Shown here one piece after another: positions 1 to 64,000 of a stretch of DNA of 64,000 bases. The position numbers were made by a program, and so were the translations under genes. The notes beneath the pieces were generated by a model that did no database searches, was not told where the DNA came from, and was given only the letters and a program-made list of their open reading frames with translations. This stretch comes from Ignavibacteria bacterium (lineage in GTDB: Bacteria; Bacteroidota; Ignavibacteria; Tepidaquicellales; OLB5): NCBI GenBank assembly GCA_039933555.1, contig JBDTNV010000001.1, forward strand, positions 9,819 through 73,818, in the 5' to 3' direction. Positions within the stretch are counted from its first letter, which is position 1. Every line of letters starts with the position of its first letter.

Positions 1-1
1 T

Positions 2-856
2 TTTGTTTTTACTTCAAATAATCCGGGATTAAAACTTAATGTAAATCCCGGTGAAATGAAACTTAATTCAGATAGAAAACTTTATATCACTACTTTAGGT
101 ATTCCGGGAAGCAATGGTACAATTTATAAAATTGAACCTGAAAGTAATGGTATTATAGATTCTTTACGTTTTGGAGCAAGTCCCGATGGATTTGCTATAA
201 ATAATAACAGGATTGTTGTCGCTAATTCAGGCAGTACAAATGTTACAATTCTTGATCTGGATTTTAATATCATTAATAATACAATTACCGTTGGACCTGA
301 CCCTAAAAATGTTTTGTATGGATTCAATAAGTATATTGTCAGCAGAATTCCGGGTAACACAGAGCCATCCCTTGCCCTGATAGATGAAATAAACAATAAT
401 GTTACTAAATTATTTTACCCGGCTGTACCTGTAAGCGCTATCTATAATGTAAATGGAATATTTGTTTCAACAAATAACAACAAGAATATTTACAGGATAG
501 ACTCTGAATCTTTTGCCACAATTGACTCATTTGCTGTTCCAACGATATTTTCATCGGTAAATAAACTGGTGTTTAAGTCACAAAACAGTTTTTATGCAAT
601 TACAGACGGTGGGGAAGTATGGCTTGCAACTGTTTCTTCGGGTACATTTACATTCACAAATATTATGCAGGCATCAATTGATGTATCGATCAGGGCAGCT
701 GCATATGAATCCTATGCAAACGAGTTATACCTAACCAGTGAATCATTTTCCGGCGGGAATACTCTTTTTATTCTGAATGGAGATAACGGAACTGTAAAAC
801 GTTTAAAATCTTTTGCAGGGAATAATACTAAAAGTATCGTTTTCAGGTATTTTTAG
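2..856 (+). CDS. C-terminal part of a beta-propeller-like repeat protein; 5' end outside the window
   Basis: The frame is open from nt 2 with no stop before the listed ATG at 56, so the gene probably begins upstream. Recurrent strand-rich blade-like segments (LYITTLG..GTIYKIEP, RIVVANSGSTNVTILD, GIFVSTNNNKNIYRID, NTLFILNGDNG). No T9SS C-terminal domain. Confidence 0.5.
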   Translation, partial: FVFTSNNPGLKLNVNPGEMKLNSDRKLYITTLGIPGSNGTIYKIEPESNGIIDSLRFGASPDGFAINNNRIVVANSGSTNVTILDLDFNIINNTITVGPDPKNVLYGFNKYIVSRIPGNTEPSLALIDEINNNVTKLFYPAVPVSAIYNVNGIFVSTNNNKNIYRIDSESFATIDSFAVPTIFSSVNKLVFKSQNSFYAITDGGEVWLATVSSGTFTFTNIMQASIDVSIRAAAYESYANELYLTSESFSGGNTLFILNGDNGTVKRLKSFAGNNTKSIVFRYF

Positions 857-1745
857 TTGTGAGGATATCTTTATTCCTGTAAACAAGCCTGCCAATAAGA
901 ATTGTAAATGCGCATATAAACAGCCCTCCAAGTATATCCACAAAATAATGATATCTTAAATAGATAGTTGCGGCGACCATACACAGCAAATACGGCAGGT
1001 AGAAGTAAAATGACTTTGAGCGGAACTTCCACGAAAGGTATGTGATGAGAAATGCTGTTATAGTATGCAGGCTTGGCATTGCATCGCGCTGAACGTAAAC
1101 CTGCGGATCCTTCACGCCAGGCGGGATTGACTCACCAAAATTAAGGAATGCCCTTATATATTCAGTCAGAAACACTCCGGGCATTTGAGCGCTTATAGAA
1201 TAAAAATCATGAAGATGAAAACGGGGACCGTTAGCGGGGAATATCATGTACAATATATAACTGATGTAAAAACTGAAAAACAGTATGAAGATCGTATATT
1301 TAAATTCTTTATACCTGTGCCATAAATAGAGCTCTAACCCGAATACAACTATCATGGGATAGTAATATGCATATACCAGCTGAAGGAATTCCGTAAGGAA
1401 AGGATTTTGAAACTGGAAGGCCCACTGTGTCGGGTTTAAACCGAAAATTGCAAGGTCCATTTTTATGAATAGTGCGTCCCAATCAACCGGCTTTAATGTA
1501 TATACTATTATATAAACCTGCTTGAATATGAATACAATAGCGGCAATTCCGTACCAGTACCTAATCAACTTTAACGGTGATGAATTACTTATCTTGTTAT
1601 CGCTGTATTTTTCCGCTAAAATCTCGTACTTACTTACAATTCTGTAAATTCCCCAAACAAACAACATATTTACTGCAATGAGTATGTGCCAGTAACCAAT
1701 TTTAAAGTTAAAGTAAAAATAAATAAGAGACAGGATAATAAGCAT
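843..1745 (-). CDS. PAP2-superfamily membrane phosphatase/transferase-like protein
   Basis: Polytopic hydrophobic protein with PAP2-type C-terminal motifs (MPSLHTITAF and YLRYHYFVDILGG). Confidence 0.6.
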   Translation of the reverse strand: MLIILSLIYFYFNFKIGYWHILIAVNMLFVWGIYRIVSKYEILAEKYSDNKISNSSPLKLIRYWYGIAAIVFIFKQVYIIVYTLKPVDWDALFIKMDLAIFGLNPTQWAFQFQNPFLTEFLQLVYAYYYPMIVVFGLELYLWHRYKEFKYTIFILFFSFYISYILYMIFPANGPRFHLHDFYSISAQMPGVFLTEYIRAFLNFGESIPPGVKDPQVYVQRDAMPSLHTITAFLITYLSWKFRSKSFYFYLPYLLCMVAATIYLRYHYFVDILGGLFICAFTILIGRLVYRNKDILTTKNT

Positions 1746-1811
1746 TACCTGTGTTGCTATATCAGCAGGTGAAAGATATTTAAAATTTTTCCTGATAATT
1801 ATCCGGTAATT

Positions 1812-3197
1812 TTATGAAAGCCATTTTAGCAAAAGTGTTGCCAATGAAAGGAATATAGAAATACCAACAACATCCTGAAAAGCTGTTTCAAACGGACCGG
1901 CTGTTAATGCGGGATCAAAACCCAATTTTTTAGATATCATAGGGAATGATGCGCCGACGAATCCTGAAATATTAATTGAAATGAACATTGAAAATCCAAT
2001 TAACAGCCCAAAAAGTAGTTTTTCACCCCATATAGCTGCAACAGTCCCAATGACTAAACCGCAAACTGCACCGATAATAATACTTGTCTGTACAGAACGG
2101 CGAATTGGTATCCACCATTTATTAAGCGATGCATGTCCCGTTGCTAAAGCGCGGACTGTAATAGCCGCAGCCTGAAGACCTGTATTACCCGATATAGCAG
2201 AAATTATCGGCATAAATGATGCGAGCAGGATTATTTTAGTCAGGGTTTCATCGTAATAGTGAATTACAACACCTGCGAAGAATTCAATACCAAGTGTTAT
2301 CAAAACCCACGGAAGCCTGAGCCATGCAATTTGGAAAGGGGATTTGCTTTCTAGTTCCTCGGCATCAGAACCCACGATCTTTGCCATATCCTCTGAAAAT
2401 TCCTCTTCCATAATTTCGGCAATATCATCGAATGAAACCTTGCCAACAACCCTTTGCTGCTTATCAATAACAGGAACGCTCACAAGGTCATATTTTCTCA
2501 TAATGCCCGCAACTTCCTCGCGGTCAGTATCAACATCAACAGAAATAACTTCTGTTGACATAATATCAGCCATAATTACAGATGGTGTATCGAGGGCTAC
2601 AATAATTTTTTTGAGCGATACTATTCCCAATAGTCTTCCCAATTCATCAGTTACCCAAACGTGGTAAAGATGTTCATTATCAGGCGCCTCTTCACGGATT
2701 ATTTCGACCGCGCGTTGAATGGAGTCAGCAGTTTTAACAGTAACAAATTCTTTCTGCATGATACCGCCGGCAGTATCTTCATGGTAACTTAAGAGCTCTT
2801 TTACCTCGCTTGAATCTTCTGCCTCCATCTGCTGCAATACATCATCAGCCCGGGCTTCTTCCAGGTCGCCGATAATATCAGTTGCGTCATCTGAATCCAT
2901 CTCTCCCAGTATATCGCTGATTTCCCCGGAAGAAAGATTTTCGAGGATATAATCTTTCTGGTGCTCGTTAAGCTCAATTAAAATTTCGGCCTGAGTTTCA
3001 TCATCTAAAAGATTAAAAAGTTTTAAGCCCTCTTCATCCCTCAGGTTATCTATGATAAGTGCAATATCAGCCGGGTAAATATCAGCCAGGATATTTCTTA
3101 AAAGAGTATCAGAGCTGCTTGCGATAAGGTCTGAAATATCACTTGTCAGCTGTTCATCAACTTCAATTACCGCGCGATGCTGTTTTTTTTCAGACAT
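1812..3197 (-). CDS. mgtE: Magnesium transporter MgtE
   Basis: Acidic N-terminal MgtE-N region, two CBS-like modules (GGIMQKEFVTV.., IMSTEVISVDVDTDREEV..) and a C-terminal five-TM MgtE channel domain (ISGNTGLQAAA, AGPFETAFQDVVGI). Starts 3 nt after the tsaD stop, so probably co-transcribed. Confidence 0.92.
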   Translation of the reverse strand: MSEKKQHRAVIEVDEQLTSDISDLIASSSDTLLRNILADIYPADIALIIDNLRDEEGLKLFNLLDDETQAEILIELNEHQKDYILENLSSGEISDILGEMDSDDATDIIGDLEEARADDVLQQMEAEDSSEVKELLSYHEDTAGGIMQKEFVTVKTADSIQRAVEIIREEAPDNEHLYHVWVTDELGRLLGIVSLKKIIVALDTPSVIMADIMSTEVISVDVDTDREEVAGIMRKYDLVSVPVIDKQQRVVGKVSFDDIAEIMEEEFSEDMAKIVGSDAEELESKSPFQIAWLRLPWVLITLGIEFFAGVVIHYYDETLTKIILLASFMPIISAISGNTGLQAAAITVRALATGHASLNKWWIPIRRSVQTSIIIGAVCGLVIGTVAAIWGEKLLFGLLIGFSMFISINISGFVGASFPMISKKLGFDPALTAGPFETAFQDVVGISIFLSLATLLLKWLS

Positions 3198-3199
3198 AG

Positions 3200-4213
3200 T
3201 TAATAGTTAAACCTGGAGTATGCTTTCTCCAGTAATGGGTTCCCTGGTATTTTATTGCCAAATGCTTTGAATTTCAAATAAGCATTGTAACCTATCATTG
3301 CAGCATTATCAGTTGAATAAACTTTTTCAGGAAAATATATTTTATATCCCTTTTCTTCATACTTTTTGAATTGAGCCCTTAAACCGGAATTTGCCGATAC
3401 ACCGCCGGATACAGCAATAATTTTAATATTATTATCCTTCGCAGCTTTCATAGTTTTATCGACGAGCGCACCTGTTACAGCTTTTTGGAATGAAGCCGCT
3501 ATATCATTTAACGGCAGGTTTTCACGGGATTCACCAAAGTTATTTTTCAGATAGTAAAGAACAGAAGTTTTAATCCCGCTGAAGGAAAAATCATATGGAC
3601 TGCCTTTTATGGTTGATATTGGGAAAGTATGAAAATCAGGGTTACCCATAGCGGCAAGTTTATCGATTAACGGGCCGCCCGGATATTCCAGCCCCAGCAT
3701 TTTTGCAACCTTATCAAATGCTTCACCTGCGGCATCATCGTGTGTGCCGCCCAGAACTTCATAGGTAGAGCTGCTGTTTACAAGGAATGAGACAGTATGT
3801 CCGCCCGAAACAACCAGCGAAATAAAAGGATAATCAACGTTTTCTTTCCCGATAAAGCAGGAAAACATGTGTGACTCAATATGGTCTATCCCCATAAAAG
3901 GAATATTACCCGCTAATGCAAAACCTTTTGCGTAATTATATCCAACCAGCAGTGAGCCTATAAGCCCGGGTCCTTGTGTAGCAGCAACAAGGGATATATC
4001 GGATTTTGTTATTCCAGCATCTTTTAAAGCCTGTTCTGCGATAGAAGAGATAGCCTCAATATGAGCGCGGCTGGCAAGCTCAGGTACAATTCCACCATAT
4101 TCTTTGTGGAAATATTGCGAAGAAATAATGTTGGATAGGACCTTGCTACTCTCAAGGATAGCTGCAGATGTTTCGTCACATGATGATTCTATTGCGAAAG
4201 TTAAAGTTGGCAT
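3200..4213 (-). CDS. tsaD: tRNA N6-adenosine threonylcarbamoyltransferase TsaD (Kae1/Gcp family)
   Basis: N-terminal AIESSCDETSAAI, HxxxH metal motif (GIDHIESHMF) and C-terminal VSGGVSANSGLR are typical of TsaD. Confidence 0.93.
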   Translation of the reverse strand: MPTLTFAIESSCDETSAAILESSKVLSNIISSQYFHKEYGGIVPELASRAHIEAISSIAEQALKDAGITKSDISLVAATQGPGLIGSLLVGYNYAKGFALAGNIPFMGIDHIESHMFSCFIGKENVDYPFISLVVSGGHTVSFLVNSSSTYEVLGGTHDDAAGEAFDKVAKMLGLEYPGGPLIDKLAAMGNPDFHTFPISTIKGSPYDFSFSGIKTSVLYYLKNNFGESRENLPLNDIAASFQKAVTGALVDKTMKAAKDNNIKIIAVSGGVSANSGLRAQFKKYEEKGYKIYFPEKVYSTDNAAMIGYNAYLKFKAFGNKIPGNPLLEKAYSRFNY

Positions 4214-4216
4214 TTA

Positions 4217-4224
4217 CAAAAATA
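4217..4224 (-). promoter_or_regulatory. Putative Bacteroidetes-type -7 promoter box (TATTTTTG) for tsaD-mgtE
   Basis: The reverse complement reads TATTTTTG, matching TAnnTTTG. It ends only 3 nt before the tsaD ATG, which implies a leaderless or near-leaderless mRNA. Confidence 0.35.
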
Positions 4225-4489
4225 TCATTTTTATTGAATTTTAGCAATTCTACAGGAAAAGACACCATTTTAATTAACCTTAATTCGGCATATATACCGT
4301 TTTAATGGTATTGAGAAAAGTAGCTACTAACCCTAATTTAGTATACCCAATCGGAAAGAAGTTTGTTTTTTGGAAAAAATTGCTTATTATTGTATCCGGG
4401 GGTATGCGCAATTATTATTACGTCACTAATGGCTTTTGAATAAAGTATAACTTTAAGAAAGAGTTAATTTACAAACATTTAAGAATATT

Positions 4490-5800
4490 ATGCTAAAGAA
4501 ACTACTCCCGATCTTTCTGCTGATAGCACTTGCCGCTTCGGTCAGCTACTCTCAAAATCTTGCAGATTCCGGGTATTACTATCAAAAATTAGGGTTTATG
4601 GAAAAAGCCTCCGGGTTTTTTGAAGATTATATTATTTCTAATCCTTCAAATTACCAGGTACGGTTAGATCTTGGCTTTTTATATATGGAAACCAAGCAGA
4701 CATCTAGGGCGAGGGAGCAGTTTGATTATGTGAGCAAAAACTCAACAAATGATAATGAGATGCAGATGGCCAAACAGATGGTCATTAATATTGATGCTTC
4801 CAATGGCAATGTCACAAATAATAATCAGGTCTATACGCAAAACGTAAATTACGCTGACTCAGGCTACTACTACTATAATAACGGTAATAAAACAAAAGCA
4901 GCACAGTTCTTTGAGCTCTATTTAAAAGAAAAGCCCACGGATACGAAAACCAGAATGCAGCTTGCTTATATTTATTATGACAAGAAGAATTATAAATCAT
5001 CACTAAAGCATTTTGATTATGTGGGCAGCCATACAACTGATTCTCAGGAAAAAGAACAGTCAAAATCAGCATCGCTGGTATTAAGAGAAGAGCTCGCTGG
5101 TTCATCAAAGAGATCCTTTGACCTGTATTTCTACAATTTCTACGATTCATTTCAGGAAAACTATATAGCAAACCTTGTTGCACATGTTAACTTTAGGCTT
5201 GGACCCGGTTTGTATGCAGGACCGTATCTGGATGTTTACACAGATTCACGTTCAACAAAGGCGCTGATATATAATGACAGGTTTATTGAGATAGGATTAT
5301 TCCTGAGATATTACATCATGAAAAACCTTTTCTTTGAAGGCAGGATAGGTTATACAAGACAAATTGATCTTGATTCAAACAAAATAAACCTTAAGCCTAT
5401 GCTGGTATATTTTAACCGCTTAGGCGATGCAAAAGTGTATGTAGGAAGCAAATCAGCATCAAAGACAAGCATGTATCTTGATATTTACTATGCTGCAATG
5501 TATGACTATAAATATAAAAATGCTTTCCTTCAGGGAATGATGCAGCAGGTAATAAGATTTCATACAGGCGGGTACTCATATGTTGAGAATTACCTGTTTG
5601 AATCCGGCCAGTTTGACGGCAGAAGGCTTGATTATAACAATTATTTTGAAATAGGGACCGGCATCAGGTTTAAGCCTAATGTTATGGTATTCCCTGTATT
5701 CTTCCTGGAGCCTACTTATAAAGTATATTTCTTCGGTGATAAGAAGAACTCGTTCCAGATAAAAGCAGGATTTGTATTCAATTACAGGGCGGCATTTTAA
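4490..5800 (+). CDS. Outer-membrane TPR plus beta-barrel protein, NfrA-like exopolysaccharide export candidate
   Basis: Signal peptide. Two internally duplicated TPR-like units (ADSGYYYQKLG..FDYVSKNSTND and ADSGYYYYNNG..FDYVGSHTTDS). Tyr/Gly-rich beta-strand C-terminal half ending in aromatic ..NYRAAF, an OMP-type terminus. Lies directly upstream of an NfrB-family synthase. Confidence 0.5.
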   Translation: MLKKLLPIFLLIALAASVSYSQNLADSGYYYQKLGFMEKASGFFEDYIISNPSNYQVRLDLGFLYMETKQTSRAREQFDYVSKNSTNDNEMQMAKQMVINIDASNGNVTNNNQVYTQNVNYADSGYYYYNNGNKTKAAQFFELYLKEKPTDTKTRMQLAYIYYDKKNYKSSLKHFDYVGSHTTDSQEKEQSKSASLVLREELAGSSKRSFDLYFYNFYDSFQENYIANLVAHVNFRLGPGLYAGPYLDVYTDSRSTKALIYNDRFIEIGLFLRYYIMKNLFFEGRIGYTRQIDLDSNKINLKPMLVYFNRLGDAKVYVGSKSASKTSMYLDIYYAAMYDYKYKNAFLQGMMQQVIRFHTGGYSYVENYLFESGQFDGRRLDYNNYFEIGTGIRFKPNVMVFPVFFLEPTYKVYFFGDKKNSFQIKAGFVFNYRAAF

Positions 5801-5899
5801 GCTCAGCTTAAAAAGGTCATAATTTTGGGGATAGAATTATGATTAACAAAGTTATGAATGTTACAAAAACATTAGAGGATAAAAATTTAATATAACTAT

Positions 5900-7234
5900 A
5901 TGCAAGAAGTTTTCACAGTATTACTCTGGATCTGTTCAATACTGCTGATTATCAGCGGTCTTGACGATGTGATGGTTGACCTTCTATACTGGTTCAACCG
6001 CTGGAAGTATAACAGGAGCCTGCCAAAAGTGGATGAAGTACTGGCAGCCAATGAAAACAACATAGCTCTTGTTATCTGCGCATGGCGCGAATATAAAGTT
6101 ATCGGCAGGACACTTACCTACGCTTTGAGCAAAATGAGGTACAATACATTTACTATATTTGTTGGTATTTACCCGAATGATACCAAAACTCTTGAGGTTG
6201 TAAAAAGAATTGCGCAGAAGAACAATAAAGTTGTAATTTGTGTAAATTCTCATGACGGCCCCACTACAAAAGCTGATAACCTGAATAATGTATATGAATC
6301 AATAAAAAGATTTGAAAATGATAACGGCAGAAATTTTGATATTATTTCAATTCACGATAGCGAAGATTTTATACACCCGTTAACACTTAAGATAGATAAC
6401 TTCCTTATAATGCACCAGGGTGTTGATGCTGTGCAGATACCTGTTGTGCCTATTAAAGATGACAGGGGCAAATTCATACACAGGACGTATTGCGACGCTT
6501 TTGCTGAAGTTCACTCAAAAGATCTTGTTGTAAGGCAGGCATTAAAGGTGTTTATTCCTTTTGCCGGCACAGGGATGTCATTTAGAAGGGAAATTTTCAA
6601 GAACCTTGATGAACATTACCCGCAGGTATTTAATGAAGCTAATTTGACAGAAGATTACGAGCTTGGCTTAAGGCTCTTTAAGATGGGCTATAAGACAGCT
6701 TATATAAACCTGTTAATAGATAAGAATAACCCTAACTCACGTGTTGCAACAGGCGAATACTTCCCGAATACATTCTGGGCAGCTGTTAAACAGCGCTCAC
6801 GTTGGACAGCGGGTATATGCTTCCAGAACTGGAAAATGCACAAATGGGGTGGCAACTTAAAGACAAAGTACTTCTTAATGCGCGACAGGAAAACTATATT
6901 CTCGAACTTTATGGTGCTGCTTAGCAATGTTGTGTTTGCCATGTTTTTATTATACCTCTTGGGATTTGGTCTTGGCATCAGAGTATTTGAGTCAGCCGTA
7001 GAACAGAACACCGCATTATGGTTCTTCCTGTGGGCTTGTTTCTTCTTCATGGTTTGGAGGCTCGTTCACCGGTTCATATTTACCTACAGCTGGTACGGCC
7101 TGAAGTATGCGTTCTTTAGCTTGATCAGGCTGAACTTTGATAACCTGATAAACTTCTTCGCAACTTTCAGGGCATTGAAGGTATTTATGAATATGAAGAA
7201 CAAAGTTGTATGGGAATCAACTGATCATTATTAA
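5900..7234 (+). CDS. nfrB: NfrB-family membrane glycosyltransferase (GT2, processive exopolysaccharide synthase)
   Basis: Collinear with E. coli NfrB as recalled: ISGLDD..YW, VGIYPND, GPTTKADNLNNV, HDSEDFIHP, LTEDYELGLRL, QRSRW (QxxRW), RDRK and NLINFFATFRALK, plus C-terminal TM helices. Ends where the NfrB GT module ends. Confidence 0.85.
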   Translation: MQEVFTVLLWICSILLIISGLDDVMVDLLYWFNRWKYNRSLPKVDEVLAANENNIALVICAWREYKVIGRTLTYALSKMRYNTFTIFVGIYPNDTKTLEVVKRIAQKNNKVVICVNSHDGPTTKADNLNNVYESIKRFENDNGRNFDIISIHDSEDFIHPLTLKIDNFLIMHQGVDAVQIPVVPIKDDRGKFIHRTYCDAFAEVHSKDLVVRQALKVFIPFAGTGMSFRREIFKNLDEHYPQVFNEANLTEDYELGLRLFKMGYKTAYINLLIDKNNPNSRVATGEYFPNTFWAAVKQRSRWTAGICFQNWKMHKWGGNLKTKYFLMRDRKTIFSNFMVLLSNVVFAMFLLYLLGFGLGIRVFESAVEQNTALWFFLWACFFFMVWRLVHRFIFTYSWYGLKYAFFSLIRLNFDNLINFFATFRALKVFMNMKNKVVWESTDHY

Positions 7235-7294
7235 GAAAAAAAGCATCACGCTTCAAAATAATTAAGTTTTAAAATTTATACCATGGTATTATGC

Positions 7295-7327
7295 GGGACG
7301 GTCTGAATATAGGTCGTCCCTTTTTTT
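7295..7327 (+). terminator. Rho-independent terminator after the nfrB-like gene
   Basis: GGGACGGTC / GGTCGTCCC stem (two G-T wobbles), 8-nt loop, then T7. Confidence 0.7.
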
Positions 7328-7339
7328 ATTCTCAATTTC

Positions 7340-7379
7340 CTCACGGTAAAACGGGATATATCTTCGTTTTATCTTAAAT
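7340..7379 (+). repeat. 40-bp direct repeat, left copy (DR-L)
   Basis: CTCACGGTAAAACGGGATATATCTTCGTTTTATCTTAAAT is 39/40 identical to 11027-11066. Weaker similarity extends about 25 nt upstream, including a shared CCTTTTTTTAT. Confidence 0.9.
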
Positions 7380-7470
7380 TCCTCCTTCGTTTGTCTTGAT
7401 AAAATCTGTCTTTTTTGTTTGTTTTTACAAACATTTAATATTATATTTTAACAATCAAATTTCACCCAAT

Positions 7471-8724
7471 TTGAAAAAACTGCTTTTACTCACAACTCTA
7501 TTCACTTTATACACTCACCACTCAAATACTCAGTGGGTTCAGCAAACTGTGCCTGTAAGCAAGCCTATAACAGGTATTAAGTTTATTAATGCAAATACAG
7601 GTTGGGCATGTACAAGTTGGGGCACAGGTATGGATACGAGCTATATTTTATATACTTCAAATGGTGGAATAAACTGGCTTGTTCAGCATGCGGCTCTAAA
7701 TGCCAGATATAATGCACTATCTGTAATAGATGCCAATAATATTTATGCAGGCGGTGATAGTTCAGCAAGGGCAAAATTTTCAAAGACAATAAATGGCGGA
7801 TTAAACTGGGTAGATATACAGACACCTGTGAATATGTCAATAGAAGATATGGTGTTTCAGAATAAAGATAGCGGTTGGAGCTGTTCAGGAGTTGTGGGCC
7901 CGGATGTGCGCACCACGACTAATGGCGGTTTGAACTGGATAGTAAGAACCAGTGGTATGGCACAGCAAACACACAGATTATTTTTCCTTAATTACAATAC
8001 AGGTTTTTGCGGTGCTAATTCTTTTTTATATAAGACAACAAATGCGGGATTGAATTGGATACTAAATAGTAATTTCTCAGAAAGTGTTGCAAGCATTTTT
8101 TTTATGAACCAGGCAACGGGTTGGCTGGGTTTGTCAGGAGGTAAAGTTGCTTTAACTTCAAATGGCGGAGCCAATTGGTTTATTCAGCAGCCATTTCCGT
8201 TGAATGGAAATACTACAACGGATATTTATTTTATAAATTCTAATACAGGATTTGCTGGAACGGGCTGGTTTCAAAAAATTTTAAAAACTACAAATGGCGG
8301 AATAAATTGGGGTTATCAGATAGTCCCAACAGGTTCTGTAAGAATTTCAATTGTAGATTCATTGAATTGCTGGGCGGCAGATTTAGGAATTTCTCATACA
8401 ACAAATGGAGGAGGTATGATAACTTATGTAGGAATAAATAATATCAGTACAGAAATACCCGGTTCATTCAAACTTCATCAGAATTACCCGAATCCATTTA
8501 ATCCGGTTACAAATTTCAAATTTGAAATTCCTGAATATTCTTTTGTTAATGTAACAATATATGATATACTTGGCAGAAAAGTTAAAACAGAAGTTGAAAA
8601 TTATTTAAGACCAGGAACATACAGAATTAATTTTTATGCGGCTAATTTACCGAGTGGCACATACTTCTACAGGCTGACAACAAATAATTATACAGAAACT
8701 AAAAAGATGATATTAATAAAATAA
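7471..8724 (+). CDS. T9SS-secreted BNR/Ycf48-like beta-propeller protein (copy 1)
   Basis: Repeated TxNGGxNW / TTNAGLNW motifs. C-terminal NYPNPFNP..YFYRL..KKMILIK sorting domain. The TTG at 7471 gives MKKLLLL.., which aligns with the start of paralog 9083; the longer listed ORF from 7396 adds non-signal-like residues. Confidence 0.8.
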   Translation: MKKLLLLTTLFTLYTHHSNTQWVQQTVPVSKPITGIKFINANTGWACTSWGTGMDTSYILYTSNGGINWLVQHAALNARYNALSVIDANNIYAGGDSSARAKFSKTINGGLNWVDIQTPVNMSIEDMVFQNKDSGWSCSGVVGPDVRTTTNGGLNWIVRTSGMAQQTHRLFFLNYNTGFCGANSFLYKTTNAGLNWILNSNFSESVASIFFMNQATGWLGLSGGKVALTSNGGANWFIQQPFPLNGNTTTDIYFINSNTGFAGTGWFQKILKTTNGGINWGYQIVPTGSVRISIVDSLNCWAADLGISHTTNGGGMITYVGINNISTEIPGSFKLHQNYPNPFNPVTNFKFEIPEYSFVNVTIYDILGRKVKTEVENYLRPGTYRINFYAANLPSGTYFYRLTTNNYTETKKMILIK

Positions 8725-8772
8725 TTCATAGGCTTCAAAATCAAACAAATTAATACCCTAAGGAGGCAGAAA

Positions 8773-9000
8773 ATGTTGAACGCAGTGAAATCTGCTATCG
8801 GCAGAAAGTTACTTACAGCTTTACTCTTGGCATTTCTTCTGTTTACATCTTTTCTCTTTTCGCAAAACACATTCCGGCTTGGTTTTACAGGTGCCTATCC
8901 AAATTACTCCCATATTCTGCTTAACTCACCCACATATAACTCTGACTGGAACTGGTATGACGAGTTCACTATGAATACATGGTCTGCATGGTGGGCTTAA
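8773..9000 (+). pseudogene. Truncated copy (X-1) of a small secreted-protein gene
   Basis: Strong AAGGAGG 7 nt upstream, then a signal peptide and 47 residues. 8876-8995 is 100% identical to 10576-10695. Relative to copy X-2 the body is deleted; only the tail ATCTTAAAT reappears at 9046-9054. Confidence 0.45.
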
Positions 9001-9082
9001 TTCAATTAACAATGAGGAATTAAGAATTATTAATTCCTTTGCTAAATCTTAAATTAACCGCTATTTTAGAGTTGAGGTTACT

Positions 9083-10339
9083 ATGAAAAAACTCCTTCTA
9101 ATATTGCTCATTGTTCATTGCTCATTGACAATTGTAAAAAGTCAGTGGGTACAGCAAACTGTGCCTGTAAGTAAGCCAATTAAAGGTATTAAATTTATTG
9201 ATGCCAATATAGGATGGTCTTGTACAGATAAAGGCACAACCGGTCTTAGTTACGGATATATAATGTATACCTCTAATGGTGGAGCTAACTGGTCTATACA
9301 AGATTCATCTCTTAATACGGATTATAATGCATTGGCGGTAATAGACTATAATACAGTGTATGCAGGCGGCGATAGTGTTGGTTTTGGAAAGTTAGCTAAG
9401 ACCGTAAACGGGGGATTGAACTGGACATACCTGCAATTACCCAGCAATATGCTTATAGATGATATACAATTTTTAAATAAAGATAGCGGCTGGACATGTA
9501 TAGACCTTGTGGGACCGGATGTGCGCACCACGACCAATGGAGGCATTAACTGGATAGTAAGAACAAGCGGGATAGCATCGCAGACACAGCGGATATTTTA
9601 CCTCAATTACAATACAGGTTTTTGCGGTGCGAATACATTTTTATATAAGACTACAAATGCAGGCTTGAATTGGAATTTGTACTATAACCCAAGCGATCCG
9701 GTTAATTCTGTTTTCTTTTTGAATGAACTAACCGGTTGGGTAGGCATTACTAATAACAGGATAAAATATACTTCCAACTCTGGTTTAAACTGGACGGAAC
9801 AAACTATTTCCCCGCCTTCAGGTAATATATGGGAATTATATTTTATTAACAACAACACAGGATGGGCAGGCGTTAGCTTTGATTACATTTTTAAAACAAC
9901 AAATCATGGTTTAAACTGGGGTTATCAAAATGTTACAACAGGTTCAAGAGAATTCTGTTTTATTGATAGCTTACATGGATGGTGTGGATATTTAGGTATT
10001 GGTCTTGTTTCCAAAACAACAAATGGCGGCGGAATAATTACTTATAACGCAATACAGCAGATTGGGAATGAAATTCCGGTTCAATACATATTATATCAAA
10101 ACTATCCAAATCCATTTAATCCTGTTACAACAATTAAAATTGATGTCCCAAAGTCCTCACATATCAAATTGATAATTTTTGATATCTTAGGCAGAGAGTT
10201 ACATAAGGAAGAAGAATACTTGAGAACAGGAAGTTATGAATTTAAGTGGGATGCCTCCGGGTACTCTTCCGGGACATACTTTTATCAACTTATTACAGAA
10301 CAATATACTGAAACCAAAAAAATGCTGATGATTAAATAA
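9083..10339 (+). CDS. T9SS-secreted BNR/Ycf48-like beta-propeller protein (copy 2)
   Basis: Collinear paralog of 7471-8724 (roughly 55-65% aa identity by eye), with the same TTNGGxNW repeats and NYPNPFNP..KKMLMIK C-terminal domain. Confidence 0.85.
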   Translation: MKKLLLILLIVHCSLTIVKSQWVQQTVPVSKPIKGIKFIDANIGWSCTDKGTTGLSYGYIMYTSNGGANWSIQDSSLNTDYNALAVIDYNTVYAGGDSVGFGKLAKTVNGGLNWTYLQLPSNMLIDDIQFLNKDSGWTCIDLVGPDVRTTTNGGINWIVRTSGIASQTQRIFYLNYNTGFCGANTFLYKTTNAGLNWNLYYNPSDPVNSVFFLNELTGWVGITNNRIKYTSNSGLNWTEQTISPPSGNIWELYFINNNTGWAGVSFDYIFKTTNHGLNWGYQNVTTGSREFCFIDSLHGWCGYLGIGLVSKTTNGGGIITYNAIQQIGNEIPVQYILYQNYPNPFNPVTTIKIDVPKSSHIKLIIFDILGRELHKEEEYLRTGSYEFKWDASGYSSGTYFYQLITEQYTETKKMLMIK

Positions 10340-10357
10340 GAATTATTTAATCAGAAG

Positions 10358-10430
10358 TCCCGCTCGGCGGGAATGTTGATTAAGTAAAAATTATTGCTTT
10401 GGCAATAGTTCCTCTTAATAGAGGAAATTT
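10358..10430 (+). terminator. Cluster of three short hairpins after BNR copy 2; the last resembles a terminator
   Basis: TCCCGC-tcg-GCGGGA (10358-10372), TATTGC-tttg-GCAATA (10392-10407) and TTCCTCT-taat-AGAGGAA (10409-10426), followed by ATTTT. Confidence 0.4.
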
Positions 10431-10499
10431 TAATAAAAAAACAATTCAACATTTCAACCCAAAATAACATTACAAAATAATCCTTCAAAGGAGGCAGAA

Positions 10500-11068
10500 A
10501 TGAAGTTACTTACAGCTTTTACCTTGGCATTTCTTCTGTTCACAACATTTCTTTTTTCACAATCAAACACATTCAGGCTTGGTTTTACAGGTGCCTATCC
10601 AAATTACTCCCATATTCTGCTTAACTCACCCACATATAACTCTGACTGGAACTGGTATGACGAGTTCACTATGAATACATGGTCTGCATGGTGGGTTGGT
10701 GATACCGCCCAAACGGTTTTTGGCCGATTAAGCTCACACAGTCTTTATTTGGAAATAGAATTCAGGATATAGGAATAAGATTAGCCTTAGAAGAAAAAAT
10801 TTCCCGTTTTAAGAATTTCGAACAGGCTCACGGCAAAGTTGTAAAAGGCTTTTATATGGAAGAAGTTGACTACAGTAATCTTGCCTGCTTAAAGCTGTTA
10901 AATGATACACTTCTTCCCGCCTGGTCAGGCAGCGACCCGGATTATAAAATGATAGGTTTAATAAACTGGATATCGTTCCGCTCTCCACTAAAGGCTCCTT
11001 TTTTTATGCTAAAAACACAGAATACTCTCACGGTAAAACGGGATTTATCTTCGTTTTATCTTAAATAA
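10500..11068 (+). pseudogene. Small secreted-protein gene X-2, split by a frameshift at a T5 tract
   Basis: AAGGAGG RBS. ORF 10500-10772 (signal peptide plus W/Y/N-rich region) and ORF 10703-11068 (frame -1) overlap. Adding one T to the T5 run at 10717-10721 fuses them into an ORF of about 190 aa. The 3' end contains DR-R. Confidence 0.5.
11027..11066 (+). repeat. 40-bp direct repeat, right copy (DR-R)
   Basis: 39/40 identical to 7340-7379. Confidence 0.9.
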
Positions 11069-11076
11069 CGGATAGT

Positions 11077-11084
11077 TATCTTTG
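11077..11084 (+). promoter_or_regulatory. Putative -7 promoter box (TATCTTTG) for wecB
   Basis: Matches TAnnTTTG, 19 nt upstream of the ATG at 11104. Confidence 0.45.
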
Positions 11085-11103
11085 ATATCTGAAAAGAAAA
11101 TAT

Positions 11104-12285
11104 ATGGCCCAGGAAAACATTAATATTGGTTTGAATCCCGAAGATATGAAAGGGAAAAAGGTAATTGTGCTTATTTTCGGTACAAGGCCTGAAGTTCTGA
11201 AGCTTTTTGTTTTGTACAGGATTTTGAAGAAATCAGAAGAATTCTATCCTTTGCTCTATAATACAGCACAACAGAAGATTTCCGGTGACATCTTAGAGAA
11301 TATAGGTATTCATCCTGATATTACTGCCGCGGAAAAACCAAACCGCTCAAGTGATCTAAATGAGCTTATTGCGCATTTGCTTGGTGACTTCAACGAGAAA
11401 TTTGGCGAGAAATCACCGGTAAGAAAAGAGCATTTGCACGGAATTATTGTACAGGGTGATACAGCCTCTGCATTTTCAGGCGCGCTTTGGGGATTTCTGA
11501 ACCAGATACCGGTCTTCCACGCAGAAGCAGGTCTGCGTACTTATGACAAGATGAACCCCTTCCCTGAGGAATTTATGCGTGAAGCAGTAGCGCGTATGAC
11601 AACACTTCATTTTGCGCCAAAAGGGATTAACCGCGATAACCTGATAAGAGAAGGAATAAAAGCTGAAAATATTTTTGTAATTGGTAACACTATAAATGAT
11701 GCCATATTCACACTCATAAAGGAAAAGAAAATTAAAGAGCCTTTACAGAAGAATTACATTCTTAGCACTTTCCACCGCAGGGAAAACTGGGGTTATGTTT
11801 CTGATTACGCCAGGATACTGAACACTGTAATGGATGATGTATCAGGTTATACTGAAATATTGCATCTCATGCATCCCAATCCTTTGATACAGCGGAGCTT
11901 TGATGAGGTCATGAACGGTCAAGGCCACAAAAAGCTTATTATAATGAAGCCCATTCACGATTACTTTGAAATGCTTGGTTATGTTAAAAATGCGGGATGT
12001 ATATTGACCGATTCAGGCGGGCTGCAGGAAGAATCACTATTCTTCAACGTGCCATGCGGCGTATTAAGGAAAACAACTGAGAGGCCCGAAGTATTAAAGA
12101 AAAATGCAAAGCTGCTTCCCATAGATAAACCCGAAATTACAAGCTTCCTGACAGATGCAATTGATTACAGAAAAGTACACCAGTCAAAATATAATTATAC
12201 TTACGGTTTCGGTGACTCCAGTTATCTTATTTATGAACTGCTTAAGAAATTCTACGGGATACAAACAGAGTTTTCGTATTTATAA
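11104..12285 (+). CDS. wecB: UDP-N-acetylglucosamine 2-epimerase (non-hydrolysing)
   Basis: Epimerase_2 motifs: LIFGTRPEVLKL, VQGDTASAFSGAL, HAEAGLRTYD, PFPEEFMRE, DSGGLQEE. Confidence 0.88.
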   Translation: MAQENINIGLNPEDMKGKKVIVLIFGTRPEVLKLFVLYRILKKSEEFYPLLYNTAQQKISGDILENIGIHPDITAAEKPNRSSDLNELIAHLLGDFNEKFGEKSPVRKEHLHGIIVQGDTASAFSGALWGFLNQIPVFHAEAGLRTYDKMNPFPEEFMREAVARMTTLHFAPKGINRDNLIREGIKAENIFVIGNTINDAIFTLIKEKKIKEPLQKNYILSTFHRRENWGYVSDYARILNTVMDDVSGYTEILHLMHPNPLIQRSFDEVMNGQGHKKLIIMKPIHDYFEMLGYVKNAGCILTDSGGLQEESLFFNVPCGVLRKTTERPEVLKKNAKLLPIDKPEITSFLTDAIDYRKVHQSKYNYTYGFGDSSYLIYELLKKFYGIQTEFSYL

Positions 12286-12503
12286 GAATATGACTTTGTA
12301 CCATTATTCTTTCCACGAAATAAATTCCTATAAAAATATTCCATTATTTAAATAAGCAGTGTTTTCCGGACTATTTTAATACTCCATTCTTGGCGTGAAA
12401 TACCTGCTTCCTGAAAGTCTCAACTATATTAACCGCTTGATTTATGTGGAAATTATTGACATCTTAAGGGAATAATTTTAGTCATATTAAACAGTATAAT
12501 AAG

Positions 12504-13145
12504 ATGATAAAACATGTTATTAAAATACTGTTAGCTTTTTACTGTTTTCATACTATGTCACTTGCCCAGGATCTGAGGCATATCGAATCTGTTAACCAGC
12601 CCGGCGTGAATAATAATGATACAAAAGCCCCCCTTCAAAAGGACTTCAACAGCCAGAAATCAACAATACAAAATGAAACTATAAGCACACCAGGCAATGA
12701 GCTTTACAGGTATTCCTTTGACCTTATGCAGACAAGCCGGAAATTAAAAGAGGAAAGTACATTCAACATAGTGTCATCTTTCAGGCAGAATATAAGGTTC
12801 GGGGGATTCTGGGACCGGTATGCTATTGTAAACTTTACACCTGATATGTACATTAAGCCATTCGATTTTATGAGTATTTATGCCGTCCACAATTCAAGCT
12901 ACTTCATCCCTATTAAAGCAGTAAAGGATCATTTTAAATTGATGGCAATACAAAGCGCTGCAATTCTGGCAATTGATAATACTGTTAAGTTCTTTTTGCC
13001 AATGAGCAGAATGTTAAAGGCTATTGCCGGATTTGTTCTGAAAAACATAGTAATAAACGGTTTGATGAAAGATATCCTCAGCAGGGGAAGCGATAAGATA
13101 TTTGAACAGGGAAATTATTATTGCGCGGTGAGTATAAGATTTTAG
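12504..13145 (+). CDS. Hypothetical secreted/membrane-associated protein
   Basis: Signal-peptide-like N-terminus (..FHTMSLAQ); no recognisable motif; followed by a strong terminator. Confidence 0.4.
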   Translation: MIKHVIKILLAFYCFHTMSLAQDLRHIESVNQPGVNNNDTKAPLQKDFNSQKSTIQNETISTPGNELYRYSFDLMQTSRKLKEESTFNIVSSFRQNIRFGGFWDRYAIVNFTPDMYIKPFDFMSIYAVHNSSYFIPIKAVKDHFKLMAIQSAAILAIDNTVKFFLPMSRMLKAIAGFVLKNIVINGLMKDILSRGSDKIFEQGNYYCAVSIRF

Positions 13146-13151
13146 AAATAG

Positions 13152-13177
13152 AAAACCCGGCATAAACCGGGTTTTTT
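13152..13177. terminator. Bidirectional rho-independent terminator
   Basis: AAAACCCGG-cataaa-CCGGGTTTT hairpin flanked by an A-run and a T-run, between convergent genes 12504-13145 (+) and 13238-15172 (-). Confidence 0.8.
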
Positions 13178-13196
13178 GTTTAATTGTCTTTTATAT

Positions 13197-13237
13197 TATT
13201 TTACCAGCCTTAGAAACAAGGTTGTAAAATAGCTCCG
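13197..13237 (-). repeat. Short copy (C) of the conserved element found 3' of T9SS cargo genes
   Basis: Minus strand after the stop: hairpin AAAATAGC-gga-GCTATTTT overlapping the TAG, then ACAACCTTGTTTCTAAGGCTGGTAAAATA. This is near-identical to cores at 46325-46358 and 47345-47375. Confidence 0.6.
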
Positions 13238-15172
13238 CTATTTTACTAATATCATTTTCTTCACTTCTGAATAATCATTAGTAATCATCCTGTAGAAATA
13301 AACCCCTGAGGAATAGTTCTCTCCGTTAAAATCAACTTCATAACTGCCCGGGGAGAAGTTTTCATCCACAAGTGTTGTTACAATCCTGCCTGTTACATCA
13401 TATATAACAATTTTCACAAAATTATTCTTACCTGTTGAAGGCACGGAAAATTTTATTTTTGTCTTTGGATTAAACGGATTAGGATAATTTTGCAATAAGT
13501 TAAACTTTTCGGGTATTTCAGAAGATAATTGTTTTATTCCTATTACAAAGTTTATCAAGGGCAACTCTATGTACGATTTTGAATTATTATTTATGAGTAA
13601 TTTGTTTAGTCCAGCTTTAAGTGATGGCAGCATAAACGGGTTTGTACGCAGGAAAACATCAGTTGTATCATCATTAAGATCATACAATGGGACATTATCA
13701 AGATTGGTTAATTTAACCCTGATCTTATCTCCTGCCCTGAATACATGAGAGTATGACTGCCCGTTAACATATTTTTGTTTTACCTGGTTTGCGTTATAAT
13801 CCCTGTCAGTCCAGTTGATCCTTGTAACAAGCTTTTCACCACCGTTTGCTTTTACATCCCACACCTGCATATTATACTGGCACATTCCATTTGCCGTTGA
13901 TGAATAATACAGGTAAGCATATGGTGTCCCTGCCATAATTGCATCCTGCAACAAAGCTGGTGTATCAAAATAGATTTCATTTTTATGGAATTTAGCCTCA
14001 AAGAGTGGTCCGCGGAATTCAGTATTTACAAGGTACTCCATTGTTACGTTTGTATCAAGAATTTCATTATTGCAGCTCACGTCGGTCTGCGAGCCACCGT
14101 ACCCATATACCTGCAATTGGTTTGAGGGATGGAAATAAAGCTTTACGTTCTCAACACCCGTAGGCGGCCATGTTGGTGAGTAATACCTGTTCCAGGTCCA
14201 TTTGCTTTCGCTGACCGGGTAACGGCTTGCAGCATAGGTGAACTTCTGGTTAACATCCATAACATTGTTCTGAATTCCCTGAACATGATATTCAACCCAG
14301 TCTCTTAATACCTGTGTCTTGTAGTTTTCTTCTGACTGAATATAGTCACTGCCATGTCCATCCATTACACCGAAATACATTTTTAAATTATTGTAAGGAA
14401 GTATGTATGCGCTTCTTATCTCACCCAGTGTGTTAAAGAATTTATCCTGCCATGCATTTTCAACCAGAATGGGTATCTGGCAATTGTTAACAGTACTTAG
14501 GAAATCGCGGTTCTGCGGAAGGTAAAATGCCAGGCTATCCCATTTTTCCTTTGTGTTTGCATAAATCCACGGTTTAAAACGGCTTACAAGCGGGTTATAT
14601 CTGACGATGCTTGTATCGTAACCTGTTGACCACAGGAATGTCATTTTAATTCCGCCGTTCTCGATCCAGTTAGTGCCTTGTTCAGGTGATGCAAGATCAG
14701 TGATTATGGTTTTAACATTCAGTCCGCTGCAGACCGCCATAAAAGGTATTATGCCGCCTTGTGAACCGCCGTGTATGAATACTTTATTATCGTTTGTGTT
14801 TGCATCGGCTTTCATAAACAGGATGACCTCTTTTAAGTCATTGGCTTCTGTCATGCTGATAAAGTTCGAACGCCCTTCAGAAAGCCCCTGCCCGCGCATG
14901 CTGTAAACCAAAGAGTAATATCCGTTTGTCGCGTAATCTATAGCTTCAGGCATTTCAGTGAATTTATTTAAGCCGAAGCCGTGAGTTATCAGGGCGCATG
15001 GCCATCCGCCTGCAGGCGGCGAGCCTGCCGGAATGAATTTTGTGCAATCAAGCTTAATATTATCTGAAAGAGTAAGCATAAAATCAACTCTTGTATATGC
15101 AAAGCCGGGGGGTTTGGCACTAAGTGATGCTGATAAAAATATTATAGTAAGAAAAAGTAAAATGTATTTCAT
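13238..15172 (-). CDS. T9SS-secreted CocE/NonD (S15 X-Pro dipeptidyl-peptidase-like) alpha/beta hydrolase
   Basis: Signal peptide, HGFGLNK, MRGQGLSEG, nucleophile elbow HGGSQGG, and C-terminal NYPNPFNPKT..YFYRM..KKMILVK. Confidence 0.75.
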   Translation of the reverse strand: MKYILLFLTIIFLSASLSAKPPGFAYTRVDFMLTLSDNIKLDCTKFIPAGSPPAGGWPCALITHGFGLNKFTEMPEAIDYATNGYYSLVYSMRGQGLSEGRSNFISMTEANDLKEVILFMKADANTNDNKVFIHGGSQGGIIPFMAVCSGLNVKTIITDLASPEQGTNWIENGGIKMTFLWSTGYDTSIVRYNPLVSRFKPWIYANTKEKWDSLAFYLPQNRDFLSTVNNCQIPILVENAWQDKFFNTLGEIRSAYILPYNNLKMYFGVMDGHGSDYIQSEENYKTQVLRDWVEYHVQGIQNNVMDVNQKFTYAASRYPVSESKWTWNRYYSPTWPPTGVENVKLYFHPSNQLQVYGYGGSQTDVSCNNEILDTNVTMEYLVNTEFRGPLFEAKFHKNEIYFDTPALLQDAIMAGTPYAYLYYSSTANGMCQYNMQVWDVKANGGEKLVTRINWTDRDYNANQVKQKYVNGQSYSHVFRAGDKIRVKLTNLDNVPLYDLNDDTTDVFLRTNPFMLPSLKAGLNKLLINNNSKSYIELPLINFVIGIKQLSSEIPEKFNLLQNYPNPFNPKTKIKFSVPSTGKNNFVKIVIYDVTGRIVTTLVDENFSPGSYEVDFNGENYSSGVYFYRMITNDYSEVKKMILVK

Positions 15173-15309
15173 TATTTACTGTTATTTAGGCATAATTGTG
15201 TATAAATTTAGCATTTATATATGAATTGTGCAATAGGAGAAAGATTTAATTTTGAGCAGTGTAAATATATGAAAATCTGCTGTTTGTTGTGGTATTACAT
15301 AAGGATGAT

Positions 15310-15795
15310 TTAATACATGAACTTTTTTTGTGTTTTATTATAAAAGGGATAATTTTCAATAACTGATTTCAATAAGACTTCCTGCGGAATATCAATTATA
15401 AATTCACTTATAAAGTGTTGATCGCTTATACCTGAGGCCGATATAACATTAATATAAGTGCCAATATCAGGATGTTCTGCAATTATAATTAGGTTTTGTG
15501 CTTCAGGTGAAATACCTCTTACCTGTTCATCAGGCAGTGAGAAGTGAATTGTGCTAAATGAATTTGTGAACTTAGGGGATGTAATTAAAAGCGAATCATG
15601 GTCATCTATGATACTTACAAGCATATTAGGAAGAGCTTCAGATTGAAGATTACGGACAGAAACTGTTAAGTTAATAATAGAATTACTTGTATCATTAAGC
15701 CGGTTTATGAATTTACCGGTAAGGTCGATAAATTCATTACAGCCTGAAATTAAAATCATTATTAGTAATATGTATTTTTTCATATGATTAATCAA
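15310..15795 (-). CDS. Hypothetical lipoprotein
   Basis: Lipobox LISGC after a hydrophobic leader; no other motif. Confidence 0.45.
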   Translation of the reverse strand: MINHMKKYILLIMILISGCNEFIDLTGKFINRLNDTSNSIINLTVSVRNLQSEALPNMLVSIIDDHDSLLITSPKFTNSFSTIHFSLPDEQVRGISPEAQNLIIIAEHPDIGTYINVISASGISDQHFISEFIIDIPQEVLLKSVIENYPFYNKTQKKFMY

Positions 15796-15823
15796 AAAGA
15801 GCCGGTTTTATCCGGCTCTTTTT
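15794..15823 (-). terminator. Rho-independent terminator after 15836-16234
   Basis: AGAGCCGG-ttttat-CCGGCTCT stem flanked by A and T runs. Confidence 0.65.
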
Positions 15824-15835
15824 GATTTTACAATT

Positions 15836-16234
15836 TTAATCCGTACATAAATTACCTAATCCAACTGTATAAGGGTTGAAGCCACAAAGTGTTTCTGTCT
15901 GGTTGTTGATATCTCTACATCCATTTAAGCCTTTGCTTGGACCAACCCAACTCACTCTAACCATTCCCCACCCAGAATTGACGCATACTAACCCATTGTT
16001 ATTACTTGTATAATTCCCAATGTACCCATCCGGGAATGTTATAGTGACACTTGCTCCTGAAATTGGATTGTTGGCATTATCAACTATTTTCACGCTAAAA
16101 CCAGGCAGATACTCTTTATTGAACGCGTTAGATGCATATGAATTTGTATATATCGATGCGGAAAATATAGAAATTACTACAAGCATTAAAATGCTTAACA
16201 AAAATGTGCGTTTCATGTTTTTAATTCCTTTCAA
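15836..16234 (-). CDS. Small secreted protein with carboxypeptidase-regulatory-like (Ig-like) domain and Cys-rich tail
   Basis: Signal peptide; FSVKIVDNANNPISGASVTITF resembles CarboxypepD_reg strands; four Cys in the C-terminal third. Confidence 0.45.
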   Translation of the reverse strand: MKGIKNMKRTFLLSILMLVVISIFSASIYTNSYASNAFNKEYLPGFSVKIVDNANNPISGASVTITFPDGYIGNYTSNNNGLVCVNSGWGMVRVSWVGPSKGLNGCRDINNQTETLCGFNPYTVGLGNLCTD

Positions 16235-16283
16235 AGTTTAAGAATAAGATTTTTAAATAAATTAACTTGCGCAAGTATTGTAA

Positions 16284-16291
16284 CAAAAATA
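16284..16291 (-). promoter_or_regulatory. Putative -7 box (TATTTTTG) for 15836-16234
   Basis: Reverse complement matches TAnnTTTG, 50 nt upstream of the start. Confidence 0.35.
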
Positions 16292-16356
16292 TGTAAAGCA
16301 TCCGGAGTTTGCAAAGACAGATTAACGAGTTTGTAGCTTTTAGGAAATATATACTT

Positions 16357-16364
16357 TATATTTG
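16357..16364 (+). promoter_or_regulatory. Putative -7 box (TATATTTG) for P-family gene P1
   Basis: Matches TAnnTTTG, 69 nt upstream of the ATG at 16433. Confidence 0.35.
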
Positions 16365-16432
16365 AAACCAAGGTTTATTTTAAATATTATTTATTGATAT
16401 CGTAAGTTATTTTTTAAATCGTATATACAAAA

Positions 16433-17869
16433 ATGAATTCGAAATTATTAGAGCTATACAATTGCTTAAGTTATAATGAAATCAAAAAAATGGGGTATTT
16501 TGTAAGATCTCCTTTCCATAACAAAAGCAAATTGATGATAAAGGTATATGTGTATATCAGAAGACAGAAAATGAATACTGTAGTCCAAATAGATGGAAAA
16601 GGTTTATATAGTTATTTATATCCAAAAGAAATTTACAATTATAGTAAGATCAGATTAATTATTTCAGACTTTGTGAAATTGATAGAAGAATTTTTAAAGT
16701 TGACAAACTATATGCAAAACAATATATACCAGAACTTAGATTTGCTTGAAGATTTGAGACAAAGAGGAGCTGATAAATGTTTTTTGATGCTTGCAGATAA
16801 ATTGCACAAAGAGATCAACAACAGAACTATTTTTCGAATTGAAGAATATTTTTTTTTAGCAAGATTGACTCCCTATTCAGTTATGTATCAAATAAATAAA
16901 ATGAAACAATTAGATATAAAACGATTTGAGAAATCTTCACACTATTATCAATTATTATTTTTACTTTCTAACATTCAAAATTACAATCTAAATAGAATTA
17001 GCTTTGCACCTTGGAATAAAGATTTAAAAGTAGAAGGATTCTTGATTGTTGAATGTATTAACCATATTTCAAAGAATGAACAGTATTTTCGTAATAGTCA
17101 CATTCTAGTTTACATCGAATATCTTATATGCAAAATGTTTGATGATTGTGAAAATTACTCTCTGCATTCTAAATTATTCAATATAGTGAAGGACAAATAC
17201 TCAGATTTAACGATGACATATCTTACACATATATTTTACTCATTTAACGCACAATATATAACTGCAACTAATAATTCATTTGATATTGGAATCCACAAAA
17301 AAAAATTCTACAATGTTGTCAATTTTTTTTTTGATAAAGGTTTTTTTAACTCTTATAAATTTATCCCACCAGAAATGTTTTTCAATGTAATAAATATAAG
17401 TTCGGATTTAAATCTGAGATTTGCAAAAAATTTCCTAGATTTATATCAAAGTAAGCTTGATAAAGAAGTAAAAAATGATATCCAATGCTTGTCGAAAACT
17501 AAAATCTTAATGATTGAAGGAAAATACACAAACGCTATTAATGTTTTAAATAAAATTGATATGGTTAATTATCAGGTATATTTAGTTTCCAGAACATATC
17601 TGGCAATGATATACTATAAAATTTCTGAATTAGAAACCTTGCTCTATTTAATAGATGCATCAAAACATTTTTTATATAGACACAAAGCAGAGTTAGGATC
17701 ACGCTATGATAGGTTTCTTAACTTTTATTTGTATTTGTTAAGATTAATTAGAGTAGGAAGCATTGACAAAAAGAAATTGACTCAGTATAAATGTGAAATA
17801 AAAAACATAAGTAATATTGTTGGCAAAGATTGGTTAATTACTGAAATTAATGAGTTAATGAAGAAATAA
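16433..17869 (+). CDS. P-family paralog P1: uncharacterised ~480-aa cytoplasmic helical/TPR-like repeat protein
   Basis: Collinear with 43257, 44713, 49892 and 61102(-). Degenerate N-terminal box (..YFVRSPFHNKSKL..), TPR-like pair (KTKILMIEGKYTNAINVLNKI) and terminal helix (KDWLITEINELMKK). No signal peptide or TM segment. Confidence 0.7.
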   Translation: MNSKLLELYNCLSYNEIKKMGYFVRSPFHNKSKLMIKVYVYIRRQKMNTVVQIDGKGLYSYLYPKEIYNYSKIRLIISDFVKLIEEFLKLTNYMQNNIYQNLDLLEDLRQRGADKCFLMLADKLHKEINNRTIFRIEEYFFLARLTPYSVMYQINKMKQLDIKRFEKSSHYYQLLFLLSNIQNYNLNRISFAPWNKDLKVEGFLIVECINHISKNEQYFRNSHILVYIEYLICKMFDDCENYSLHSKLFNIVKDKYSDLTMTYLTHIFYSFNAQYITATNNSFDIGIHKKKFYNVVNFFFDKGFFNSYKFIPPEMFFNVINISSDLNLRFAKNFLDLYQSKLDKEVKNDIQCLSKTKILMIEGKYTNAINVLNKIDMVNYQVYLVSRTYLAMIYYKISELETLLYLIDASKHFLYRHKAELGSRYDRFLNFYLYLLRLIRVGSIDKKKLTQYKCEIKNISNIVGKDWLITEINELMKK

Positions 17870-17921
17870 CTTGCCCAAAATACAATTAATTTGAAGATTT
17901 TAATAATCCATCGGTTTTACT

Positions 17922-17929
17922 TATATTTG
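17922..17929 (+). promoter_or_regulatory. Putative -7 box (TATATTTG) immediately upstream of the glycosylasparaginase ATG
   Basis: The TAnnTTTG match ends 5 nt before the ATG at 17935, which implies a leaderless mRNA. Confidence 0.35.
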
Positions 17930-17934
17930 TAGCT

Positions 17935-18894
17935 ATGGAACCACTTGTAATATCTACATGGAAACACGGAGTTGCCGCCAATGAAAAAGCAATTGAAGTT
18001 ATACTGGCAGGCGGCAGTTCATTAGACGCAGTTGAGCAGGGTGTAAGAGTAGCGGAGGATGATCCTAATGTACTTAGCGTGGGATATGGCGGTCTGCCTG
18101 ACGCTGAGGGCAGAGTAACTCTTGATGCTGCTATAATGGACTGGAAAGCGCGGATTGGCGCGGTAATATGTGTAGAACATATTAAAAATCCGGTTTCTGT
18201 TGCCAGGTTGATACTTGAAAACACTGAGCATGTCTGCTTAGCAGGCGAGGGGGCTTACAATTTTGCAATTACCAACGGTTTCCAGCCTGATATTCTGCAT
18301 ACCGAGGGTTCAATTAAAAAGTATATCGAGTGGAAAAAGGGAAACTTTGGAAGGTCGCAGGAATTCCATACTGATGAGTATAAGGTAAAAAAATCAAACG
18401 GACTTGGAATTAATGATGACGGCAATCATGATACTATCGGAATGGTTGCAATCGATAAGGACGGTAATATTTCTGCTTCATGCACTACCAGCGGTACAGC
18501 CTGGAAACTTCACGGCAGAGTAGGTGATACGCCGATAATTGGAGCGGGATTGTACGTTGATGGTGAAGTCGGCGGCGCGGCATCAACAGGAAGAGGCGAA
18601 GAATGTGTTAGGGCATGCGGAAGCTTTCTGGTTGTTGAAATGATGGCGCAGGGCATGTCACCACAGGAAGCATGTGAGTATGCAGTTAAGCGCGTGATTA
18701 AACTGAACCTGCTTTCTCACAAGAACCGTGACCATGATTACCAGGTTGGTTTCATTGCCGTAAATGTAAAGGGTGAATTTGGAGCTGCCAGTGTCAGGGA
18801 AGGCTTTGAATACGCTTTATACAGAAAAGGTAAGAATACCCTAACAAAAAGTAAATACATTATTGATGAAAAATTTGAAATAGAAGACCTTTGA
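17935..18894 (+). CDS. Glycosylasparaginase / isoaspartyl peptidase (Ntn-hydrolase, asparaginase-2 family)
   Basis: Autoprocessing site HDTIGMVAIDKDGNISASCTTSG and GAGLYVD..GGAASTGRGEE are typical of the family. Confidence 0.85.
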   Translation: MEPLVISTWKHGVAANEKAIEVILAGGSSLDAVEQGVRVAEDDPNVLSVGYGGLPDAEGRVTLDAAIMDWKARIGAVICVEHIKNPVSVARLILENTEHVCLAGEGAYNFAITNGFQPDILHTEGSIKKYIEWKKGNFGRSQEFHTDEYKVKKSNGLGINDDGNHDTIGMVAIDKDGNISASCTTSGTAWKLHGRVGDTPIIGAGLYVDGEVGGAASTGRGEECVRACGSFLVVEMMAQGMSPQEACEYAVKRVIKLNLLSHKNRDHDYQVGFIAVNVKGEFGAASVREGFEYALYRKGKNTLTKSKYIIDEKFEIEDL

Positions 18895-20666
18895 TAATAT
18901 TAAAAGACGCATACGTACTTACATTTAACAGGAATAACGATTTCGGAAGATATTCTATTCTGCTAAATGATAATAAAATAACAGATATGGCTGATGCAAC
19001 AGCCAAGGGAAATGCAAAGGTTGAAAATTGGATCGCGCAATACCATGGTACTGCCGAGATAATCGACTGCTCAAAGAAGATCATCATGCCTCCTTTGGTA
19101 AATTCCTGTTTGCGCTCCGAAGGCAGTCTTCTTCATTATCTTTTAAAACGCAGGCATTACGAAAAAGCTGAAGAAGACCTGTGTACTGATCTTATATTCA
19201 ATTACCTATACCAGGAGCTCTCAGGAGATACAATTCAGAATGACCTGATGAATATTTATGAATATTCATTTAACCGCTCGCTGAAATCAGGAGTGGCATA
19301 TTTGAACGAGGTCTCACTTCGCAAGGATACCAATCACCTTGTACCAATTACAAATGCAGTTAAAAAAACCGGGCAGAATATTTCTGTCTGCTACCCCATC
19401 AAACAGGATGCTAATACTATTCGCGATTACAAATACCTGAATCCTTCATTTTACGTTACCCAGGAAAATCTTTTAACAGTTTACGATATTTCAGGTATTA
19501 CGGAATTAAAGAGTATAAATTTAAGGGACCTGTACCTGGAAGTTGCTGTAAATAAAGATATTACAGAACAATTCAGGCAGACTTTTCATAAATCGGTGAT
19601 ATCATTATTCGATGAATACGGGTTGATAGATTCGCACACATCGCTTATCAATCCATTATACCTTGATTACAATGATCTGAAAATAATCAAAGATAAAAAG
19701 GCAAACATAATAATCTGTCCGCGCGATCTGAATTATTTTACTACACGTTATTTTCCCATCGATGATTATATAGGCCATGGCATCCAATTTTCAATCGGCA
19801 CCGGGTGGCTTGGCGAGGATATTCTGAAAGAAATGAGACTCTTCAGGAACAAATACAAAGATCTGAATCTTTCAAGTAGCCAGCTTCTTGATTCTGTCAC
19901 ACGCACTCCGCACTCAATATTTTTTGATGGAAATTCAGAGGGAGAAAACAGCTACAAAATAGATGTTAACAAACCCGCCACTTTCTGCTTTATTGATATA
20001 TCAGACCTTAGGTTCCAGTTTTTCCCGGAAGAATTATCATATTCAGCAGTTTGCGATTTTATTGTTGATAACCTTAGTTCTTACAACATAAGTGATGTAA
20101 TGATCGGGGGAGTATTCAAAATCAGGGATAATAAAATCCTGAATATAGAAGAAAAGGAGCTAGTAGAGAGAGTCAATGAAACCAGAGAGAATCTTTATAA
20201 GACAGGTAAGTATGAAGAGCTTAAAAAGAAGAAACAGGAACGGGAGTCTTCTGAAAAGCTGGATATGACAGGGAGAACTGATGACGAGATAAAGCTCTTT
20301 TCTGAAAAGCCGGAAGCTGAAGGGGAAAACGAAGATGATAAAGATGAGTTCAGGATAAAAACCAAAATTCCTGTGTTCAGGCCAAAGAAGATTCCGGGAC
20401 AGAGAAGTCTTTTTGAAGAGTTTGATCATGTCAGTATTGTCCAGTCGGATGATTATCAGCAGACACCAATGCTGAATCTCCTTGTAACAGATCCTGATTC
20501 CAGCAGAGTGGTTGAAGAAGAAATTGTACAGGTAAAGGCTGTTGATGAAACTATCATAAAGCGGCTGGGGAATGAGAGGAAATCTGAAAAACCGGTAATC
20601 CCTGTAAACGCTGAAAGTAAAGTAGAGCTTGCAAAAAATGTGAAGTTGAAATTTGGAGATGATTAA
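18891..20666 (+). CDS. Amidohydrolase-fold-like protein lacking the HxH motif, with a long charged C-terminal tail
   Basis: N-terminus (IILKDAYVLTF..ILLNDNKITDM..IIMPPLVNSCLRS) mimics metal-dependent amidohydrolases, but the HxH position reads SCLRS. The last ~165 aa are K/E/D-rich and low in complexity. The TTG start overlaps the upstream stop (TTGA). Confidence 0.5.
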   Translation: MIILKDAYVLTFNRNNDFGRYSILLNDNKITDMADATAKGNAKVENWIAQYHGTAEIIDCSKKIIMPPLVNSCLRSEGSLLHYLLKRRHYEKAEEDLCTDLIFNYLYQELSGDTIQNDLMNIYEYSFNRSLKSGVAYLNEVSLRKDTNHLVPITNAVKKTGQNISVCYPIKQDANTIRDYKYLNPSFYVTQENLLTVYDISGITELKSINLRDLYLEVAVNKDITEQFRQTFHKSVISLFDEYGLIDSHTSLINPLYLDYNDLKIIKDKKANIIICPRDLNYFTTRYFPIDDYIGHGIQFSIGTGWLGEDILKEMRLFRNKYKDLNLSSSQLLDSVTRTPHSIFFDGNSEGENSYKIDVNKPATFCFIDISDLRFQFFPEELSYSAVCDFIVDNLSSYNISDVMIGGVFKIRDNKILNIEEKELVERVNETRENLYKTGKYEELKKKKQERESSEKLDMTGRTDDEIKLFSEKPEAEGENEDDKDEFRIKTKIPVFRPKKIPGQRSLFEEFDHVSIVQSDDYQQTPMLNLLVTDPDSSRVVEEEIVQVKAVDETIIKRLGNERKSEKPVIPVNAESKVELAKNVKLKFGDD

Positions 20667-20701
20667 ATTACTTACTTTTCTAATTATAAACCCTGATTAA
20701 A

Positions 20702-21085
20702 ATGTATAAAAAACTTTTATGGGTACTAGCAGTAATACTCCTCCTGCTTCTTGGGGATAGGTTTATATTAACGCCAAATGATATCAAAATAGATATGAAA
20801 CCCGAAGTATTGAGAGCAAGCGTGTCTTCAGAAATGACAATAAATATTTATCGTACCAATTTACTTGGTTTCAAGGTCCCTTTCAGTAATATTGACGCTC
20901 AATTTGTAATTGAAGAAGGGAAAAACCTGATAGAGTTAAACGGGGATGGAACAGGTAATAGTGTTATTGTCAGATCGAAGGGGGTTGAAGGGGAAGCATT
21001 CATTGGCATTTACTCTTTAAAGTCCGGTATGCAAATCAGAAAAGTGCTGATCAAGATTCTGCCAAGGGATGTAGCATTAAGGTAG
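20702..21085 (+). CDS. Hypothetical N-terminally anchored protein
   Basis: One N-terminal hydrophobic helix followed by a beta-rich ~95-aa domain; no motif recognised. Confidence 0.4.
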   Translation: MYKKLLWVLAVILLLLLGDRFILTPNDIKIDMKPEVLRASVSSEMTINIYRTNLLGFKVPFSNIDAQFVIEEGKNLIELNGDGTGNSVIVRSKGVEGEAFIGIYSLKSGMQIRKVLIKILPRDVALR

Positions 21086-21086
21086 C

Positions 21087-21380
21087 TTATATTTTTTCAA
21101 CTGATGGCCTGCTTTTTGCGAAATAGAACTTGTAGAAAATAAGTTCAAGTATTGTCAAAAGTCCGAGTGAAAACGCAGCTTTAGTCAATATCCGTGTTAA
21201 TCCTTCTTCAGGGATGAAAAACCCGATTACAAATGCAGAAAAGGTCCAGCCCACTGTAAAAATAATAATTACAAAAATAGTACTTAAGTACGCGCTTACA
21301 GTACTTACCTCAACATAGTTTTTTGCAAATATATAAACAAAGAATACTGCATGAGTGTAAAATACAATTACTTCTATCAT
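21087..21380 (-). CDS. Small integral membrane protein
   Basis: Three hydrophobic helices. Starts 3 nt after the sugar-transferase stop on the same strand. Confidence 0.4.
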   Translation of the reverse strand: MIEVIVFYTHAVFFVYIFAKNYVEVSTVSAYLSTIFVIIIFTVGWTFSAFVIGFFIPEEGLTRILTKAAFSLGLLTILELIFYKFYFAKSRPSVEKI

Positions 21381-21382
21381 AA

Positions 21383-22828
21383 TTAAAATGCCGCCTTAGA
21401 GAAGAACATCTCTTTGATTGTTTTAATGATTATTTTAAGATCAAAAATAATTGACCAGTGTTCAATATAATAAATATCGTACTCAATTCTTTTTTCAAGC
21501 GATGAATCGCTGCCCCTTAAACCGTTAACCTGTGCCCAGCCAGTTATTCCGCATTTTACGCGGTGTCTTTCAAGATATTTCGGAATTTTGCTTTTGAATA
21601 GATTTATAAAATGCTCTCTCTCAGGCCTGGGTCCAACAATACTCATATCACCCTTTAATACATTGATAAACTGTGGAAGCTCATCCAGTGAATATTTTCT
21701 CAACAGTTCCCCTATCTTTGTATACCTCGAGTCACCCTTGGCGACGTAAACAGCTCCGGTATTCTTTTCGGCATCTACTACCATTGAGCGGAATTTTATC
21801 ATGTAAAACTTTTTACCTGTCATACTGAGACGTTCCTGCCTGTAAAAAACGGGCCCCTTTGATGTAAATTTAACCAGAAATGCCAGCAATAGAAATAACG
21901 GAGAAGTAATCAGCATAATAGTTGATGCGAAAGCAACATCAAAACCTCTTTTTAAAATTCTGTTCCAGATGTTCATTGGAATACTCTTAATCTTAAGGAA
22001 TGGGACTCCATCAATTTCCTGTACCCTGACAGATGATGTAATTACTTCCAGGAAATCTGGTGCCATAAGAAATTCCACATTTTCCCCTTCACATGCTTTC
22101 ATCAGTTCTAATAGCTTATCATGCTGTGATGAAGGGATTGTAACAAGAACAGTTTCAATATTCATCTTCTGAATAAGCTGAACAATATCGGTATATGTTC
22201 CCAGTTTAAGTTTCTCTGGTAATAATCCACCGGCTGAGGTGGTCTCTTCAATATATCCTATAATATTAAAACCGGCATATTTATGATCAGAAAATTTCGA
22301 ATAGATATCCAAAGCTGATTGTGTGTTTCCAACTATCAAAGTGTCATTTAATCCTTTACCTTTGTTGTATAGTGTTTTTTCGTATTTTAATACAATATAC
22401 CTGCCAATGGTTATCAGAAAAATAGAAATTATCCAGCTTAGAACGAACACAACACGCGAATATGGAAATATCCTGTAAAAGAACACGAAACCAAATGAGA
22501 AAATAATCCCAAAAGTCACCAGTCTGCCAATCAAGAAAAACTCATCAAAAATAAAAACAATTCTCTTGGGCCTGAAGAGCTTTCTTGATTGGAAAATCAA
22601 TAACCAAACAGGCAAAACCAGTACCGCAAGTACAATATACCCTTTCAACGGGGGGATTTCTCCCATAAAAGGAAATAAGCTTACAAATGGAGAAAAATGG
22701 AATCTTATGAAATATGATATTATGAAAGCACTAATAATAGCAGCAGAGTCTGAAAATATATTCAATAAAGGAATAATGAACTCAGTTCTTTGGGATTTTT
22801 TATTAAATTTCTGGTCTATATAATTCAT
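21383..22828 (-). CDS. Polyprenyl-phosphate hexose-1-phosphate transferase (WbaP/exopolysaccharide priming sugar transferase)
   Basis: N-terminal TM block and a C-terminal bacterial sugar transferase domain (KRGFDV..SPLFLL, GPVFYRQERL, FKFRSM, DELPQFINVLKGDMSIVGPRPE). Confidence 0.88.
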   Translation of the reverse strand: MNYIDQKFNKKSQRTEFIIPLLNIFSDSAAIISAFIISYFIRFHFSPFVSLFPFMGEIPPLKGYIVLAVLVLPVWLLIFQSRKLFRPKRIVFIFDEFFLIGRLVTFGIIFSFGFVFFYRIFPYSRVVFVLSWIISIFLITIGRYIVLKYEKTLYNKGKGLNDTLIVGNTQSALDIYSKFSDHKYAGFNIIGYIEETTSAGGLLPEKLKLGTYTDIVQLIQKMNIETVLVTIPSSQHDKLLELMKACEGENVEFLMAPDFLEVITSSVRVQEIDGVPFLKIKSIPMNIWNRILKRGFDVAFASTIMLITSPLFLLLAFLVKFTSKGPVFYRQERLSMTGKKFYMIKFRSMVVDAEKNTGAVYVAKGDSRYTKIGELLRKYSLDELPQFINVLKGDMSIVGPRPEREHFINLFKSKIPKYLERHRVKCGITGWAQVNGLRGSDSSLEKRIEYDIYYIEHWSIIFDLKIIIKTIKEMFFSKAAF

Positions 22829-23075
22829 CAGAGATTCAAATATATATAATACAAATTCAAAATTATATGATTGAAATTTTCAAGGATTTTAAATTATTTT
22901 TCCGGTTTAACAGTATAATATTATAGCGGTTTATAAAGAAAAACACTATATTGCATTAAATATAATGAATTTATTGTGATTTTCACCAGTAAAATGCTTA
23001 TTTTTTTGAAACTTTTTTATTGTTAAATTGTATAATTATTATTCAGTTTTTATTAATCAACTAGAAAGGGTCAAA

Positions 23076-23480
23076 ATGACTAGATTTAAATTGTTTTTGG
23101 GGTTTTTTGCATTAGTTTTTGTTTTGGGATTAACAACCAACATTAAAGCTCAAAATGGTCCGGCAATGTATTTCTGTGAAAAATACGGATCATCAGGCGA
23201 ACAGTCGATCAGCGACAGGTTTTACGCCGGTCCTATTACCGTTATGGTAAAATGTGACTACGCTTTAGGTTTAAAAGACTGTTCAATCCAGTTTGATAAA
23301 TACAATGGTTACACTTTTGATTATTACAAAAAAGTTGAATTTGATGTTTCTGCCGACATGAAATACATCTATTTTGAATCAAGCGATTTAAGAGTAGATT
23401 CACCCGGTATCTACAGGTGTTTCCTTCTTGATAACAAGAAAAACACTGTAGCAAGCGGTTTAGTTGAATTCATAAGATAA
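23076..23480 (+). CDS. Small secreted protein, YFCE-domain family (paralog of 41294-41701)
   Basis: The internal ATG at 23076 gives the signal peptide MTRFKLFLGFFALVF... Shares YFCE(K/R)Y, ITVMVK and a C-terminal beta-rich pattern with the lipoprotein at 41294-41701. Confidence 0.55.
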   Translation: MTRFKLFLGFFALVFVLGLTTNIKAQNGPAMYFCEKYGSSGEQSISDRFYAGPITVMVKCDYALGLKDCSIQFDKYNGYTFDYYKKVEFDVSADMKYIYFESSDLRVDSPGIYRCFLLDNKKNTVASGLVEFIR

Positions 23481-23503
23481 ACACACTACATCTAAAATTT
23501 AAA

Positions 23504-23530
23504 GGGAGGTTAATTTTAACCTCCCTTTTT
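23504..23530. terminator. Bidirectional rho-independent terminator
   Basis: GGGAGGTTA-attt-TAACCTCCC followed by T5 and preceded by AAA, between convergent genes. Confidence 0.8.
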
Positions 23531-23539
23531 GTTTCACCG

Positions 23540-24172
23540 CTAACGAACCGGTAATAAAACAAAAATTGTTAAATCCCACAATGCATGTGATATCAAACCC
23601 GGCCAAACAGAACGGTACCTTTTAAAGACCCATCCCCAGAACAATCCGCATATTAATGCTGCCATAAAGAGCATAAAATTCATAGCAACAATGTGAACTC
23701 CGCCGTAAATCAAGGATGCAATTATCCAGCCTTTGTTATCACCAAATTTTTCGGCTAGTGTATCCTGAACATATCCACGCCAGAAAACCTCCTCAGCAGG
23801 TCCGATGATAAAAAGCAGGAGTAGTCCTATAACCCGCGGGTCAAGTAATGATTTATTATTGTAAACTCCAACAACCTGCCTATCTGCAAAGGGTAGAATT
23901 AATTTCGATATTATATCACCCGAATAGAATACCAGGTACAGGAATGCGGCTGAGAAGATTCCGATAAGGATAAATTTAGGTTCAAAAACATAAAGTCTGT
24001 AATTGATCGCTTCACCGTTTCTGTGATTAATATAAAGTCCCAGGGCTGCAAGCAGTGATGCTGCTATTGTCATTTCAAGCCAAAAGTTGAAGGTCTTAAG
24101 GACAAACATTTCAAGCCAGAAAAGACAAGCAATAATAATAAGAATAATTAACGGTTTGATTCTGTTTGACAT
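23540..24172 (-). CDS. CPBP-family intramembrane metalloprotease (CAAX protease-like)
   Basis: Polytopic protein with GPAEEVFWRGY (EExxxR) and HALWD (HxxxD) motifs. Confidence 0.8.
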   Translation of the reverse strand: MSNRIKPLIILIIIACLFWLEMFVLKTFNFWLEMTIAASLLAALGLYINHRNGEAINYRLYVFEPKFILIGIFSAAFLYLVFYSGDIISKLILPFADRQVVGVYNNKSLLDPRVIGLLLLFIIGPAEEVFWRGYVQDTLAEKFGDNKGWIIASLIYGGVHIVAMNFMLFMAALICGLFWGWVFKRYRSVWPGLISHALWDLTIFVLLPVR

Positions 24173-24202
24173 TGCTATATTGTTTTGTTTTCAAAAAAAT
24201 GG

Positions 24203-26293
24203 TTATGCTATTTTTATCAGCTCCATCGATTCCTTATAATTGATAAGGAAATGGTTCCTGATATTTGAATTTGTATTTGTTCTCAGTTCGGGGTCTTCTG
24301 CAATAATTCCAAATGCTGCATCCCTTGCCTTTACTATTAATGCCATATCCTTGCCAAGATCGGCAGCTGTGAACTTAAGCTCACCGGATTGCCGTGTACC
24401 GAAAAACTCACCGGGTCCACGGAGCTTCATATCTGTTTCGGATATGACAAACCCATCATTAGTTTCAGTCATTACCTTTAGCCTTTGAGAAGATATCTCA
24501 CCAAGCTTATCTGCGATTAAGATGCAGTATGATTCTTCGGCACCCCGCCCGACTCTTCCGCGTAATTGATGAAGCTGTGAGAGCCCGAAGCGCTGCGCTT
24601 CTTCTATAAGCATAATCGTCGCGTTCGGGATATCGATTCCCACTTCAATTACAGTTGTTGAGACTAAAATATCAATTTTCCTGTCTTTGAATGCTTCAAT
24701 AGTTTCATCAATTTCATTCCACGGCAATTTACCATGCACAAGCCCAAGCTTTAGTTCAGGGAATACCTGTTTCCTGAGCAATTCGTAATGTTCAACCGCT
24801 GATTTCAGGTCAAGCTTTTCAGATTCCTGGATAATTGGATATACTATATATGCCTGGCGTCCTTTAGTAATTTCTTCTTTAATGAATTTGTAAACTTTAA
24901 TTCTGTCAGCTTCAGTTCTTAATGCTGTTTTTACAGGCTTTCGGTTCTTAGGAAGTTCATCAATTACAGATACATCAAGATCGCCATATACTGTAAGCGA
25001 AAGGGTTCTCGGAATTGGTGTAGCGGTCATGACAAGCACATCGGGATTAACGCCCTTGGCTTTAAGCTTTGCCCTTTGCATAACTCCAAATTTATGCTGT
25101 TCATCTATTACAGTAAATCCAAGCTTTTTGAATTCAACCGCTGTTTGGATTAAGGCGTGAGTCCCAACCACTACCTGAGCTTTACCTGTTTTAATTTCAT
25201 CAAGTATTGAATCCCTTAATTTCTTCTTCTGCCCGCCTACAAGAAGAACTGAATTAATTCCAAGTTTTTCAAAATAATACTTCAGTGTTTTAAAATGCTG
25301 TTCTGCCAGTATTTCCGTTGGGCACATAAATGCTGCCTGGTAACCATTTTCAATAGCAACTAAAAAACAGAATACCGCAACAATCGTTTTACCGCTGCCA
25401 ACATCACCCTGCAGAAGCCTGTTCATAGGTTTTGTGGACCTCATATCGCCTATGATCTCTTTGATCACTCTTTTCTGTGCCCCTGTAAGCTCAAAGCCAA
25501 GATGCTCCTTAAACAGCTTTTCAAATTTATCGCCTATTTTTTCAAACTTAATCCCTTTTTCGCCTGAAGCAACTGCCTGTTTCTTCAAAGCCATAACTAA
25601 CTGAAGGTAAAATAGCTCCTCGAATGCAAGTGTTTGCCTTGATGTTTCAATATCTTCAATTGATTTTGGATAGTGTGTCCTTATCAGAGCTGATTTGTGT
25701 TCAAGCAGTCCATGTGCCTCAATCACTTCATTGCTTAATACTTCCGTAATACCGGCGGAGCAATTCTTAATAGCATTAAAAATTATTTTTGTAAGGTTAA
25801 GCGGTTTTATCCAGGTTTTCTTAAGCTCTTCTGATAATATGTAAATCGGTATCAGTGGAAATTTCAGAAGCTCTTCATCGCCTTCCTCAAATCTCTTATG
25901 GTCACGAATATCAAACTTAATATCTCTTTCAAATACATTGTAGGTTACCTTGCCCCAAAAAATATATTCATCACCTATTTTGAATTGTTTTTCCCTGTAA
26001 AATGTATTGCCCCACATCAGTGATTCAATGCTGGCAGTTCCATCAAAGATAACAATTTTAGTAGGGTGATTTGGTTTATATGGAATATATTTATCAATCA
26101 CCTTGCCTCGTATCAACACATTTTTATCGTGATGTTTGGCAAGGCTCCGAATAGTTGAATTAATAAGATAAATTCTCGGGTAAACTGTAAGCAGGTCAGT
26201 TGAATACTTCAAACCAAGTTTTTCAAAGGCCTCGGCACGCTTGGGTCCGACACCCTTGATATACGCTATTTCAGTCTTTTTAACTTGCGGCAA
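24203..26293 (-). CDS. recG: ATP-dependent DNA helicase RecG
   Basis: N-terminal wedge region and SF2 helicase motifs (GDVGSGKT, DEQHKFG, MTATPIPRT, QLRGRVGRG). Length 696 aa. TTG start as listed. Confidence 0.93.
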   Translation of the reverse strand: MPQVKKTEIAYIKGVGPKRAEAFEKLGLKYSTDLLTVYPRIYLINSTIRSLAKHHDKNVLIRGKVIDKYIPYKPNHPTKIVIFDGTASIESLMWGNTFYREKQFKIGDEYIFWGKVTYNVFERDIKFDIRDHKRFEEGDEELLKFPLIPIYILSEELKKTWIKPLNLTKIIFNAIKNCSAGITEVLSNEVIEAHGLLEHKSALIRTHYPKSIEDIETSRQTLAFEELFYLQLVMALKKQAVASGEKGIKFEKIGDKFEKLFKEHLGFELTGAQKRVIKEIIGDMRSTKPMNRLLQGDVGSGKTIVAVFCFLVAIENGYQAAFMCPTEILAEQHFKTLKYYFEKLGINSVLLVGGQKKKLRDSILDEIKTGKAQVVVGTHALIQTAVEFKKLGFTVIDEQHKFGVMQRAKLKAKGVNPDVLVMTATPIPRTLSLTVYGDLDVSVIDELPKNRKPVKTALRTEADRIKVYKFIKEEITKGRQAYIVYPIIQESEKLDLKSAVEHYELLRKQVFPELKLGLVHGKLPWNEIDETIEAFKDRKIDILVSTTVIEVGIDIPNATIMLIEEAQRFGLSQLHQLRGRVGRGAEESYCILIADKLGEISSQRLKVMTETNDGFVISETDMKLRGPGEFFGTRQSGELKFTAADLGKDMALIVKARDAAFGIIAEDPELRTNTNSNIRNHFLINYKESMELIKIA

Positions 26294-26309
26294 GTACGTA
26301 AAATTTATA

Positions 26310-26317
26310 CAAATATA
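26310..26317 (-). promoter_or_regulatory. Putative -7 box (TATATTTG) for recG
   Basis: Reverse complement matches TAnnTTTG, 16 nt upstream of the start. Confidence 0.4.
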
Positions 26318-26413
26318 CCAATTTTAGCTAAAATATCAGAATATTGGAGGGTTTGAAAATCAAAAAATATTGAAAAAACACATTATTTCATATCTCTATA
26401 AGTAAAATTTTGT

Positions 26414-26421
26414 TATTTTTG
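26414..26421 (+). promoter_or_regulatory. Putative -7 box (TATTTTTG) for the wbpB-like gene
   Basis: Matches TAnnTTTG, 20 nt upstream of the ATG at 26441. Confidence 0.4.
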
Positions 26422-26440
26422 TTATTATTTTAATAAATTG

Positions 26441-27382
26441 ATGAAGAAAAACAACTTTGCTTTAATTGGAGCCGGTGGTTTTGTTGCTCCCAGACACCTT
26501 CGTGCAATCAGGGATAATAACCAGAATCTGCTGGCTATACTTGATCCAAATGATTCAGTCGGAGTTATTGATTCATATTTTCCGGATGCCTCTTTTTTTA
26601 CTGAGTTTGAAAGGTTTGACCGCCACTGCGAAAAACTGCGCAGGGAAGGTGACGATAAACGAATAGAATATGTAAGCATTTGCTCTCCAAATTATTTACA
26701 TGATGCTCATATACGTTTTGCATTACGGGCAGATGCGCACGCAATCAGTGAAAAACCGCTTGTGCTAAATCCATGGAACGCTGAGGCGCTGATATCGCTT
26801 GAAATGGAAACAGGCAGGGAGGTCTATACAATTTTACAGTTAAGGCTTCATCCGCAGATAATAGAATTGAAGAAAAAAATTGATGCTGCTAAGAGCAAAA
26901 AGAAATATGATATTGTATTAACATACATAACACCGCGCGGCAAATGGTATCACTATTCATGGAAAGGGGATATGCTGAAATCAGGCGGTATCGCTACAAA
27001 TATCGGTATTCATTTTTTTGATATGCTCTCCTGGATATTCGGCAGTCCCGTATCAAGTACTCTTCATCACTACAAAGAAGATAAAGCGGCAGGATTTATA
27101 GAACTTGAAAATGCAAATGTGCAATGGTTCCTTTCAATAGATAAGAATGACCTCAAAAAAGGAGATAAAACTTTCCGTTCAATTACATTGAACGGCGAGG
27201 AAATAGAATTCTCAGACGGCTTCACGGACCTGCATACCAAAAGCTACACAGAAATATTAAACGGTAACGGCTTCAGGATACATGAGGCAATGCCTTCAAT
27301 TGAAGCAGTATATGAAATTAGGAGCGCAGCACCTGTTGGTTTAAAGGGTGATTATCATCCGTTTCTAAAAAAGATAAAGTAA
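26441..27382 (+). CDS. wbpB: Gfo/Idh/MocA oxidoreductase, WbpB-like (UDP-GlcNAcA 3-dehydrogenase family)
   Basis: Collinear with P. aeruginosa WbpB as recalled: NFALIGAGG..APRH, YVSICSPNYLH, EKPLV, LQLRLHP, LTYITPRGKWY..SWKGD, ATNIGIHFFDML, RSITLNGEEIEFSDGFTDLHT. ATG at 26441 is preferred over the TTG at 26438. Confidence 0.7.
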   Translation: MKKNNFALIGAGGFVAPRHLRAIRDNNQNLLAILDPNDSVGVIDSYFPDASFFTEFERFDRHCEKLRREGDDKRIEYVSICSPNYLHDAHIRFALRADAHAISEKPLVLNPWNAEALISLEMETGREVYTILQLRLHPQIIELKKKIDAAKSKKKYDIVLTYITPRGKWYHYSWKGDMLKSGGIATNIGIHFFDMLSWIFGSPVSSTLHHYKEDKAAGFIELENANVQWFLSIDKNDLKKGDKTFRSITLNGEEIEFSDGFTDLHTKSYTEILNGNGFRIHEAMPSIEAVYEIRSAAPVGLKGDYHPFLKKIK

Positions 27383-27533
27383 GTTAGTTTTCCGGGCTAT
27401 ATATTTAAAGGGTGGATATTTGTTCACCCTTTTTTATATATTTAATAATCTCTTATATATAATCAGATAATTCATTAATTTTGTCACTAAATCAGTAAAA
27501 ATCAATTATAAATAGCTAAAACATTACTTATTA

Positions 27534-29381
27534 ATGCAGAAAAATCAAATTAAAAACTCTTCCGTCAGAGAAATTCCGCTGAGAGACTTTTTCCGGAATC
27601 CAGAGAAAACATCATACCACGTATCGCCAAACGGAAAATATATTTCATACCTTGCTCCTTTTAATGACAGGCTGAATATCTTCATACAGGAGCTGGGTAC
27701 AGAAAATTCAATTAGAATTACAGGTGTAGCCGAGAGGGATATTTCCAGTTACATATGGGGCAATGATAACACAATATTGTTTGCAAGAGATAATGCGGGC
27801 GATGAGAATTTTCATTTGTTTTCAGTGGATACCAAAGGCAATAATCTGAAAGACCTTACACCATTTGAAAATGTCAGGGTTAACCTGATAGATGAGCTTG
27901 AAGACTCAAAGACCGATATTCTTATAGAAATGAATAAAAGGAACCCGGAGCTCTTTGATGTTTACAGGCTTAATTTTGAAACGGGTGAAATGAGTATTGC
28001 TGCGGAAAATCCGGGGAATGTTTCCGCATGGGTTACTGACCATGATGGTAAAATAAGGATTGCAGCTACGACAGATGGCGTTAATACTGGAATAATGTAC
28101 AGAGATAGTGAAGAAGATCCTTTTAAAACTGTACTTAAAACAAATTTCAAAGAAAATTTAACTCCGTTACTCTTTACTTTTGATAATAAGTACATATACG
28201 CATCATCAAATCTTGGCAGAGATAAAAGCGCCATTGTGAAATATGATATTAAAAACGCAGTTGAGCTTGAATTACTATACGAGCATCCCGAAGCAGATGT
28301 AACCATTCTCGGTCATTCTAAAAAAAGAAAAGTATTAACCTCGATCAGCTATACAATTTGGAAGCGGGAGAGAATTTTCCTGGATGAGGAAATAAAAAGG
28401 ATTTTCATGAAGCTTGAAAAAGAGCTTGAAGGATATGAAATAGTAATTACCGATATTGATGACGAGGAAAATGTTTATATGGTAAGAACGTATAGTGACC
28501 GCTCAATGGGCGCAAATTATATTTATGATAAAAGAACTGATGCTGTTACCAAGATATCCGATGTGAGCCCCTGGATCAATGAGTCAGAAATGGCTGAAAT
28601 GAAACTTATATCATATAAAAGCAGGGATGGCTTGAATATACGCGGATACCTTACACTCCCTTTGGGAGCCGAGCATAAAAACCTCCCGGTTGTGATAAAT
28701 CCTCACGGTGGTCCCTGGGCAAGAGACAGCTGGGGTTATAACCCGGAAATACAATTTTTGGTAAACCGCGGTTATGCAGTTTTGCAAATGAATTTCAGAG
28801 GCTCAGTCGGGTTTGGCAGGAAATTCTGGGAATCATCTTTTAAAGAGTGGGGCAGAACCATGCAGGATGATATTACTGACGGCGTGAACTGGCTAATACA
28901 TGAAGGGATTGCGGACCCTAAACGTATAGCCATTTATGGAGGTAGCTATGGCGGTTACGCTACGCTTGCAGGATTAACTTTCACTCCTGATCTATACGCA
29001 GCCGGCGTTGATTATGTTGGTGTATCAAACCTCTTCACATTTATGAAATCAATTCCGCCATACTGGAAACCATACCTTGAAATGCTTTATGAAATGGTGG
29101 GGAACCCGGAGAATGACCATAAGCTGCTGCAAGATGCATCACCTGTGTTTCATGTTGATAAAATAAAAGCGCCGCTTTTTGTTGCGCAGGGAAGAATGGA
29201 TCCAAGAGTGAATATAAACGAATCTGACCAGATGGTAGAGGCATTGAAGAAAAGAGGCATTGAAGTCCCGTACATGGTAAAGGATAATGAAGGTCACGGC
29301 TTCCAGAACCAGGAAAACAGGTTCGATTTTTATGAGGCCATGGAAAAATTCCTTGCAAAACATTTGCTTGGTGAAAAATAG
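27534..29381 (+). CDS. S9-family serine peptidase (prolyl oligopeptidase/dipeptidyl aminopeptidase-like)
   Basis: N-terminal propeller-like half and a C-terminal alpha/beta hydrolase with GGSYGGY nucleophile elbow, later D and NEGHGF. Confidence 0.85.
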   Translation: MQKNQIKNSSVREIPLRDFFRNPEKTSYHVSPNGKYISYLAPFNDRLNIFIQELGTENSIRITGVAERDISSYIWGNDNTILFARDNAGDENFHLFSVDTKGNNLKDLTPFENVRVNLIDELEDSKTDILIEMNKRNPELFDVYRLNFETGEMSIAAENPGNVSAWVTDHDGKIRIAATTDGVNTGIMYRDSEEDPFKTVLKTNFKENLTPLLFTFDNKYIYASSNLGRDKSAIVKYDIKNAVELELLYEHPEADVTILGHSKKRKVLTSISYTIWKRERIFLDEEIKRIFMKLEKELEGYEIVITDIDDEENVYMVRTYSDRSMGANYIYDKRTDAVTKISDVSPWINESEMAEMKLISYKSRDGLNIRGYLTLPLGAEHKNLPVVINPHGGPWARDSWGYNPEIQFLVNRGYAVLQMNFRGSVGFGRKFWESSFKEWGRTMQDDITDGVNWLIHEGIADPKRIAIYGGSYGGYATLAGLTFTPDLYAAGVDYVGVSNLFTFMKSIPPYWKPYLEMLYEMVGNPENDHKLLQDASPVFHVDKIKAPLFVAQGRMDPRVNINESDQMVEALKKRGIEVPYMVKDNEGHGFQNQENRFDFYEAMEKFLAKHLLGEK

Positions 29382-29410
29382 TTTTATTGAATTTTTACCG
29401 GAATTCATAA

Positions 29411-30265
29411 ATGCACCAGATCTATGTTACATCTCTAATTACATCAATTGCCGCGGTTCTTCTGATCGGAGGGTTTATCAAATGGCGTTCAAAGAAAGAA
29501 GATAAAAACCTGCTGTTATTTTTATTCCTCATCGAGCTGCCCATGGCATTCATAGCATTTTATCTCCTCAGGATTCCGCTTGTTGATGGTTTCTTCAAAA
29601 TGGTACTTGGTTCACACGAAAATATATATGGTTTTATCAAGAATTTTTACGCGCCTTTAACAGAAGAACCCGCAAAACTATTCCCGTTAATATTCCCTTT
29701 CTTCCGGAAAAGAATAAATAAAGATAACTTCGTTATGGCGGCCATGGCCATAGGGCTGGGTTTTGGTATTGGCGAAATATGGCTTGTTGGAAATTTTATA
29801 GCGGCAAGCGGGAAGTTTGCAGATATGCCGTGGTACTATTTCAGCGGTTTTCTAAATGAAAGGTTTATGGTCTGTATAATCCATGGCGCAATGACATCAC
29901 TCGCTCTGAGGAAACTTGGGAATAAATTCATTTTTGGGATACTTACTGCAATGTTAATGCATTTTGCCGGTAACTTTCCAATATATCTTTCTGTAATAAA
30001 TTTTGGTAATTTAGGAAAAGAAGCCTGGCAGATCATACTTCAGATATGGGTGCTTGGATTCTTTTTTGCAGCCATATTCATTCTCGTAAAAGGATACCTT
30101 GGAACATTTAAGATAGCCCAGTTCTTTTACGGCAAATCAACCTGTCCTGAGTGCGGCAGCGTCTATCCGCCCAGATTGCTTGCTATGAACTGGTTCAACC
30201 AAAGGTACGAAAGATGCCCGCAGTGTAAAAAATGGCATTGGATTAAGGTCTGGAAGAAAGAGTAA
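29411..30265 (+). CDS. PrsW/CPBP-like intramembrane protease-like protein with C-terminal zinc ribbon
   Basis: Polytopic protein with TEEPAKL (EExxK), IHGAMTS and MHFAGN motifs. The cytosolic tail carries CPECG..17 aa..CPQC. Confidence 0.5.
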   Translation: MHQIYVTSLITSIAAVLLIGGFIKWRSKKEDKNLLLFLFLIELPMAFIAFYLLRIPLVDGFFKMVLGSHENIYGFIKNFYAPLTEEPAKLFPLIFPFFRKRINKDNFVMAAMAIGLGFGIGEIWLVGNFIAASGKFADMPWYYFSGFLNERFMVCIIHGAMTSLALRKLGNKFIFGILTAMLMHFAGNFPIYLSVINFGNLGKEAWQIILQIWVLGFFFAAIFILVKGYLGTFKIAQFFYGKSTCPECGSVYPPRLLAMNWFNQRYERCPQCKKWHWIKVWKKE

Positions 30266-30391
30266 TCTTGACAAATTATTATGATTAACAGGAAGGTCAC
30301 AAAGTGCTCTTTTAAATGCCTGTGCTACTGATTATATAAATTATTTATTCCTGTTTCTAAGAAAGCGTTTTCTATATCTTTACAGATCAAT

Positions 30392-33300
30392 ATGAATAAT
30401 TTCCTCATTTACAGGTCTTCAGCTGGTTCTGGCAAAACCTATACCCTGGTTAAGGAATACCTTAAGCTTGTACTTAATGACCCGGATTCATTTAAGAATG
30501 TTCTTGCGGTTACTTTTACAAATAAATCATCTTCAGAAATGAAGTCGCGTATTATTGAAGCCCTCGTAAAGCTTTCAAAGCGCGAAGCTGATGACCTGAA
30601 GCAAAGACTTGTAACCGAAGGCGTTAAAGGAAATATTGAGTCCTCATCCGCAATTGTTTTGAAAAACATTCTTCATAAATACTCTTACTTTTCGGTTTCC
30701 ACAATAGATAGTTTTTTCCATAAAGTAATACGCTCATTTGCAAGGGAGCTTAAGCTTCAGCTTGGTTACAATATTGAGCTTGACCAGCAGTCAGTACTCG
30801 ATAAAATAACCGATAAGCTATTGGATGACGCGGGCATTGATGCAGATTTAACAGGATTTTTAGAGGATTATATCTATTACAGCATTGACGATGAAAAAGG
30901 CTGGAAGATAGACCTTAAAATTAAGGAACTTGCTAAGGAAATCTTTTCAGAAAGGTATATGATAAAGGCAGGTTTGGGTAGTGACCTGCCTGAAGGCAAA
31001 ACGAAATTAAAAGAATTTATCGGGATTCTTTTTGCCATTAAGAATGATTTTGAAGGAAGGATGAAACAGATTGCTGAGGAAACGTCTAAAATTCTCGATC
31101 TATACAGTTTGATGATTGATGATTTCCCGCATAAGAAAGGTGGATATATTGGTTTTTTGTTATTCAAAATTGTTAAATGTGATTTTGAGAATGTTTCCCG
31201 CGCTACATCAGCCGCTGCAGATATAACGAAAATGTATTCTAAAAACTCAAAGCCCGCAGTTAAAGCTGCTTCCGAGAGTGGGTTACACAGGTTGCTGAAT
31301 GAAGCATTTGAAAATTACAACAAGAACTTCATAAAATATAATACAGCAGTCCAGCTGATAAAAACGATTTATATTACAGGAATTTTTAAAGACCTTACAG
31401 GCAAGCTGAAGAAATACAGGGATGATAATAATGTATTGCTGATATCAGATATTAATAACCTTCTTTTGAACGTAATTTCTGGTGATTCAAGTCCGTTTGT
31501 TTATGAAAAAATAGGCAGTTTTTACAAAAATTTCCTTATAGATGAATTCCAGGATACATCAACATTCCAGTGGCGGAATTTCTTCCCGCTGATAGAAAAC
31601 TCGCTGAGTGAGAACAATGCATCATTAATAGTAGGTGATGTAAAGCAATCAATTTACCGCTGGCGCAACGGTAATATGAAATTACTGCTTGAAGAAGTAA
31701 AAAATGACCTTGCAGGTTTTAATGAGGCAATTAAAGAAGAAAACCTGAACGTAAATTACAGGAGTAAAAAACGAATTGTTGAATTTAATAACTCATTCTT
31801 TAAATCAGCCTCGCTATTTTGCTCAGAAAACGCTCCGGAAGCCACCAGGGAAGTTATAACTAAAGCATATGAAGATACAGTCCAGGTACCTGCGGATAGT
31901 TCAGATGAAGGTTATATAAGTGTAAAGTTCTACAGGAATGACCCAGAAACTAACATAAAATCCAGGGAATTTACAATTGCTGATATGATATCCGGAATTA
32001 AAGCCCAGCTTAATATAGGGTACAGGCAGAAGGATATTATGGTTTTGGTAAGAGGGAATGCTGATGCGGCAGAAGCTGCACACGCATTAATAGATGCCCG
32101 GTTAAGAGTGGTTTCAAGTGATTCACTGTTACTGACCAATTCACCGAAAGTAAGGTTGCTTATCAACATATTCAAATTTATAGTTGATAAAACCAATGTT
32201 ATTGCAAGAGCCGAAATACTCTATAACTATCTTATATATACAAAGAATTTAGATACCGGCCTGAACGAGATATTTACGGATCACTTTAAAAAAGACAAAA
32301 ATAGTAAATCACTCTTTTTAGGATCAATGCCACAGGGATTTTTTGAGAAAGACAAGAATGAAGAGATAAGTAATAATTTATCCGGACTTGGTTTATACGA
32401 CCTGGCCGAAGAACTAATTATGATTTTCGGACTTGGTGATACTGCTGATACTTACCTTATCAGGTTCCTTGATGTGCTTAAGAAATACACTAGCGAAAAT
32501 AACAGCGATGTTTACGGATTTGTAAAATGGTGGGAAGAAAATAAATCGGATAATACTATTATAGTGCCGGCTGAAGAAGATGCGGTGAAGGTTATGACGA
32601 TACATAAAGCAAAGGGCCTCCAGGCACCCGTGGTATTTATTCCCTTTGCGAACTGGGAGTTTAACCTGAACGCAAACAGGAATCTGATATGGGTATCTTC
32701 AGATAAGGCGCCATTTAATTCATCACCGGCGTATTTTGTAAAAGCTTCACCCAAGCTGGAAAATTCATTTTTTGCTGAGAGCTACAACGAAGAGCAAACA
32801 CTCACAAATATTGATAACCTGAACCTGATGTATGTTGCATTCACCCGGGCTGAGGAAAAACTATTCATTGGTGTTCCTCATAAAGTAAATGAATCATACA
32901 ATGCGGGAAAAATAATTTACCAGGCGCTGGCAAATACACCAGAATTAACAGAAAAATTTGATACTCAAAACTACCTGTATGAAAGCGGTTCATTAAATGA
33001 GCAGTTTAAAAAATCTGATAAGGATAAAGAGTATAAGAGCTATAAAGCAGGTGAAATGGTTTCGGGTAATATCTTTGAAAAAATAATTGTTAAGCCTGAA
33101 TTCGAAAATTACATCCCCGAAAATAAAACTGACCTTAGGCAATTAAAGAACCGTGGAATAATTATTCATAAAGCGTTATCACTAATAAATAATTCAGCAG
33201 AAGAAGAAATTGAAAAGGCAGCAGGTAAATTAGTAATACTGGGACTTATTCCGGATGAGCAAAAAGCTGAGTTAATTGTAGAGTTAAAGGGAATACTATC

Positions 33301-33595
33301 AAATGAAAAGGTGCGGGGTTGGTTTGATTCGGAAAATGCAATGAATGAAAGAGATATTGTTATCCCTTTTGAAAGTATGTTTGAAAAAAACAAATATATC
33401 TATAGGCCAGATAAAGTGATCTTAGATGGTGATAAAGCAATGATAATTGACTATAAAACAGGCGGAATTCAAGAAAAACATAAAATTCAGATACGAAATT
33501 ATGGAGGTATACTTGACAAAATGGGATATAAAGTAAAGATGAATTTATTATATATAAGAGAAAAAATAGAGTTGCATATTGAGGAAGTATTTTAA
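30392..33595 (+). CDS. AddA/RexA-type UvrD-family helicase with C-terminal PD-(D/E)XK nuclease
   Basis: Walker A (SAGSGKTYTL), motif II (IDEFQDTS), VKQSIYRWR, TIHKAKGL, and a C-terminal nuclease signature (RPDKVIL..MIIDYKTG). Confidence 0.82.
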   Translation: MNNFLIYRSSAGSGKTYTLVKEYLKLVLNDPDSFKNVLAVTFTNKSSSEMKSRIIEALVKLSKREADDLKQRLVTEGVKGNIESSSAIVLKNILHKYSYFSVSTIDSFFHKVIRSFARELKLQLGYNIELDQQSVLDKITDKLLDDAGIDADLTGFLEDYIYYSIDDEKGWKIDLKIKELAKEIFSERYMIKAGLGSDLPEGKTKLKEFIGILFAIKNDFEGRMKQIAEETSKILDLYSLMIDDFPHKKGGYIGFLLFKIVKCDFENVSRATSAAADITKMYSKNSKPAVKAASESGLHRLLNEAFENYNKNFIKYNTAVQLIKTIYITGIFKDLTGKLKKYRDDNNVLLISDINNLLLNVISGDSSPFVYEKIGSFYKNFLIDEFQDTSTFQWRNFFPLIENSLSENNASLIVGDVKQSIYRWRNGNMKLLLEEVKNDLAGFNEAIKEENLNVNYRSKKRIVEFNNSFFKSASLFCSENAPEATREVITKAYEDTVQVPADSSDEGYISVKFYRNDPETNIKSREFTIADMISGIKAQLNIGYRQKDIMVLVRGNADAAEAAHALIDARLRVVSSDSLLLTNSPKVRLLINIFKFIVDKTNVIARAEILYNYLIYTKNLDTGLNEIFTDHFKKDKNSKSLFLGSMPQGFFEKDKNEEISNNLSGLGLYDLAEELIMIFGLGDTADTYLIRFLDVLKKYTSENNSDVYGFVKWWEENKSDNTIIVPAEEDAVKVMTIHKAKGLQAPVVFIPFANWEFNLNANRNLIWVSSDKAPFNSSPAYFVKASPKLENSFFAESYNEEQTLTNIDNLNLMYVAFTRAEEKLFIGVPHKVNESYNAGKIIYQALANTPELTEKFDTQNYLYESGSLNEQFKKSDKDKEYKSYKAGEMVSGNIFEKIIVKPEFENYIPENKTDLRQLKNRGIIIHKALSLINNSAEEEIEKAAGKLVILGLIPDEQKAELIVELKGILSNEKVRGWFDSENAMNERDIVIPFESMFEKNKYIYRPDKVILDGDKAMIIDYKTGGIQEKHKIQIRNYGGILDKMGYKVKMNLLYIREKIELHIEEVF

Positions 33596-33599
33596 TAAG

Positions 33600-36458
33600 A
33601 TGAAAGTAACTAATGCCCCAGTGCCTTTTTTAAAAAAATTAGTTGAAGAGCTTTACTCGAAATATGGAAAAGATATTTCAGCGCTTGAAATAGTCTTTCC
33701 TTCACGAAGGGCAGGGTTATACTTCAAAAAATATCTTTCTGAAAGGATAGATGTTCCGGTATTTTCTCCTGTTACATGCGGAATAAGCGAATTTATCAAA
33801 GAAAATTCCGATAGTTTAATTGCTGATGAGCTCTCCCTGATTTTTGAACTGTATGAAGTATACAGGGAGCATGCCCCCGAAGTTACCTTTGATAAATTCT
33901 ATCCATGGGGAGAGATCATAATCCGTGATTTCGATGAGATAGATAAGAATCTCGCAGAAGCTGATTATTTATTCCGGATACTTAAAGAGCATAAAAAAAT
34001 TGAAGAGGATTTTGAGATCAATATTTCTGATATTGATGAATTTTACAGATTCTGGGATAGTTTTTCTAATAAGGATATTACAAACCTTCAGGATGAATTC
34101 ATTAAAACATGGGAGATACTGGGTAAGGTCTATCATAAATTCCACAGTGCCCTCACAACAAAGAAGATCTGTTATGAAGGGATGGCTTACAGGAAGCTTT
34201 ATGAAGCGGTAAAAACGAAAACTTTTAAAACCGGTTACAAAAAAATCATATTTGCAGGGTTCAACCAGTTAAATAAGTGCGAAGAAGGAATTATTAAAGG
34301 TTTATTATCACAGGGACTTGCTGATACTTATTGGGATGCGGATAAATATTACATTGATGATAAACTGCAGGAAGCAGGAAAATTCCTGCGGGAAAACTTT
34401 GTGAACCTTGGAATAAATGAGCCTGAATGGATAGAAAGCTCTCTTGCAGAATCAAAAATTGATATTAAAATAATCGGGGCACCGCTTGAGGTTTCGCAGG
34501 CTAAAGTGTTAGGAAGTGAGCTCAGGAAGCTCAATCAAACGGGTTCAGAGAAAACTGCAATTATACTTCCGGATGACAGCCTCCTTATGCCTGTATTGCG
34601 CTCAATTCCGGAGAATATCAAAGCCATTAATATCACAATGGGTTATTCATTCAAAAATTCCCTGCTTTACAGCCTGATAGAAGCGCTTAAGGACTTAAAC
34701 TTAAACAGCAGGGGTAACGGCAAGTCAAAGGAATTTTATCATAAAGATATAATTGCTGTCCTTCTGCATCCATATATCCGAGAAGCTGCCCCTAAGATCA
34801 TTAACGATGCTGTTAATGCAATCAATAAAAGGAATATTATTTATGCATCTTCAAAGTATTTAAAAAATATTTTAAGTGAGTCTGTAGAAATTATTGATAT
34901 AATTTTCATTTCACCGGAAGCTGCAAGTGAATCATATGATTACTTAAGGAAAGTAACAGTAAAGCTGTTTGATATTATTTCAAAAAGCAGGCATTCAAGC
35001 ATTTACGAAAATGAATTTATCAGTAAGACCTTTACAGAGCTCAACAGAATAAAAGGAATACTTGATAATTTCTCTACTGTAATTGAAAACGAAACATTCT
35101 GGAACATTCTTATCGAAAGCATATCACGTATGAAGATACCATTTTCCGGTGAGCCGCTCGAAGGAATACAGATAATGGGAATGCTTGAAACTAGGTCGCT
35201 TGATTTTGATAATGTAATTATTCTATCGGTAAATGAAGGTATTTTGCCCAGAGAAATGGGTATAAGCTCCTTTATTCCGTATACCCTGAAGAAAGCTTTC
35301 AAACTGCCTGTGAGCGAGGATACAGAAGCTGATTACGCATATTATTTCTACAGGCTGCTGCAAAAAGCGAAAAATGTAACACTGATATACAATACTGAAA
35401 CAGGTATTATCTCCGCGGGTGAAAAGAGCCGCTTCATTATGCAGGTGGAAAGTGAGCTTGCTGCTGCAAATAAAAATATCAAGGTTGAAAGCCTTTTGCT
35501 CTCAGGTGATATTGAGCTTCCAAAGAGAAAAGAAATAACAATCGGGAAAACTAAAGAGGTTTTAGAGCTTTTAAAGAGTCAGAAACAGTACTCTGCAACT
35601 ACACTAAGCTCATATATAAACTGTCCATTACAATTTTACTTTAAAAAAGTTGCGAAGCTGAAGGAAGAGGAAGAAGTAGAAGAGTATTTCTCAGCGGCTG
35701 CATTTGGCAATATTTTCCACCAGCTTATGGATATTTTGTACAGAAATGAAGTGAGCAAGGATGTTTCCGCGGGAATGCTTAATAGAATCATTGTAAACCT
35801 TAACAGCAATTATGATGAATTGTGGAGGCAGGCATGTGAGGAGCTGAAAGAATACAAAGAGTTTGCCAAAATTAAGCAGGGAAAAAACCTTCTGTATAAG
35901 AGTGTTATCAAAAAACTGATAAATAAGGTATTGGAAAGTGACATTACTCAAACACCTTTTAAGATTCTTGCCCTTGAAAAGAATGCAGAAAGAAAAGTGA
36001 GAGTTGAAGTTGAAGGTGAAACTATCGAGGTTACATTATACGGCAGGCTTGACAGGATCGAGTTAAAGGACGGTATAACGAGAATAATTGATTATAAAAC
36101 AGGAACAGTAGATAACGCTAAGCAATCTTCTAAAACGGGTGATAATGAGCATATTGAGAGAATATTTAGTGATATTAAGCTGAAAGAAAATTTTCAGCAG
36201 CTGTTTTATGCTTCATTATACCTTAATTCAAACAAGAATTCAAAGCTCATTGTAGGCATTTATCCGCTTAAGAAAATATCAGGCGGTGTTACATGGTTTG
36301 AAAAAGAGCCTATTACTCCGGAAAAAAGGATACTATTCGAAGAGAATTTAAATGTACTGCTTAAGAAAATATTTGATAAACAAACTCCGTTTGCTCAAAC
36401 AACGGATATTGAACACTGTAAATACTGCCCCTATAAATCCATCTGTTACAGAGATTAA
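33600..36458 (+). CDS. AddB/RexB-type PD-(D/E)XK nuclease subunit with C-terminal Cys cluster
   Basis: C-terminal GRLDRIE..RIIDYKTGT nuclease motif. Four Cys (NCPLQFYF .. CKYCPYKSIC) arranged like the AddB Fe-S cluster. ATG at 33600 is preferred over the listed 33579 start. Immediately follows the AddA-like gene. Confidence 0.78.
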   Translation: MKVTNAPVPFLKKLVEELYSKYGKDISALEIVFPSRRAGLYFKKYLSERIDVPVFSPVTCGISEFIKENSDSLIADELSLIFELYEVYREHAPEVTFDKFYPWGEIIIRDFDEIDKNLAEADYLFRILKEHKKIEEDFEINISDIDEFYRFWDSFSNKDITNLQDEFIKTWEILGKVYHKFHSALTTKKICYEGMAYRKLYEAVKTKTFKTGYKKIIFAGFNQLNKCEEGIIKGLLSQGLADTYWDADKYYIDDKLQEAGKFLRENFVNLGINEPEWIESSLAESKIDIKIIGAPLEVSQAKVLGSELRKLNQTGSEKTAIILPDDSLLMPVLRSIPENIKAINITMGYSFKNSLLYSLIEALKDLNLNSRGNGKSKEFYHKDIIAVLLHPYIREAAPKIINDAVNAINKRNIIYASSKYLKNILSESVEIIDIIFISPEAASESYDYLRKVTVKLFDIISKSRHSSIYENEFISKTFTELNRIKGILDNFSTVIENETFWNILIESISRMKIPFSGEPLEGIQIMGMLETRSLDFDNVIILSVNEGILPREMGISSFIPYTLKKAFKLPVSEDTEADYAYYFYRLLQKAKNVTLIYNTETGIISAGEKSRFIMQVESELAAANKNIKVESLLLSGDIELPKRKEITIGKTKEVLELLKSQKQYSATTLSSYINCPLQFYFKKVAKLKEEEEVEEYFSAAAFGNIFHQLMDILYRNEVSKDVSAGMLNRIIVNLNSNYDELWRQACEELKEYKEFAKIKQGKNLLYKSVIKKLINKVLESDITQTPFKILALEKNAERKVRVEVEGETIEVTLYGRLDRIELKDGITRIIDYKTGTVDNAKQSSKTGDNEHIERIFSDIKLKENFQQLFYASLYLNSNKNSKLIVGIYPLKKISGGVTWFEKEPITPEKRILFEENLNVLLKKIFDKQTPFAQTTDIEHCKYCPYKSICYRD

Positions 36459-36570
36459 CGCTGTTACATATGTAAATGATTGTAAAAGCGAGCATTTGGC
36501 TTAAACTTTTTCGCAGTTTTATTTGTCTTAATATACAGGAGGCAGATAACTAACATTTTTATTAATTTAA

Positions 36571-37041
36571 ATGGACCAAATGAATAAAACGAAAAACTTA
36601 AGCAGCAATTTCAAAACCTTAAGCCTCTTTGTACTTCTTGTGGCAGTACTATTTTCTGCGGGCAATGTATACAGCCAGCAGGATAATAAGGGCGAAAAGA
36701 AACAAATGAAAACTCCCGAAGAGCGCGCTCAGAAAAGAGCGGATAAGATGAAGGAGAAACTTTCATTGACAGAAGACCAGCACAAACAGGTTTATGATAT
36801 CCTGCTTTACCAGTCAAACCAGATGAAATCAATTTGGGAATCAACGAAAGACGACAAGGATAAATCCGCAAGGAAAGAGAAAATGAAAGCATTGAGAGAG
36901 TCAGCCAATACACAGATAAATTCAGTGCTTAATACCACCCAGCAGCAATTATGGGAAACTCACAAGAAGGAAATGAAGGAAAAGCATAAAGGCAAAAAGC
37001 ATGATGGAAAGAAACATAAGAAGGATAAAGAATTGAAGTAG
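36571..37041 (+). CDS. Periplasmic Spy/CpxP-like (LTxxQ motif) lysine-rich protein
   Basis: Signal peptide and two LTxxQ-like motifs (LSLTEDQHKQV, LNTTQQQLW) in a helical, highly charged protein. Confidence 0.5.
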   Translation: MDQMNKTKNLSSNFKTLSLFVLLVAVLFSAGNVYSQQDNKGEKKQMKTPEERAQKRADKMKEKLSLTEDQHKQVYDILLYQSNQMKSIWESTKDDKDKSARKEKMKALRESANTQINSVLNTTQQQLWETHKKEMKEKHKGKKHDGKKHKKDKELK

Positions 37042-37067
37042 TTCTGTAAGATAAAGTATTTATTGGG

Positions 37068-37141
37068 AGCGAAGCAATATCATTAAGTTATGAGATTAAT
37101 GAACATCAAAAATTGATGTAATATTGCTTCGCTTCTTTTTT
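37068..37141 (+). terminator. Long-stem terminator
   Basis: 13-bp stem AGCGAAGCAATAT / ATATTGCTTCGCT encloses a smaller hairpin (CATCAA-aaa-TTGATG) and is followed by TCTTTTTT. Confidence 0.6.
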
Positions 37142-37222
37142 ACTTATAATGCGGCCTGCTTCGCTTCTTCCTCCGCTTTCACGGAATAAGACAAGGCGAC
37201 TACAGAAACGAAATCAAAATAG

Positions 37223-38485
37223 TTATGTTTTTAATTTTTTCTTTTTAGCTGCGGGGAAAAGTACATTGTTTAATATAAGCCTGTACCCGGGTGAATTTTT
37301 GTAGAGTGAAAGATCTGTTTTCGGGTCACCAACAGCATGCTGGTAATCTTCCGGATCATGTCCGCCGTAAAGAGTAAAAGTGCCTCTTCCGTAATTTCCG
37401 TGAACATATTTAACCCAGTTAGTGCCGTCATTCTTTGCAAGGATGGTCATGTTCGGTTTTATGAATTCTTCCTTAAAGCCTGATTCCTGACCCAGGAAAC
37501 CTTTTATTGCCGCGGTATGGTCCTGTATCAGCATTGTTGGAACCGGGTCTATCTTAGCGGAAAAATCAAACAGCGTAAAATAATCGTTGTATTGCCCCAT
37601 CATTAATTCTGAATCAGTAATATCGATATCGGAATATTCATATACATATGGATTCAGCTGTATCTGGAAATTCTGAAACACCATGCATTCGGTATAATCA
37701 AGTTTTTCATTTGCGGCCGGGTCATACGGGTCGCCGTCATACATCGCATCGCAAATATCAGTGTATTGTGAAGCAAGCGCTATATCGGGAGTTGTTGTGC
37801 CAGAGCACATTGTAAACATGAAGCCTCCGTTTGATACATATTCCTTCAGCTTCTTGACTACGGCAAGTTTAAGCTGCGATACTTTCGGGTATCCCATCTT
37901 CTTTGCCATATCTTCGTTTGTCTGCTTCTGAGTTAAATACCATGCAGAGGAACCAAAAGCTGCGAAGAATTTTCCATACTGCCCGGTAAAATCTTCGTGG
38001 TGCAGATGTATCCAGTCATAATCTTTCAGCTTGCCGTTTAGAACTTCTTCGTCCCAAATTTTATCATAAGGGATTTCGACATAATCCAGCGCCAGCTGAA
38101 CCGCATCATCCCATGGCAGTGAATTAGGGGGAACATATACCGCTATTTTTGCGACCTTTTCAAGCCTTACAACATCCATGTTGTTTTCTTCATTCTGCAC
38201 TTCAGCATAAACCTGTGCAGCCTGTGTGCCTGATAAAAGCTCATAGCTTACACCTTTTGCAGTACATTCAGCCGCAATTTCTGAGGTGTAATCGAACATA
38301 AATGCACCGCCGCGGTAATTCAGGAGCCAGTCAAGCTCCTTACCGCCGAGCAAATGCCTGTAAGCAATGCCGTATGCCCTTAAATGGTCTGTCTGTGAAT
38401 TTACATCCATAGGAATAAGCAGTTTTTGCTGGGCAAAGACTGAAGCCGATAAAACGAGCAGTATTATTGTTAGAAATTTCTTCAA
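37223..38485 (-). CDS. Secreted hypothetical protein
   Basis: Clear signal peptide (..SASVFAQQ); 420 aa; no catalytic motif I can name. Confidence 0.5.
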   Translation of the reverse strand: MKKFLTIILLVLSASVFAQQKLLIPMDVNSQTDHLRAYGIAYRHLLGGKELDWLLNYRGGAFMFDYTSEIAAECTAKGVSYELLSGTQAAQVYAEVQNEENNMDVVRLEKVAKIAVYVPPNSLPWDDAVQLALDYVEIPYDKIWDEEVLNGKLKDYDWIHLHHEDFTGQYGKFFAAFGSSAWYLTQKQTNEDMAKKMGYPKVSQLKLAVVKKLKEYVSNGGFMFTMCSGTTTPDIALASQYTDICDAMYDGDPYDPAANEKLDYTECMVFQNFQIQLNPYVYEYSDIDITDSELMMGQYNDYFTLFDFSAKIDPVPTMLIQDHTAAIKGFLGQESGFKEEFIKPNMTILAKNDGTNWVKYVHGNYGRGTFTLYGGHDPEDYQHAVGDPKTDLSLYKNSPGYRLILNNVLFPAAKKKKLKT

Positions 38486-38613
38486 TTAAGGCAAATTATA
38501 GTTATTTGTATTAGTAAACAATGTAACAAAATCGAGTTATAAATGAGTTATTCTACTATTTAAATGCCGAATGCATCATATTTGTTTCATAAAAAATGAG
38601 CAAATTTAGTGCA

Positions 38614-38637
38614 TAAAAAACCCCGACTTTATCGGGG
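38614..38637 (-). terminator. Rho-independent terminator after the DUF4097 gene
   Basis: Minus strand: CCCCGA-taaag-TCGGGG followed by T6. Confidence 0.75.
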
Positions 38638-38660
38638 TCAAATGAAAAAATAATGTGAAG

Positions 38661-39554
38661 CTATTTTTTTGTTACTATTATATTACCAGCCGAAGTTGTG
38701 CATTTAAATGTTTCGCCGCCGTTATTGAATTTTGACCTTATATAGGAGGCGACATGGCTTTCCTTTTCAACTTTCGCAAAGTCACATGTAATTTTACCTG
38801 CAAGTGTACCAATATCAGCATCAGCATTAAAATCAGTGGGTAAAGTTGCGATTATATTACCGCCCAAAGTGCTCATGTCCATTCCAAAGTTTTTGCCTGA
38901 ATAATCGAGCCTTATATTCCCTCCGGCGGTAGATGCATCGATCCTGCCGTTCTTGCCGGTAAGATTTATATCCCCGCCCGCAGTTGAAGCATCAAGGTTC
39001 CCGTCAAAATCACTGGCAGATATTTTGCCGCCTGATGTTGATACCTTAATGTTTCCTGTTGAAACTTCAATGTTTACGTTCCCGCCAGCTGTATAAGCTT
39101 CAAGATCTCCGTTGGTATTCCCGATAGAAATGCTTCCGCCTGATGTGTTCGTTTCAATTTTTCCTGAAATATCTTTTACGGATAGGTCACCGCCTGAACT
39201 GTATAATTTAATGCTGTATGACTGCGGGACTATGATCTCAACACGAATTGTGAGATTCCTCATGTTCTTGGTATCTTTTTGTTTGCCGTCAACTTTTACC
39301 CCGGTTGATATCTGTTCAGCCGAAAATACTATTTTTTCTTCCGCTTCATCGTTGCCGTAAACCTTTACACTGACCTCGTTGCTTGACCAGGAAGATACCT
39401 GGATGCTGCCGGCGACTAAGCTGGTTACCAGCTCTTTGCCGGATTCTGTTGGAATATTCTTTTCAAATAGCAGTTTTGCGTCATCTGCTGTTGTAACTTT
39501 TATCATAATTGAGGAAATTAATAAAGAAATTGTGAATAAAGTAGTGATTTTCAT
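38661..39554 (-). CDS. DUF4097-like putative adhesin (beta-helical G-G-x repeat protein)
   Basis: Signal peptide and many repeats of S/T-x-GG-x-I/V (SSGGDLSV, TSGGSISI, TAGGNVNI, TSGGKISA, TAGGDINL, TAGGNIRL, TLGGNIIA). Confidence 0.7.
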   Translation of the reverse strand: MKITTLFTISLLISSIMIKVTTADDAKLLFEKNIPTESGKELVTSLVAGSIQVSSWSSNEVSVKVYGNDEAEEKIVFSAEQISTGVKVDGKQKDTKNMRNLTIRVEIIVPQSYSIKLYSSGGDLSVKDISGKIETNTSGGSISIGNTNGDLEAYTAGGNVNIEVSTGNIKVSTSGGKISASDFDGNLDASTAGGDINLTGKNGRIDASTAGGNIRLDYSGKNFGMDMSTLGGNIIATLPTDFNADADIGTLAGKITCDFAKVEKESHVASYIRSKFNNGGETFKCTTSAGNIIVTKK

Positions 39555-39637
39555 ATTTTAATCCTTATAAGCAAAAAATTTAACTTTCTTTGATAATATG
39601 ATGACCCCGGGCATTGAATGGTTTAGCCAAAAAAGTG

Positions 39638-39670
39638 TAAAAAAAGCCGTCCCGAGTGCTCGGGACGGCT
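39638..39670 (-). terminator. Rho-independent terminator ending the six-gene small-ORF operon
   Basis: Minus strand: AGCCGTCCCGAG..CTCGGGACGGCT (stem of at least 10 bp) followed by T7. Confidence 0.8.
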
Positions 39671-39724
39671 TAATGGGGGTGAAGCTATGAAATATAATCA
39701 AAACGATTATAAACTTTTTTTTTG

Positions 39725-40198
39725 TTACATATACTTTGCCGAGTATTCATTAAGCAGATCGTAATACTTTTGCGCATATTCATCACGGGATGTTTTTACT
39801 GCCCAGTAGCCGGAATATTCTGTCCATTTTAGCGGAGCCAGGTTATTTTGCTTAAGTATTTCTGAAAAATCCATTATCTCATTATTTTTATTCGGGTCCT
39901 TCCTGTAATAAAACTGTGCATTCAAATCTGCAAATGTTTCCATTGTACACGGAGGATTACCGTTATTTTTCTTTTCAATTGCTTCCTCAAGGAATTTGTT
40001 ATAATCCTGTGCAACGGTAAGATAGCTCTCAGGTTTCATAAGTTCCGCATTCCAGCCGTCTTTTATCGGCTGCCATGATTCAAGTGTTATGCCTTCTTTT
40101 GACAATGCCTGCCAAAACTCTTCTTCGGTCACAGTATCGGTTGTAGAAGCGATTAGCTCAGCATATTTCTGTAGAGTTATTCCGTTAATTTCCTTCAT
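39725..40198 (-). CDS. Hypothetical protein g6; N-terminal domain paralogous to g4
   Basis: The first ~75 aa (KEINGITLQKYAELIA..EGITLESWQPIKDGW) align with the whole 87-aa ORF at 40788-41051. Confidence 0.55.
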   Translation of the reverse strand: MKEINGITLQKYAELIASTTDTVTEEEFWQALSKEGITLESWQPIKDGWNAELMKPESYLTVAQDYNKFLEEAIEKKNNGNPPCTMETFADLNAQFYYRKDPNKNNEIMDFSEILKQNNLAPLKWTEYSGYWAVKTSRDEYAQKYYDLLNEYSAKYM

Positions 40199-40218
40199 AA
40201 ATAAATTAAAATATTGGT

Positions 40219-40767
40219 TTATTGATGATATTTAATTGCAATTCCCATTTGCTTTTCAGATGTTTCCTGTATGAAGCTTTTAAGTCTGGAGAAATTATAT
40301 GAAATAAATTCCATGTTTGTTGTTTCTTCTGTTGATTTTAACCTGAGCAATTTAAATACTCTGCTGCTGTTATTCCATATATGCGGATAAACATTGTTTT
40401 TGATCATTAATTTCGAATCGTATCTTTTTTGGAATTCAATATCAGATATTATATTTATCGCACTATGGATCTTTTTTGTTTCATCTGAAATGAACAGTCT
40501 CATATCTGTTACACTTACTCCATATATCTCTTCCCAGTTGTAATCTCTCAACACAGTTCCATTATTTAAGAGAAATTTTGCTTCGGTTGCCGCAGAATAA
40601 CTGCTTATAATAAAATGGATCCCGTGCCATGCTTTATCAAGTTCAAACCAGTTATCAGGATCGGTATTCTGTATAAACGAATAAAGTTCGGTTTGATTAT
40701 CCTGTAACTCTATACATTTCTTTATACTATCATCGGTCAGTCTTATAATATCGCAGTAAAGTCCCAA
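40219..40767 (-). CDS. DUF1877 (YfbM-like) family protein, g5
   Basis: MGLYCDIIRLTDDSIKK.. N-terminus and ELDKAWHGIHFII resemble the YfbM/DUF1877 signature as recalled. Confidence 0.55.
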   Translation of the reverse strand: MGLYCDIIRLTDDSIKKCIELQDNQTELYSFIQNTDPDNWFELDKAWHGIHFIISSYSAATEAKFLLNNGTVLRDYNWEEIYGVSVTDMRLFISDETKKIHSAINIISDIEFQKRYDSKLMIKNNVYPHIWNNSSRVFKLLRLKSTEETTNMEFISYNFSRLKSFIQETSEKQMGIAIKYHQ

Positions 40768-40787
40768 ATTAACTTATCAACTTTAAA

Positions 40788-41051
40788 TCAATCATGTTTG
40801 TTTATATTATTCAATTTTATCTTATCTACTGCCTTTTGCCATAAAGGAACGAACCTTGCTGCTGTTTTTCCCACATCTGATGGATCGGTCATTCTGTACT
40901 GCCAGCCTTCATGTGCAGCATTCCAGTTTTCCCGTGTGATCCCTTCAGATTCTGCAATTTTGGCACATGCTTCATTATCTTTCAAAACTGCATTCATCTT
41001 AGCGCAAAGCTCAGCATACTTTTCTATGCTAATTCCGTTAATCGGTTCCAT
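40788..41051 (-). CDS. Hypothetical 87-aa protein g4 (stand-alone copy of the g6 N-terminal domain)
   Basis: EPINGISIEKYAELCA..EGITRENWNAAHEGW aligns with the g6 N-terminus. Confidence 0.5.
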   Translation of the reverse strand: MEPINGISIEKYAELCAKMNAVLKDNEACAKIAESEGITRENWNAAHEGWQYRMTDPSDVGKTAARFVPLWQKAVDKIKLNNINKHD

Positions 41052-41063
41052 TAGTAAAGTTTA

Positions 41064-41267
41064 TCAGTTTAAAATTAAATTAAAAAATACAACCAGCACA
41101 ATAAAAAATATAACAACTATCCAGATCGCGATAAAGATAATTGAAAATAAAGCGCTGGATACCCACATATTTTTATACCAGTTAGCCCAATTGCTCAGCC
41201 AGCTGCCTCCGGCTGAGCTATGGGAAGCGTTAAACATTCTGCCTATTTCATTAAAAAAACTATTCAT
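41064..41267 (-). CDS. Small single-pass membrane protein g3
   Basis: 67 aa: Trp/Asn-rich N-terminus, then one long hydrophobic helix. Tightly packed in the operon. Confidence 0.4.
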   Translation of the reverse strand: MNSFFNEIGRMFNASHSSAGGSWLSNWANWYKNMWVSSALFSIIFIAIWIVVIFFIVLVVFFNLILN

Positions 41268-41293
41268 CTTTATATCTTTATATATTAAAATTT

Positions 41294-41701
41294 TTATATT
41301 ATTTCGACTTCACCGGTTGCAATAACATCGCCGTTCTTTTTTAAACAACTTACTTTGTATTTTCCTTTTTCCTTGAAATCAACATCATCAAAGTGGATAT
41401 AATCCCAGCTTGGCTGAACAGTGAACGGGAAAGTATCAACCGCTTTACCTGTTGCCGCGTCAGTAACGTTTATATCAACATCCTTTTCTCCTATAGGATT
41501 CTGAAGCTTAACCATTACTGTTATTTTTCCGGATTTAAATTTTGTGCCCTCGCCAATTTCTTTAGTTACATATCTTTCGCAGAAATAAAGCCTGTCGCCG
41601 GAAAACTTATCTGTTATTTGCTGGATCTGTTTTATCCTGCTGCAGCCTGAAAATGCAACCATGACCGCAAAAAACACTAAAGCAATTTTTGTGAACCTCA
41701 T
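41294..41701 (-). CDS. YFCE-domain lipoprotein g2 (paralog of 23076-23480)
   Basis: Lipobox FSGC. Shares LYFCERY, ITVMVK and the C-terminal pattern with 23076-23480. Confidence 0.55.
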   Translation of the reverse strand: MRFTKIALVFFAVMVAFSGCSRIKQIQQITDKFSGDRLYFCERYVTKEIGEGTKFKSGKITVMVKLQNPIGEKDVDINVTDAATGKAVDTFPFTVQPSWDYIHFDDVDFKEKGKYKVSCLKKNGDVIATGEVEII

Positions 41702-41736
41702 TTTTTTGAATTCCTCCTGTATTGTTTTGTTAAAAA

Positions 41737-42147
41737 TTATATAACCAGAACCTGTGAAGTATTTGCCGGATTGTATTTTATATTTATTTTATCGCCAACT
41801 CTTGGGATAGCAATTTTTGATACAGCAGTCTCTGAAGTTGTTTCAAATGGAACACCGAACTGTGGGGTTACCATTAATTTCAGCTTAACCACAGGGTTAT
41901 AATTTATCAAGGCGCCTGTATCTTCAATTCCTAATACTTCGGCTGTTGCTCCCATACCTGTCTGGCCAAGGTTGCTTGTATCAGTATAATTCTTTGCCAT
42001 ATTCAATGATGCATTTGTCTGATCTACAAAATCCTTACCCATGAAGGTTTTTGTTAAGAAACCAGATACTCCTGAGTTGATCGCTTTATCAGCATTTTCG
42101 ATAGCTTTTTTAGGATCTTTTTCGATTTTTTTTCCGAATCCAAACAT
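41737..42147 (-). CDS. Hypothetical protein g1
   Basis: 136 aa with no signal peptide: helical N-half and beta-rich C-half (TAEVLGIEDTG..INYNPVVKLKLMV..VGDKINIKYNP). Confidence 0.45.
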   Translation of the reverse strand: MFGFGKKIEKDPKKAIENADKAINSGVSGFLTKTFMGKDFVDQTNASLNMAKNYTDTSNLGQTGMGATAEVLGIEDTGALINYNPVVKLKLMVTPQFGVPFETTSETAVSKIAIPRVGDKINIKYNPANTSQVLVI

Positions 42148-42196
42148 GGTTTTGATTCCTTTCTTTGTTTTATTTTTTTAATTGTTAACTTTCATA

Positions 42197-42204
42197 CAAA
42201 AATA
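42197..42204 (-). promoter_or_regulatory. Putative -7 box (TATTTTTG) for the g1-g6 operon
   Basis: Reverse complement matches TAnnTTTG, 50 nt upstream of the g1 start. Confidence 0.4.
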
Positions 42205-42480
42205 GCAGGGTTTCTAAAGCCAAACAAAGAAATGATTTTATCTTTGTTTAAATATTGTCTGTAAGAGGGGATAACACATAATCCTTTGATTAAGTTAAAT
42301 AATTGTTATTACATAGATTAAAACATGGAAATTTTTACTTTGAAGTTTTAATTCAGCAAAAACTGAAAGAATTTATCATTTGTTTTGAATCAAAACTAAA
42401 GTTTTTTGCTATTCTTGAACATTTTCCGCAATTAAGGCCTAATTTATACCACTTTTGTTTTAAATTAGTATAATCAAAAT

Positions 42481-42918
42481 CTATTTTATTAAAAGCATTT
42501 TTTTCATTTCGCTGTAATCTTCAGTTTGCAGCCTGTAAGTATAAACACCCGAAGAAAGCCCGGAGACATCAAATGAAATTTTATATGTTCCTTCACTTAA
42601 GTTACTGTTGATAATTTCATTAATTTCCTGACCCATCATATCGATAATTGTAATTCTTACCTGCAGTTTTTCAGGAATGCTGAAGTATAATTCGCTGATA
42701 GAGCCTGCGCTGCCTGAAGATGACTGGCCGAGATAAAACCAGCTAGGTGGCTGTGTTGAAGTCTGAATTACCCTGGCTTTCGTATTTACCGATTGGTTAA
42801 AGTTCAGCTGTGCATTGTTGTTATAAAAATCATCATTCAACACAGATTGTGAAAACACGGGGAGCGAAAGAAGAACTGTCATGCAAAGCGCTGCGTAAAA
42901 TATTTTTCTCGATTTCAT
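42481..42918 (-). CDS. Minimal T9SS protein: signal peptide, ~40-aa linker and C-terminal sorting domain only
   Basis: 145 aa with a signal peptide (..LSLPVFSQ). The last ~85 aa are CTD-like (..VRITIIDMMGQ..GVYTYRLQTEDYSEMKKMLLIK). There is no room for a cargo domain. Confidence 0.65.
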   Translation of the reverse strand: MKSRKIFYAALCMTVLLSLPVFSQSVLNDDFYNNNAQLNFNQSVNTKARVIQTSTQPPSWFYLGQSSSGSAGSISELYFSIPEKLQVRITIIDMMGQEINEIINSNLSEGTYKISFDVSGLSSGVYTYRLQTEDYSEMKKMLLIK

Positions 42919-42950
42919 TTTTTTTGAACACTTAAACTTTTATAATGATA

Positions 42951-42958
42951 CAAAGATA
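42951..42958 (-). promoter_or_regulatory. Putative -7 box (TATCTTTG) for 42481-42918
   Basis: Reverse complement matches TAnnTTTG, 33 nt upstream of the start. Confidence 0.45.
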
Positions 42959-43256
42959 ATTTGCACCGTCATGCTAAACAAAGAAACCATTTGATTGAAG
43001 TTTAGAATAAACTGTACAAAATCACAGATAAAAATGACTCCTTTGGCACCTAACTGATTTATGTAAAAGAGTTAGAGTAGGAATATGAAATAAGAATGTT
43101 TTGATATCAGTAGCTTGGAATAGAATTCTCGTATGTTTTAGAAATCAGTGGGTTTTCGCAGTAATTATGCTTGAAAAATGCCTTAAATGGTTATAAAAAT
43201 GAGTTTTAAATGCTCCAAAAGTAGTTTATATTGTTTTTAAATCTCAACAAATATTA

Positions 43257-44711
43257 ATGATAAGTGCTACGCTTCTAGGAATGCTGGGCAAATTCACACC
43301 AAAAGAATTTAAAGATTTTGGTGAGTTTGTTAAATCTCCTTTTTTTAATAAAAATATCCATGTAAAGCAGCTTTACGATTATTTGAAAAAGTTTTACCCT
43401 GAATTCAATGATAAGAAACTTGACAAAGAAATTGTTTTTAAGAATCTATACGAAGCGAAAAAATACAATGACGGATTTTTACGGACTGTAATATATAATC
43501 TCGGTAAGCTAGCAGAAGATTACCTGGCTTACATTAACTTCAGAAAGGATGACCTGAACAGGGGAATAAGCCTTTTAAAAGAGCTGAATGAACGGAAGCT
43601 TGAAAAGGTATTCCTTAAATATTATTCTGAGATCGAAGAGGACATTAACTCATCGACCTACCAGGATAATGATTATTTTTTCAGAAAATTTGAGCTGCAG
43701 AACCAGAAAGAAGTTTATATGGACTGGAGCAAATTCAAACAAAAGGATTTCAAGAATTACACTACGAATACAATTTCATACATAAATGATGAGCTTACAA
43801 GCTACTATTTATCCAAAGCTCTTAACCATTACCGTTTTATGCTTGATAAAAATATGTATGAGCAGCTTGAATACAATTATGATTTCATTGAGCATATTAT
43901 GGAATTCCTGCTGAAAAAAGATAAATATTTCAGGGAAAAGATCAAGATCAAGCTTCATCTATACGAAGTACTGCTGATTAAAGATAAAAAACAGGAATAT
44001 TTTAAAATACTTAAGGATATTTTCATTAATGAAACAAAACAGCTTTCAAGAAGTGACCTCTACAGCCTGCATAATATTCTGCAGGGCTTTTGTGTTTACC
44101 AGAACTATAATGATAAGCCCGGGTATCTTGCTGAAAGATTTGAACTTTACCTCATTTGTATAAATGAAAAACTTTATTCAGCTACGGAACACATTTATTT
44201 TGATGACCTGATGTTTGGAAACATTGTTAATACAGGAGCGGCAGTTAAGGATTTTATTTGGACTGAAAAATTTATTGAAGAATTCAAAAATGCAATTTCT
44301 CCTGATAACGCAGATGTAGTTGTGAATTATGCTTATGCCAGGCTGGCGTTTGCGCAAAAAGAAAATGAAAAGGCGCTGTGGTATTTGAACAGTATAAAAA
44401 CCATAAAGCATATCCAGTATAAACTGCCTGTCAGAGATCTAACACTGATGTGTTATTATGAGCTTAATATGCTCAGCCAGTCATCATACCAGATAGATTC
44501 ATACAGGCATTTCTTAACAAACAACAAAAGCTCGCTTTCGGATATGCGATTTGATAGAATTATGAATTTTCTTAAATTCTATACTAAGCTTGTTAAGAAT
44601 AAAGAAAAGGGGAACTTAAAAGAATGCGTTAAGCTAAAAGAAGAACTTGAGGGTACAAATAACGTTATTGAAAAAAAATGGCTTTCCGAAAAGATAAAGG
44701 AGCTGGTATAA
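43257..44711 (+). CDS. P-family paralog P2
   Basis: N-terminal box KFTPKEFKDFGEFVKSPFFNKNIHVKQLYDYLKKFYPEF, central FGNIVNT / WTEKFIEEF, TPR-like NYAYARLAFAQKENEKALWYLNSI, and terminal KKWLSEKIKELV. Confidence 0.75.
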   Translation: MISATLLGMLGKFTPKEFKDFGEFVKSPFFNKNIHVKQLYDYLKKFYPEFNDKKLDKEIVFKNLYEAKKYNDGFLRTVIYNLGKLAEDYLAYINFRKDDLNRGISLLKELNERKLEKVFLKYYSEIEEDINSSTYQDNDYFFRKFELQNQKEVYMDWSKFKQKDFKNYTTNTISYINDELTSYYLSKALNHYRFMLDKNMYEQLEYNYDFIEHIMEFLLKKDKYFREKIKIKLHLYEVLLIKDKKQEYFKILKDIFINETKQLSRSDLYSLHNILQGFCVYQNYNDKPGYLAERFELYLICINEKLYSATEHIYFDDLMFGNIVNTGAAVKDFIWTEKFIEEFKNAISPDNADVVVNYAYARLAFAQKENEKALWYLNSIKTIKHIQYKLPVRDLTLMCYYELNMLSQSSYQIDSYRHFLTNNKSSLSDMRFDRIMNFLKFYTKLVKNKEKGNLKECVKLKEELEGTNNVIEKKWLSEKIKELV

Positions 44712-44712
44712 A

Positions 44713-46152
44713 GTGAACAAAAGCAGTCTTATAGAATCATTCAGAACATTTTCACAAAAAGAGATGAAGGAATTTTCTGAATTTGTTTCTTCCCCGTTTT
44801 TTAACAAGAATGTTAATGTTATCAGGCTTTTTGAACTTATCAGGAAAAATTATCCTGATTTTGAACCTTCAAAAATAGAAAAGGAAAAGGTATTTGCAAA
44901 ACTGTTCCCGGGGAAACCTTTTAAAGATAGTTCGCTTAGGCTCTTGATGTATTACCTGTATGAATTAGTTGAAAAATTTCTTTCATATAACAGATTTAAC
45001 AATAACAAATTCCGCCAGAAGGATAACCTTCTTGATGAGCTGTTTGAGAGAAAATTATTTAAAGATTTCGAAAAAACCATTGATGAAGCAAATAAAGAGC
45101 TTGATGAAATTGTTGCAAAGGATAGTAATTATTTCAGGAACAGGTATGTTTTTGCCGAGCACAGGCTGAACTATCTTGCTGAAATATACATGGGCAAGTA
45201 TGAAAAATATCTTACAAAAGAAAATATTCAGCTCTTTTCAGATAATATAACTTACTTTTACCTTATCAGCGTATTGAAATATTATGCTATTACGCTCAAC
45301 ACTATGTACCTGTACAACGTAAAGGTTGATACTGCAGTAATTGAAAATATTCTGAAAAATTTTAGTATAGAGCAGTTTTCAGGAGTGCCGCTTATTACTA
45401 TTTATTACAGGGTGATACTGCTTTTCCTAAATCCGGATGATGAGGAAAATTACTACAAGCTTAAAGAACTTATTATAAATCATGAACAAGAAATTGGCCA
45501 CACTTTGGGCGACCTGTACATCAACCTTGAAAATTACTGTGTAAGAAATGCAAGAAAAGGCAACCATAAGTTTCTTGAAGAATCGCTGAATATTTACGAA
45601 ATGGAGCTGAGGAAGGGTACTTATTACCAGAACGGGTTTATGCCGAACTCATTCTTTTCAAGTTTTGTAGTTACTGCAAGCCGGCTTAAGAAATTTGAGC
45701 GGTTAAGGAAATTTATAAATGACTATAAAGATGAGCTTCACGAAGATTCAAGAGAGGCTTATTATTTTTACAGTATGGCTTTTACTGAATATGAAGAAGG
45801 TAATTTCGAAAAAGCCCTGGAGTATCTTGCTAAGAGCAAACCTGAGGAAGTCTACATGAAGATGGACCTGCGGATATTGCAAAGCAGGATATACTACAGC
45901 TTAAACTGGAACATCCCGCTTCAGTCACTGCTTGATACTTTCAAGAAAACTGTTCAGAATAACAAGTATATTACTGATTTAAGGAAAGAACAGTATAATA
46001 AATTCATTAAATATACAAACCAGCTTAATAATATAAGATTTAAAAGCGATAAGGCCTCAGCAGATACAATGCTGGATGATCTGAAGAGAGGTGATTTTTT
46101 CACTTACAAATTGTGGGTAGAAGATGAAGCCCGAAAACTTGCTGAAATTTGA
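44713..46152 (+). CDS. P-family paralog P3
   Basis: GTG start 1 nt after the P2 stop; it is supported because the encoded N-terminus aligns with P2 and P4 (TFSQKEMKEFSEFVSSPFFNKNVNVIRLFELIRKNYPDF). TPR-like FYSMAFTEYEEGNFEKALEYLAKS. Confidence 0.75.
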   Translation: MNKSSLIESFRTFSQKEMKEFSEFVSSPFFNKNVNVIRLFELIRKNYPDFEPSKIEKEKVFAKLFPGKPFKDSSLRLLMYYLYELVEKFLSYNRFNNNKFRQKDNLLDELFERKLFKDFEKTIDEANKELDEIVAKDSNYFRNRYVFAEHRLNYLAEIYMGKYEKYLTKENIQLFSDNITYFYLISVLKYYAITLNTMYLYNVKVDTAVIENILKNFSIEQFSGVPLITIYYRVILLFLNPDDEENYYKLKELIINHEQEIGHTLGDLYINLENYCVRNARKGNHKFLEESLNIYEMELRKGTYYQNGFMPNSFFSSFVVTASRLKKFERLRKFINDYKDELHEDSREAYYFYSMAFTEYEEGNFEKALEYLAKSKPEEVYMKMDLRILQSRIYYSLNWNIPLQSLLDTFKKTVQNNKYITDLRKEQYNKFIKYTNQLNNIRFKSDKASADTMLDDLKRGDFFTYKLWVEDEARKLAEI

Positions 46153-46198
46153 AATCTGTTAAATTATGAGAAATTGAAATAAATAATTATGAGAGATC

Positions 46199-46362
46199 AA
46201 AAAAAATAACCCGTAAGCATGGGGGGCTCACAGGTTATCATTCAATTAACGCAATGCTTTAAAGAGAACCATGCTGGTCTGTTCAACCAGTCCTGGAACC
46301 GGATTTCTAAAGTAATTGCATTACTTTAGAAGCCTTAGTAACAAGGTTGTAAAATAGCTGCG
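46199..46362 (-). repeat. Copy A of the conserved structured 3'-UTR-like element (candidate 3'-derived sRNA/terminator module)
   Basis: Minus strand, 5' to 3': hairpin AAATAGC-gca-GCTATTT at a relic stop codon; core CCTTGTTACTAAGG; AT-rich spacer; terminal hairpin ATAACCTG..CGGGTTAT followed by T8. About 70% identical to 47262-47393, with one ~50-nt indel. Confidence 0.6.
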
Positions 46363-46380
46363 CTATTTCACAAACATTAT
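46363..46380 (-). pseudogene. Relic of the last six codons of a T9SS cargo gene
   Basis: Minus strand reads ATA ATG TTT GTG AAA TAG (IMFVK*), matching the ..KKM(I/M)L(V/I)K* ends of T9SS genes. A stop lies 4 codons upstream of this stretch, so the body of the gene is gone. Confidence 0.35.
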
Positions 46381-46444
46381 TCCCTGACGTCAGTAAAGCC
46401 TACTGTTTATCTTTTACAATATCTTAATTAATCTACAAATATTA

Positions 46445-46843
46445 TTATTTCTGCATCTCTTGTGCTGCCCAGGTTGAAATATCTGACATTCTTTTTGCCT
46501 GCTCGGTTGTCATTTTAGCTGATACCTGAGAAAGCTTTGTAGAAAAATCAGTAGACTTCTTTCCAAGCTCCTGGTACTTATCTGAAACACTCATATCTCC
46601 TTTTTTGAATTTCTTGGTAACTTCAACATATTCTTTCATTATCTTTTCATAATCGGTGATGAGTGCATCTATATCATTGCCGCTATCTGTCTTTGTATCA
46701 GTTTTTGTTTCAGTTTTCGTATCGGTCTTTGTATCAGTCTTTGTATCAGTCTTTGGATCATCCTTCTTGCCGCAACTGTTTAATGATAATGCTACGAAGA
46801 ATAAAGCTAAAAAAAGTACCGCTGTTTTGAGTGTGTTTTTCAT
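46445..46843 (-). CDS. Lipoprotein with (T-D/E-T-K) tandem repeats
   Basis: Lipobox LNSC, then KTDTKTDTKTDTKTETKTDTKTD, then a helical C-terminal domain. Confidence 0.6.
   Translation of the reverse strand: MKNTLKTAVLFLALFFVALSLNSCGKKDDPKTDTKTDTKTDTKTETKTDTKTDSGNDIDALITDYEKIMKEYVEVTKKFKKGDMSVSDKYQELGKKSTDFSTKLSQVSAKMTTEQAKRMSDISTWAAQEMQK
46687..46760. repeat. About six tandem copies of a 12-nt coding repeat
   Basis: GTCTTTGTATCA-like units (plus strand) encode the TDTK repeats of 46445-46843. Confidence 0.8.
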
Positions 46844-46944
46844 TGATCTGCCTCTTTTTTTTGATTTTTGGAATTTTTGTTTATTTATTTACTGCCGTAT
46901 TTCTGAATGAAAATGCTCTTTTCCTTTAGTTTGATTTCCATTTG

Positions 46945-46952
46945 CAAAGATA
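46945..46952 (-). promoter_or_regulatory. Putative -7 box (TATCTTTG) for 46445-46843
   Basis: Reverse complement matches TAnnTTTG. It marks the left edge of a ~245-nt stretch homologous to 49654-49891. Confidence 0.4.
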
Positions 46953-47157
46953 GATTTATTTAAGACTGTAAAAAAAGAATTTTTAAGGTCAATGTTTAAA
47001 AATGGAGTGTCTCTAAATATCATAAACTTAAGAATTTTTTCGTTTTTTTATCATTTTAACTGTTTACATCATTGCATTTTGTTAGAAGAAATTGCTCTTT
47101 GGAATTTATTTCCTGTTTGTTTTGAGAAAGCTGCATAACGCAAACCTCGGTATAGCT

Positions 47158-47262
47158 ATGTCCTATATTTTTATAAGACTTATAACTAAAACAATTGGCT
47201 TATATAATAGTTTTTTGAACAATATCCATCATAATGTTATAATGATATTAACTTTGCATCTT
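47158..47262 (+). pseudogene. Relic 5' end of a sixth P-family gene
   Basis: The upstream 245 nt are homologous to the P4 upstream region. The position aligned to the P4 ATG reads ATA (47182-47184). The downstream frame gives ..LYNSFLNNIHHNVIMIL, cf. FVKSPFFNKNIHVKQLYDYL in P2. Homology stops at repeat copy B. Confidence 0.35.
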
Positions 47263-47393
47263 AATTTAAATAACCCGCAAGTATTGGGACCCGCGGGTTA
47301 TAATTCAATTAAAGTAATGCATTACGGAGAACAATGCCGGTTTATTTTACCAGCCTTAGAAACAAGGCGGAAAATAATCCCGTGTACACGGAA
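47262..47393 (-). repeat. Copy B of the conserved structured 3'-UTR-like element
   Basis: Directly 3' of the stop of 47394-49196. Minus strand: CCGTGTACACGG palindrome, core GCCTTGTTTCTAAGGC, GCATT..AATGC hairpin, and a terminal 9-bp hairpin ATAACCCGC..GCGGGTTAT followed by TTTAAATT. Confidence 0.6.
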
Positions 47394-49196
47394 TTATTTA
47401 ACCAGCATCATTTTCTTGACATCGGTGAAACCTTCTGCCTCAATTTTATAGAAATACACACCTGATGATAATACAGAAGCGTTGAAATCCACTTTGTATG
47501 AACCTGCATTGTAATTTCCGTTTAAAAGCTCGGAGACCTGTTTGCCAAGCATATCATACACTACCAGTTTAACCATTCCTGTTTTAGGAATGCTGAAGTT
47601 TATTTTTGTTGAGGGGTTGAACGGATTCGGATAGTTCTGGCTTAATTCAAATTTGTCCGGTAAGATATTTCCGATTGGTTCAACAGCTGTTATAAGCTGC
47701 TCTGAATTGTAATATACATTTACAGGACCTGACCCCGGATAAGAAAATGCAGCATATTTTACAGTACCAACTTTGTAAATTGCTGTTGAAGGTGCAACGA
47801 GTCCTGAAGAGATGTTATTATTGCGTTTGTAGTAGCTGAAAGTTGTGCCCGGCGGAATTGTAAGCTGTTTTACATTTACAGAATCGCCGTCATCTGTTAC
47901 AAATCCCATAATTACATACTGGCCGCCGTTTGTTAATGAATCACTGTTGCATGTAGTAAAATCGGCGGTAACGGTGCTGCTTGTACCCATTAGCTGGTCT
48001 ACTGTCCATGTTTGGGCGCCATTGGTTGAATAGAAGAATCTGGGATTACGTGCCCTGGTGCATGTGATAAGCATTTTTCTTGGCAATGTATATTGCTGCT
48101 GAACTACAGTTAACTCAGGTTTTTCGTACTTAATTCCGGATGCAAATGCTACAAAGTATACAAAATGGCTTGGAGAAATAAATTCAGATGTTGCAATAAG
48201 CCTTAAGCCGTATTCAGTTCCCGAAAATCTTCTCTCAGTTGCAATGTAAATAGAATCTGTTCCTGTATTTTTTTCGCCGTACTGAATACTTGGATAAAAA
48301 TCATCCCAACCTGTATTTAATAACGCGCTTGTATGGCTCTCCGTCCATGTAGTGCTTAAGAAATGCCTTAAACCCACCTGAACACCCGCATTTGAAGCTT
48401 CTCTAACTACACAATGAAGATATGTTGCTGTACCCCAATACATTCCATCGCTGCATGTAGAAGGATATTCATACTTATTACCTGCTGCCGGAGTTGAAAC
48501 CAGATTGTAGTTCCAGTTAATTCCTGTGCGGTTAAATGTAACTGATTCAAGCCTTGCATCGTTGAAATTTGAAGTTAAGCTTGTTACATAGTACAATACG
48601 ATCTTTGTTGAATCACCAAAGTTAGTGTTACTCCTGTTTTCAACCAGCATAGAAACGCTCTGGATATACCTGGTACCCCAGTCAAGGCCCTGTACAAATG
48701 CCCATGTTGCGCCTCCATTGCTGGACCTGTAAACTACGAGGCTTCCTAATGTACCTGTTATCGGTCGTTTGTTTATAGCAACATACATCCATCCGTCTTC
48801 ACCCTGTTTGAGGTCAATTTGTCTGAATCCACCCACATATGCAATGTTGCCTGCGAATACTGTAACATCAGTGCCATACCAATCCGGATTGAAGGGTGGA
48901 TTGGTTGTATTATTTGGAACCGGCCTATCCCGTGATGCATCTGTTGAGTTTTCCTGAGGAATGTATTTTAATATTTCATTGCCGATCCTTTCCTTGGCAT
49001 CATTATCATGCTGTCTTTTAGCAGCTGCTAACTGCTCGAGAAGGTTTTGCGGTATTGCATTTCTATCCCCTTGAAACTGCTGGATCTCACCCGGCTGTCT
49101 TGACCAATCCCCGGGAACTTCCTGTGATTGTGATACTGATGAAATGACCAATAAGATCATTGCGTGAATTAAAAAAAGCGTTTTGAATTGTTTCAT
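47394..49196 (-). CDS. T9SS-secreted BNR/sialidase-like propeller protein
   Basis: Signal peptide, BNR-type motifs (SSNGGATW, STNGAQTW), and C-terminal NYPNPFNPSTKINF..YFYKI..KKMMLVK. Confidence 0.75.
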   Translation of the reverse strand: MKQFKTLFLIHAMILLVISSVSQSQEVPGDWSRQPGEIQQFQGDRNAIPQNLLEQLAAAKRQHDNDAKERIGNEILKYIPQENSTDASRDRPVPNNTTNPPFNPDWYGTDVTVFAGNIAYVGGFRQIDLKQGEDGWMYVAINKRPITGTLGSLVVYRSSNGGATWAFVQGLDWGTRYIQSVSMLVENRSNTNFGDSTKIVLYYVTSLTSNFNDARLESVTFNRTGINWNYNLVSTPAAGNKYEYPSTCSDGMYWGTATYLHCVVREASNAGVQVGLRHFLSTTWTESHTSALLNTGWDDFYPSIQYGEKNTGTDSIYIATERRFSGTEYGLRLIATSEFISPSHFVYFVAFASGIKYEKPELTVVQQQYTLPRKMLITCTRARNPRFFYSTNGAQTWTVDQLMGTSSTVTADFTTCNSDSLTNGGQYVIMGFVTDDGDSVNVKQLTIPPGTTFSYYKRNNNISSGLVAPSTAIYKVGTVKYAAFSYPGSGPVNVYYNSEQLITAVEPIGNILPDKFELSQNYPNPFNPSTKINFSIPKTGMVKLVVYDMLGKQVSELLNGNYNAGSYKVDFNASVLSSGVYFYKIEAEGFTDVKKMMLVK

Positions 49197-49320
49197 TTTG
49201 TTCTCCTGTTTGTTTTTTGATTTATTGTTTTTTGATTTATGCTGTTTAAACTTGTATTGTTGAATTACAAATATTTTAACCCTGGATATCTCTTGGACTG
49301 TTCATTGTATAATTATTTTT

Positions 49321-49632
49321 TTATGTTATTCTCTTTTTTATTGGTTCACTCCACGGCCCCTGTTTTTCAGAATTTACCGCGGCGACCCTAAATGAATATA
49401 TTTTGTTCGGTTTTAGACCCTTAATTGTATATTTTGATTCATTGGTAATATCTACTAAAATCCATTGTTGTTTTATGTTACCGTTACAGCATTCAATTAC
49501 ATATGAGTCAGCAGCTTCAATTCCATCCCAGTTCAGGTCCACTTCACCTTTTAAATCACCCTTTGCCGCGCTCATCGAAGAAATTGTCAGTCCATTCCCC
49601 GAACGATGCCGGGATTCCAATTTGTTTAACAT
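49321..49632 (-). CDS. Small fibronectin type III domain protein without a signal peptide
   Basis: LNWDGIEAADSYVIE...YTIKGLKPNKIYSFRVAAVN..GPWSEP is a typical FN3 pattern. ATG at 49632 is preferred over the listed TTG at 49656 because the -7 box lies at 49654-49661. Confidence 0.6.
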   Translation of the reverse strand: MLNKLESRHRSGNGLTISSMSAAKGDLKGEVDLNWDGIEAADSYVIECCNGNIKQQWILVDITNESKYTIKGLKPNKIYSFRVAAVNSEKQGPWSEPIKKRIT

Positions 49633-49653
49633 TTTTGTTTTAATTTTCACGTA

Positions 49654-49661
49654 CAAAGATA
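49654..49661 (-). promoter_or_regulatory. Putative -7 box (TATCTTTG) for the FN3 / 600-aa T9SS genes
   Basis: Reverse complement matches TAnnTTTG, 21 nt upstream of the ATG at 49632. Confidence 0.45.
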
Positions 49662-49856
49662 GATTTTGAAAGGGCTGTTTGAAAAGAATATTTGAGGGTA
49701 ATGTTTACGGTCTTAGTGTAAATAGATGCGGAAAATGTACAGTTATTTCTATTTTTTTATTATTTTTACCATTTTATTTCATTTCATTTGTTAGTAGATT
49801 TTAGACATTGGAATTTATATGAAGATTGTTTCTGAAAACCACATAACTAAATACGT

Positions 49857-49864
49857 TAGTTTTG
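49857..49864 (+). promoter_or_regulatory. Putative -7 box (TAGTTTTG) for P4
   Basis: Matches TAnnTTTG, 27 nt upstream of the ATG at 49892. Confidence 0.4.
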
Positions 49865-49891
49865 CTAAACTGTAAATATTCTTAAGGACTT

Positions 49892-51343
49892 ATGGTCGAA
49901 AGCACTCTGATTTTATTACTGAAAAAGTTCGATAAACAACAGTTAAAAGAATTTAATAACTTTGTTAAATCCCCATTCTTTAATACCAATAACGCGCTTG
50001 TTAAGTTATATGAATACATAAGAAAACAGCATCCTGAGTTCATTCCCGAAAAGCTAGAAAAAAAATATGTATACAAAAAACTATATGGAAAGACTGAATT
50101 TAACGACGGTTTTTTGAGAGTATTGATGTCTAATCTTCAGAGTTTGGCTGAAGAATACCTGATGCATAAAGCTTTTCAGCACGAGCCTCTGATAAAAAAG
50201 AAATACCTGCTTGATGAGTTAAGCTCAATGGGTGCGAGAAAACATGCGGAGAAAGTATTAAATGAGGGGTTAAAGGAATTGGCGAAAAGTACGCCAAAAA
50301 ACCCGGAAGATTATCTTGGAATGTATTACATGGCGTTCTACAAAAGGTATTTATACAGTACGCAGTTTATTGTAAGCAAAAACAATAAACCTGATGAGAG
50401 TCTTTATGAAGACCAGAAATATTTTAACATTCATTTTTTGTTAAGAACTTTAGCCAGTCATTTCTATCTCCTTAATCAAAAGCAGATAATTAACTATGAG
50501 CCCAGGCTGATTTTTCTGGATGAAATAACACTTTTTCTTGAGAGAAATCCTGAATACCTCGAAATTCCAATGCTAAATATTACATTTCTTAGGGTTCTGC
50601 TGCTTAAGAATAATGATATAAAAGATTATTACAGGCTTAAGAATGCTTTTTTCGGTACATTTGAAAAGCTTGATAATAAAGATGCATTCAATACAATTTC
50701 AATAATCATTAATTATTGCCAAAAAAATTATTCGGATACTGAAGATGAAATATTCCTGAAAGAAAAATTTGATATATTGAAATTTGCTGTTGAAAATAAC
50801 CTGAACACTTTTGAAAAGGCTGAAGGTTTTGAAGGAAGCAGGTTTAACAATATTGTAAATACCGCTTTGGAATTTAATGAGACCGGCTGGACGGAAGATT
50901 TTATCAGGCATTATGGAAAAGAACTTGAACCTGATAGAAGGGATTATCTGATAGCTTTTGCCAGTGCCTTGGTTCTTTCGGCGAAAAAAGAGAACGATGA
51001 AGCGTTAATACGCTTATCGAAGCTAAAAAACCCTTCTTCATCAACTGATAAATTTAATTTAAAGACGCTTCAGTTAAAGATTTATTATGAAAAGAATTAT
51101 ATTGACCAGGCCGAAAGTACCGCTGATTCATTCAGGCATATGATCCAAAATGATAATGTACTCCCTGAAGCTTACAGGGAATCATACAAGAATTTCTATT
51201 CAGTTTATGTTAAATTGCTAGCTTTAAAATTAAGAAATGATAAATCAGATGTAAGTGATTTCAGGGAAAAGCTGAATACGACAAAGAATATAATTAATAA
51301 AAAATGGTTGAACGAAAAGGTGAAAGAAATTGAAAATAAATAA
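49892..51343 (+). CDS. P-family paralog P4
   Basis: KKFDKQQLKEFNNFVKSPFFNTNNALVKLYEYIRKQHPEF, RFNNIVNT, WTEDFIRHY, TPR-like AFASALVLSAKKENDEALIRLSKL, and terminal KKWLNEKVKEIENK. Confidence 0.75.
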   Translation: MVESTLILLLKKFDKQQLKEFNNFVKSPFFNTNNALVKLYEYIRKQHPEFIPEKLEKKYVYKKLYGKTEFNDGFLRVLMSNLQSLAEEYLMHKAFQHEPLIKKKYLLDELSSMGARKHAEKVLNEGLKELAKSTPKNPEDYLGMYYMAFYKRYLYSTQFIVSKNNKPDESLYEDQKYFNIHFLLRTLASHFYLLNQKQIINYEPRLIFLDEITLFLERNPEYLEIPMLNITFLRVLLLKNNDIKDYYRLKNAFFGTFEKLDNKDAFNTISIIINYCQKNYSDTEDEIFLKEKFDILKFAVENNLNTFEKAEGFEGSRFNNIVNTALEFNETGWTEDFIRHYGKELEPDRRDYLIAFASALVLSAKKENDEALIRLSKLKNPSSSTDKFNLKTLQLKIYYEKNYIDQAESTADSFRHMIQNDNVLPEAYRESYKNFYSVYVKLLALKLRNDKSDVSDFREKLNTTKNIINKKWLNEKVKEIENK

Positions 51344-51358
51344 TCAGCAATATAAATT

Positions 51359-52000
51359 TTACGGCGCAAGCCTTTCAATTTTCCAGCCTGATTTAGCTGT
51401 TTTATAACTGACCCTGTCATGCAGCCTGTTGGGCCTTCCCTGCCAGAATTCAAATGATTCAGGCAATAGCCTGTAGCCGCCCCAAACATCAGGCAAAGGG
51501 ACATGGTTCTTAAACTTAACCATATATTTCAGGAATTCTCTGACAATTGCAGAACGGCTTTCTATCACACTGCTTTGTTTTGATGCCCATGCACCAACCC
51601 TGCTTTTATACGGTCGGGTGTTAAAGTACTCCTCACTTTCTTCTTTAGAGACTTTTTCAATTTTACCTTCAATTCTTACCTGGCGCTCAAGTTTATCCCA
51701 ATAAAACAATAAACAACCAAAAGGATTTTCTTCAATATCTTTGCCCTTTTTGCTTTTGTAGTTGGTATAAAACACAAATGAACTATCGTGAATGCCTTTT
51801 AACAGCACAACTCTTGCCGAGGGTTTTCCTGTTTTGGACGCAGTTGCTAATGTCATAGCATTGGGTTCCAGAAAACCTGAATTTAAAACTTCCTGAAACC
51901 ATTTTTCGAATTGTTTGAAAGGGTCTTTGCTGACAGCGCTGACTGAAAGAGTACTTTTTGAATACTGTCTTCTTAAATTTTGAATATCTTTTTCATCCAT
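51359..52000 (-). CDS. pdxH: Pyridoxamine 5'-phosphate oxidase
   Basis: RVVLLKG, FVFYTNYKSKKG, LLFYW..LERQVRIEG, RVGAWASKQS, WGGYRL.P..FEFWQGRPNRLHDR. Confidence 0.92.
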   Translation of the reverse strand: MDEKDIQNLRRQYSKSTLSVSAVSKDPFKQFEKWFQEVLNSGFLEPNAMTLATASKTGKPSARVVLLKGIHDSSFVFYTNYKSKKGKDIEENPFGCLLFYWDKLERQVRIEGKIEKVSKEESEEYFNTRPYKSRVGAWASKQSSVIESRSAIVREFLKYMVKFKNHVPLPDVWGGYRLLPESFEFWQGRPNRLHDRVSYKTAKSGWKIERLAP

Positions 52001-52037
52001 ACATCAAATTTAACACACAGGAGATAAATTTAACACA

Positions 52038-52436
52038 CTATTTTTTGCGGTACATCAGGTAGGCATTACCGCATTTTTCAAATCCTATCTTCGGATAGTA
52101 ATCCATTGCCTCAGGCGCTGAAAGTAGTACAAGATTGGATTCTTCTCCAATGAGCTTCTGGATCTCATCAACCAGCTCATGTCCAATTCCCTGGTTCTGA
52201 TATTCTTTATCTACGGCTAGATCTGAAAGATAACAGCAATAGCTGAAATCGCTTAAAGCCCTTGCCACACCAACCAACTTTTCGCCATCCCATGCAGTAA
52301 CAGTGAGGTTCGAATTATCGATCATTTTCTTAACCCTGTTCAGGTCTTCAACCGGCCTTTTAATGCCGGATGCCTTAAATAGATCAGATAATTCATGTGC
52401 TTCAAGTTTTGCGTTTGTTTTATAGGTAATTACCAT
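52038..52436 (-). CDS. GNAT-family N-acetyltransferase
   Basis: Acetyl-CoA motif YQNQGIGHELV. The internal ATG (MVITYKT..) is preferred because the listed 32-aa N-terminal extension overlaps the upstream gene. Confidence 0.7.
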   Translation of the reverse strand: MVITYKTNAKLEAHELSDLFKASGIKRPVEDLNRVKKMIDNSNLTVTAWDGEKLVGVARALSDFSYCCYLSDLAVDKEYQNQGIGHELVDEIQKLIGEESNLVLLSAPEAMDYYPKIGFEKCGNAYLMYRKK

Positions 52437-52449
52437 AAAAATCCGGGGG

Positions 52450-52887
52450 TTATTTACTAAAATAGGATTTGTACACCGGTTTTCTGTAAAAAAATTGCAT
52501 AAAAAAAGCCGGAAACAGCAAAAAATCTGCAATTATATTGCCAGATTTGTAACAAATATCATCAATAATTATACTACTATCAATAGATTTTTCAATTTTG
52601 TGCGTATGCTTCCAGTATCTAAGGGGCTTCGGAAGTAATACACCCTCATCTATAAAATATATTTCGTTTTCATTTGACTGCTGGTCAGTTATCAGTGAGA
52701 TCCATTTTTGTCTGAGGCCAAGTATGTTTATTTCAACATGGACTTCATCACCTTTTTTGCATCCATCAAACCTCAATACCTTTAAACCTATCAAATGCGG
52801 TTTAAGTTTCATAAACAGGTTAATATCAAAAGCTTGAAATACTTTCCTGTAATCCTGTGGGACCTTTGTCTTTATTGTTATACGCAT
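52450..52887 (-). CDS. Hypothetical protein, possibly SRPBCC/START-like fold
   Basis: 145 aa, alternating beta-rich pattern with a C-terminal helix; assignment by general resemblance only. Confidence 0.35.
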   Translation of the reverse strand: MRITIKTKVPQDYRKVFQAFDINLFMKLKPHLIGLKVLRFDGCKKGDEVHVEINILGLRQKWISLITDQQSNENEIYFIDEGVLLPKPLRYWKHTHKIEKSIDSSIIIDDICYKSGNIIADFLLFPAFFMQFFYRKPVYKSYFSK

Positions 52888-52893
52888 TTTAAG

Positions 52894-52928
52894 CTAAAAA
52901 GGCTCTTCAATGTTTGTTGAAGAGCCTT
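52894..52928 (-). terminator. Rho-independent terminator after icd
   Basis: Minus strand: 12-bp stem AAGGCTCTTCAA / TTGAAGAGCCTT, 6-nt loop, then T5. Confidence 0.8.
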
Positions 52929-52950
52929 ATAGTGAATTATTTATTTAATT

Positions 52951-54387
52951 TTAAGCCGTGAAACCGTTTTCACCGTCAAATGTATATAAATTCTCAGTCT
53001 TTATGAAATCATAACCTTCAGTTCTGAATTTTTCAAGCTGAGCTATCAATTTCTCGTGGGTTGTTGTGCCGGAAGAAGCCTGAAAGCGGCATCTCCAATG
53101 GTCTACACAGAATGTTTCCTTTAGGCCACCCGGGTAAACTTTAACACCCCTGTTTGTAATTGCTGAGAGCTTTAAGCCATCTACTGCAATATTTTTCAGC
53201 TTATTGCCAAGCTCATCTGCTGTGCCTGCTGTCCAGTGAAGGAATACATCAACTCCAACAAGTTCCTTCTTAGCTTTAACAATATTTGCATAGTCATAAT
53301 GAGGAAGCATTTTAACATCAAAGTCGTGATATTCAACAGGCTTCAATGTTGAAGGCTTCTGCCCGATTCTGGCAATTACAGCTTTTGCAAATTCTTTAGT
53401 GCCTACTTTTTCTTTGCTTACACCATCTCTGAATATATCATAAGTATGAACACCATCTTCAAGTGTCTTAAGCCATGCATTGTGAACCTTTGTTGCAATT
53501 TCAGCCTGGTTAATATGAGCAAGCATTAAAACTGCTCCGAGTAAGAGTCCAGATGGGTTTGCTGAATTCTGTCCTGCTCTTCTTGGCGCTGAGCCGTGTA
53601 TAGCCTCGAACATAGCGCATTTATCACCAATGTTAGCAGAGCCGCAAAGTCCAACAGAGCCGGTCATCTGAGCGGTTACATCAGATAGAATATCTCCGTA
53701 AAGATTTTCCATCACAACAACATCAAATGTCTCAGGAGAGGTTGCAAGCTTAGCCGCGCCTATATCAACTATCCAGCTTTCCTTTTCAATTTCAGGATAC
53801 TCCAAGCCAACTTTATCAAATATCTTATGAAAGAGGCCGTCAGTGAACTTCATGATGTTGTCTTTCATGAAGCATGTTACTTTTTTTCTGCCGTTAGCTT
53901 TAGCATATTCAAAAGCATAACGTATAATTTTCTCAGAGCCGGGTTCAGAAATAAGTTTAATACCCTGCATAACCTGGTCAGTCTGCCTGTACTCTATTCC
54001 TGCATATAGATCCTCTTCATTTTCCCTCATGATAACAACATCCATAATTGGGTGTTTGGTCTGAATGTAAGGTGAGTATGAAACACACGGGCGGACATTT
54101 GCATACAACCCCAAAGTTTTCCTGGTAGCAACATTTAAGCTTTTAAATCCGCCGCCTTGCGGAGTAGTAATAGGAGCTTTAAGGAAAACCTTCGTTTTCA
54201 GCAGTGATTCCCATGCGCTGGGCTCAATTCCTTCGGCTATTCCTTTGCCGTAGACCTTCTCGCCTATTTCGATTACTTCAATATCAAGCTTTGCACCAGC
54301 AGCCTGTATTATATCAAGTGTAGCCTGCATAATTTCCGGACCGATACCATCGCCATAAGCAACTGTAATTGCAGTATTTTCAGACAT
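52951..54387 (-). CDS. icd: Isocitrate dehydrogenase (isocitrate/isopropylmalate dehydrogenase family, long form with extra C-terminal domain)
   Basis: YGDGIGPEI, VIMRENEEDLY, NLYGDILSD, GSAPRRAGQNSANPSG. The ~140-aa C-terminal extension resembles the long form I recall for the Thermus-type enzyme. Confidence 0.8.
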   Translation of the reverse strand: MSENTAITVAYGDGIGPEIMQATLDIIQAAGAKLDIEVIEIGEKVYGKGIAEGIEPSAWESLLKTKVFLKAPITTPQGGGFKSLNVATRKTLGLYANVRPCVSYSPYIQTKHPIMDVVIMRENEEDLYAGIEYRQTDQVMQGIKLISEPGSEKIIRYAFEYAKANGRKKVTCFMKDNIMKFTDGLFHKIFDKVGLEYPEIEKESWIVDIGAAKLATSPETFDVVVMENLYGDILSDVTAQMTGSVGLCGSANIGDKCAMFEAIHGSAPRRAGQNSANPSGLLLGAVLMLAHINQAEIATKVHNAWLKTLEDGVHTYDIFRDGVSKEKVGTKEFAKAVIARIGQKPSTLKPVEYHDFDVKMLPHYDYANIVKAKKELVGVDVFLHWTAGTADELGNKLKNIAVDGLKLSAITNRGVKVYPGGLKETFCVDHWRCRFQASSGTTTHEKLIAQLEKFRTEGYDFIKTENLYTFDGENGFTA

Positions 54388-54799
54388 TTATAAATCCTTT
54401 CTTGAACATGTTATGATTTTATATTAAATAATTTCGGAGTGATAGCGCAATTTACTAATATTAAGGGTAAAATTAAATGTAGAATTCAGGTTTACAGATA
54501 AACGATTTTCTGATGAGAATCATCTAAATGATTAATAACGAAATTTTTGCCCTTCTTTTTCTAAAAACCATATATATATGAGATGTTTATACAATACACA
54601 CATGGTTATCTTAACTGTCACTATTTTTTATTTCATATGTCTAATTCTTAATGAGAGTTGTTATATAGTATTCTGAACTTAATTGGTTAATCACAAAAAT
54701 TTGTAAAGGATATTTTAAATAGAATCATAAATGATATATTTATTTAATTTCTCTATACTAATGAAAATGAATTGAAATAAACCTACTTAATTAATTAAT

Positions 54800-56572
54800 A
54801 TGAATACAATGTTCTCGAAAATATACAAATTATACATAATCCTATTTTTCTTTATACTAAGTTCCGGTGTTACAGCACAACCACAATTCACAAGGATAAC
54901 CGAGATTGGTAATCCTGCGGTAAACGATACAATGGAAAGTGCCGGAGCCTGCTGGATAGATTTCAATAATGATGGTTTCCTGGATCTTTTTGTTGCTAAC
55001 GGAAATGTAGTTAGCCAGAATAACTCACTGTATCTCAATGACCATTCAGGCGGATTCTTAAAGATCACAACCGGCGCAATTGTTAATGATGGCGGCTCAT
55101 CAATAGGAGGAACATGGGGAGATTTTAATAACGATGGCAAACCTGACCTGTTTGTAACAAACAGGAATGGCTTCGGAAATTTCCTCTATATGGGTAATGG
55201 CGATACTACATTTACAAAAATTACAACCGGCAGTATTGTGACCGATATGCCGAACAGCAACAGCAGCGGCTGGACGGATATCAACAGGGACGGTCTGGTT
55301 GACCTCTTCATGATAAATTTTACACAAAACGACCTGTTATACATTAATAACGGCTTGCCAAATTTTACTTTTACTAAAATTGATACAGCGGCATTTTTGC
55401 TTGATGGTGGAAATTTTTCAATTGACGGGCAGTGGGCTGATTACAATAATGACCGCTTCCCGGATTTTTTTGTCGGCAATGCGGGTACGCAAAACGATTT
55501 TGTTTACAGGAATAACGGTAACCTGACATTCACCAAAATTACATTAACGGATGCACGGGCAACACTTGGTGCAAGCTGGGGAGATTTTAATAATGACGGC
55601 AATCTTGATCTCTTTACTTCAGGATACCTAAACCAAAAGAGCAGGCTATATGTAAACAGTGGTCACCCGAATCATGACCTTATACCAATTGATACCGGAA
55701 TTGTCTCGAACGATCCGGCAAACTCCGTTGGGAGCGCATGGGGTGATTTTGATAATGATGGTGACCTGGACCTTTTCGTTGCAAATGACGGAACATTAAG
55801 CGGTTTTCTATATTTAAACAGCGGCTTTCCGTTCTATGCATTTACTAAGGTTACAACCGGAACAATTGCAGCTAATACAGCTAATTCCTTTGGGTGTGCC
55901 GTTGGCGATTATGATAATGATGGCCAGCTGGATATATATGTTGCTAACAGGCTGAATCAAAAGAACTTTCTTTTCCATAATGACGGCAGCAGCAATAAGT
56001 GGATAACTATAAAATGCGAGGGAGTGACCTCTAACAGGTCGGCAATCGGAACAAAGGTACGGATCAAAGCACAGATAAACGGCCAGCCGGTTTGGCAGGT
56101 GCAGGAGGTAACACCGCAATCAGGTTACAACAGCCAGAATCTGTTGCTGCACTTCGGATTAGGAAATGCAGGTATAATAGATTCTATAATAGTTGAGTGG
56201 ATAAACGGATTGACTCATTATTTCACAAATGTAAGCACCAACATCAATATTACTATTTCTGAAAGCGGTAATATTATCGGCATAAACCCAATTAATGCTG
56301 AAATTCCCAGGGATTTTTCGTTGCTTCAAAACTATCCAAATCCTTTTAATCCATCCACAACCATAAGATTCAGTATCCCGGTTCAAAGTATGGTACGGAT
56401 AGATATTTTTGATATTACCGGCAAATTTGTTGAGAATTTAGTTAATTCAGAGTTAAGAATGGGAAATTATGATATTAAATGGGATGCTTCAAAATATTCA
56501 AGCGGAATATATTTTTATGAAATTCGAGCAGGAAATTTTCAGGAAACTAAAAAAATGGCGCTGATAAAATGA
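54800..56572 (+). CDS. T9SS-secreted FG-GAP/VCBS repeat protein with ASPIC/UnbV domain (CRTAC1-like)
   Basis: Repeated D.N.DG..D(L/I)F(V/T) units, ASPIC-like NRSAIGTKVRIKA..GYNSQN..LHFGLG, and C-terminal NYPNPFNPSTTIRF..KKMALIK. Confidence 0.82.
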   Translation: MNTMFSKIYKLYIILFFFILSSGVTAQPQFTRITEIGNPAVNDTMESAGACWIDFNNDGFLDLFVANGNVVSQNNSLYLNDHSGGFLKITTGAIVNDGGSSIGGTWGDFNNDGKPDLFVTNRNGFGNFLYMGNGDTTFTKITTGSIVTDMPNSNSSGWTDINRDGLVDLFMINFTQNDLLYINNGLPNFTFTKIDTAAFLLDGGNFSIDGQWADYNNDRFPDFFVGNAGTQNDFVYRNNGNLTFTKITLTDARATLGASWGDFNNDGNLDLFTSGYLNQKSRLYVNSGHPNHDLIPIDTGIVSNDPANSVGSAWGDFDNDGDLDLFVANDGTLSGFLYLNSGFPFYAFTKVTTGTIAANTANSFGCAVGDYDNDGQLDIYVANRLNQKNFLFHNDGSSNKWITIKCEGVTSNRSAIGTKVRIKAQINGQPVWQVQEVTPQSGYNSQNLLLHFGLGNAGIIDSIIVEWINGLTHYFTNVSTNINITISESGNIIGINPINAEIPRDFSLLQNYPNPFNPSTTIRFSIPVQSMVRIDIFDITGKFVENLVNSELRMGNYDIKWDASKYSSGIYFYEIRAGNFQETKKMALIK

Positions 56573-57804
56573 AATTGAAAATAGTATTATATCTAAGAAA
56601 CTTAATTTTTGTATCCTGTTTTTTAATTGCCTCTAATTTATTTACACAAAGCGGATGGGAGCAGCAAACAAGCGGTACAAATCAAACGCTTTTGGGAGTC
56701 GTTATGACAGACGTTAATACGGCTTATGTTTGCGGGGTGAGCGGCATTATCTTAAGATCAACAAATGGAGGAAGCAACTGGCAGATGCTCACGACAGGAA
56801 CCGCACGTTTTTTGAGGAGTATTACTTATGATAATTCAAATGCAGTTTACGCAGCAGGCGAGCTTGGTTTTATAATTAAGTCCACAAACAGCGGCGCAAA
56901 CTGGATGACTCTAAACAGCGGATCGAATAATACATTTGTGAATATCAGTTTTTACGATGCATTATTCGGAACAGCAGTTGGGCTGAATGGCACTATTCAA
57001 AGAACTACCGATGGAGGCAATAACTGGCAAACGCAAATAAGCGGAGTGAATGTTGAGCTTACCGGCGTGCACTTCCTTAACAGTGCTACAGGATATATAT
57101 CCGGCTTTGGTGGTTTAATTCTGAAGTCAACAAATACCGGAGCGAACTGGAATACTCTTACAAGCGGCGTGACAAATGAATTAAGGGCAGTGTATTTTAC
57201 TGATGCAAATACTGGTATTGTATGCGGTATTTCAGGGAAAATATTAAGAACAACAAATTCCGGTATAAACTGGAATTCAATTTCCAGCGGTACCGGTAAT
57301 GGTTTATATTCGGTGTATTTCACAAACAGTTCCACCGGGTATATCTCGGGAACAGGAGTAATCTTAAAAACCACAAACGGAGGAGTGAACTGGCAAAATC
57401 AGGTAATAAATATTACATCAGATCTTTACAGTATCCATTTCTCAAATAACGAGAATGGATTATCAGTCGGGCAAAACGGCATAATCTTAAAAACATCAAG
57501 CGGGGGTATTGGTATTAATCAGATCTCAACGGAAGTACCTGAAAAATTTACGTTATACCAGAATTATCCAAATCCTTTTAACCCTTCAACCGTAATTACA
57601 TTTGATCTGCTTAAGTTATCACATGTAAAACTTTCAATTTTTGATATATCAGGAAAAATTGTTGAAAAAATTGTTGATGAAAAGCTTTCAGCGGGTAAAT
57701 ATAATGTAGAATGGGCGAATAGTAATTTGCCAAGCGGTATTTATTTCTGCAGGCTGGAAGCAGAAAAATATAATTCTGCAATAAAAATGCTGCTGGTTAA
57801 GTAA
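56569..57804 (+). CDS. T9SS-secreted BNR/Ycf48-like beta-propeller protein (copy 3)
   Basis: STNGGSNW, STNSGANW, TTDGGNNW, STNTGANW, TTNSGINW and TTNGGVNW repeats, with NYPNPFNPSTVITF..KMLLVK. ATGA overlap with the upstream gene. Confidence 0.85.
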   Translation: MKLKIVLYLRNLIFVSCFLIASNLFTQSGWEQQTSGTNQTLLGVVMTDVNTAYVCGVSGIILRSTNGGSNWQMLTTGTARFLRSITYDNSNAVYAAGELGFIIKSTNSGANWMTLNSGSNNTFVNISFYDALFGTAVGLNGTIQRTTDGGNNWQTQISGVNVELTGVHFLNSATGYISGFGGLILKSTNTGANWNTLTSGVTNELRAVYFTDANTGIVCGISGKILRTTNSGINWNSISSGTGNGLYSVYFTNSSTGYISGTGVILKTTNGGVNWQNQVINITSDLYSIHFSNNENGLSVGQNGIILKTSSGGIGINQISTEVPEKFTLYQNYPNPFNPSTVITFDLLKLSHVKLSIFDISGKIVEKIVDEKLSAGKYNVEWANSNLPSGIYFCRLEAEKYNSAIKMLLVK

Positions 57805-57894
57805 GAAAATAAAAAACTTTTCCAAATGTGAAACCTTTGGTGTCTTTTAGTCATCTAATAAGATAGCTCTCCTAATTTCTTAACCACTAAAATT

Positions 57895-59811
57895 ATGAAC
57901 AGAATTACATTTTCCCGTTTTTTGGCGGTTTTAATTGTATTTTGTACTGGTGTCAATTGTTATTCCCAAAATACAGTCAATAATAAATTGACTGCTGAAG
58001 AGTGGTCTAAAGATATTGATTACTATTTAGAAGAAATGCCGAAAGTACATACAAATCCTTATCATACAACATCTAAAGAAAATTTTGTTCAGTTTGCTGA
58101 GGTGCTAAAGGGAAAAATTCATCATATGAGTGATAACGAAATTATTAGTGAAATTGCAAAAATGACTGCTATGATAGGTGACGGCCATACTGCACTGAAT
58201 ATATTCGGATATCATGAAAAGCCTTCACAGCAGTCGTACTTATTGCATATATTTCCCTTAAGATTATATATTTTTTCAGATGGTTTATTTGTTACTGGGG
58301 CAGCCCCTCAATACCATGAGCTTGAAGGATCACGCCTGACGAAAATTAACGGTACAGATATTCAGGATGTAATAAACAGGACAAAACCAATTGTTCAGGG
58401 TGATAATGAATATTCACAAAAATTCAATACACCATATTATATGGTCATTCCTGAATTTCTTAATGGCCTGGGAATAATCCCCGGTATCAATGAAATGGAA
58501 TTAACATACCTGGCACCCGATGGTATTGAAAAAACCATGAAAGTCAGCTCAACTGAAATCGGGAATATGCAGCACAGTTCAGGTTCACAAACCGATAACG
58601 GACTTCCTTTATACATGAAAAACGATGAAAAGAACTATTGGTTTGAATATCTTAGTGAGAGCAAAACATTATATATAAATTACAAAAGGGTTTTAATTGA
58701 TCCTGCTGACAGCCTGAAATATTTCTGCAAAAGGATAGAAGACTTTGCAAATACAAATGATATTAATAAAACAGTAATTGATATCAGAAATAACGGGGGA
58801 GGCAACAATGCAACCTGCCAGCCGTTTGTTAATCTTATCAGCAATAATCCAAAATTCAACAGGAAGGGCAAATTATTCGTTATCTTAGGCAGACAGACCT
58901 TCTCAGCTGCATCATATTTAACTACAAAGCTTGAGTATAATACAAAAGCGATGTTTATTGGTGAACCTTCAGGCGCATCTCCCAACCATTACGGAGATAA
59001 CAGGCCGCTTGTACTGCCAAATTCAAAAATAGAGATCAGGCTATCATCAATATATTGGCAAAACAGTTTTCCGTTTGATAACAGATTGTCAACAGAGCCC
59101 TTTATTAACATTGAAATGAGCTCTAGGGATTATTTCTCCGGTAAAGACCCGGTAATGGAATATATTTTAAATTATAAAGCAGAAGATATTTCATCCGGCA
59201 GCTATGATAAAAAAATTACCGGTACTTATCTATATTCACCGCTGCAGTCACTTGTAATAAAGAAAGATGGAAAAGAACTGAATATGAAAGTTATGCAAAC
59301 GGACTTTGTAGGGAGGAATGTAAGTTTTATAAATACAGGGCTATACTCCGAAGGAGGCAGAAACTTTAGTGCTGATATTAAGGGGCTTTCAGTAGAGATG
59401 ACAGATAAGGGCCTGGTCTTAAAATACGGTACAAATGTGATGAAATTAAACAGGGTACAAGGAGATTTCAAAACTCCAATTGAGCTGCTTGCTGAAGGCA
59501 GAAACAATGAGGCAGTTGAAATGATAAAAGAGGCCAGAAAAAAAAATCCCTCATACTCTGGAGTAAATGAAAATGCAATAAATGCTATGGGATATGCGGC
59601 TTTGAACAGCAAAAATTATGAAGGAGCAATTGCGGTATTCATCCTTAATTGTGAATATTATCCTGAATCTTCCAATACATATGACAGTTTGGGTGAAGCG
59701 CTCATGATGGCGGGTAATTATAAAGATGCGATTGATTACTATAAGAAGTCAGTTGAACTTAATCCCAATAACCAAAACGGGATAAAGATGATTGAAAAAT
59801 TATCTAAATAA
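57895..59811 (+). CDS. Secreted S41-like peptidase-domain protein with C-terminal TPR repeats
   Basis: Signal peptide, S41-type IDIRNNGGGN and GRQTFSAASYL, and a C-terminal TPR (NYEGAIAVF..YDSLGEALMMAGNYKDAIDYYKKSVELNPNN). Confidence 0.65.
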   Translation: MNRITFSRFLAVLIVFCTGVNCYSQNTVNNKLTAEEWSKDIDYYLEEMPKVHTNPYHTTSKENFVQFAEVLKGKIHHMSDNEIISEIAKMTAMIGDGHTALNIFGYHEKPSQQSYLLHIFPLRLYIFSDGLFVTGAAPQYHELEGSRLTKINGTDIQDVINRTKPIVQGDNEYSQKFNTPYYMVIPEFLNGLGIIPGINEMELTYLAPDGIEKTMKVSSTEIGNMQHSSGSQTDNGLPLYMKNDEKNYWFEYLSESKTLYINYKRVLIDPADSLKYFCKRIEDFANTNDINKTVIDIRNNGGGNNATCQPFVNLISNNPKFNRKGKLFVILGRQTFSAASYLTTKLEYNTKAMFIGEPSGASPNHYGDNRPLVLPNSKIEIRLSSIYWQNSFPFDNRLSTEPFINIEMSSRDYFSGKDPVMEYILNYKAEDISSGSYDKKITGTYLYSPLQSLVIKKDGKELNMKVMQTDFVGRNVSFINTGLYSEGGRNFSADIKGLSVEMTDKGLVLKYGTNVMKLNRVQGDFKTPIELLAEGRNNEAVEMIKEARKKNPSYSGVNENAINAMGYAALNSKNYEGAIAVFILNCEYYPESSNTYDSLGEALMMAGNYKDAIDYYKKSVELNPNNQNGIKMIEKLSK

Positions 59812-59823
59812 AATAATGCTCAT

Positions 59824-61077
59824 ATGAAATATAAGTATTTTCTGGTTTATTGTTTATTCTCGGTACTCGTTATGTTCTTTACATGCTCAAATAGATATGA
59901 GCACCAGTCATTAAACGGCCACTGGGAAGGTGAGATATCAAGCGAGGGGAAATCTCTTAAGATACTGTTTGATATTTCAGCCGAAAAATTCTTATATGAT
60001 ATCCCGGACCTGGGACTATTTGGCGAGCCTGCAAGTAAATGGGATATTACAGGCAACGATATTAATTTTGAAATTGAAGGCAGGGAAAATATCAATGTAA
60101 CGGGTTCTTTAGAAAATAATAAAATAATTGCCGAAATTGAAGGCAGTGATGATATACAGCTTACACTCAATAGAGCTTCAAACGACCCTGTCTTTTACAG
60201 TGAAGAAGAGGTGACTTACAAAAGCGATGGTGTGGTTATTTCAGGTACATTAATTAAACCAAAAAGTAACCAGCCATATCCTGTAATTGTTTTTGTACAC
60301 GGTTCGGGTAAAATGATCCGGGAAACAATGAGAAGCAGGGCATATATGTTTGTGCAAAATGGTTCTGCGGTTCTTATTTTCGACAGACGGGGAAAAGGGA
60401 AATCCGAAGGGGATACAAGCAGGATTCTTCCAATTTCAGTTATGACGGGCGATGTAATCGCCGGAGTTGAATTTTTGAAAGAGCGAAAGGATATTGATAA
60501 AAAGAAAATAGGGCTGTATGGATTAAGCCAGGGTGGCTGGGTCGTGCCCAATGCAGTATCATTATGCAAGGATGTTACATTCATAATTGCAGTTTCCGCA
60601 CCCGGTATAACACCCGATGAGCAGAATGATTATGTTGTTGATAATATTGTCAAGAACGAGGTCAAAAAATTCACTAAGATAAATAAATGGATAGAAGAAT
60701 TTGACACTACCATAAATAGCTACATGGAACAAGAGTCGAGTTTCAGAGAAAAATCCAATAAAAATGGTACTGAGATCGTACCGGGGTTTTCAGGTTTTAA
60801 TCCGATACCAGCGTGGGAGAGTATCACAATTCCTGTATTAGCAGTCTGGGGCGAGCTTGATGAGATAGTTCCGCACAATAAGAGCCGGATTAAAATTGAG
60901 AACGCACTTAAAAAAAGCGGTAACAATAGTTATACTTTAAAAACATTCGATGGTGCAAATCATGTTATTAAACTAGCAGGTGAAAAGGAAAAATTTGCGG
61001 GAAAATGGGAAGTTACGGCCCCGGGAAGCAATGAGTTCATAGCTGGCTGGTTTAAGAAAACCATCCTGGGTAATTGA
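59824..61077 (+). CDS. Alpha/beta-hydrolase lipoprotein
   Basis: Lipobox FFTCSN, nucleophile elbow GLSQGGW, HGSG oxyanion region, and late GANHVI. Confidence 0.7.
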   Translation: MKYKYFLVYCLFSVLVMFFTCSNRYEHQSLNGHWEGEISSEGKSLKILFDISAEKFLYDIPDLGLFGEPASKWDITGNDINFEIEGRENINVTGSLENNKIIAEIEGSDDIQLTLNRASNDPVFYSEEEVTYKSDGVVISGTLIKPKSNQPYPVIVFVHGSGKMIRETMRSRAYMFVQNGSAVLIFDRRGKGKSEGDTSRILPISVMTGDVIAGVEFLKERKDIDKKKIGLYGLSQGGWVVPNAVSLCKDVTFIIAVSAPGITPDEQNDYVVDNIVKNEVKKFTKINKWIEEFDTTINSYMEQESSFREKSNKNGTEIVPGFSGFNPIPAWESITIPVLAVWGELDEIVPHNKSRIKIENALKKSGNNSYTLKTFDGANHVIKLAGEKEKFAGKWEVTAPGSNEFIAGWFKKTILGN

Positions 61078-61101
61078 GCGGTATGGGTCTTGCATCGGGA
61101 A

Positions 61102-62580
61102 TTACTTTTTACCTCTGAGTAATTCAGCTCCTTTATCATATAGCCATCTTCCAAGGCCGATATTCTTTATCTTTTCCATTTCATCGATAAACATTTCAAT
61201 GTCTGTTCTTTCGGGTTCGCCCTTTAGCTTTAACAACAACTCAAATTTTTTGATAAATCTTTTGTAGCTTCCTTTAAGATAAGCCGGGATATCACTGTGC
61301 TGAAGCATATAATTTTTCAGGCGGGCTGATTCTTTGTAAGATTCTTCAATATCATCAGTTTCATAGAATATAATAAGCTTATAGACACTTGTATCAAGAT
61401 ACTGGAGGTATCTTTTCCTTCTTACTTTACCAAGATATCCAAGAGCCTGTTCATACTTTTTTTCATACAGGCTTAGTATTCCCGTTGAAAGATTAATTTC
61501 GTCTTCCCGCATATCAGGTGGCAGCTCTTTGGAATAAATATCTATAAATTTCCTGATCCATTCATATTCCTCAAGCCTTAATGCGGCAAATATAAAGTTT
61601 CTGAAATTATTTGTTCGTGAATTAACTACATAATGTCCTTTAAAGAGTCCTTCATCCATTATCCTGTTATTGAGGTCAAAAATTTCTTTATAGAATTTAC
61701 CCTCGCCTTTATTAGTTTTATCTATGCAGTAATCCCGCAAAGCCTGGTAAATATCATTCTTAAATGCTTGTGCAAAGAGTTCTTTATTCTTAAGAAAAAT
61801 CTTCTTTGCTTGATGATAATGCTTTTCATTTTGATTTTCTTTGAAGCTGAGATACAGGCAGTAATAAATTTCAACCGGAACAATTAGTTTTGGGTAAAGA
61901 GGGCGAATATTATTAAGCAGCTCGATATAGTTCAGGTTATTCAGAACCTCTTTCGCCAAAGGGAAATCTGTAACAATGTTGTTTATTTTCTGAAGCTCAA
62001 GCTCCAATGCCTGCTTAAAAAGAAGCATGAGGAATTGTAACACGGAATACTCTGAATGCAGAGTGTAGAATTTTACAGACTCATCAAATTTATTCATTTC
62101 AGAATAATTATTACTGATATTTTCAAAAATAGCATGTAGGTTGTAATAACTGTTCAGGTCAATTTTTGAATTTCCTGCCAAAGTAAGCGCTTTTACTTTC
62201 TGAAGCTCTATTATACTGCTCAGTTTTCTTTTCCGAAGAGAATCCAGCAATAATTTTTTATATGTAATCTCGTCACTTTCTATTTCATTAATTATCAAAA
62301 AGTACTCTGCAATTCGGGTCAACTCTGAAAATCTGTTCCATAATGCTCTTTTACTTAATCCTGTTTTTTCTGAAAGATAATCAGTTATCTTAAGCCCGGC
62401 AGACCCTTGATTTTTCTTGATCAGTTTGTTTATTTCAATAATAAGGGATTTATGGTTCCTTTTATTGTTAAAATAGGTGCTTAATGCCAGTTTTTGAAAT
62501 TTTTTTCTATCAAATTCATTGAAATCAGCGTAGATTACAAGAAATTTCGGAATTTTGTTTTGGTGAGTAAATTCAGTCAT
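61102..62580 (-). CDS. P-family paralog P5 (most divergent)
   Basis: Same length (492 aa) and collinear blocks: EEYEWIRKFIDIY, TPR-like TGILSLYEKKYEQALGYLGKV, and terminal GRWLYDKGAELL. The N-terminal box is degenerate. Confidence 0.65.
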   Translation of the reverse strand: MTEFTHQNKIPKFLVIYADFNEFDRKKFQKLALSTYFNNKRNHKSLIIEINKLIKKNQGSAGLKITDYLSEKTGLSKRALWNRFSELTRIAEYFLIINEIESDEITYKKLLLDSLRKRKLSSIIELQKVKALTLAGNSKIDLNSYYNLHAIFENISNNYSEMNKFDESVKFYTLHSEYSVLQFLMLLFKQALELELQKINNIVTDFPLAKEVLNNLNYIELLNNIRPLYPKLIVPVEIYYCLYLSFKENQNEKHYHQAKKIFLKNKELFAQAFKNDIYQALRDYCIDKTNKGEGKFYKEIFDLNNRIMDEGLFKGHYVVNSRTNNFRNFIFAALRLEEYEWIRKFIDIYSKELPPDMREDEINLSTGILSLYEKKYEQALGYLGKVRRKRYLQYLDTSVYKLIIFYETDDIEESYKESARLKNYMLQHSDIPAYLKGSYKRFIKKFELLLKLKGEPERTDIEMFIDEMEKIKNIGLGRWLYDKGAELLRGKK

Positions 62581-62599
62581 CCTATTATCATATATATTT

Positions 62600-62607
62600 C
62601 AAAAATA
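62600..62607 (-). promoter_or_regulatory. Putative -7 box (TATTTTTG) for P5
   Basis: Reverse complement matches TAnnTTTG, 19 nt upstream of the start at 62580. Confidence 0.4.
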
Positions 62608-62716
62608 ATCATATTTTATTATTAAATGGTGGGTAAATTATATGTATTTTCTATTTGCTTAAATTACTGAAGAAAAGTATTTTTAACTATCTTACCAAAA
62701 TATAAACTTTAAAAAA

Positions 62717-64000
62717 ATGAAGATTAAATTATTTTATCAGTTTGCCCTATTAGTATTTCTTTGTGTTCCGGCACTAACCCAATGGAATTCAAACACAGCG
62801 GTGAATACGCGTGTATGCGATACAACGGGTGAGCAATCCGTAACTAAGCTGGCGCTCTGTCCGGATGGCTCGACATATTATTCCTGGTTTGATAACAGGG
62901 GAGGAAGTTACGCGGTTTACATTCAAAGGCTTGATGTAAATGGAGTAAGAATGTTTCCTCCGGCTGCCATTTTAGTAAGCAATAATCCTCAGAACTCTTC
63001 GCTGGTTGACTGGGAAATGATAGCCGATAATAATAATAATGCTATTGTTACATTTACTGATATAAGGAGCGGGGGGACAATTAATCCTTTTGCTTATATG
63101 ATAAGCCCCGCAGGAACGCAGATGTGGGGAGCAAATGGCGTTACACTATCAGACTCTATAAATGCATTTCAGCCAAACCCAAAGGTAGCGCAAACCTCAG
63201 ACGGAAATTATGTTTTCTTCTGGAGAGTTGGCTCTGGTCCGCAAAAGCTGGCATTCCAAAAATTAAATGGGGCCGGCGTTAAGCAATGGGGTCCATCACC
63301 AATATACTGGACAAGCGGCACTGCTGAAAATTATGACTGGCCGGCAATCGTACCCTCTGATAATGGAAGTGTAATAGTAATGTTTTCGGGTTACACAGGT
63401 TCATTTATCAGTCCGTCAAACTATAAAATATACAGCCAGAAAGTTTCGGCGGCAGGCACCCGTGTTTGGAACGGAACACAGGATACTGTTTATTCTTTAG
63501 GCAGGGTATCGGGATTCTATACACCAAGATTATTTTCTGACGGAAACTCAGGCGCAATATATGTATGGCATGATGACCGTAACGCAATTAACCGTACAAC
63601 CGGATTTGTTCAGAGAAAAAACTCAGCGGGCGCAATTCAGTTCCCCGTGAACGGCTCAGCGGTTTCAGGTAACACCGCAAACAATCATTTTTCACCGATT
63701 GCAGGATACATGCCCGCTACAGGCGAAACATATGTAGCGTGGCAGGAATCAAACGGCGGGCAGACTCAATGGGGATTTTACGCTCAGAGATTTTCTCCAA
63801 CAGGTACACCATTATGGACGACAGACGGTTTGGCAATACAGGCCTTAGGAACCGATCAGCCTACAGGATATACAGTTATGACACGTGATACAAATGTAAT
63901 TATCTGTTTCAGCCAGTCGGGACCCGGTGGTTCTAATTTAATCAAAGCAGCAAAACTTGGCAAGTCAGGCGGGTATTTATGGAGCGGAAATATTATTGTA
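62717..64000 (+). CDS. Large secreted repeat protein, N-terminal 428 codons (3' end outside the window)
   Basis: Not in the ORF track because no stop is reached. I translated from the ATG at 62717 and found an open frame to nt 64000. Signal peptide MKIKLFYQFALLVFLCVPALTQW. Recurrent W/G-rich segments (..AVYIQRLD, ..YVFFWRVG, ..AIYVWHDD, ..TYVAWQES) suggest a propeller. Confidence 0.6.
   Translation, partial: MKIKLFYQFALLVFLCVPALTQWNSNTAVNTRVCDTTGEQSVTKLALCPDGSTYYSWFDNRGGSYAVYIQRLDVNGVRMFPPAAILVSNNPQNSSLVDWEMIADNNNNAIVTFTDIRSGGTINPFAYMISPAGTQMWGANGVTLSDSINAFQPNPKVAQTSDGNYVFFWRVGSGPQKLAFQKLNGAGVKQWGPSPIYWTSGTAENYDWPAIVPSDNGSVIVMFSGYTGSFISPSNYKIYSQKVSAAGTRVWNGTQDTVYSLGRVSGFYTPRLFSDGNSGAIYVWHDDRNAINRTTGFVQRKNSAGAIQFPVNGSAVSGNTANNHFSPIAGYMPATGETYVAWQESNGGQTQWGFYAQRFSPTGTPLWTTDGLAIQALGTDQPTGYTVMTRDTNVIICFSQSGPGGSNLIKAAKLGKSGGYLWSGNIIV

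Follow-up and report, generated by a model that had tools for sequence, protein, structure and literature searches.

Can a lineage outside the proteobacteria make an exopolysaccharide with the kind of machine that Escherichia coli uses in the N4 glycan receptor pathway (NfrB, NfrA and YbcH, together with WecB; PMC8669469, PMC8669472), and can it do so with a synthase that has no c-di-GMP receptor? The question is raised by a locus in the window (i.e., the whole 64-kb stretch of DNA analysed here), where the gene of an outer-membrane protein, that of a glycosyltransferase and wecB lie on the same strand, the last two separated by a 3.7-kb block. An earlier, sequence-only reading took the three genes for an NfrA/NfrB/WecB-type module of a non-proteobacterial lineage, and the genome is indeed that of an uncultured member of the Ignavibacteria. 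Here we ask what each gene encodes, how far the arrangement is conserved in the fetched loci (numbered with an L) and whether the block belongs to the machine. The features of the locus are given in Table 1.

Table 1. Features of the locus, in coordinates of the window.
Feature	Position	Strand	Properties
Outer-membrane component	4490-5800	+	436 aa; signal peptide, TPR matches, AlphaFold2-predicted barrel
NfrB-type processive GT2 synthase	5900-7234	+	444 aa, without MshEN domain
Intrinsic-terminator-like hairpin and T-run	7295-7330	+	directly 3′ of the synthase gene; kept in relatives
40-nt element, left copy	7340-7379	+	CTCACGGTAAAACGGGATATATCTTCGTTTTATCTTAAAT; contains hairpin AAAACG..CGTTTT
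Insert gene 1, T9SS type-A cargo, BNR/Ycf48-like beta-propeller	7396-8724	+	Por_Secre_tail, PSII_BNR
Small signal-peptide ORF, truncated copy	8773-9000	+	92% identity over 65 aa to 10500-10772
Insert gene 2, paralogous T9SS type-A cargo, BNR/Ycf48-like beta-propeller	9083-10339	+	Pfam/NCBIfam matches
Small ORF	10500-10772	+	90 aa; signal peptide; preceded by AAAGGAGG
40-nt element, right copy	11027-11066	+	one mismatch to left copy
WecB, non-hydrolysing UDP-GlcNAc 2-epimerase	11104-12285	+	393 aa; TIGR00236, Epimerase_2
Downstream ORF	12504-13145	+	213 aa; signal peptide, C-terminal Phe

The synthase and its missing receptor domain

The glycosyltransferase had been described as collinear with the corresponding part of E. 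coli NfrB and as ending right after it, and both statements hold: it is 37% identical to the 745-aa protein of strain K-12 (E=2e-87; residues 13-443 against NfrB 23-475), and its C-terminus, ..KNKVVWESTDHY, faces ..RRVAWDKTTH of NfrB, aligned to position 475. The motifs D153-S-E-D156 (DxD), T250-E-D252 (TED) and Q298-R-S-R-W302 (QxxRW) are all intact and correspond in the alignment to D169, D267 and W330 of NfrB, whilst hydropathy places hydrophobic helices at about aa 5-25, 335-358 and 371-392. The Pfam and NCBIfam scan returned GT2 domains only, the best NCBIfam matches all falling within the PRK14716/PRK15489/PRK11234 NfrB group. The best-scoring family, NF011305 (PRK14716, ‘bacteriophage N4 adsorption protein B’-like), is likewise without MshEN and aligns end to end (residues 1-443 cover model positions 1-453 of 486) with 396.8 bits for a curated cut-off of 409; NF008411 (NfrB, PRK11234) gives 321.7 bits, below its cut-off of 1170. 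Elsewhere, NF011305 scores 389.6 bits with a second synthase paralogue (L032) and 423.1 bits, above the cut-off, with a proteobacteria-like synthase (L042). A PgaC or BcsA type of enzyme, named earlier as the alternative, finds no footing, the NCBIfam search giving no match to the PgaC model and only 20 bits to that of CelA.

The length of 444 aa is constant across dozens of protein clusters and, judged from its sequence, the synthase is a separate, deep Ignavibacteria branch of short NfrB-like glycosyltransferases. Purifying selection on its gene is very strong: compared to the closest relatives dN is 0.02-0.04 at a dS of about 1 (dN/dS ~0.03), which makes it the most constrained of the neighbourhood (dN of tsaD, for comparison, is 0.09-0.25). 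The idea that it represents a special truncation of NfrB was rejected because of this ratio and because 444 aa is the conserved norm of the lineage; it is also opposed by the short NfrB-like families already present in NCBIfam. Among published NfrB homologues, about 7% are without MshEN (PMC8669469).

The predicted absence of the c-di-GMP receptor was borne out as well. Neither MshEN (Pfam) nor NF053729 (NCBIfam) matched the synthase in scans that were positive, in parallel, for E. coli NfrB and for the synthases of L044 and L046. A separate ORF supplying the domain, downstream or elsewhere, was looked for across the 64 kb of the window: the six-frame search returned no homologue of MshEN, NfrA or YbcH, and neither the module nor a scan of 30 ORFs, most though not all of those of at least 150 aa in the window, gave a c-di-GMP domain (MshEN, PilZ, GGDEF). 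With no such receptor in the window, control of the synthase would, as far as its sequence context tells, be transcriptional, at the level of the substrate, or by an unlinked factor.

wecB and its linkage to the synthase

The gene read as a UDP-GlcNAc 2-epimerase passes the TIGR00236 cut-off (235.4 bits, cut-off 210.15; residues 21-382 against model positions 3-364 of 366) and matches Epimerase_2 at E=6.6e-66. Comparative synteny agrees with the proposed linkage: in nearly all relatives wecB is found downstream of the synthase, in 23 of the fetched loci as the gene that immediately follows, and in the window, L002, L003, L004, L005 and L008 behind inserted genes. This adjacency spans Ignavibacteria with synthases 77-98% identical, plus a split-gene clade, and on both L042 and L044, which are unrelated contigs, synthase and wecB stay linked; in L020 no wecB lies within 10 kb of the pair, and the paralogue of L032 has no wecB neighbour. 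In this neighbourhood only the synthase gene is more constrained than wecB. The same linkage of wecB to nfrB in proteobacteria has been used as an argument for UDP-ManNAc as the substrate (PMC8669469).

The terminator-like hairpin behind the synthase gene has an 11-bp stem with 6 GC pairs, followed by TTTTTTT. Further down, at 11077-11084 and 20 nt before the ATG of wecB, TATCTTTG fits TAnnTTTG, which we take to be the Bacteroidota consensus of the -7 box, and wecB appears to have a putative promoter of its own downstream of the synthase terminator. The ORF behind wecB occurs there in 14 fetched loci (L003, L005, L007, L009, L010, L014, L016-L019, L021, L023, L025), is confined to the closest clade, evolves fast (dN 0.17-0.57) and has no Pfam match at E<=1; it is an uncertain member of the module.

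The block between synthase and wecB

The block is bounded by two copies of a 40-nt element, identical at 39 of 40 positions and spaced by 3687 nt, a repeat for which no match appeared in any of 100 shuffles. Relatives have a single copy of the element, located 3′ of the synthase terminator and ahead of wecB, the duplicated junction being seen in this strain only. Taking out the repeat-bounded block leaves the three genes contiguous, just as anticipated and just as they are in the closest relatives with a single copy of the element. An insertion into a recombination-prone intergenic slot would have duplicated the element that normally precedes wecB.

Inside the block, the two propeller genes are 60% identical to each other and carry a C-terminal TIGR04183 sorting domain, both above the cut-off of 23 bits (47.1 and 41.4 bits); the true start of the first is probably the TTG at position 7471, so that the protein would begin with (M)KKLLLL. 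The truncated ORF is part of a tandem duplication within the insert, the tract 8865-8995 (131 nt) being 99% identical to 10565-10695. The small ORF of 90 aa, with no family match, may be a gene remnant. The insert is not present in the closest relative (L007, synthase 98% identical) nor in most other loci, and the number of T9SS genes in the slot differs by strain, with three in L002, L004 and L008, two in L031, and one in L003 and L005; L006, L014 and L028 have full-length BNR paralogues downstream rather than in the slot. The BNR genes of relatives vary in copy number, orientation and sequence, with 30-39% identity to the window copies. We read the block as a cassette of T9SS BNR genes that is specific to the strain, carries a duplication of its own and is probably not part of the machine. 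Further, unrelated T9SS cargo genes occur in the window.

The outer-membrane protein

The role of NfrA had been assigned to the 436-aa protein, and as regards layout this stands. A signal peptide (MLKKLLPIFLLIALAASVSYS, followed by Q) precedes two internally repeated TPR blocks (about aa 25-105 and 121-205) and a predicted C-terminal 12-stranded beta-barrel (aa 208-435) with a terminal Phe. The AlphaFold2 model, a confident one (pLDDT 87), has 10 helices, then 12 beta-strands, and modelling the barrel alone again gives 12. In most Ignavibacteria relatives the gene immediately precedes that of the synthase, and in some its stop codon overlaps the start of the latter by 4 bp; three relatives (L006, L026, L033) lack it at this place, and the TPR content of the family ranges from none to several units across strains.

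Homology to NfrA is another matter, and the pairwise comparison proposed as a check gave no barrel match by any of three routes. BLASTP aligned the two proteins within the TPR region only; NfrA_C (PF13283) matched none of 19 barrel-family members even at E<=10; and family profile A3, compared by hhalign to E. coli NfrA and to the NfrA C-terminal family profile, aligned over a TPR stretch only, with probabilities of 1% and 32%, respectively. The predicted strands are 12, versus the 16 reported for NfrA (PMC8669472). No Pfam model extends over the barrel. Among solved folds, those nearest to it are generic 12-stranded barrels (TM 0.36-0.46; autotransporter, FapF, NanC and KdgM at the top), with no PgaA, BcsC or AlgE among the top 50. 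As modelled, the protein resembles NfrA in architecture and is not a detectable homologue.

Remote homologues of the barrel (E=1e-9 to 5e-6) on unrelated contigs adjoin processive GT2 synthases in all four informative loci. The orders are outer-membrane protein, 474-aa NF011305 synthase (only 35% identical to that of the window) and wecB in L042; wecB, outer-membrane protein and a 616-aa synthase with the MshE c-di-GMP motif in L044; a GGDEF/EAL protein, outer-membrane protein and a 624-aa synthase with a c-di-GMP motif in L046; and a PgaC-like GT2, a 636-aa ORF and outer-membrane protein in L047. In the proteobacteria-like contigs, NfrB-type synthases beside distant barrel members come with the motif or without it.

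Discussion

The overall explanation we favour, and hold to be reasonably probable, is a three-gene synthase-dependent exopolysaccharide module as the core of the locus, to which the insert is foreign. WecB, going by its family membership, would convert UDP-GlcNAc to UDP-ManNAc; the synthase would polymerise a ManNAc-containing glycan at the inner membrane, since it is homologous to E. coli NfrB and keeps the three motifs, and would thread it via its own transmembrane helices; and the TPR-barrel protein, because of its predicted fold and conserved adjacency, would carry the chain across the periplasm and the outer membrane.

A polymer not based on ManNAc, with wecB serving another envelope pathway (LPS, a teichuronic-like glycan) and the likeness to the Nfr system and its NGR glycan holding at the level of fold only, seems unlikely to us. 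It could draw on the terminator between synthase and wecB and the seemingly separate promoter of the latter, on L020 and the paralogue of L032, and on L046, where LicD and not wecB lies beside the synthase; the breadth of the adjacency within and beyond Ignavibacteria, however, the strong constraint on wecB and the identical published pattern in proteobacteria (PMC8669469) speak against it. About equally doubtful is that the 436-aa protein is no porin, and acts instead in docking or anchoring, or as a small-solute channel, the polymer staying in the periplasm or leaving by another exit. Twelve strands, where PgaA, BcsC and NfrA have 16, the unspecific fold matches, the three loci without the gene and the variable TPR content would fit such a role. 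However, 12-stranded barrels such as NanC and KdgM are able to pass oligosaccharide chains, the gene adjoins processive GT2 synthases in every informative remote locus and in most Ignavibacteria, and signal peptide, TPR and C-terminal barrel are the hallmark of synthase-dependent exporters.

It is less likely still that the two BNR-propeller proteins are a working part, e.g., surface enzymes or polymer binders like YbcH, PgaB or BcsZ. Many relatives do have full-length BNR paralogues in or near the locus, and E. coli nfrBA is accompanied by an accessory third gene, ybcH. Against this, the slot is free of BNR genes in most loci including that of L007, they vary in copy number, orientation and sequence where they occur, the repeat junction is unique to this strain, T9SS cargo unrelated to them is found elsewhere in the window, and its six-frame search showed no similarity to YbcH.

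The three-gene module is then real, and a fairly ordinary variant of the known NfrB/NfrA/WecB machine. It shares with the E. coli system (PMC8669469, PMC8669472) a homologous GT2 enzyme with the same three motifs, the layout of the outer-membrane protein and a linked WecB epimerase as presumed supplier of the precursor. It differs in host, in the length of the synthase (444 aa without MshEN, as opposed to 745 aa with it) and of the outer-membrane protein (436 versus 990 aa), in gene order (outer-membrane protein before synthase, whereas in E. coli nfrB precedes nfrA), in having no YbcH (DUF4434), and in the place of wecB, which is adjacent to the synthase in the Ignavibacteria module and part of the separate ECA cluster in E. 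coli. L042, with its NF011305 member of 423 bits, has the same neighbourhood as the Ignavibacteria module. With PgaABCD, BcsABZC, Alg and Pel the module shares the logic of an inner-membrane processive GT2 and an outer-membrane TPR-barrel exporter. These systems, however, have porins of 16-18 strands, where 12 are predicted here, a c-di-GMP receptor (PilZ, the PgaCD interface, PelD, Alg44), of which none was found within the 64-kb window, and periplasmic modifying or hydrolytic enzymes (PgaB, BcsZ class), whereas the Ignavibacteria core consists of outer-membrane protein, synthase and wecB only, also in relatives.

In E. coli itself the NGR glycan has yet to be characterised (PMC8669472). It is tempting to speculate, and we do so tentatively, that the protein with TPR and 12-stranded barrel may found an undescribed family of outer-membrane exopolysaccharide exporters, the smallest to date, and that Ignavibacteria and certain proteobacteria-like lineages regularly pair it with NfrB-type synthases, be these with the c-di-GMP motif or without it. 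This exporter, the sensor-less synthase and WecB might then form a minimal three-gene module, whose product would be a glycan that belongs to the core of the envelope and is under selection of unusual strength, and not an optional biofilm polymer.

Results

The synthase, an NfrB-type family 2 glycosyltransferase (GT2), was compared with the nfrB-nfrA-ybcH set of E. coli K-12. Its residues 13-443 align with residues 23-475 of E. coli NfrB (745 aa) at 37% identity (BLASTP, E=2e-87), which bears out the collinearity with the glycosyltransferase part of that protein proposed in the sequence-only reading, including the C-terminal end where that reading had put it. The motifs D153-S-E-D156, T250-E-D252 and Q298-R-S-R-W302 align with D169, D267 and W330 of E. 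coli NfrB, any one of which abolishes function when mutated (PMC8669469). The top six NCBIfam matches are all models of the NfrB group, with 396.8 bits against NF011305 (cut-off 409), followed by NF012033 and NF011307; the NfrB model itself, NF008411, gives 321.7 bits (cut-off 1170). Since these models come out on top, the cellulose synthase model reaches 20 bits and no PgaC model of NCBIfam matches, the protein does not fall in another GT2 subfamily such as that of PgaC or BcsA.

[quoted passage not shown] No downstream or unlinked ORF supplying the domain was found in the 64-kb window, which gave no match when searched over its full length in six frames with the C-terminal 265 residues of NfrB (phmmer), and where Pfam scans of 30 ORFs (most, not all, of those of at least 150 aa) revealed no PilZ, GGDEF or EAL domain.

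The rarity of such a sensor-less synthase was, however, overstated. Proteins of 444 or 445 residues make up more than 70 clusters at 74-98% identity to the synthase, several sources already label them 'phage adsorption protein NrfB', and NCBIfam already has several short NfrB-like models of 442-502 positions. Junkermeier and Hengge reported NfrB homologues in proteobacteria and rarely in Gram-positives, and MshEN in 1,705 of 1,841 of them, leaving about 7% without it (PMC8669469). The MshEN-less short form is thus the norm of the lineage and not a truncation, and within the short NfrB-like families that databases already list, the synthase is a new member on a deep branch.

Two other explanations of this protein are rejected. 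A recently truncated gene or pseudogene is ruled out by the fixed length of 444 aa and the intact motifs. Recent horizontal transfer could account for the 97-98% identity seen between species, and is ruled out by a dS of about 1, i.e., by synonymous sites near saturation, so that the high identity reflects purifying selection instead. Against the eleven closest relatives compared, dN of the synthase is 0.02-0.05 (dS about 0.9-1.4), below the 0.09-0.25 of tsaD and the 0.06-0.16 of mgtE in the same genome pairs, which makes it the most constrained gene of the neighbourhood. Amino-acid identity between species-level genomes is accordingly 94-98% for the synthase, 69-85% for tsaD and 78-91% for mgtE at a dS of about 1, and this conservation of the synthase so far above its neighbours hints that its product is a core envelope component rather than an accessory biofilm polymer.

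Variants of the synthase occur in other Ignavibacteria. One MAG carries two NfrB-like paralogues, L032 (RPQH01000005) with 62% and L028 (RPQH01000026) with 80% identity to the window synthase; the more divergent, L032, has neither an OMP gene nor wecB adjoining. In a sister clade (L035-L041) the synthase consists of two adjacent ORFs (e.g., L037:4356-5873 and 5894-7747; L035:9992-10939 and 11000-13774), split just ahead of the TED motif, at about residue 242 of the window synthase. The first ORF holds the N-terminal GT half, a hydrophobic helix and a weak SPOR-like tail; the second has a DUF772-like (transposase N-terminal) domain, a Glu/Lys-rich stretch of 200-600 aa and the C-terminal GT half, which begins ..IFNDxNLTEDYELG. 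At least six loci share this split, and a seventh, L040, lacks its upstream part. Each half has 53-63% identity with the window synthase, an OMP gene precedes the pair and wecB often follows it. The arrangement resembles a split synthase that still functions, or else an insertion that has been domesticated; we know of no description of a split NfrB-type synthase.

Features of the module and its flanks in the window, and gene order at four remote loci of the barrel family
Feature	Position	Strand	Remarks
mgtE	1812-3197	opposite	upstream of module
tsaD	3200-4213	opposite	upstream of module
OMP (436 aa)	4490-5800	+	
Synthase (444 aa)	5900-7234	+	
40-nt element, first copy	7340-7379		
442-aa protein (insert)	7396-8724	+	paralogue of 418-aa protein
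Small ORF, truncated copy	8773-9000		
418-aa protein (insert)	9083-10339	+	paralogue of 442-aa protein
Small ORF (90 aa)	10500-10772	+	signal peptide
40-nt element, second copy	11027-11066		
WecB (393 aa)	11104-12285	+	
213-aa protein	12504-13145	+	
L042			OMP (399 aa), 474-aa synthase above NF011305 cut-off, wecB; contig also encodes IcmS and IcmT
L044			wecB, OMP (815 aa), 616-aa NfrB-type synthase with MshE-related motif (54 bits, cut-off 38)
L046	3238-8577		GGDEF/EAL protein, OMP (564 aa), 624-aa synthase with MshE motif (59.5 bits)
L047	1841-6299		PgaC-like GT2, unannotated 636-aa ORF, OMP

The outer-membrane protein (OMP) encoded upstream of the synthase has a signal peptide, a terminal Phe, two internally repeated TPR blocks, each opening with ..ADSGYYY.. 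and closing with ..F.YV.., and a strongly conserved C-terminal part of 240 residues. An AlphaFold2 model from a 30-sequence alignment (pLDDT 87) predicts 10 helices followed by 12 strands, and a barrel-only model again gives 12 strands (pLDDT 82), i.e., a predicted TPR plus 12-strand barrel fold. Foldseek searches of the PDB return TPR proteins and BcsC for the whole model and, for the barrel alone, 12-stranded BrkA, EspP, Hbp, invasin, FapF, NanC and KdgM at TM-scores of only 0.36-0.46. The role of NfrA had been assigned to this protein, and architecture and position agree with it, but homology does not: BLASTP, a profile against E. coli NfrA and a profile against the NfrA family profile align only the TPR part, and Pfam does not find the NfrA barrel domain in 19 family members (E<=10). 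With no sequence link beyond the TPRs, the OMP resembles NfrA in layout and position and is not a demonstrable member of its family. NfrA itself has 990 aa and a barrel described as 16-stranded (PMC8669472).

The barrel family, covered by no Pfam or NCBIfam model, is small: a profile search of 1.84 billion representatives gave 68 clusters at E<=1e-3, of which 28 reach E<=1e-10. In Ignavibacteria the OMP gene lies directly upstream of the synthase gene (99-bp gap in the window, 4-bp overlap in L027-L030). More telling are the remote homologues: each of the four whose flanking DNA is long enough to judge adjoins a processive GT2. Comparison of L042 with L044 and L046 indicates that one barrel family partners NfrB-type synthases with and without the sensor, and the contexts of L046 and L047 suggest that it may serve more than one synthase type. 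The little evidence against the partnership comes from three Ignavibacteria loci with about 82% synthase identity (L006, L026 and L033), which have no OMP gene at that position. The OMP is also highly polymorphic among strains with 94-97% identical synthases (the window against L002:8961-9938, L010, L016, L024, L035 and others), with forms of 324, 340, 436 and about 550 aa according to whether they have no TPR unit, one, two or more, and with barrel identities down to 60-70% and dN up to 0.31; a surface protein under diversifying selection or subject to allelic replacement would fit this pattern.

The 393-aa protein scores above the WecB equivalog cut-off of NCBIfam. Linkage was followed in 35 species-level genome loci and 5 metagenome loci, with ORFs labelled by BLASTP. 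The gene directly after the synthase is wecB in 23 loci, so that relatives do link it to the pair; inserted T9SS genes precede it in the window, L003 and L005, and likewise in L002, L004 and L008, where wecB begins at the locus edge. Three contigs stop too early to be scored, and L020 has no wecB within 10 kb. As published, nfrB is accompanied by wecB where no other pathway supplies it (PMC8669469); this rule extends to the phylum of the Ignavibacteria. That the three genes would be contiguous but for the insert agrees with the state of L007, which is the closest relative (98% identical synthase), and of most other relatives, none of which has it.

In relatives, the synthase-wecB spacer contains a conserved terminator made up of a hairpin and a T-run, a single 40-nt element with an invariant hairpin AAAACG..CGTTTT, and TATCTTTG some 20 nt upstream of the ATG of wecB. 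The Bacteroidota -7 consensus is TAnnTTTG, which TATCTTTG fits as a putative wecB promoter box; together with the terminator it suggests two transcription units, OMP-synthase and wecB. The 40-nt element occurs twice in the window (39/40 match; no match in 100 shuffles), flanking 3.7 kb, and is single-copy in L002-L005, L007-L010, L012, L014 and L023, hence still so in the insert-bearing relatives that reach wecB (L002-L005, L008). We conclude that its duplication is specific to the window strain. Nothing supports its being a known RNA, as Rfam gave no match in window positions 1-20000, or a dispersed repeat, as there are only two copies in the window and one per relative locus; two metagenome scans gave one match, on the contig from which L004 was also taken. 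An operator or a leader element is a possible role.

The insert is a tandem duplication of a unit of one BNR gene and one small ORF. Both large proteins carry a T9SS type-A sorting domain and a BNR/Ycf48-like propeller, and are 60% identical. A tract of 131 nt in the small ORFs (8865-8995) is 99% identical to its counterpart (10565-10695), well above the DNA identity of about 70-80% between the BNR genes next to it, a contrast that suggests gene conversion in recent time. The small ORF matches no family and may be the remnant of a longer gene. The slot holds three BNR genes and a 1581-aa T9SS protein in L002, L004 and L008, one BNR gene and a 1608-aa protein in L003 and L005, and two BNR genes in L031. 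No integrase or transposase is present. We conclude that cassettes of T9SS cargo have a hot spot in the synthase-wecB slot.

The host is an uncultured member of the Ignavibacteria, a non-proteobacterial lineage as had been stated: the OMP is 100% identical to a MAG protein at NCBI (ABI543_00065), and all close homologues are from Ignavibacteria MAGs. GC of the locus region is about 36%. The 213-aa ORF behind wecB, found there only in the closest clade, is fast-evolving, has a signal peptide and a C-terminal Phe, matches nothing in Pfam at E<=1 and could encode a small outer-membrane or periplasmic protein. GC falls to 0.26 at 16000-18000, against 0.35-0.40 elsewhere; this stretch, which may be foreign DNA, spans a 478-aa ORF (16433-17869) with no Pfam match. 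Further T9SS type-A cargo genes (an S15 peptidase, an unknown protein and an FG-GAP/ASPIC protein) and a Bac_transf initiating sugar transferase lie at 13238-15172, 47394-49196, 54800-56572 and 21383-22828. The genome being rich in T9SS cargo, T9SS genes beside the module carry less significance.

Discussion

Among synthase-dependent systems, the module is a variant of the Nfr/NGR type. To our knowledge, E. coli is the only organism in which that pathway has been described to date, and the homologues reported are mostly proteobacterial; a search of the literature since 2022 gave nothing relevant on the NfrB product. Unlike in E. coli, ybcH is absent here (no YbcH-like accessory gene occurs in the window), gene order differs, and the partner barrel, compared with NfrA, belongs to a distinct, uncharacterised family. 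In the mechanism we propose, WecB would supply UDP-ManNAc, the sensor-less synthase would polymerise and processively translocate the chain, and the TPR-barrel OMP would export it via its predicted 12-strand barrel; any statement on how the module is regulated is likewise one that we infer.

None of these points overturns current understanding. The strain-specific insert marks the synthase-wecB intergenic slot as a target for secreted-protein cassettes. The synthase is a naturally sensor-less, very strongly conserved NfrB-type enzyme in a distant phylum, and so a minimal system in which to ask what the glycosyltransferase and membrane part does alone, and what the polymer is. More notable than the missing sensor are the unusually strong constraint on the synthase and the small barrel family recurring beside NfrB-type synthases across phyla; if this barrel is the exporter, the known size limit of synthase-dependent polysaccharide porins would drop.

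Follow-up and report, generated by a model that had tools for sequence, protein, structure and literature searches.

Some T9SS cargo genes of uncultured Ignavibacteria end in a hairpin-forming unit of about 42 nt. It has not been described before and is related to the REP/BOX-type repeats of bacteria, but specific to one gene family. The reading toward which we lean, on balance and with some reserve, is that of a REP/BOX-like 3′-UTR hairpin repeat specific to T9SS gene ends, with a function inferred by analogy. The core of the unit, the 16-mer CCTTGTTWCTAAGGCT, lies at three minus-strand sites in the 64-kb window (the whole stretch of DNA that was analyzed), at 13206-13221 (copy C), 46331-46346 (copy A) and 47352-47367 (copy B). 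The shared three-copy core of the original prediction is borne out, with 3 occurrences against 0.09 expected and at least 3 in 0 of 100 shuffles. At up to two mismatches there was no fourth match in the window, and no complementary partner of the core elsewhere in the window. RNA folding gave z-scores relative to shuffled sequences of -5.7 for A, -6.2 for B and -3.95 for C, and the CCTT/AAGG hairpin, the extension of about 100 nt in A and B, and the terminal hairpins were each confirmed by sequence or folding. All three copies had been placed behind a T9SS stop codon, which holds for B and C, whose ORFs encode a Por_Secre_tail, but not for A, which follows only a CTD relic. The stop-overlapping hairpin predicted for A and C is present in both; B has one too, AAATAAT-[14]-ATTATTT, with the palindrome CCGTGTACACGG filling its loop.

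The unit consists of a hairpin that includes the stop codon (H1), a second hairpin CCTTG-UUUC-UAAGG (H2), an E-box (CTGRTAAARTAA) and often a third hairpin (H3), and it can be repeated in tandem with a period of 42-43 nt. Its host genes encode type A T9SS C-terminal sorting domains (CTDs). H1 is A/U-rich and 7-13 bp long, and its 5′ arm is formed by the final codons and the stop of the gene (..AAA-UAR-C / G-YUA-UUU). The arm in copy C holds the last codons (V K) and the TAG stop at 13238-13240 of an S15-peptidase/T9SS gene (13238-15172, minus strand), and the arm in copy B is AAA plus the TAA stop at 47394-47396 of another T9SS gene (47394-49196, minus strand, hereafter gene B); both copies start directly at these stop codons. 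The E-box, CUGRUAAARUAA, is a copy of the T9SS gene-end sequence and often opens the H1-like hairpin H3. In copy C it is predicted to be able to pair with the 3′ arm of H1, which would give an alternative long helix enclosing H2. Over core and E-box, copies B and C are identical at 26 of 26 positions, whereas their CTD coding sequences are only 60% identical, and pairwise similarity stops sharply on the right at +11 to +13 nt, where the E-box ends. Terminators are located downstream of the unit, which, lying between stop codon and intrinsic terminator, would be co-transcribed with the gene. The coordinates of all features are collected in Table 1.

Table 1. Positions of the repeat unit, its parts and adjoining features in the window.
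Feature	Position	Strand	Sequence or remark
Copy C, H1	13224..13246	-	GUAAAAUAGC-GGA-GCUAUUUUAC; sequence, fold, covariation across 15 copies
Copy C, H2 core	13208..13221	-	CCTTGTTTCTAAGG; 5-bp stem CCUUG/UAAGG, loop UUUC
Copy C, E-box2	13196..13207	-	CTGGTAAAATAA; non-coding mimic of T9SS gene end (L-V-K-stop)
Intrinsic terminator 3′ of copy C	13152..13175	-	bidirectional; common to convergent gene 12504-13145
Type-2 variant	10324..10397	+	at end of T9SS gene 9083-10339; covariance-model score 23.8 bits
Copy B, H1	47372..47399	-	AAAUAAUUCCGUG-UA-CACGGGAUUAUUU; extended 13-bp hairpin, one U-G wobble
Copy B, H2 core	47354..47367	-	CCTTGTTTCTAAGG
Copy B, E-box2	47342..47353	-	CTGGTAAAATAA; 11/12 identical to real gene end CTGGTTAAATAA
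Copy B, distal part	47263..47341	-	CCGGCATTGTTCTCC...TTAATTGAA..., final hairpin ATAACCCGCGGG...TGCGGGTTAT; outside repeat unit
Decayed T9SS CTD 3′-end remnant before copy A	46363..46420	-	sequence comparison with gene B
Copy A, H1	46347..46373	-	UUGUGAAAUAGC-GCA-GCUAUUUUACAA; 12-bp hairpin around relic stop codon
Copy A, H2 core variant	46333..46346	-	CCTTGTTACTAAGG; loop changed
Copy A, E-box2 and H3	46304..46332	-	E-box2 CTTCTAAAGTAA; H3 UUCUAAAGUAAU-GCA-AUUACUUUAGAA, perfect 12 bp
Copy A, distal part	46199..46279	-	paralogous copy of gene-B-type 3′ UTR

The type-2 variant on the plus strand has an H1 that overlaps the stop (UGAUUAAAUAA-GAA-UUAUUUAAUCA), followed by a GC hairpin, UCCCGC-UCG-GCGGGA, that replaces the CCTTG core, and then by an E-box-like TTGATTAAGTAA. 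T9SS genes on the plus strand had been thought to lack the element. Strand is irrelevant: the plus-strand gene ending at 10339 carries this variant, and a minus-strand gene ending at 42481 goes without. Two other interpretations of the gene ends were discarded. A coding extension or readthrough product ending ...LRLIK-stop would require a conserved frame, and the frame is not conserved, the distance from the gene stop to the stop of E-box2 being 42 nt in eight of the 15 copies and 43, 44 or 52 nt in the others, with in-frame stops between the two in 4 of the 15. Nor is a stop-codon hairpin a general T9SS trait here, since a stem of at least 6 bp occurs at 2 of 7 T9SS ORFs and at 10 of 38 others, which is no enrichment.

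What had been described as a single element of 130-170 nt is, by sequence comparison, two separate things: the proximal unit of about 42 nt and a distal part of about 90 nt. The latter occurs without H1 and H2 in the gene B orthologs at loci L025 and L027, and in A and B it is the ordinary 3′ UTR and terminator of the gene B family. A GC-rich hairpin, in which orthologs show compensatory changes, closes this 3′ UTR. The distal halves are exactly what ordinary intrinsic terminators and gene-specific 3′ UTRs look like; the proximal unit differs from these in lying upstream of the terminator, in its A/U-rich stems and in being common to unrelated genes.

Copy A is an orphan behind a decayed CTD remnant. 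The remnant (about 55 nt) matches the final 54 nt of gene B at 69% identity, has lost one nucleotide by deletion and sits 3′ of a DUF6591-like ORF of 132 aa (46445-46843). A strong intrinsic terminator, a 14-bp stem at 46205-46239 followed by T8, closes the copy. The C-to-T change in this terminal stem corresponds to U-G on the minus-strand transcript, as had been proposed; the pair in question (56-80) is CG in four sequences and UG in one. Tandem duplication of a "lipoprotein + T9SS" operon was considered as the origin of A and B and rejected: the 111-aa ORF upstream of B encodes an fn3 protein unrelated to the 132-aa ORF, and further evidence against it comes from a relative (L022), in which other genes occupy the site matching copy A.

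At least six other species of Ignavibacteria have the unit behind T9SS CTD genes; in every case it is sense and precedes the terminator. An exact 22-nt pattern had 12 loci among 185,579 species genomes. Ten of these are in six Ignavibacteria MAGs, all of them sense and directly after the ...KKMxLxK-stop of a T9SS gene end; the remaining two, one in an Ancylomarina MAG and one in a Flavobacterium genome, fall within coding sequence and not at the end of a T9SS gene. Four further copies (L007b, L011a, L020 and L024) were found without the pattern. With the covariance model R1, run with filters off over about 292 kb, every match above 55 bits was at a T9SS gene end or relic. Each of the 15 bearer genes has a CTD-like tail, copy A having the relic only, and in the window genes B and C and the L020 and L024 bearers the C-terminal domain was identified as Por_Secre_tail (PF18962); the passenger domains are mostly unrelated. 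The exact pattern matches one to three times per MAG and three times in the window, numbers that come from incomplete MAGs and a strict pattern. This low apparent copy number counts against a REP-like reading, REP families comprising dozens to hundreds of members. Among roughly 30 T9SS gene ends sampled without bias, about three (~10%) had the unit. Metagenome contigs gave only four matches to the 22-nt pattern, all within coding sequence and none at T9SS gene ends, and viral contigs gave 0. Rfam 15 at gathering thresholds had no match in the whole window, and permissive searching of 46100-47500 returned chance-level hits only (E ≥ 0.47, far below gathering scores). The literature on T9SS, Ignavibacteria and 3′-end repeats yielded nothing relevant. 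Four paralogs of about 480 aa near the copies were examined for a link; they are conserved syntenic neighbors in relatives with and without the element, and their proximity is therefore probably coincidental.

Compensatory substitutions, which the original prediction had proposed to look for over more copies, are seen in H1 and H3. Across the 15 copies H1 is paired at 96.7%, and the observed score was reached by 0 of 500 shuffles. One pair (27-34) is A-U in 10 copies and G-C in five, with none broken, and tracks TAA versus TAG stops. H3 covaries as well (G-C in three, A-T in three, G-U in one). H2 has no covariation; the variants in A, L007b and L024 (CCTTGTTTTTTAAGG) alter the loop only, and the invariance is partly one of ascertainment because most copies came from a pattern that requires the core. 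Non-Watson-Crick pairs of H1 on the sense strand are G-U in 5 cases versus A-C in 2, both A-C cells being loop-closing or alignment cells, and the internal positions of the alternative helix have 10 G-U versus 0 A-C. This sense-strand bias toward G-U supports the idea of selection on the transcript. An RNA-level structure is favored by the compensatory changes, the sense-strand G-U pairs and the position before the terminator, but the CCTT/AAGG hairpin adds no covariation to the case. The long helix is the minimum-free-energy fold in 5 of the 15 copies and turns into the best fold in most of the rest once the stop region is masked. Its covariation is weak, 37 of 500 shuffles reaching the observed value, and the helix could be no more than a by-product of an E-box that arose as a direct repeat.

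The unit behaves as a repeat, and the original prediction was right to list a recombination-prone repeat among its alternatives. It is not a fixed attribute of given cargo genes: most orthologs lack it, including those at 77-88% identity, and a 97% ortholog pair (L020 and L028) differs by a clean 43-nt indel between 19-nt direct repeats, TTAAATAACGAAGTTATTT. Unit copy number is 0.5-2.6, the upper value coming from L007, where TRF reports a period of 42 and 2.6 copies. In L004 and L005, which are different genes of different species, a stretch of 54 nt beginning in the final codons and including the core is identical. Another short gene-end tandem duplication, a 14-nt unit repeated three times, was observed at L017. 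The patchy presence of the unit argues against an indispensable function for any single gene.

A REP/BOX-like hairpin repeat of T9SS gene ends would work at two levels. In the transcript the unit would form the first part of the 3′ UTR, before the intrinsic terminator. Two near-isoenergetic folds are predicted because the 3′ arm of H1 pairs either with the stop-codon region or with the E-box, and a terminating ribosome would force the long-helix fold. By analogy with REP elements, the stack of stem-loops beside the stop codon may protect the cargo mRNA from 3′ exonucleases, modulate translation termination, or both. In the DNA, both flanks of the unit resemble a T9SS gene end plus hairpin, so that recombination or slippage could copy the unit to other T9SS ends, expand it or delete it precisely. 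Such exchange between direct repeats would account for the gene-family specificity, the patchy distribution among orthologs and the variable copy number.

The same recombination could take place in a neutral or selfish, minisatellite-like palindromic DNA unit without RNA function, which spreads, and contracts again, through slippage and gene conversion on account of the match between its flanks and the conserved KKMxLIK-stop codons, the hairpins being by-products. The filled/empty polymorphism of 43 nt, the range of unit numbers, the patchiness among orthologs, the 54-nt blocks shared by unrelated genes and the existence of other gene-end tandem duplications such as that of L017 are all what such a unit would produce. 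We nevertheless hold it to be unlikely, since the asymmetry of G-U and A-C indicates selection on one strand, pairing in H1 and H3 is kept by compensatory changes, the core is kept between species despite adjacent coding sequence at about 60% identity, and all stems of the orphan copy A are intact beside a decayed CTD remnant. Strand-specific folding and structural rather than sequence conservation of H1 and H3 would suit single-stranded DNA equally to RNA, and the unit might then be a recombination or transposition site, its hairpin read by an HUH transposase (RAYT or IS200-IS605-type) or a tyrosine recombinase, comparable to REP-RAYT pairs or to an integron attC starting at the stop codon of a cassette ORF. 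Strict orientation relative to the target, the attC-like position at the stop codon and the unit-sized insertions and deletions agree with this. It is nonetheless very improbable: no transposase, RAYT or integrase Pfam family occurs in the called genes (about 10 kb per copy) or the scanned window ORFs, the GTAG/CGTC tag is absent (features according to PMC3733652), TAG-type H1 has no AAC/GTT triplets, and the flanking duplication of 19-24 nt lies within the unit, unlike a target-site duplication.

Other alternatives give the RNA a more active part. The unit may be a translation-sensing switch, in which termination within H1 flips the RNA to or from the long helix and gates the access of an RNase or protein to H2 or to the AU-rich E-box, and which would tie the fate of cargo mRNA to translation or secretion load. 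In its favor, H1 invariably has the stop codon in its 5′ arm, covarying with the bases opposite; two mutually exclusive folds are predicted in most copies; both helices have sense-specific wobbles; H2 has one and the same sequence in at least six other species, whereas loops and spacers have diverged; and the tie to one secretion pathway is strict. Set against this are the presence of the unit in only about a tenth of T9SS genes sampled without bias, its lack in close orthologs, the weak covariation of the long helix, the fact that alternative pairing is automatic for a tandem repeat of a palindrome, and the fact that no candidate trans-acting factor was identified; we regard such a switch as rather improbable. 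Yet more doubtful is its extension to a portable, bistable 3′-UTR switch dedicated to T9SS cargo mRNAs, with the stop locked in H1 and termination freeing the 3′ arm for the E-box. If true, the presentation of H2 and E-box to an RNase or RNA-binding protein would shift, mRNA lifetime or termination efficiency would report translation or secretion load, and the cassette would move among cargo genes by carrying its own copy of a gene end. We give hardly any credence to a discrete 3′-UTR-derived sRNA of about 130-170 nt that would be released from the cargo mRNA by processing and act in trans. A and B do fold into compact multi-hairpin structures ending in strong hairpins, with a T8 run behind that of A, and an endonuclease could plausibly cut in the AU-rich E-box between hairpins. 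The long form, though, is a two-part composite, whose distal part belongs to a single gene family and is also seen where the core is missing; copy C and most other-species copies have unrelated downstream sequence, and the window offers no target complementarity.

Ignavibacteria are common in reactors and sediments, and to our knowledge almost nothing is known of their post-transcriptional control or of the regulation of the very large T9SS cargo repertoires of the Bacteroidota-Chlorobiota-Ignavibacteriota. The unit is a concrete case of a non-coding module that gains gene-family specificity from the conserved last codons of a domain, and R1 provides a defined RNA motif for the annotation of Ignavibacteria MAGs. 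Should the unit affect mRNA stability or termination, it would become a candidate for regulating secreted-enzyme output in cis; should it be no more than a repeat, it would still be of use for tracing recombination between the ends of CTD genes.

Several known systems resemble the unit in part. Integron attC sites are imperfect palindromes at or over the stop of the preceding ORF, conserved in structure more than in sequence and with strand-specific folding. The unit shares the start at a stop codon, the retention of structure over sequence and the strand-specific folding signal, but it is only about 42 nt, has a sequence-invariant middle hairpin and belongs to no cassette array. The attC cores R''(RYYYAAC)...R'(GTTRRRY) are not found, TAG-type copies reading AAATAGC...GCTATTT without AAC/GTT; no integrase was found near any locus, and the bearer genes are scattered. 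It is not a MITE either: the inverted repeat, formed by E-box2 and the 3′ arm of H1, lies inside the unit, and the flanking direct repeat of 12-24 nt is part of the unit and imperfect even in the young insertion of L020, unlike a target-site duplication. BOX elements of Streptococcus pneumoniae, boxA-boxB(n)-boxC, are modular, hairpin-forming intergenic repeats in which one module is tandem-variable. Here too modules combine, type-1 CCTTG and type-2 TCCCG hairpins being separated by E-box hairpins. There is no sequence similarity, the phylum is another, and BOX is tied neither to one gene family nor to stop codons.

REPs located less than about 15 nt from a stop codon reportedly stall terminating ribosomes and lower expression, as described by Liang, Rudd and Deutscher in Mol Cell in 2015. 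Such stalling would be a close functional analogue of H1. REPs are short imperfect palindromes, mostly just 3′ of coding regions, that are transcribed and thought to form RNA hairpins; they have a GTAG or CGTC tag, often occur as oppositely oriented pairs and show an association with RAYT transposases (PMC3733652). Degradation of REP-containing mRNAs requires RNase R and PNPase (PMC12320835). The alignment of 15 copies contains no unpaired GTAG/CGTC tag, and RAYT or transposase Pfam families were not among the called genes of the fetched loci, with about 10 kb seen around each copy. Like the REPs and BIMEs of Enterobacteria, Pseudomonas and others, the unit occurs in modular clusters of variable unit number and is patchy among related genomes. 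In size (20-40 bp for a REP palindrome outside genes, mostly 3′ of ORFs) it compares well, H1 spanning 17-28 nt and the long helix about 46 nt, and all copies are 3′ of ORFs, but the 5′ arm of H1 overlaps the final codons. REPs belong to no single gene family and have a high copy number, whereas the unit has an apparently low copy number, keeps to one gene family and is always sense. Unlike a REP, it encloses the stop codon in its first stem and ends in a mimic of the host gene's own end, an unusual design for a hairpin repeat tied to one protein-sorting domain.

The three minus-strand copies A, B and C are present in the window as the original prediction described them, and the 16-mer CCTTGTTWCTAAGGCT has three matches there, with no others when up to two mismatches are allowed (chance expectation, 0.09). 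All three fold far better than shuffled sequence (z-scores of -5.7, -6.2 and -3.95 for A, B and C), and the element region has no match in Rfam. The claim that each copy follows a T9SS (type IX secretion) stop codon holds for B and C, which start at the stop codons of genes B and C; both genes have a Por_Secre_tail domain at the C-terminal end and are unrelated outside it, B having no known passenger domain and C being an S15 peptidase. It does not hold for A, which is preceded by a ~55-nt decayed fragment of a T9SS C-terminal domain (CTD), itself behind a DUF6591-like ORF, with no intact T9SS gene there. The stop-overlapping hairpin ascribed to A and C is also found in B, where a perfect 12-nt palindrome inserted in the loop lengthens it from 7 to 13 bp. 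Plus-strand T9SS genes were described as lacking the element, but strand is irrelevant; in the window one minus-strand T9SS gene lacks it and one plus-strand T9SS gene carries a variant.

Coordinates of the features in the window and anatomy of the repeat unit
Feature	Position	Strand	Description
Copy A	46199-46362	minus	sequence as predicted
Copy B	47262-47393	minus	sequence as predicted
Copy C	13197-13237	minus	sequence as predicted
Gene B	47394-49196 (open frame 47394-49301)	minus
Gene C	13238-15172	minus
fn3 ORF	49321-49656	minus	111 aa
Palindrome CCGTGTACACGG	47380-47391	minus	in H1 loop of copy B
ACCTTGTTAC	46337-46348	minus	in copy A
Tandem T9SS paralogs	7396-8724; 9083-10339
Duplicated block segments	8865-8995 and 10565-10695; 7524-8059 and 9136-9674		families D1, D5, D8, D9, D18
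~480-aa paralogs	16433-17869; 43257-44711; 44713-46152; 49892-51343	plus	family D7
12-nt tandem repeat	46672-46767	minus	family D4
74-nt direct repeat	46925-46998; 49634-49707		family D12
H1			5' arm, last codons and stop codon of the gene; AAAUAR-C / G-YUAUUU
Spacer			A-rich, 3-6 nt, between H1 and H2
H2			CCUUG-UUUC-UAAGG
E-box			CUGRUAAARUAA; reproduces T9SS gene end
H3			third, H1-like hairpin, begun by the E-box in seven copies

What is repeated is a unit of ~42 nt. A scan with the pattern CCTTGTTNCTAAGGCTNNTAAA over one genome per prokaryotic species returned 12 loci, 10 of them in six Ignavibacteria MAGs; all 10 directly follow a ...KKMxLxK-stop gene end, are oriented in sense and precede an intrinsic terminator, and the remaining two matches fall within coding sequence of other phyla. 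Metagenome and viral collections gave no additional copies. Further copies, independent of the pattern, are a tandem second unit in locus L007, a second gene in L011, and copies in L020 and L024. A covariance model from 15 copies, applied with filters disabled to ~292 kb that comprised the window and related loci, matched strongly solely at T9SS gene ends; its antisense matches were weaker and fell at the same places, because the unit is pseudo-symmetric. The passenger domains of the genes followed by a unit are mostly unrelated to each other.

H1 is paired at 96.7% and covaries with the stop codon, TAA occurring with U and TAG with C (A-U, n = 10; G-C, n = 5; broken, n = 0), a covariation score reached by no shuffle. 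The H1-like H3 also covaries (G-C, n = 3; A-U, n = 3; G-U, n = 1), so that compensatory substitutions are found across more copies in both hairpins. H2 varies only in its loop and covariation is therefore uninformative on it, its apparent invariance being in part an effect of how copies were found. In a predicted alternative fold, the 3' arm of H1 and the E-box form a long helix around H2; this helix is paired at 89.7% and covaries weakly. Five of the 15 copies have it as their minimum-free-energy fold, and masking of the stop region makes it the best fold for most of the remaining copies. Pairs that depart from Watson-Crick are overwhelmingly G-U as read on the sense strand: five G-U against two A-C in H1, both A-C being loop-closing or alignment cells, and, among the internal pairs of the long helix, 10 against none. 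Of the evidence for selection on the transcript, or failing that on the sense strand alone, this asymmetry is the best.

The single long element originally seen in A and B is composite. The ~90 nt that they share past the E-box, from CCGGCATTGTTCTCC through TTAATTGAA to the TAACCCGCGGG hairpin, recur in two gene B orthologs that lack H1 and H2, L025 (73% amino-acid identity) and L027 (65%). They are the 3' UTR and terminator that belong to the gene B family, and the terminator stem shows ordinary compensatory changes. Copy A is thus a mosaic: its proximal unit is nearest to C (85% identity over 62 nt; repeat family D17), its E-box and H3 are similar to L010, and its distal part resembles the gene B family. 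Copy A also contains ACCTTGTTAC, which shares 10 nt with the universal 16S primer 1492R and would therefore complement 16S rRNA around nt 1495-1504. Typical unit copies match just 8 of the 10 nt, and the resemblance is probably chance.

The suggestion that the element might be a recombination-prone repeat is borne out by an indel, tandem units and patchy presence among orthologs. The unit is absent from gene C orthologs at 88%, 80% and 78% identity and from gene B orthologs at 79% and 77%; one gene B ortholog, at 73%, does carry it, in a form whose loop is variant and to which extra modules are added. The plainest example is a 330-aa T9SS gene that bears the unit in L020; relative to it, the 97%-identical ortholog in L028/L029 shows a clean 43-nt indel, which is bordered by the direct repeat TTAAATAACGAAGTTATTT and leaves a single H1. 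L007 carries 2.6 tandem units with a period of 42, and a 54-nt block that extends from the last codons through the core is identical in L004 and L005, which represent different genes of different species. Pairwise similarity breaks off abruptly where the E-box ends; between B and C the adjacent CTD coding sequence is ~60% identical and core plus E-box agree at 26 of 26 positions. A second module type keeps the frame with another stem (GAAA-UCCCG-loop-CGGGA-CUGAUAAAAUAA), singly or joined with the first. In this clade, T9SS gene ends seem to undergo short duplications commonly: in L017, a gene end at ~20430-20507 (minus strand) is followed by three tandem 14-nt units CAAATAACAAAAAG, with the stop codon within the first, and the gene end AAATAGCGA, at 15495, has a second copy 15 nt downstream.

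The neighbourhood holds other repeats. Tandem T9SS paralogs lie within a ~1.6-1.7-kb duplicated block of 70-87% identity, in which a 131-nt stretch, where downstream small ORFs start, is 99% identical; this looks like recent gene conversion. Two of four uncharacterised ~480-aa paralogs (common N-terminal motif ..F.EFV.SPFFN.., no significant Pfam match) form a tandem pair that converges on copy A; these neighbours are kept in relatives with and without the repeat alike. The 132-aa DUF6591-like ORF contains ~6 copies of a 12-nt repeat encoding (K-T-D-T)n, and its L022 ortholog has a similar one. A 74-nt direct repeat (73% identity) sits upstream of this ORF and of the fn3 ORF preceding gene B. 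The Bacteroidota-type -7 promoter motif is TAnnTTTG; the repeat contains the similar TCTATCTTTGCAAA and is probably a promoter or 5' leader common to the two ORFs. The fn3 ORF ends 20 nt ahead of the gene B open frame, the pair is kept in all relatives examined, and the two likely form an operon.

The observations agree with a small hairpin repeat that resembles REP/BIME or BOX elements and is specialised to one gene family. Both flanks replicate the conserved end of a T9SS gene, so units could be inserted, amplified or deleted by recombination or slippage between gene ends. A functionless DNA repeat is disfavoured by the strand asymmetry of G-U and A-C pairs and by the intact stems of the orphan copy A. 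The unit might instead be a single-stranded DNA site for a recombinase, but no such enzyme was seen among the called genes of the fetched loci or the scanned window ORFs. A coding extension is excluded, since the stop-to-stop distance varies (42, 43, 44 or 52 nt).

At the RNA level, a candidate 3'-UTR-derived sRNA is disfavoured by the composite nature of the long form. A putative translation-sensing switch would be more novel than a cis-acting stem-loop module and is less likely. We favour a transcribed, cis-acting 3'-UTR stem-loop module, because the stems are kept on the sense strand alone, where they would form part of the cargo mRNA 3' UTR, and because of the REP/BOX-like fit. For REPs, ribosome stalling is reported to have been described by Liang et al. 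in 2015. By analogy with REP elements, the stem-loops may act as an exonuclease barrier or as structure near the termination site (PMC3733652, PMC12320835). The unit is real, conserved and unusually designed; it is also patchy and probably dispensable for single genes. Our searches found neither relevant literature linking T9SS, Ignavibacteria and 3'-end repeats nor an Rfam family. The unit shares with known systems the character of a small palindromic 3' repeat, and differs from them in its gene-family specificity, the stop codon within a stem, the mimicry of the gene end and the two-fold architecture.
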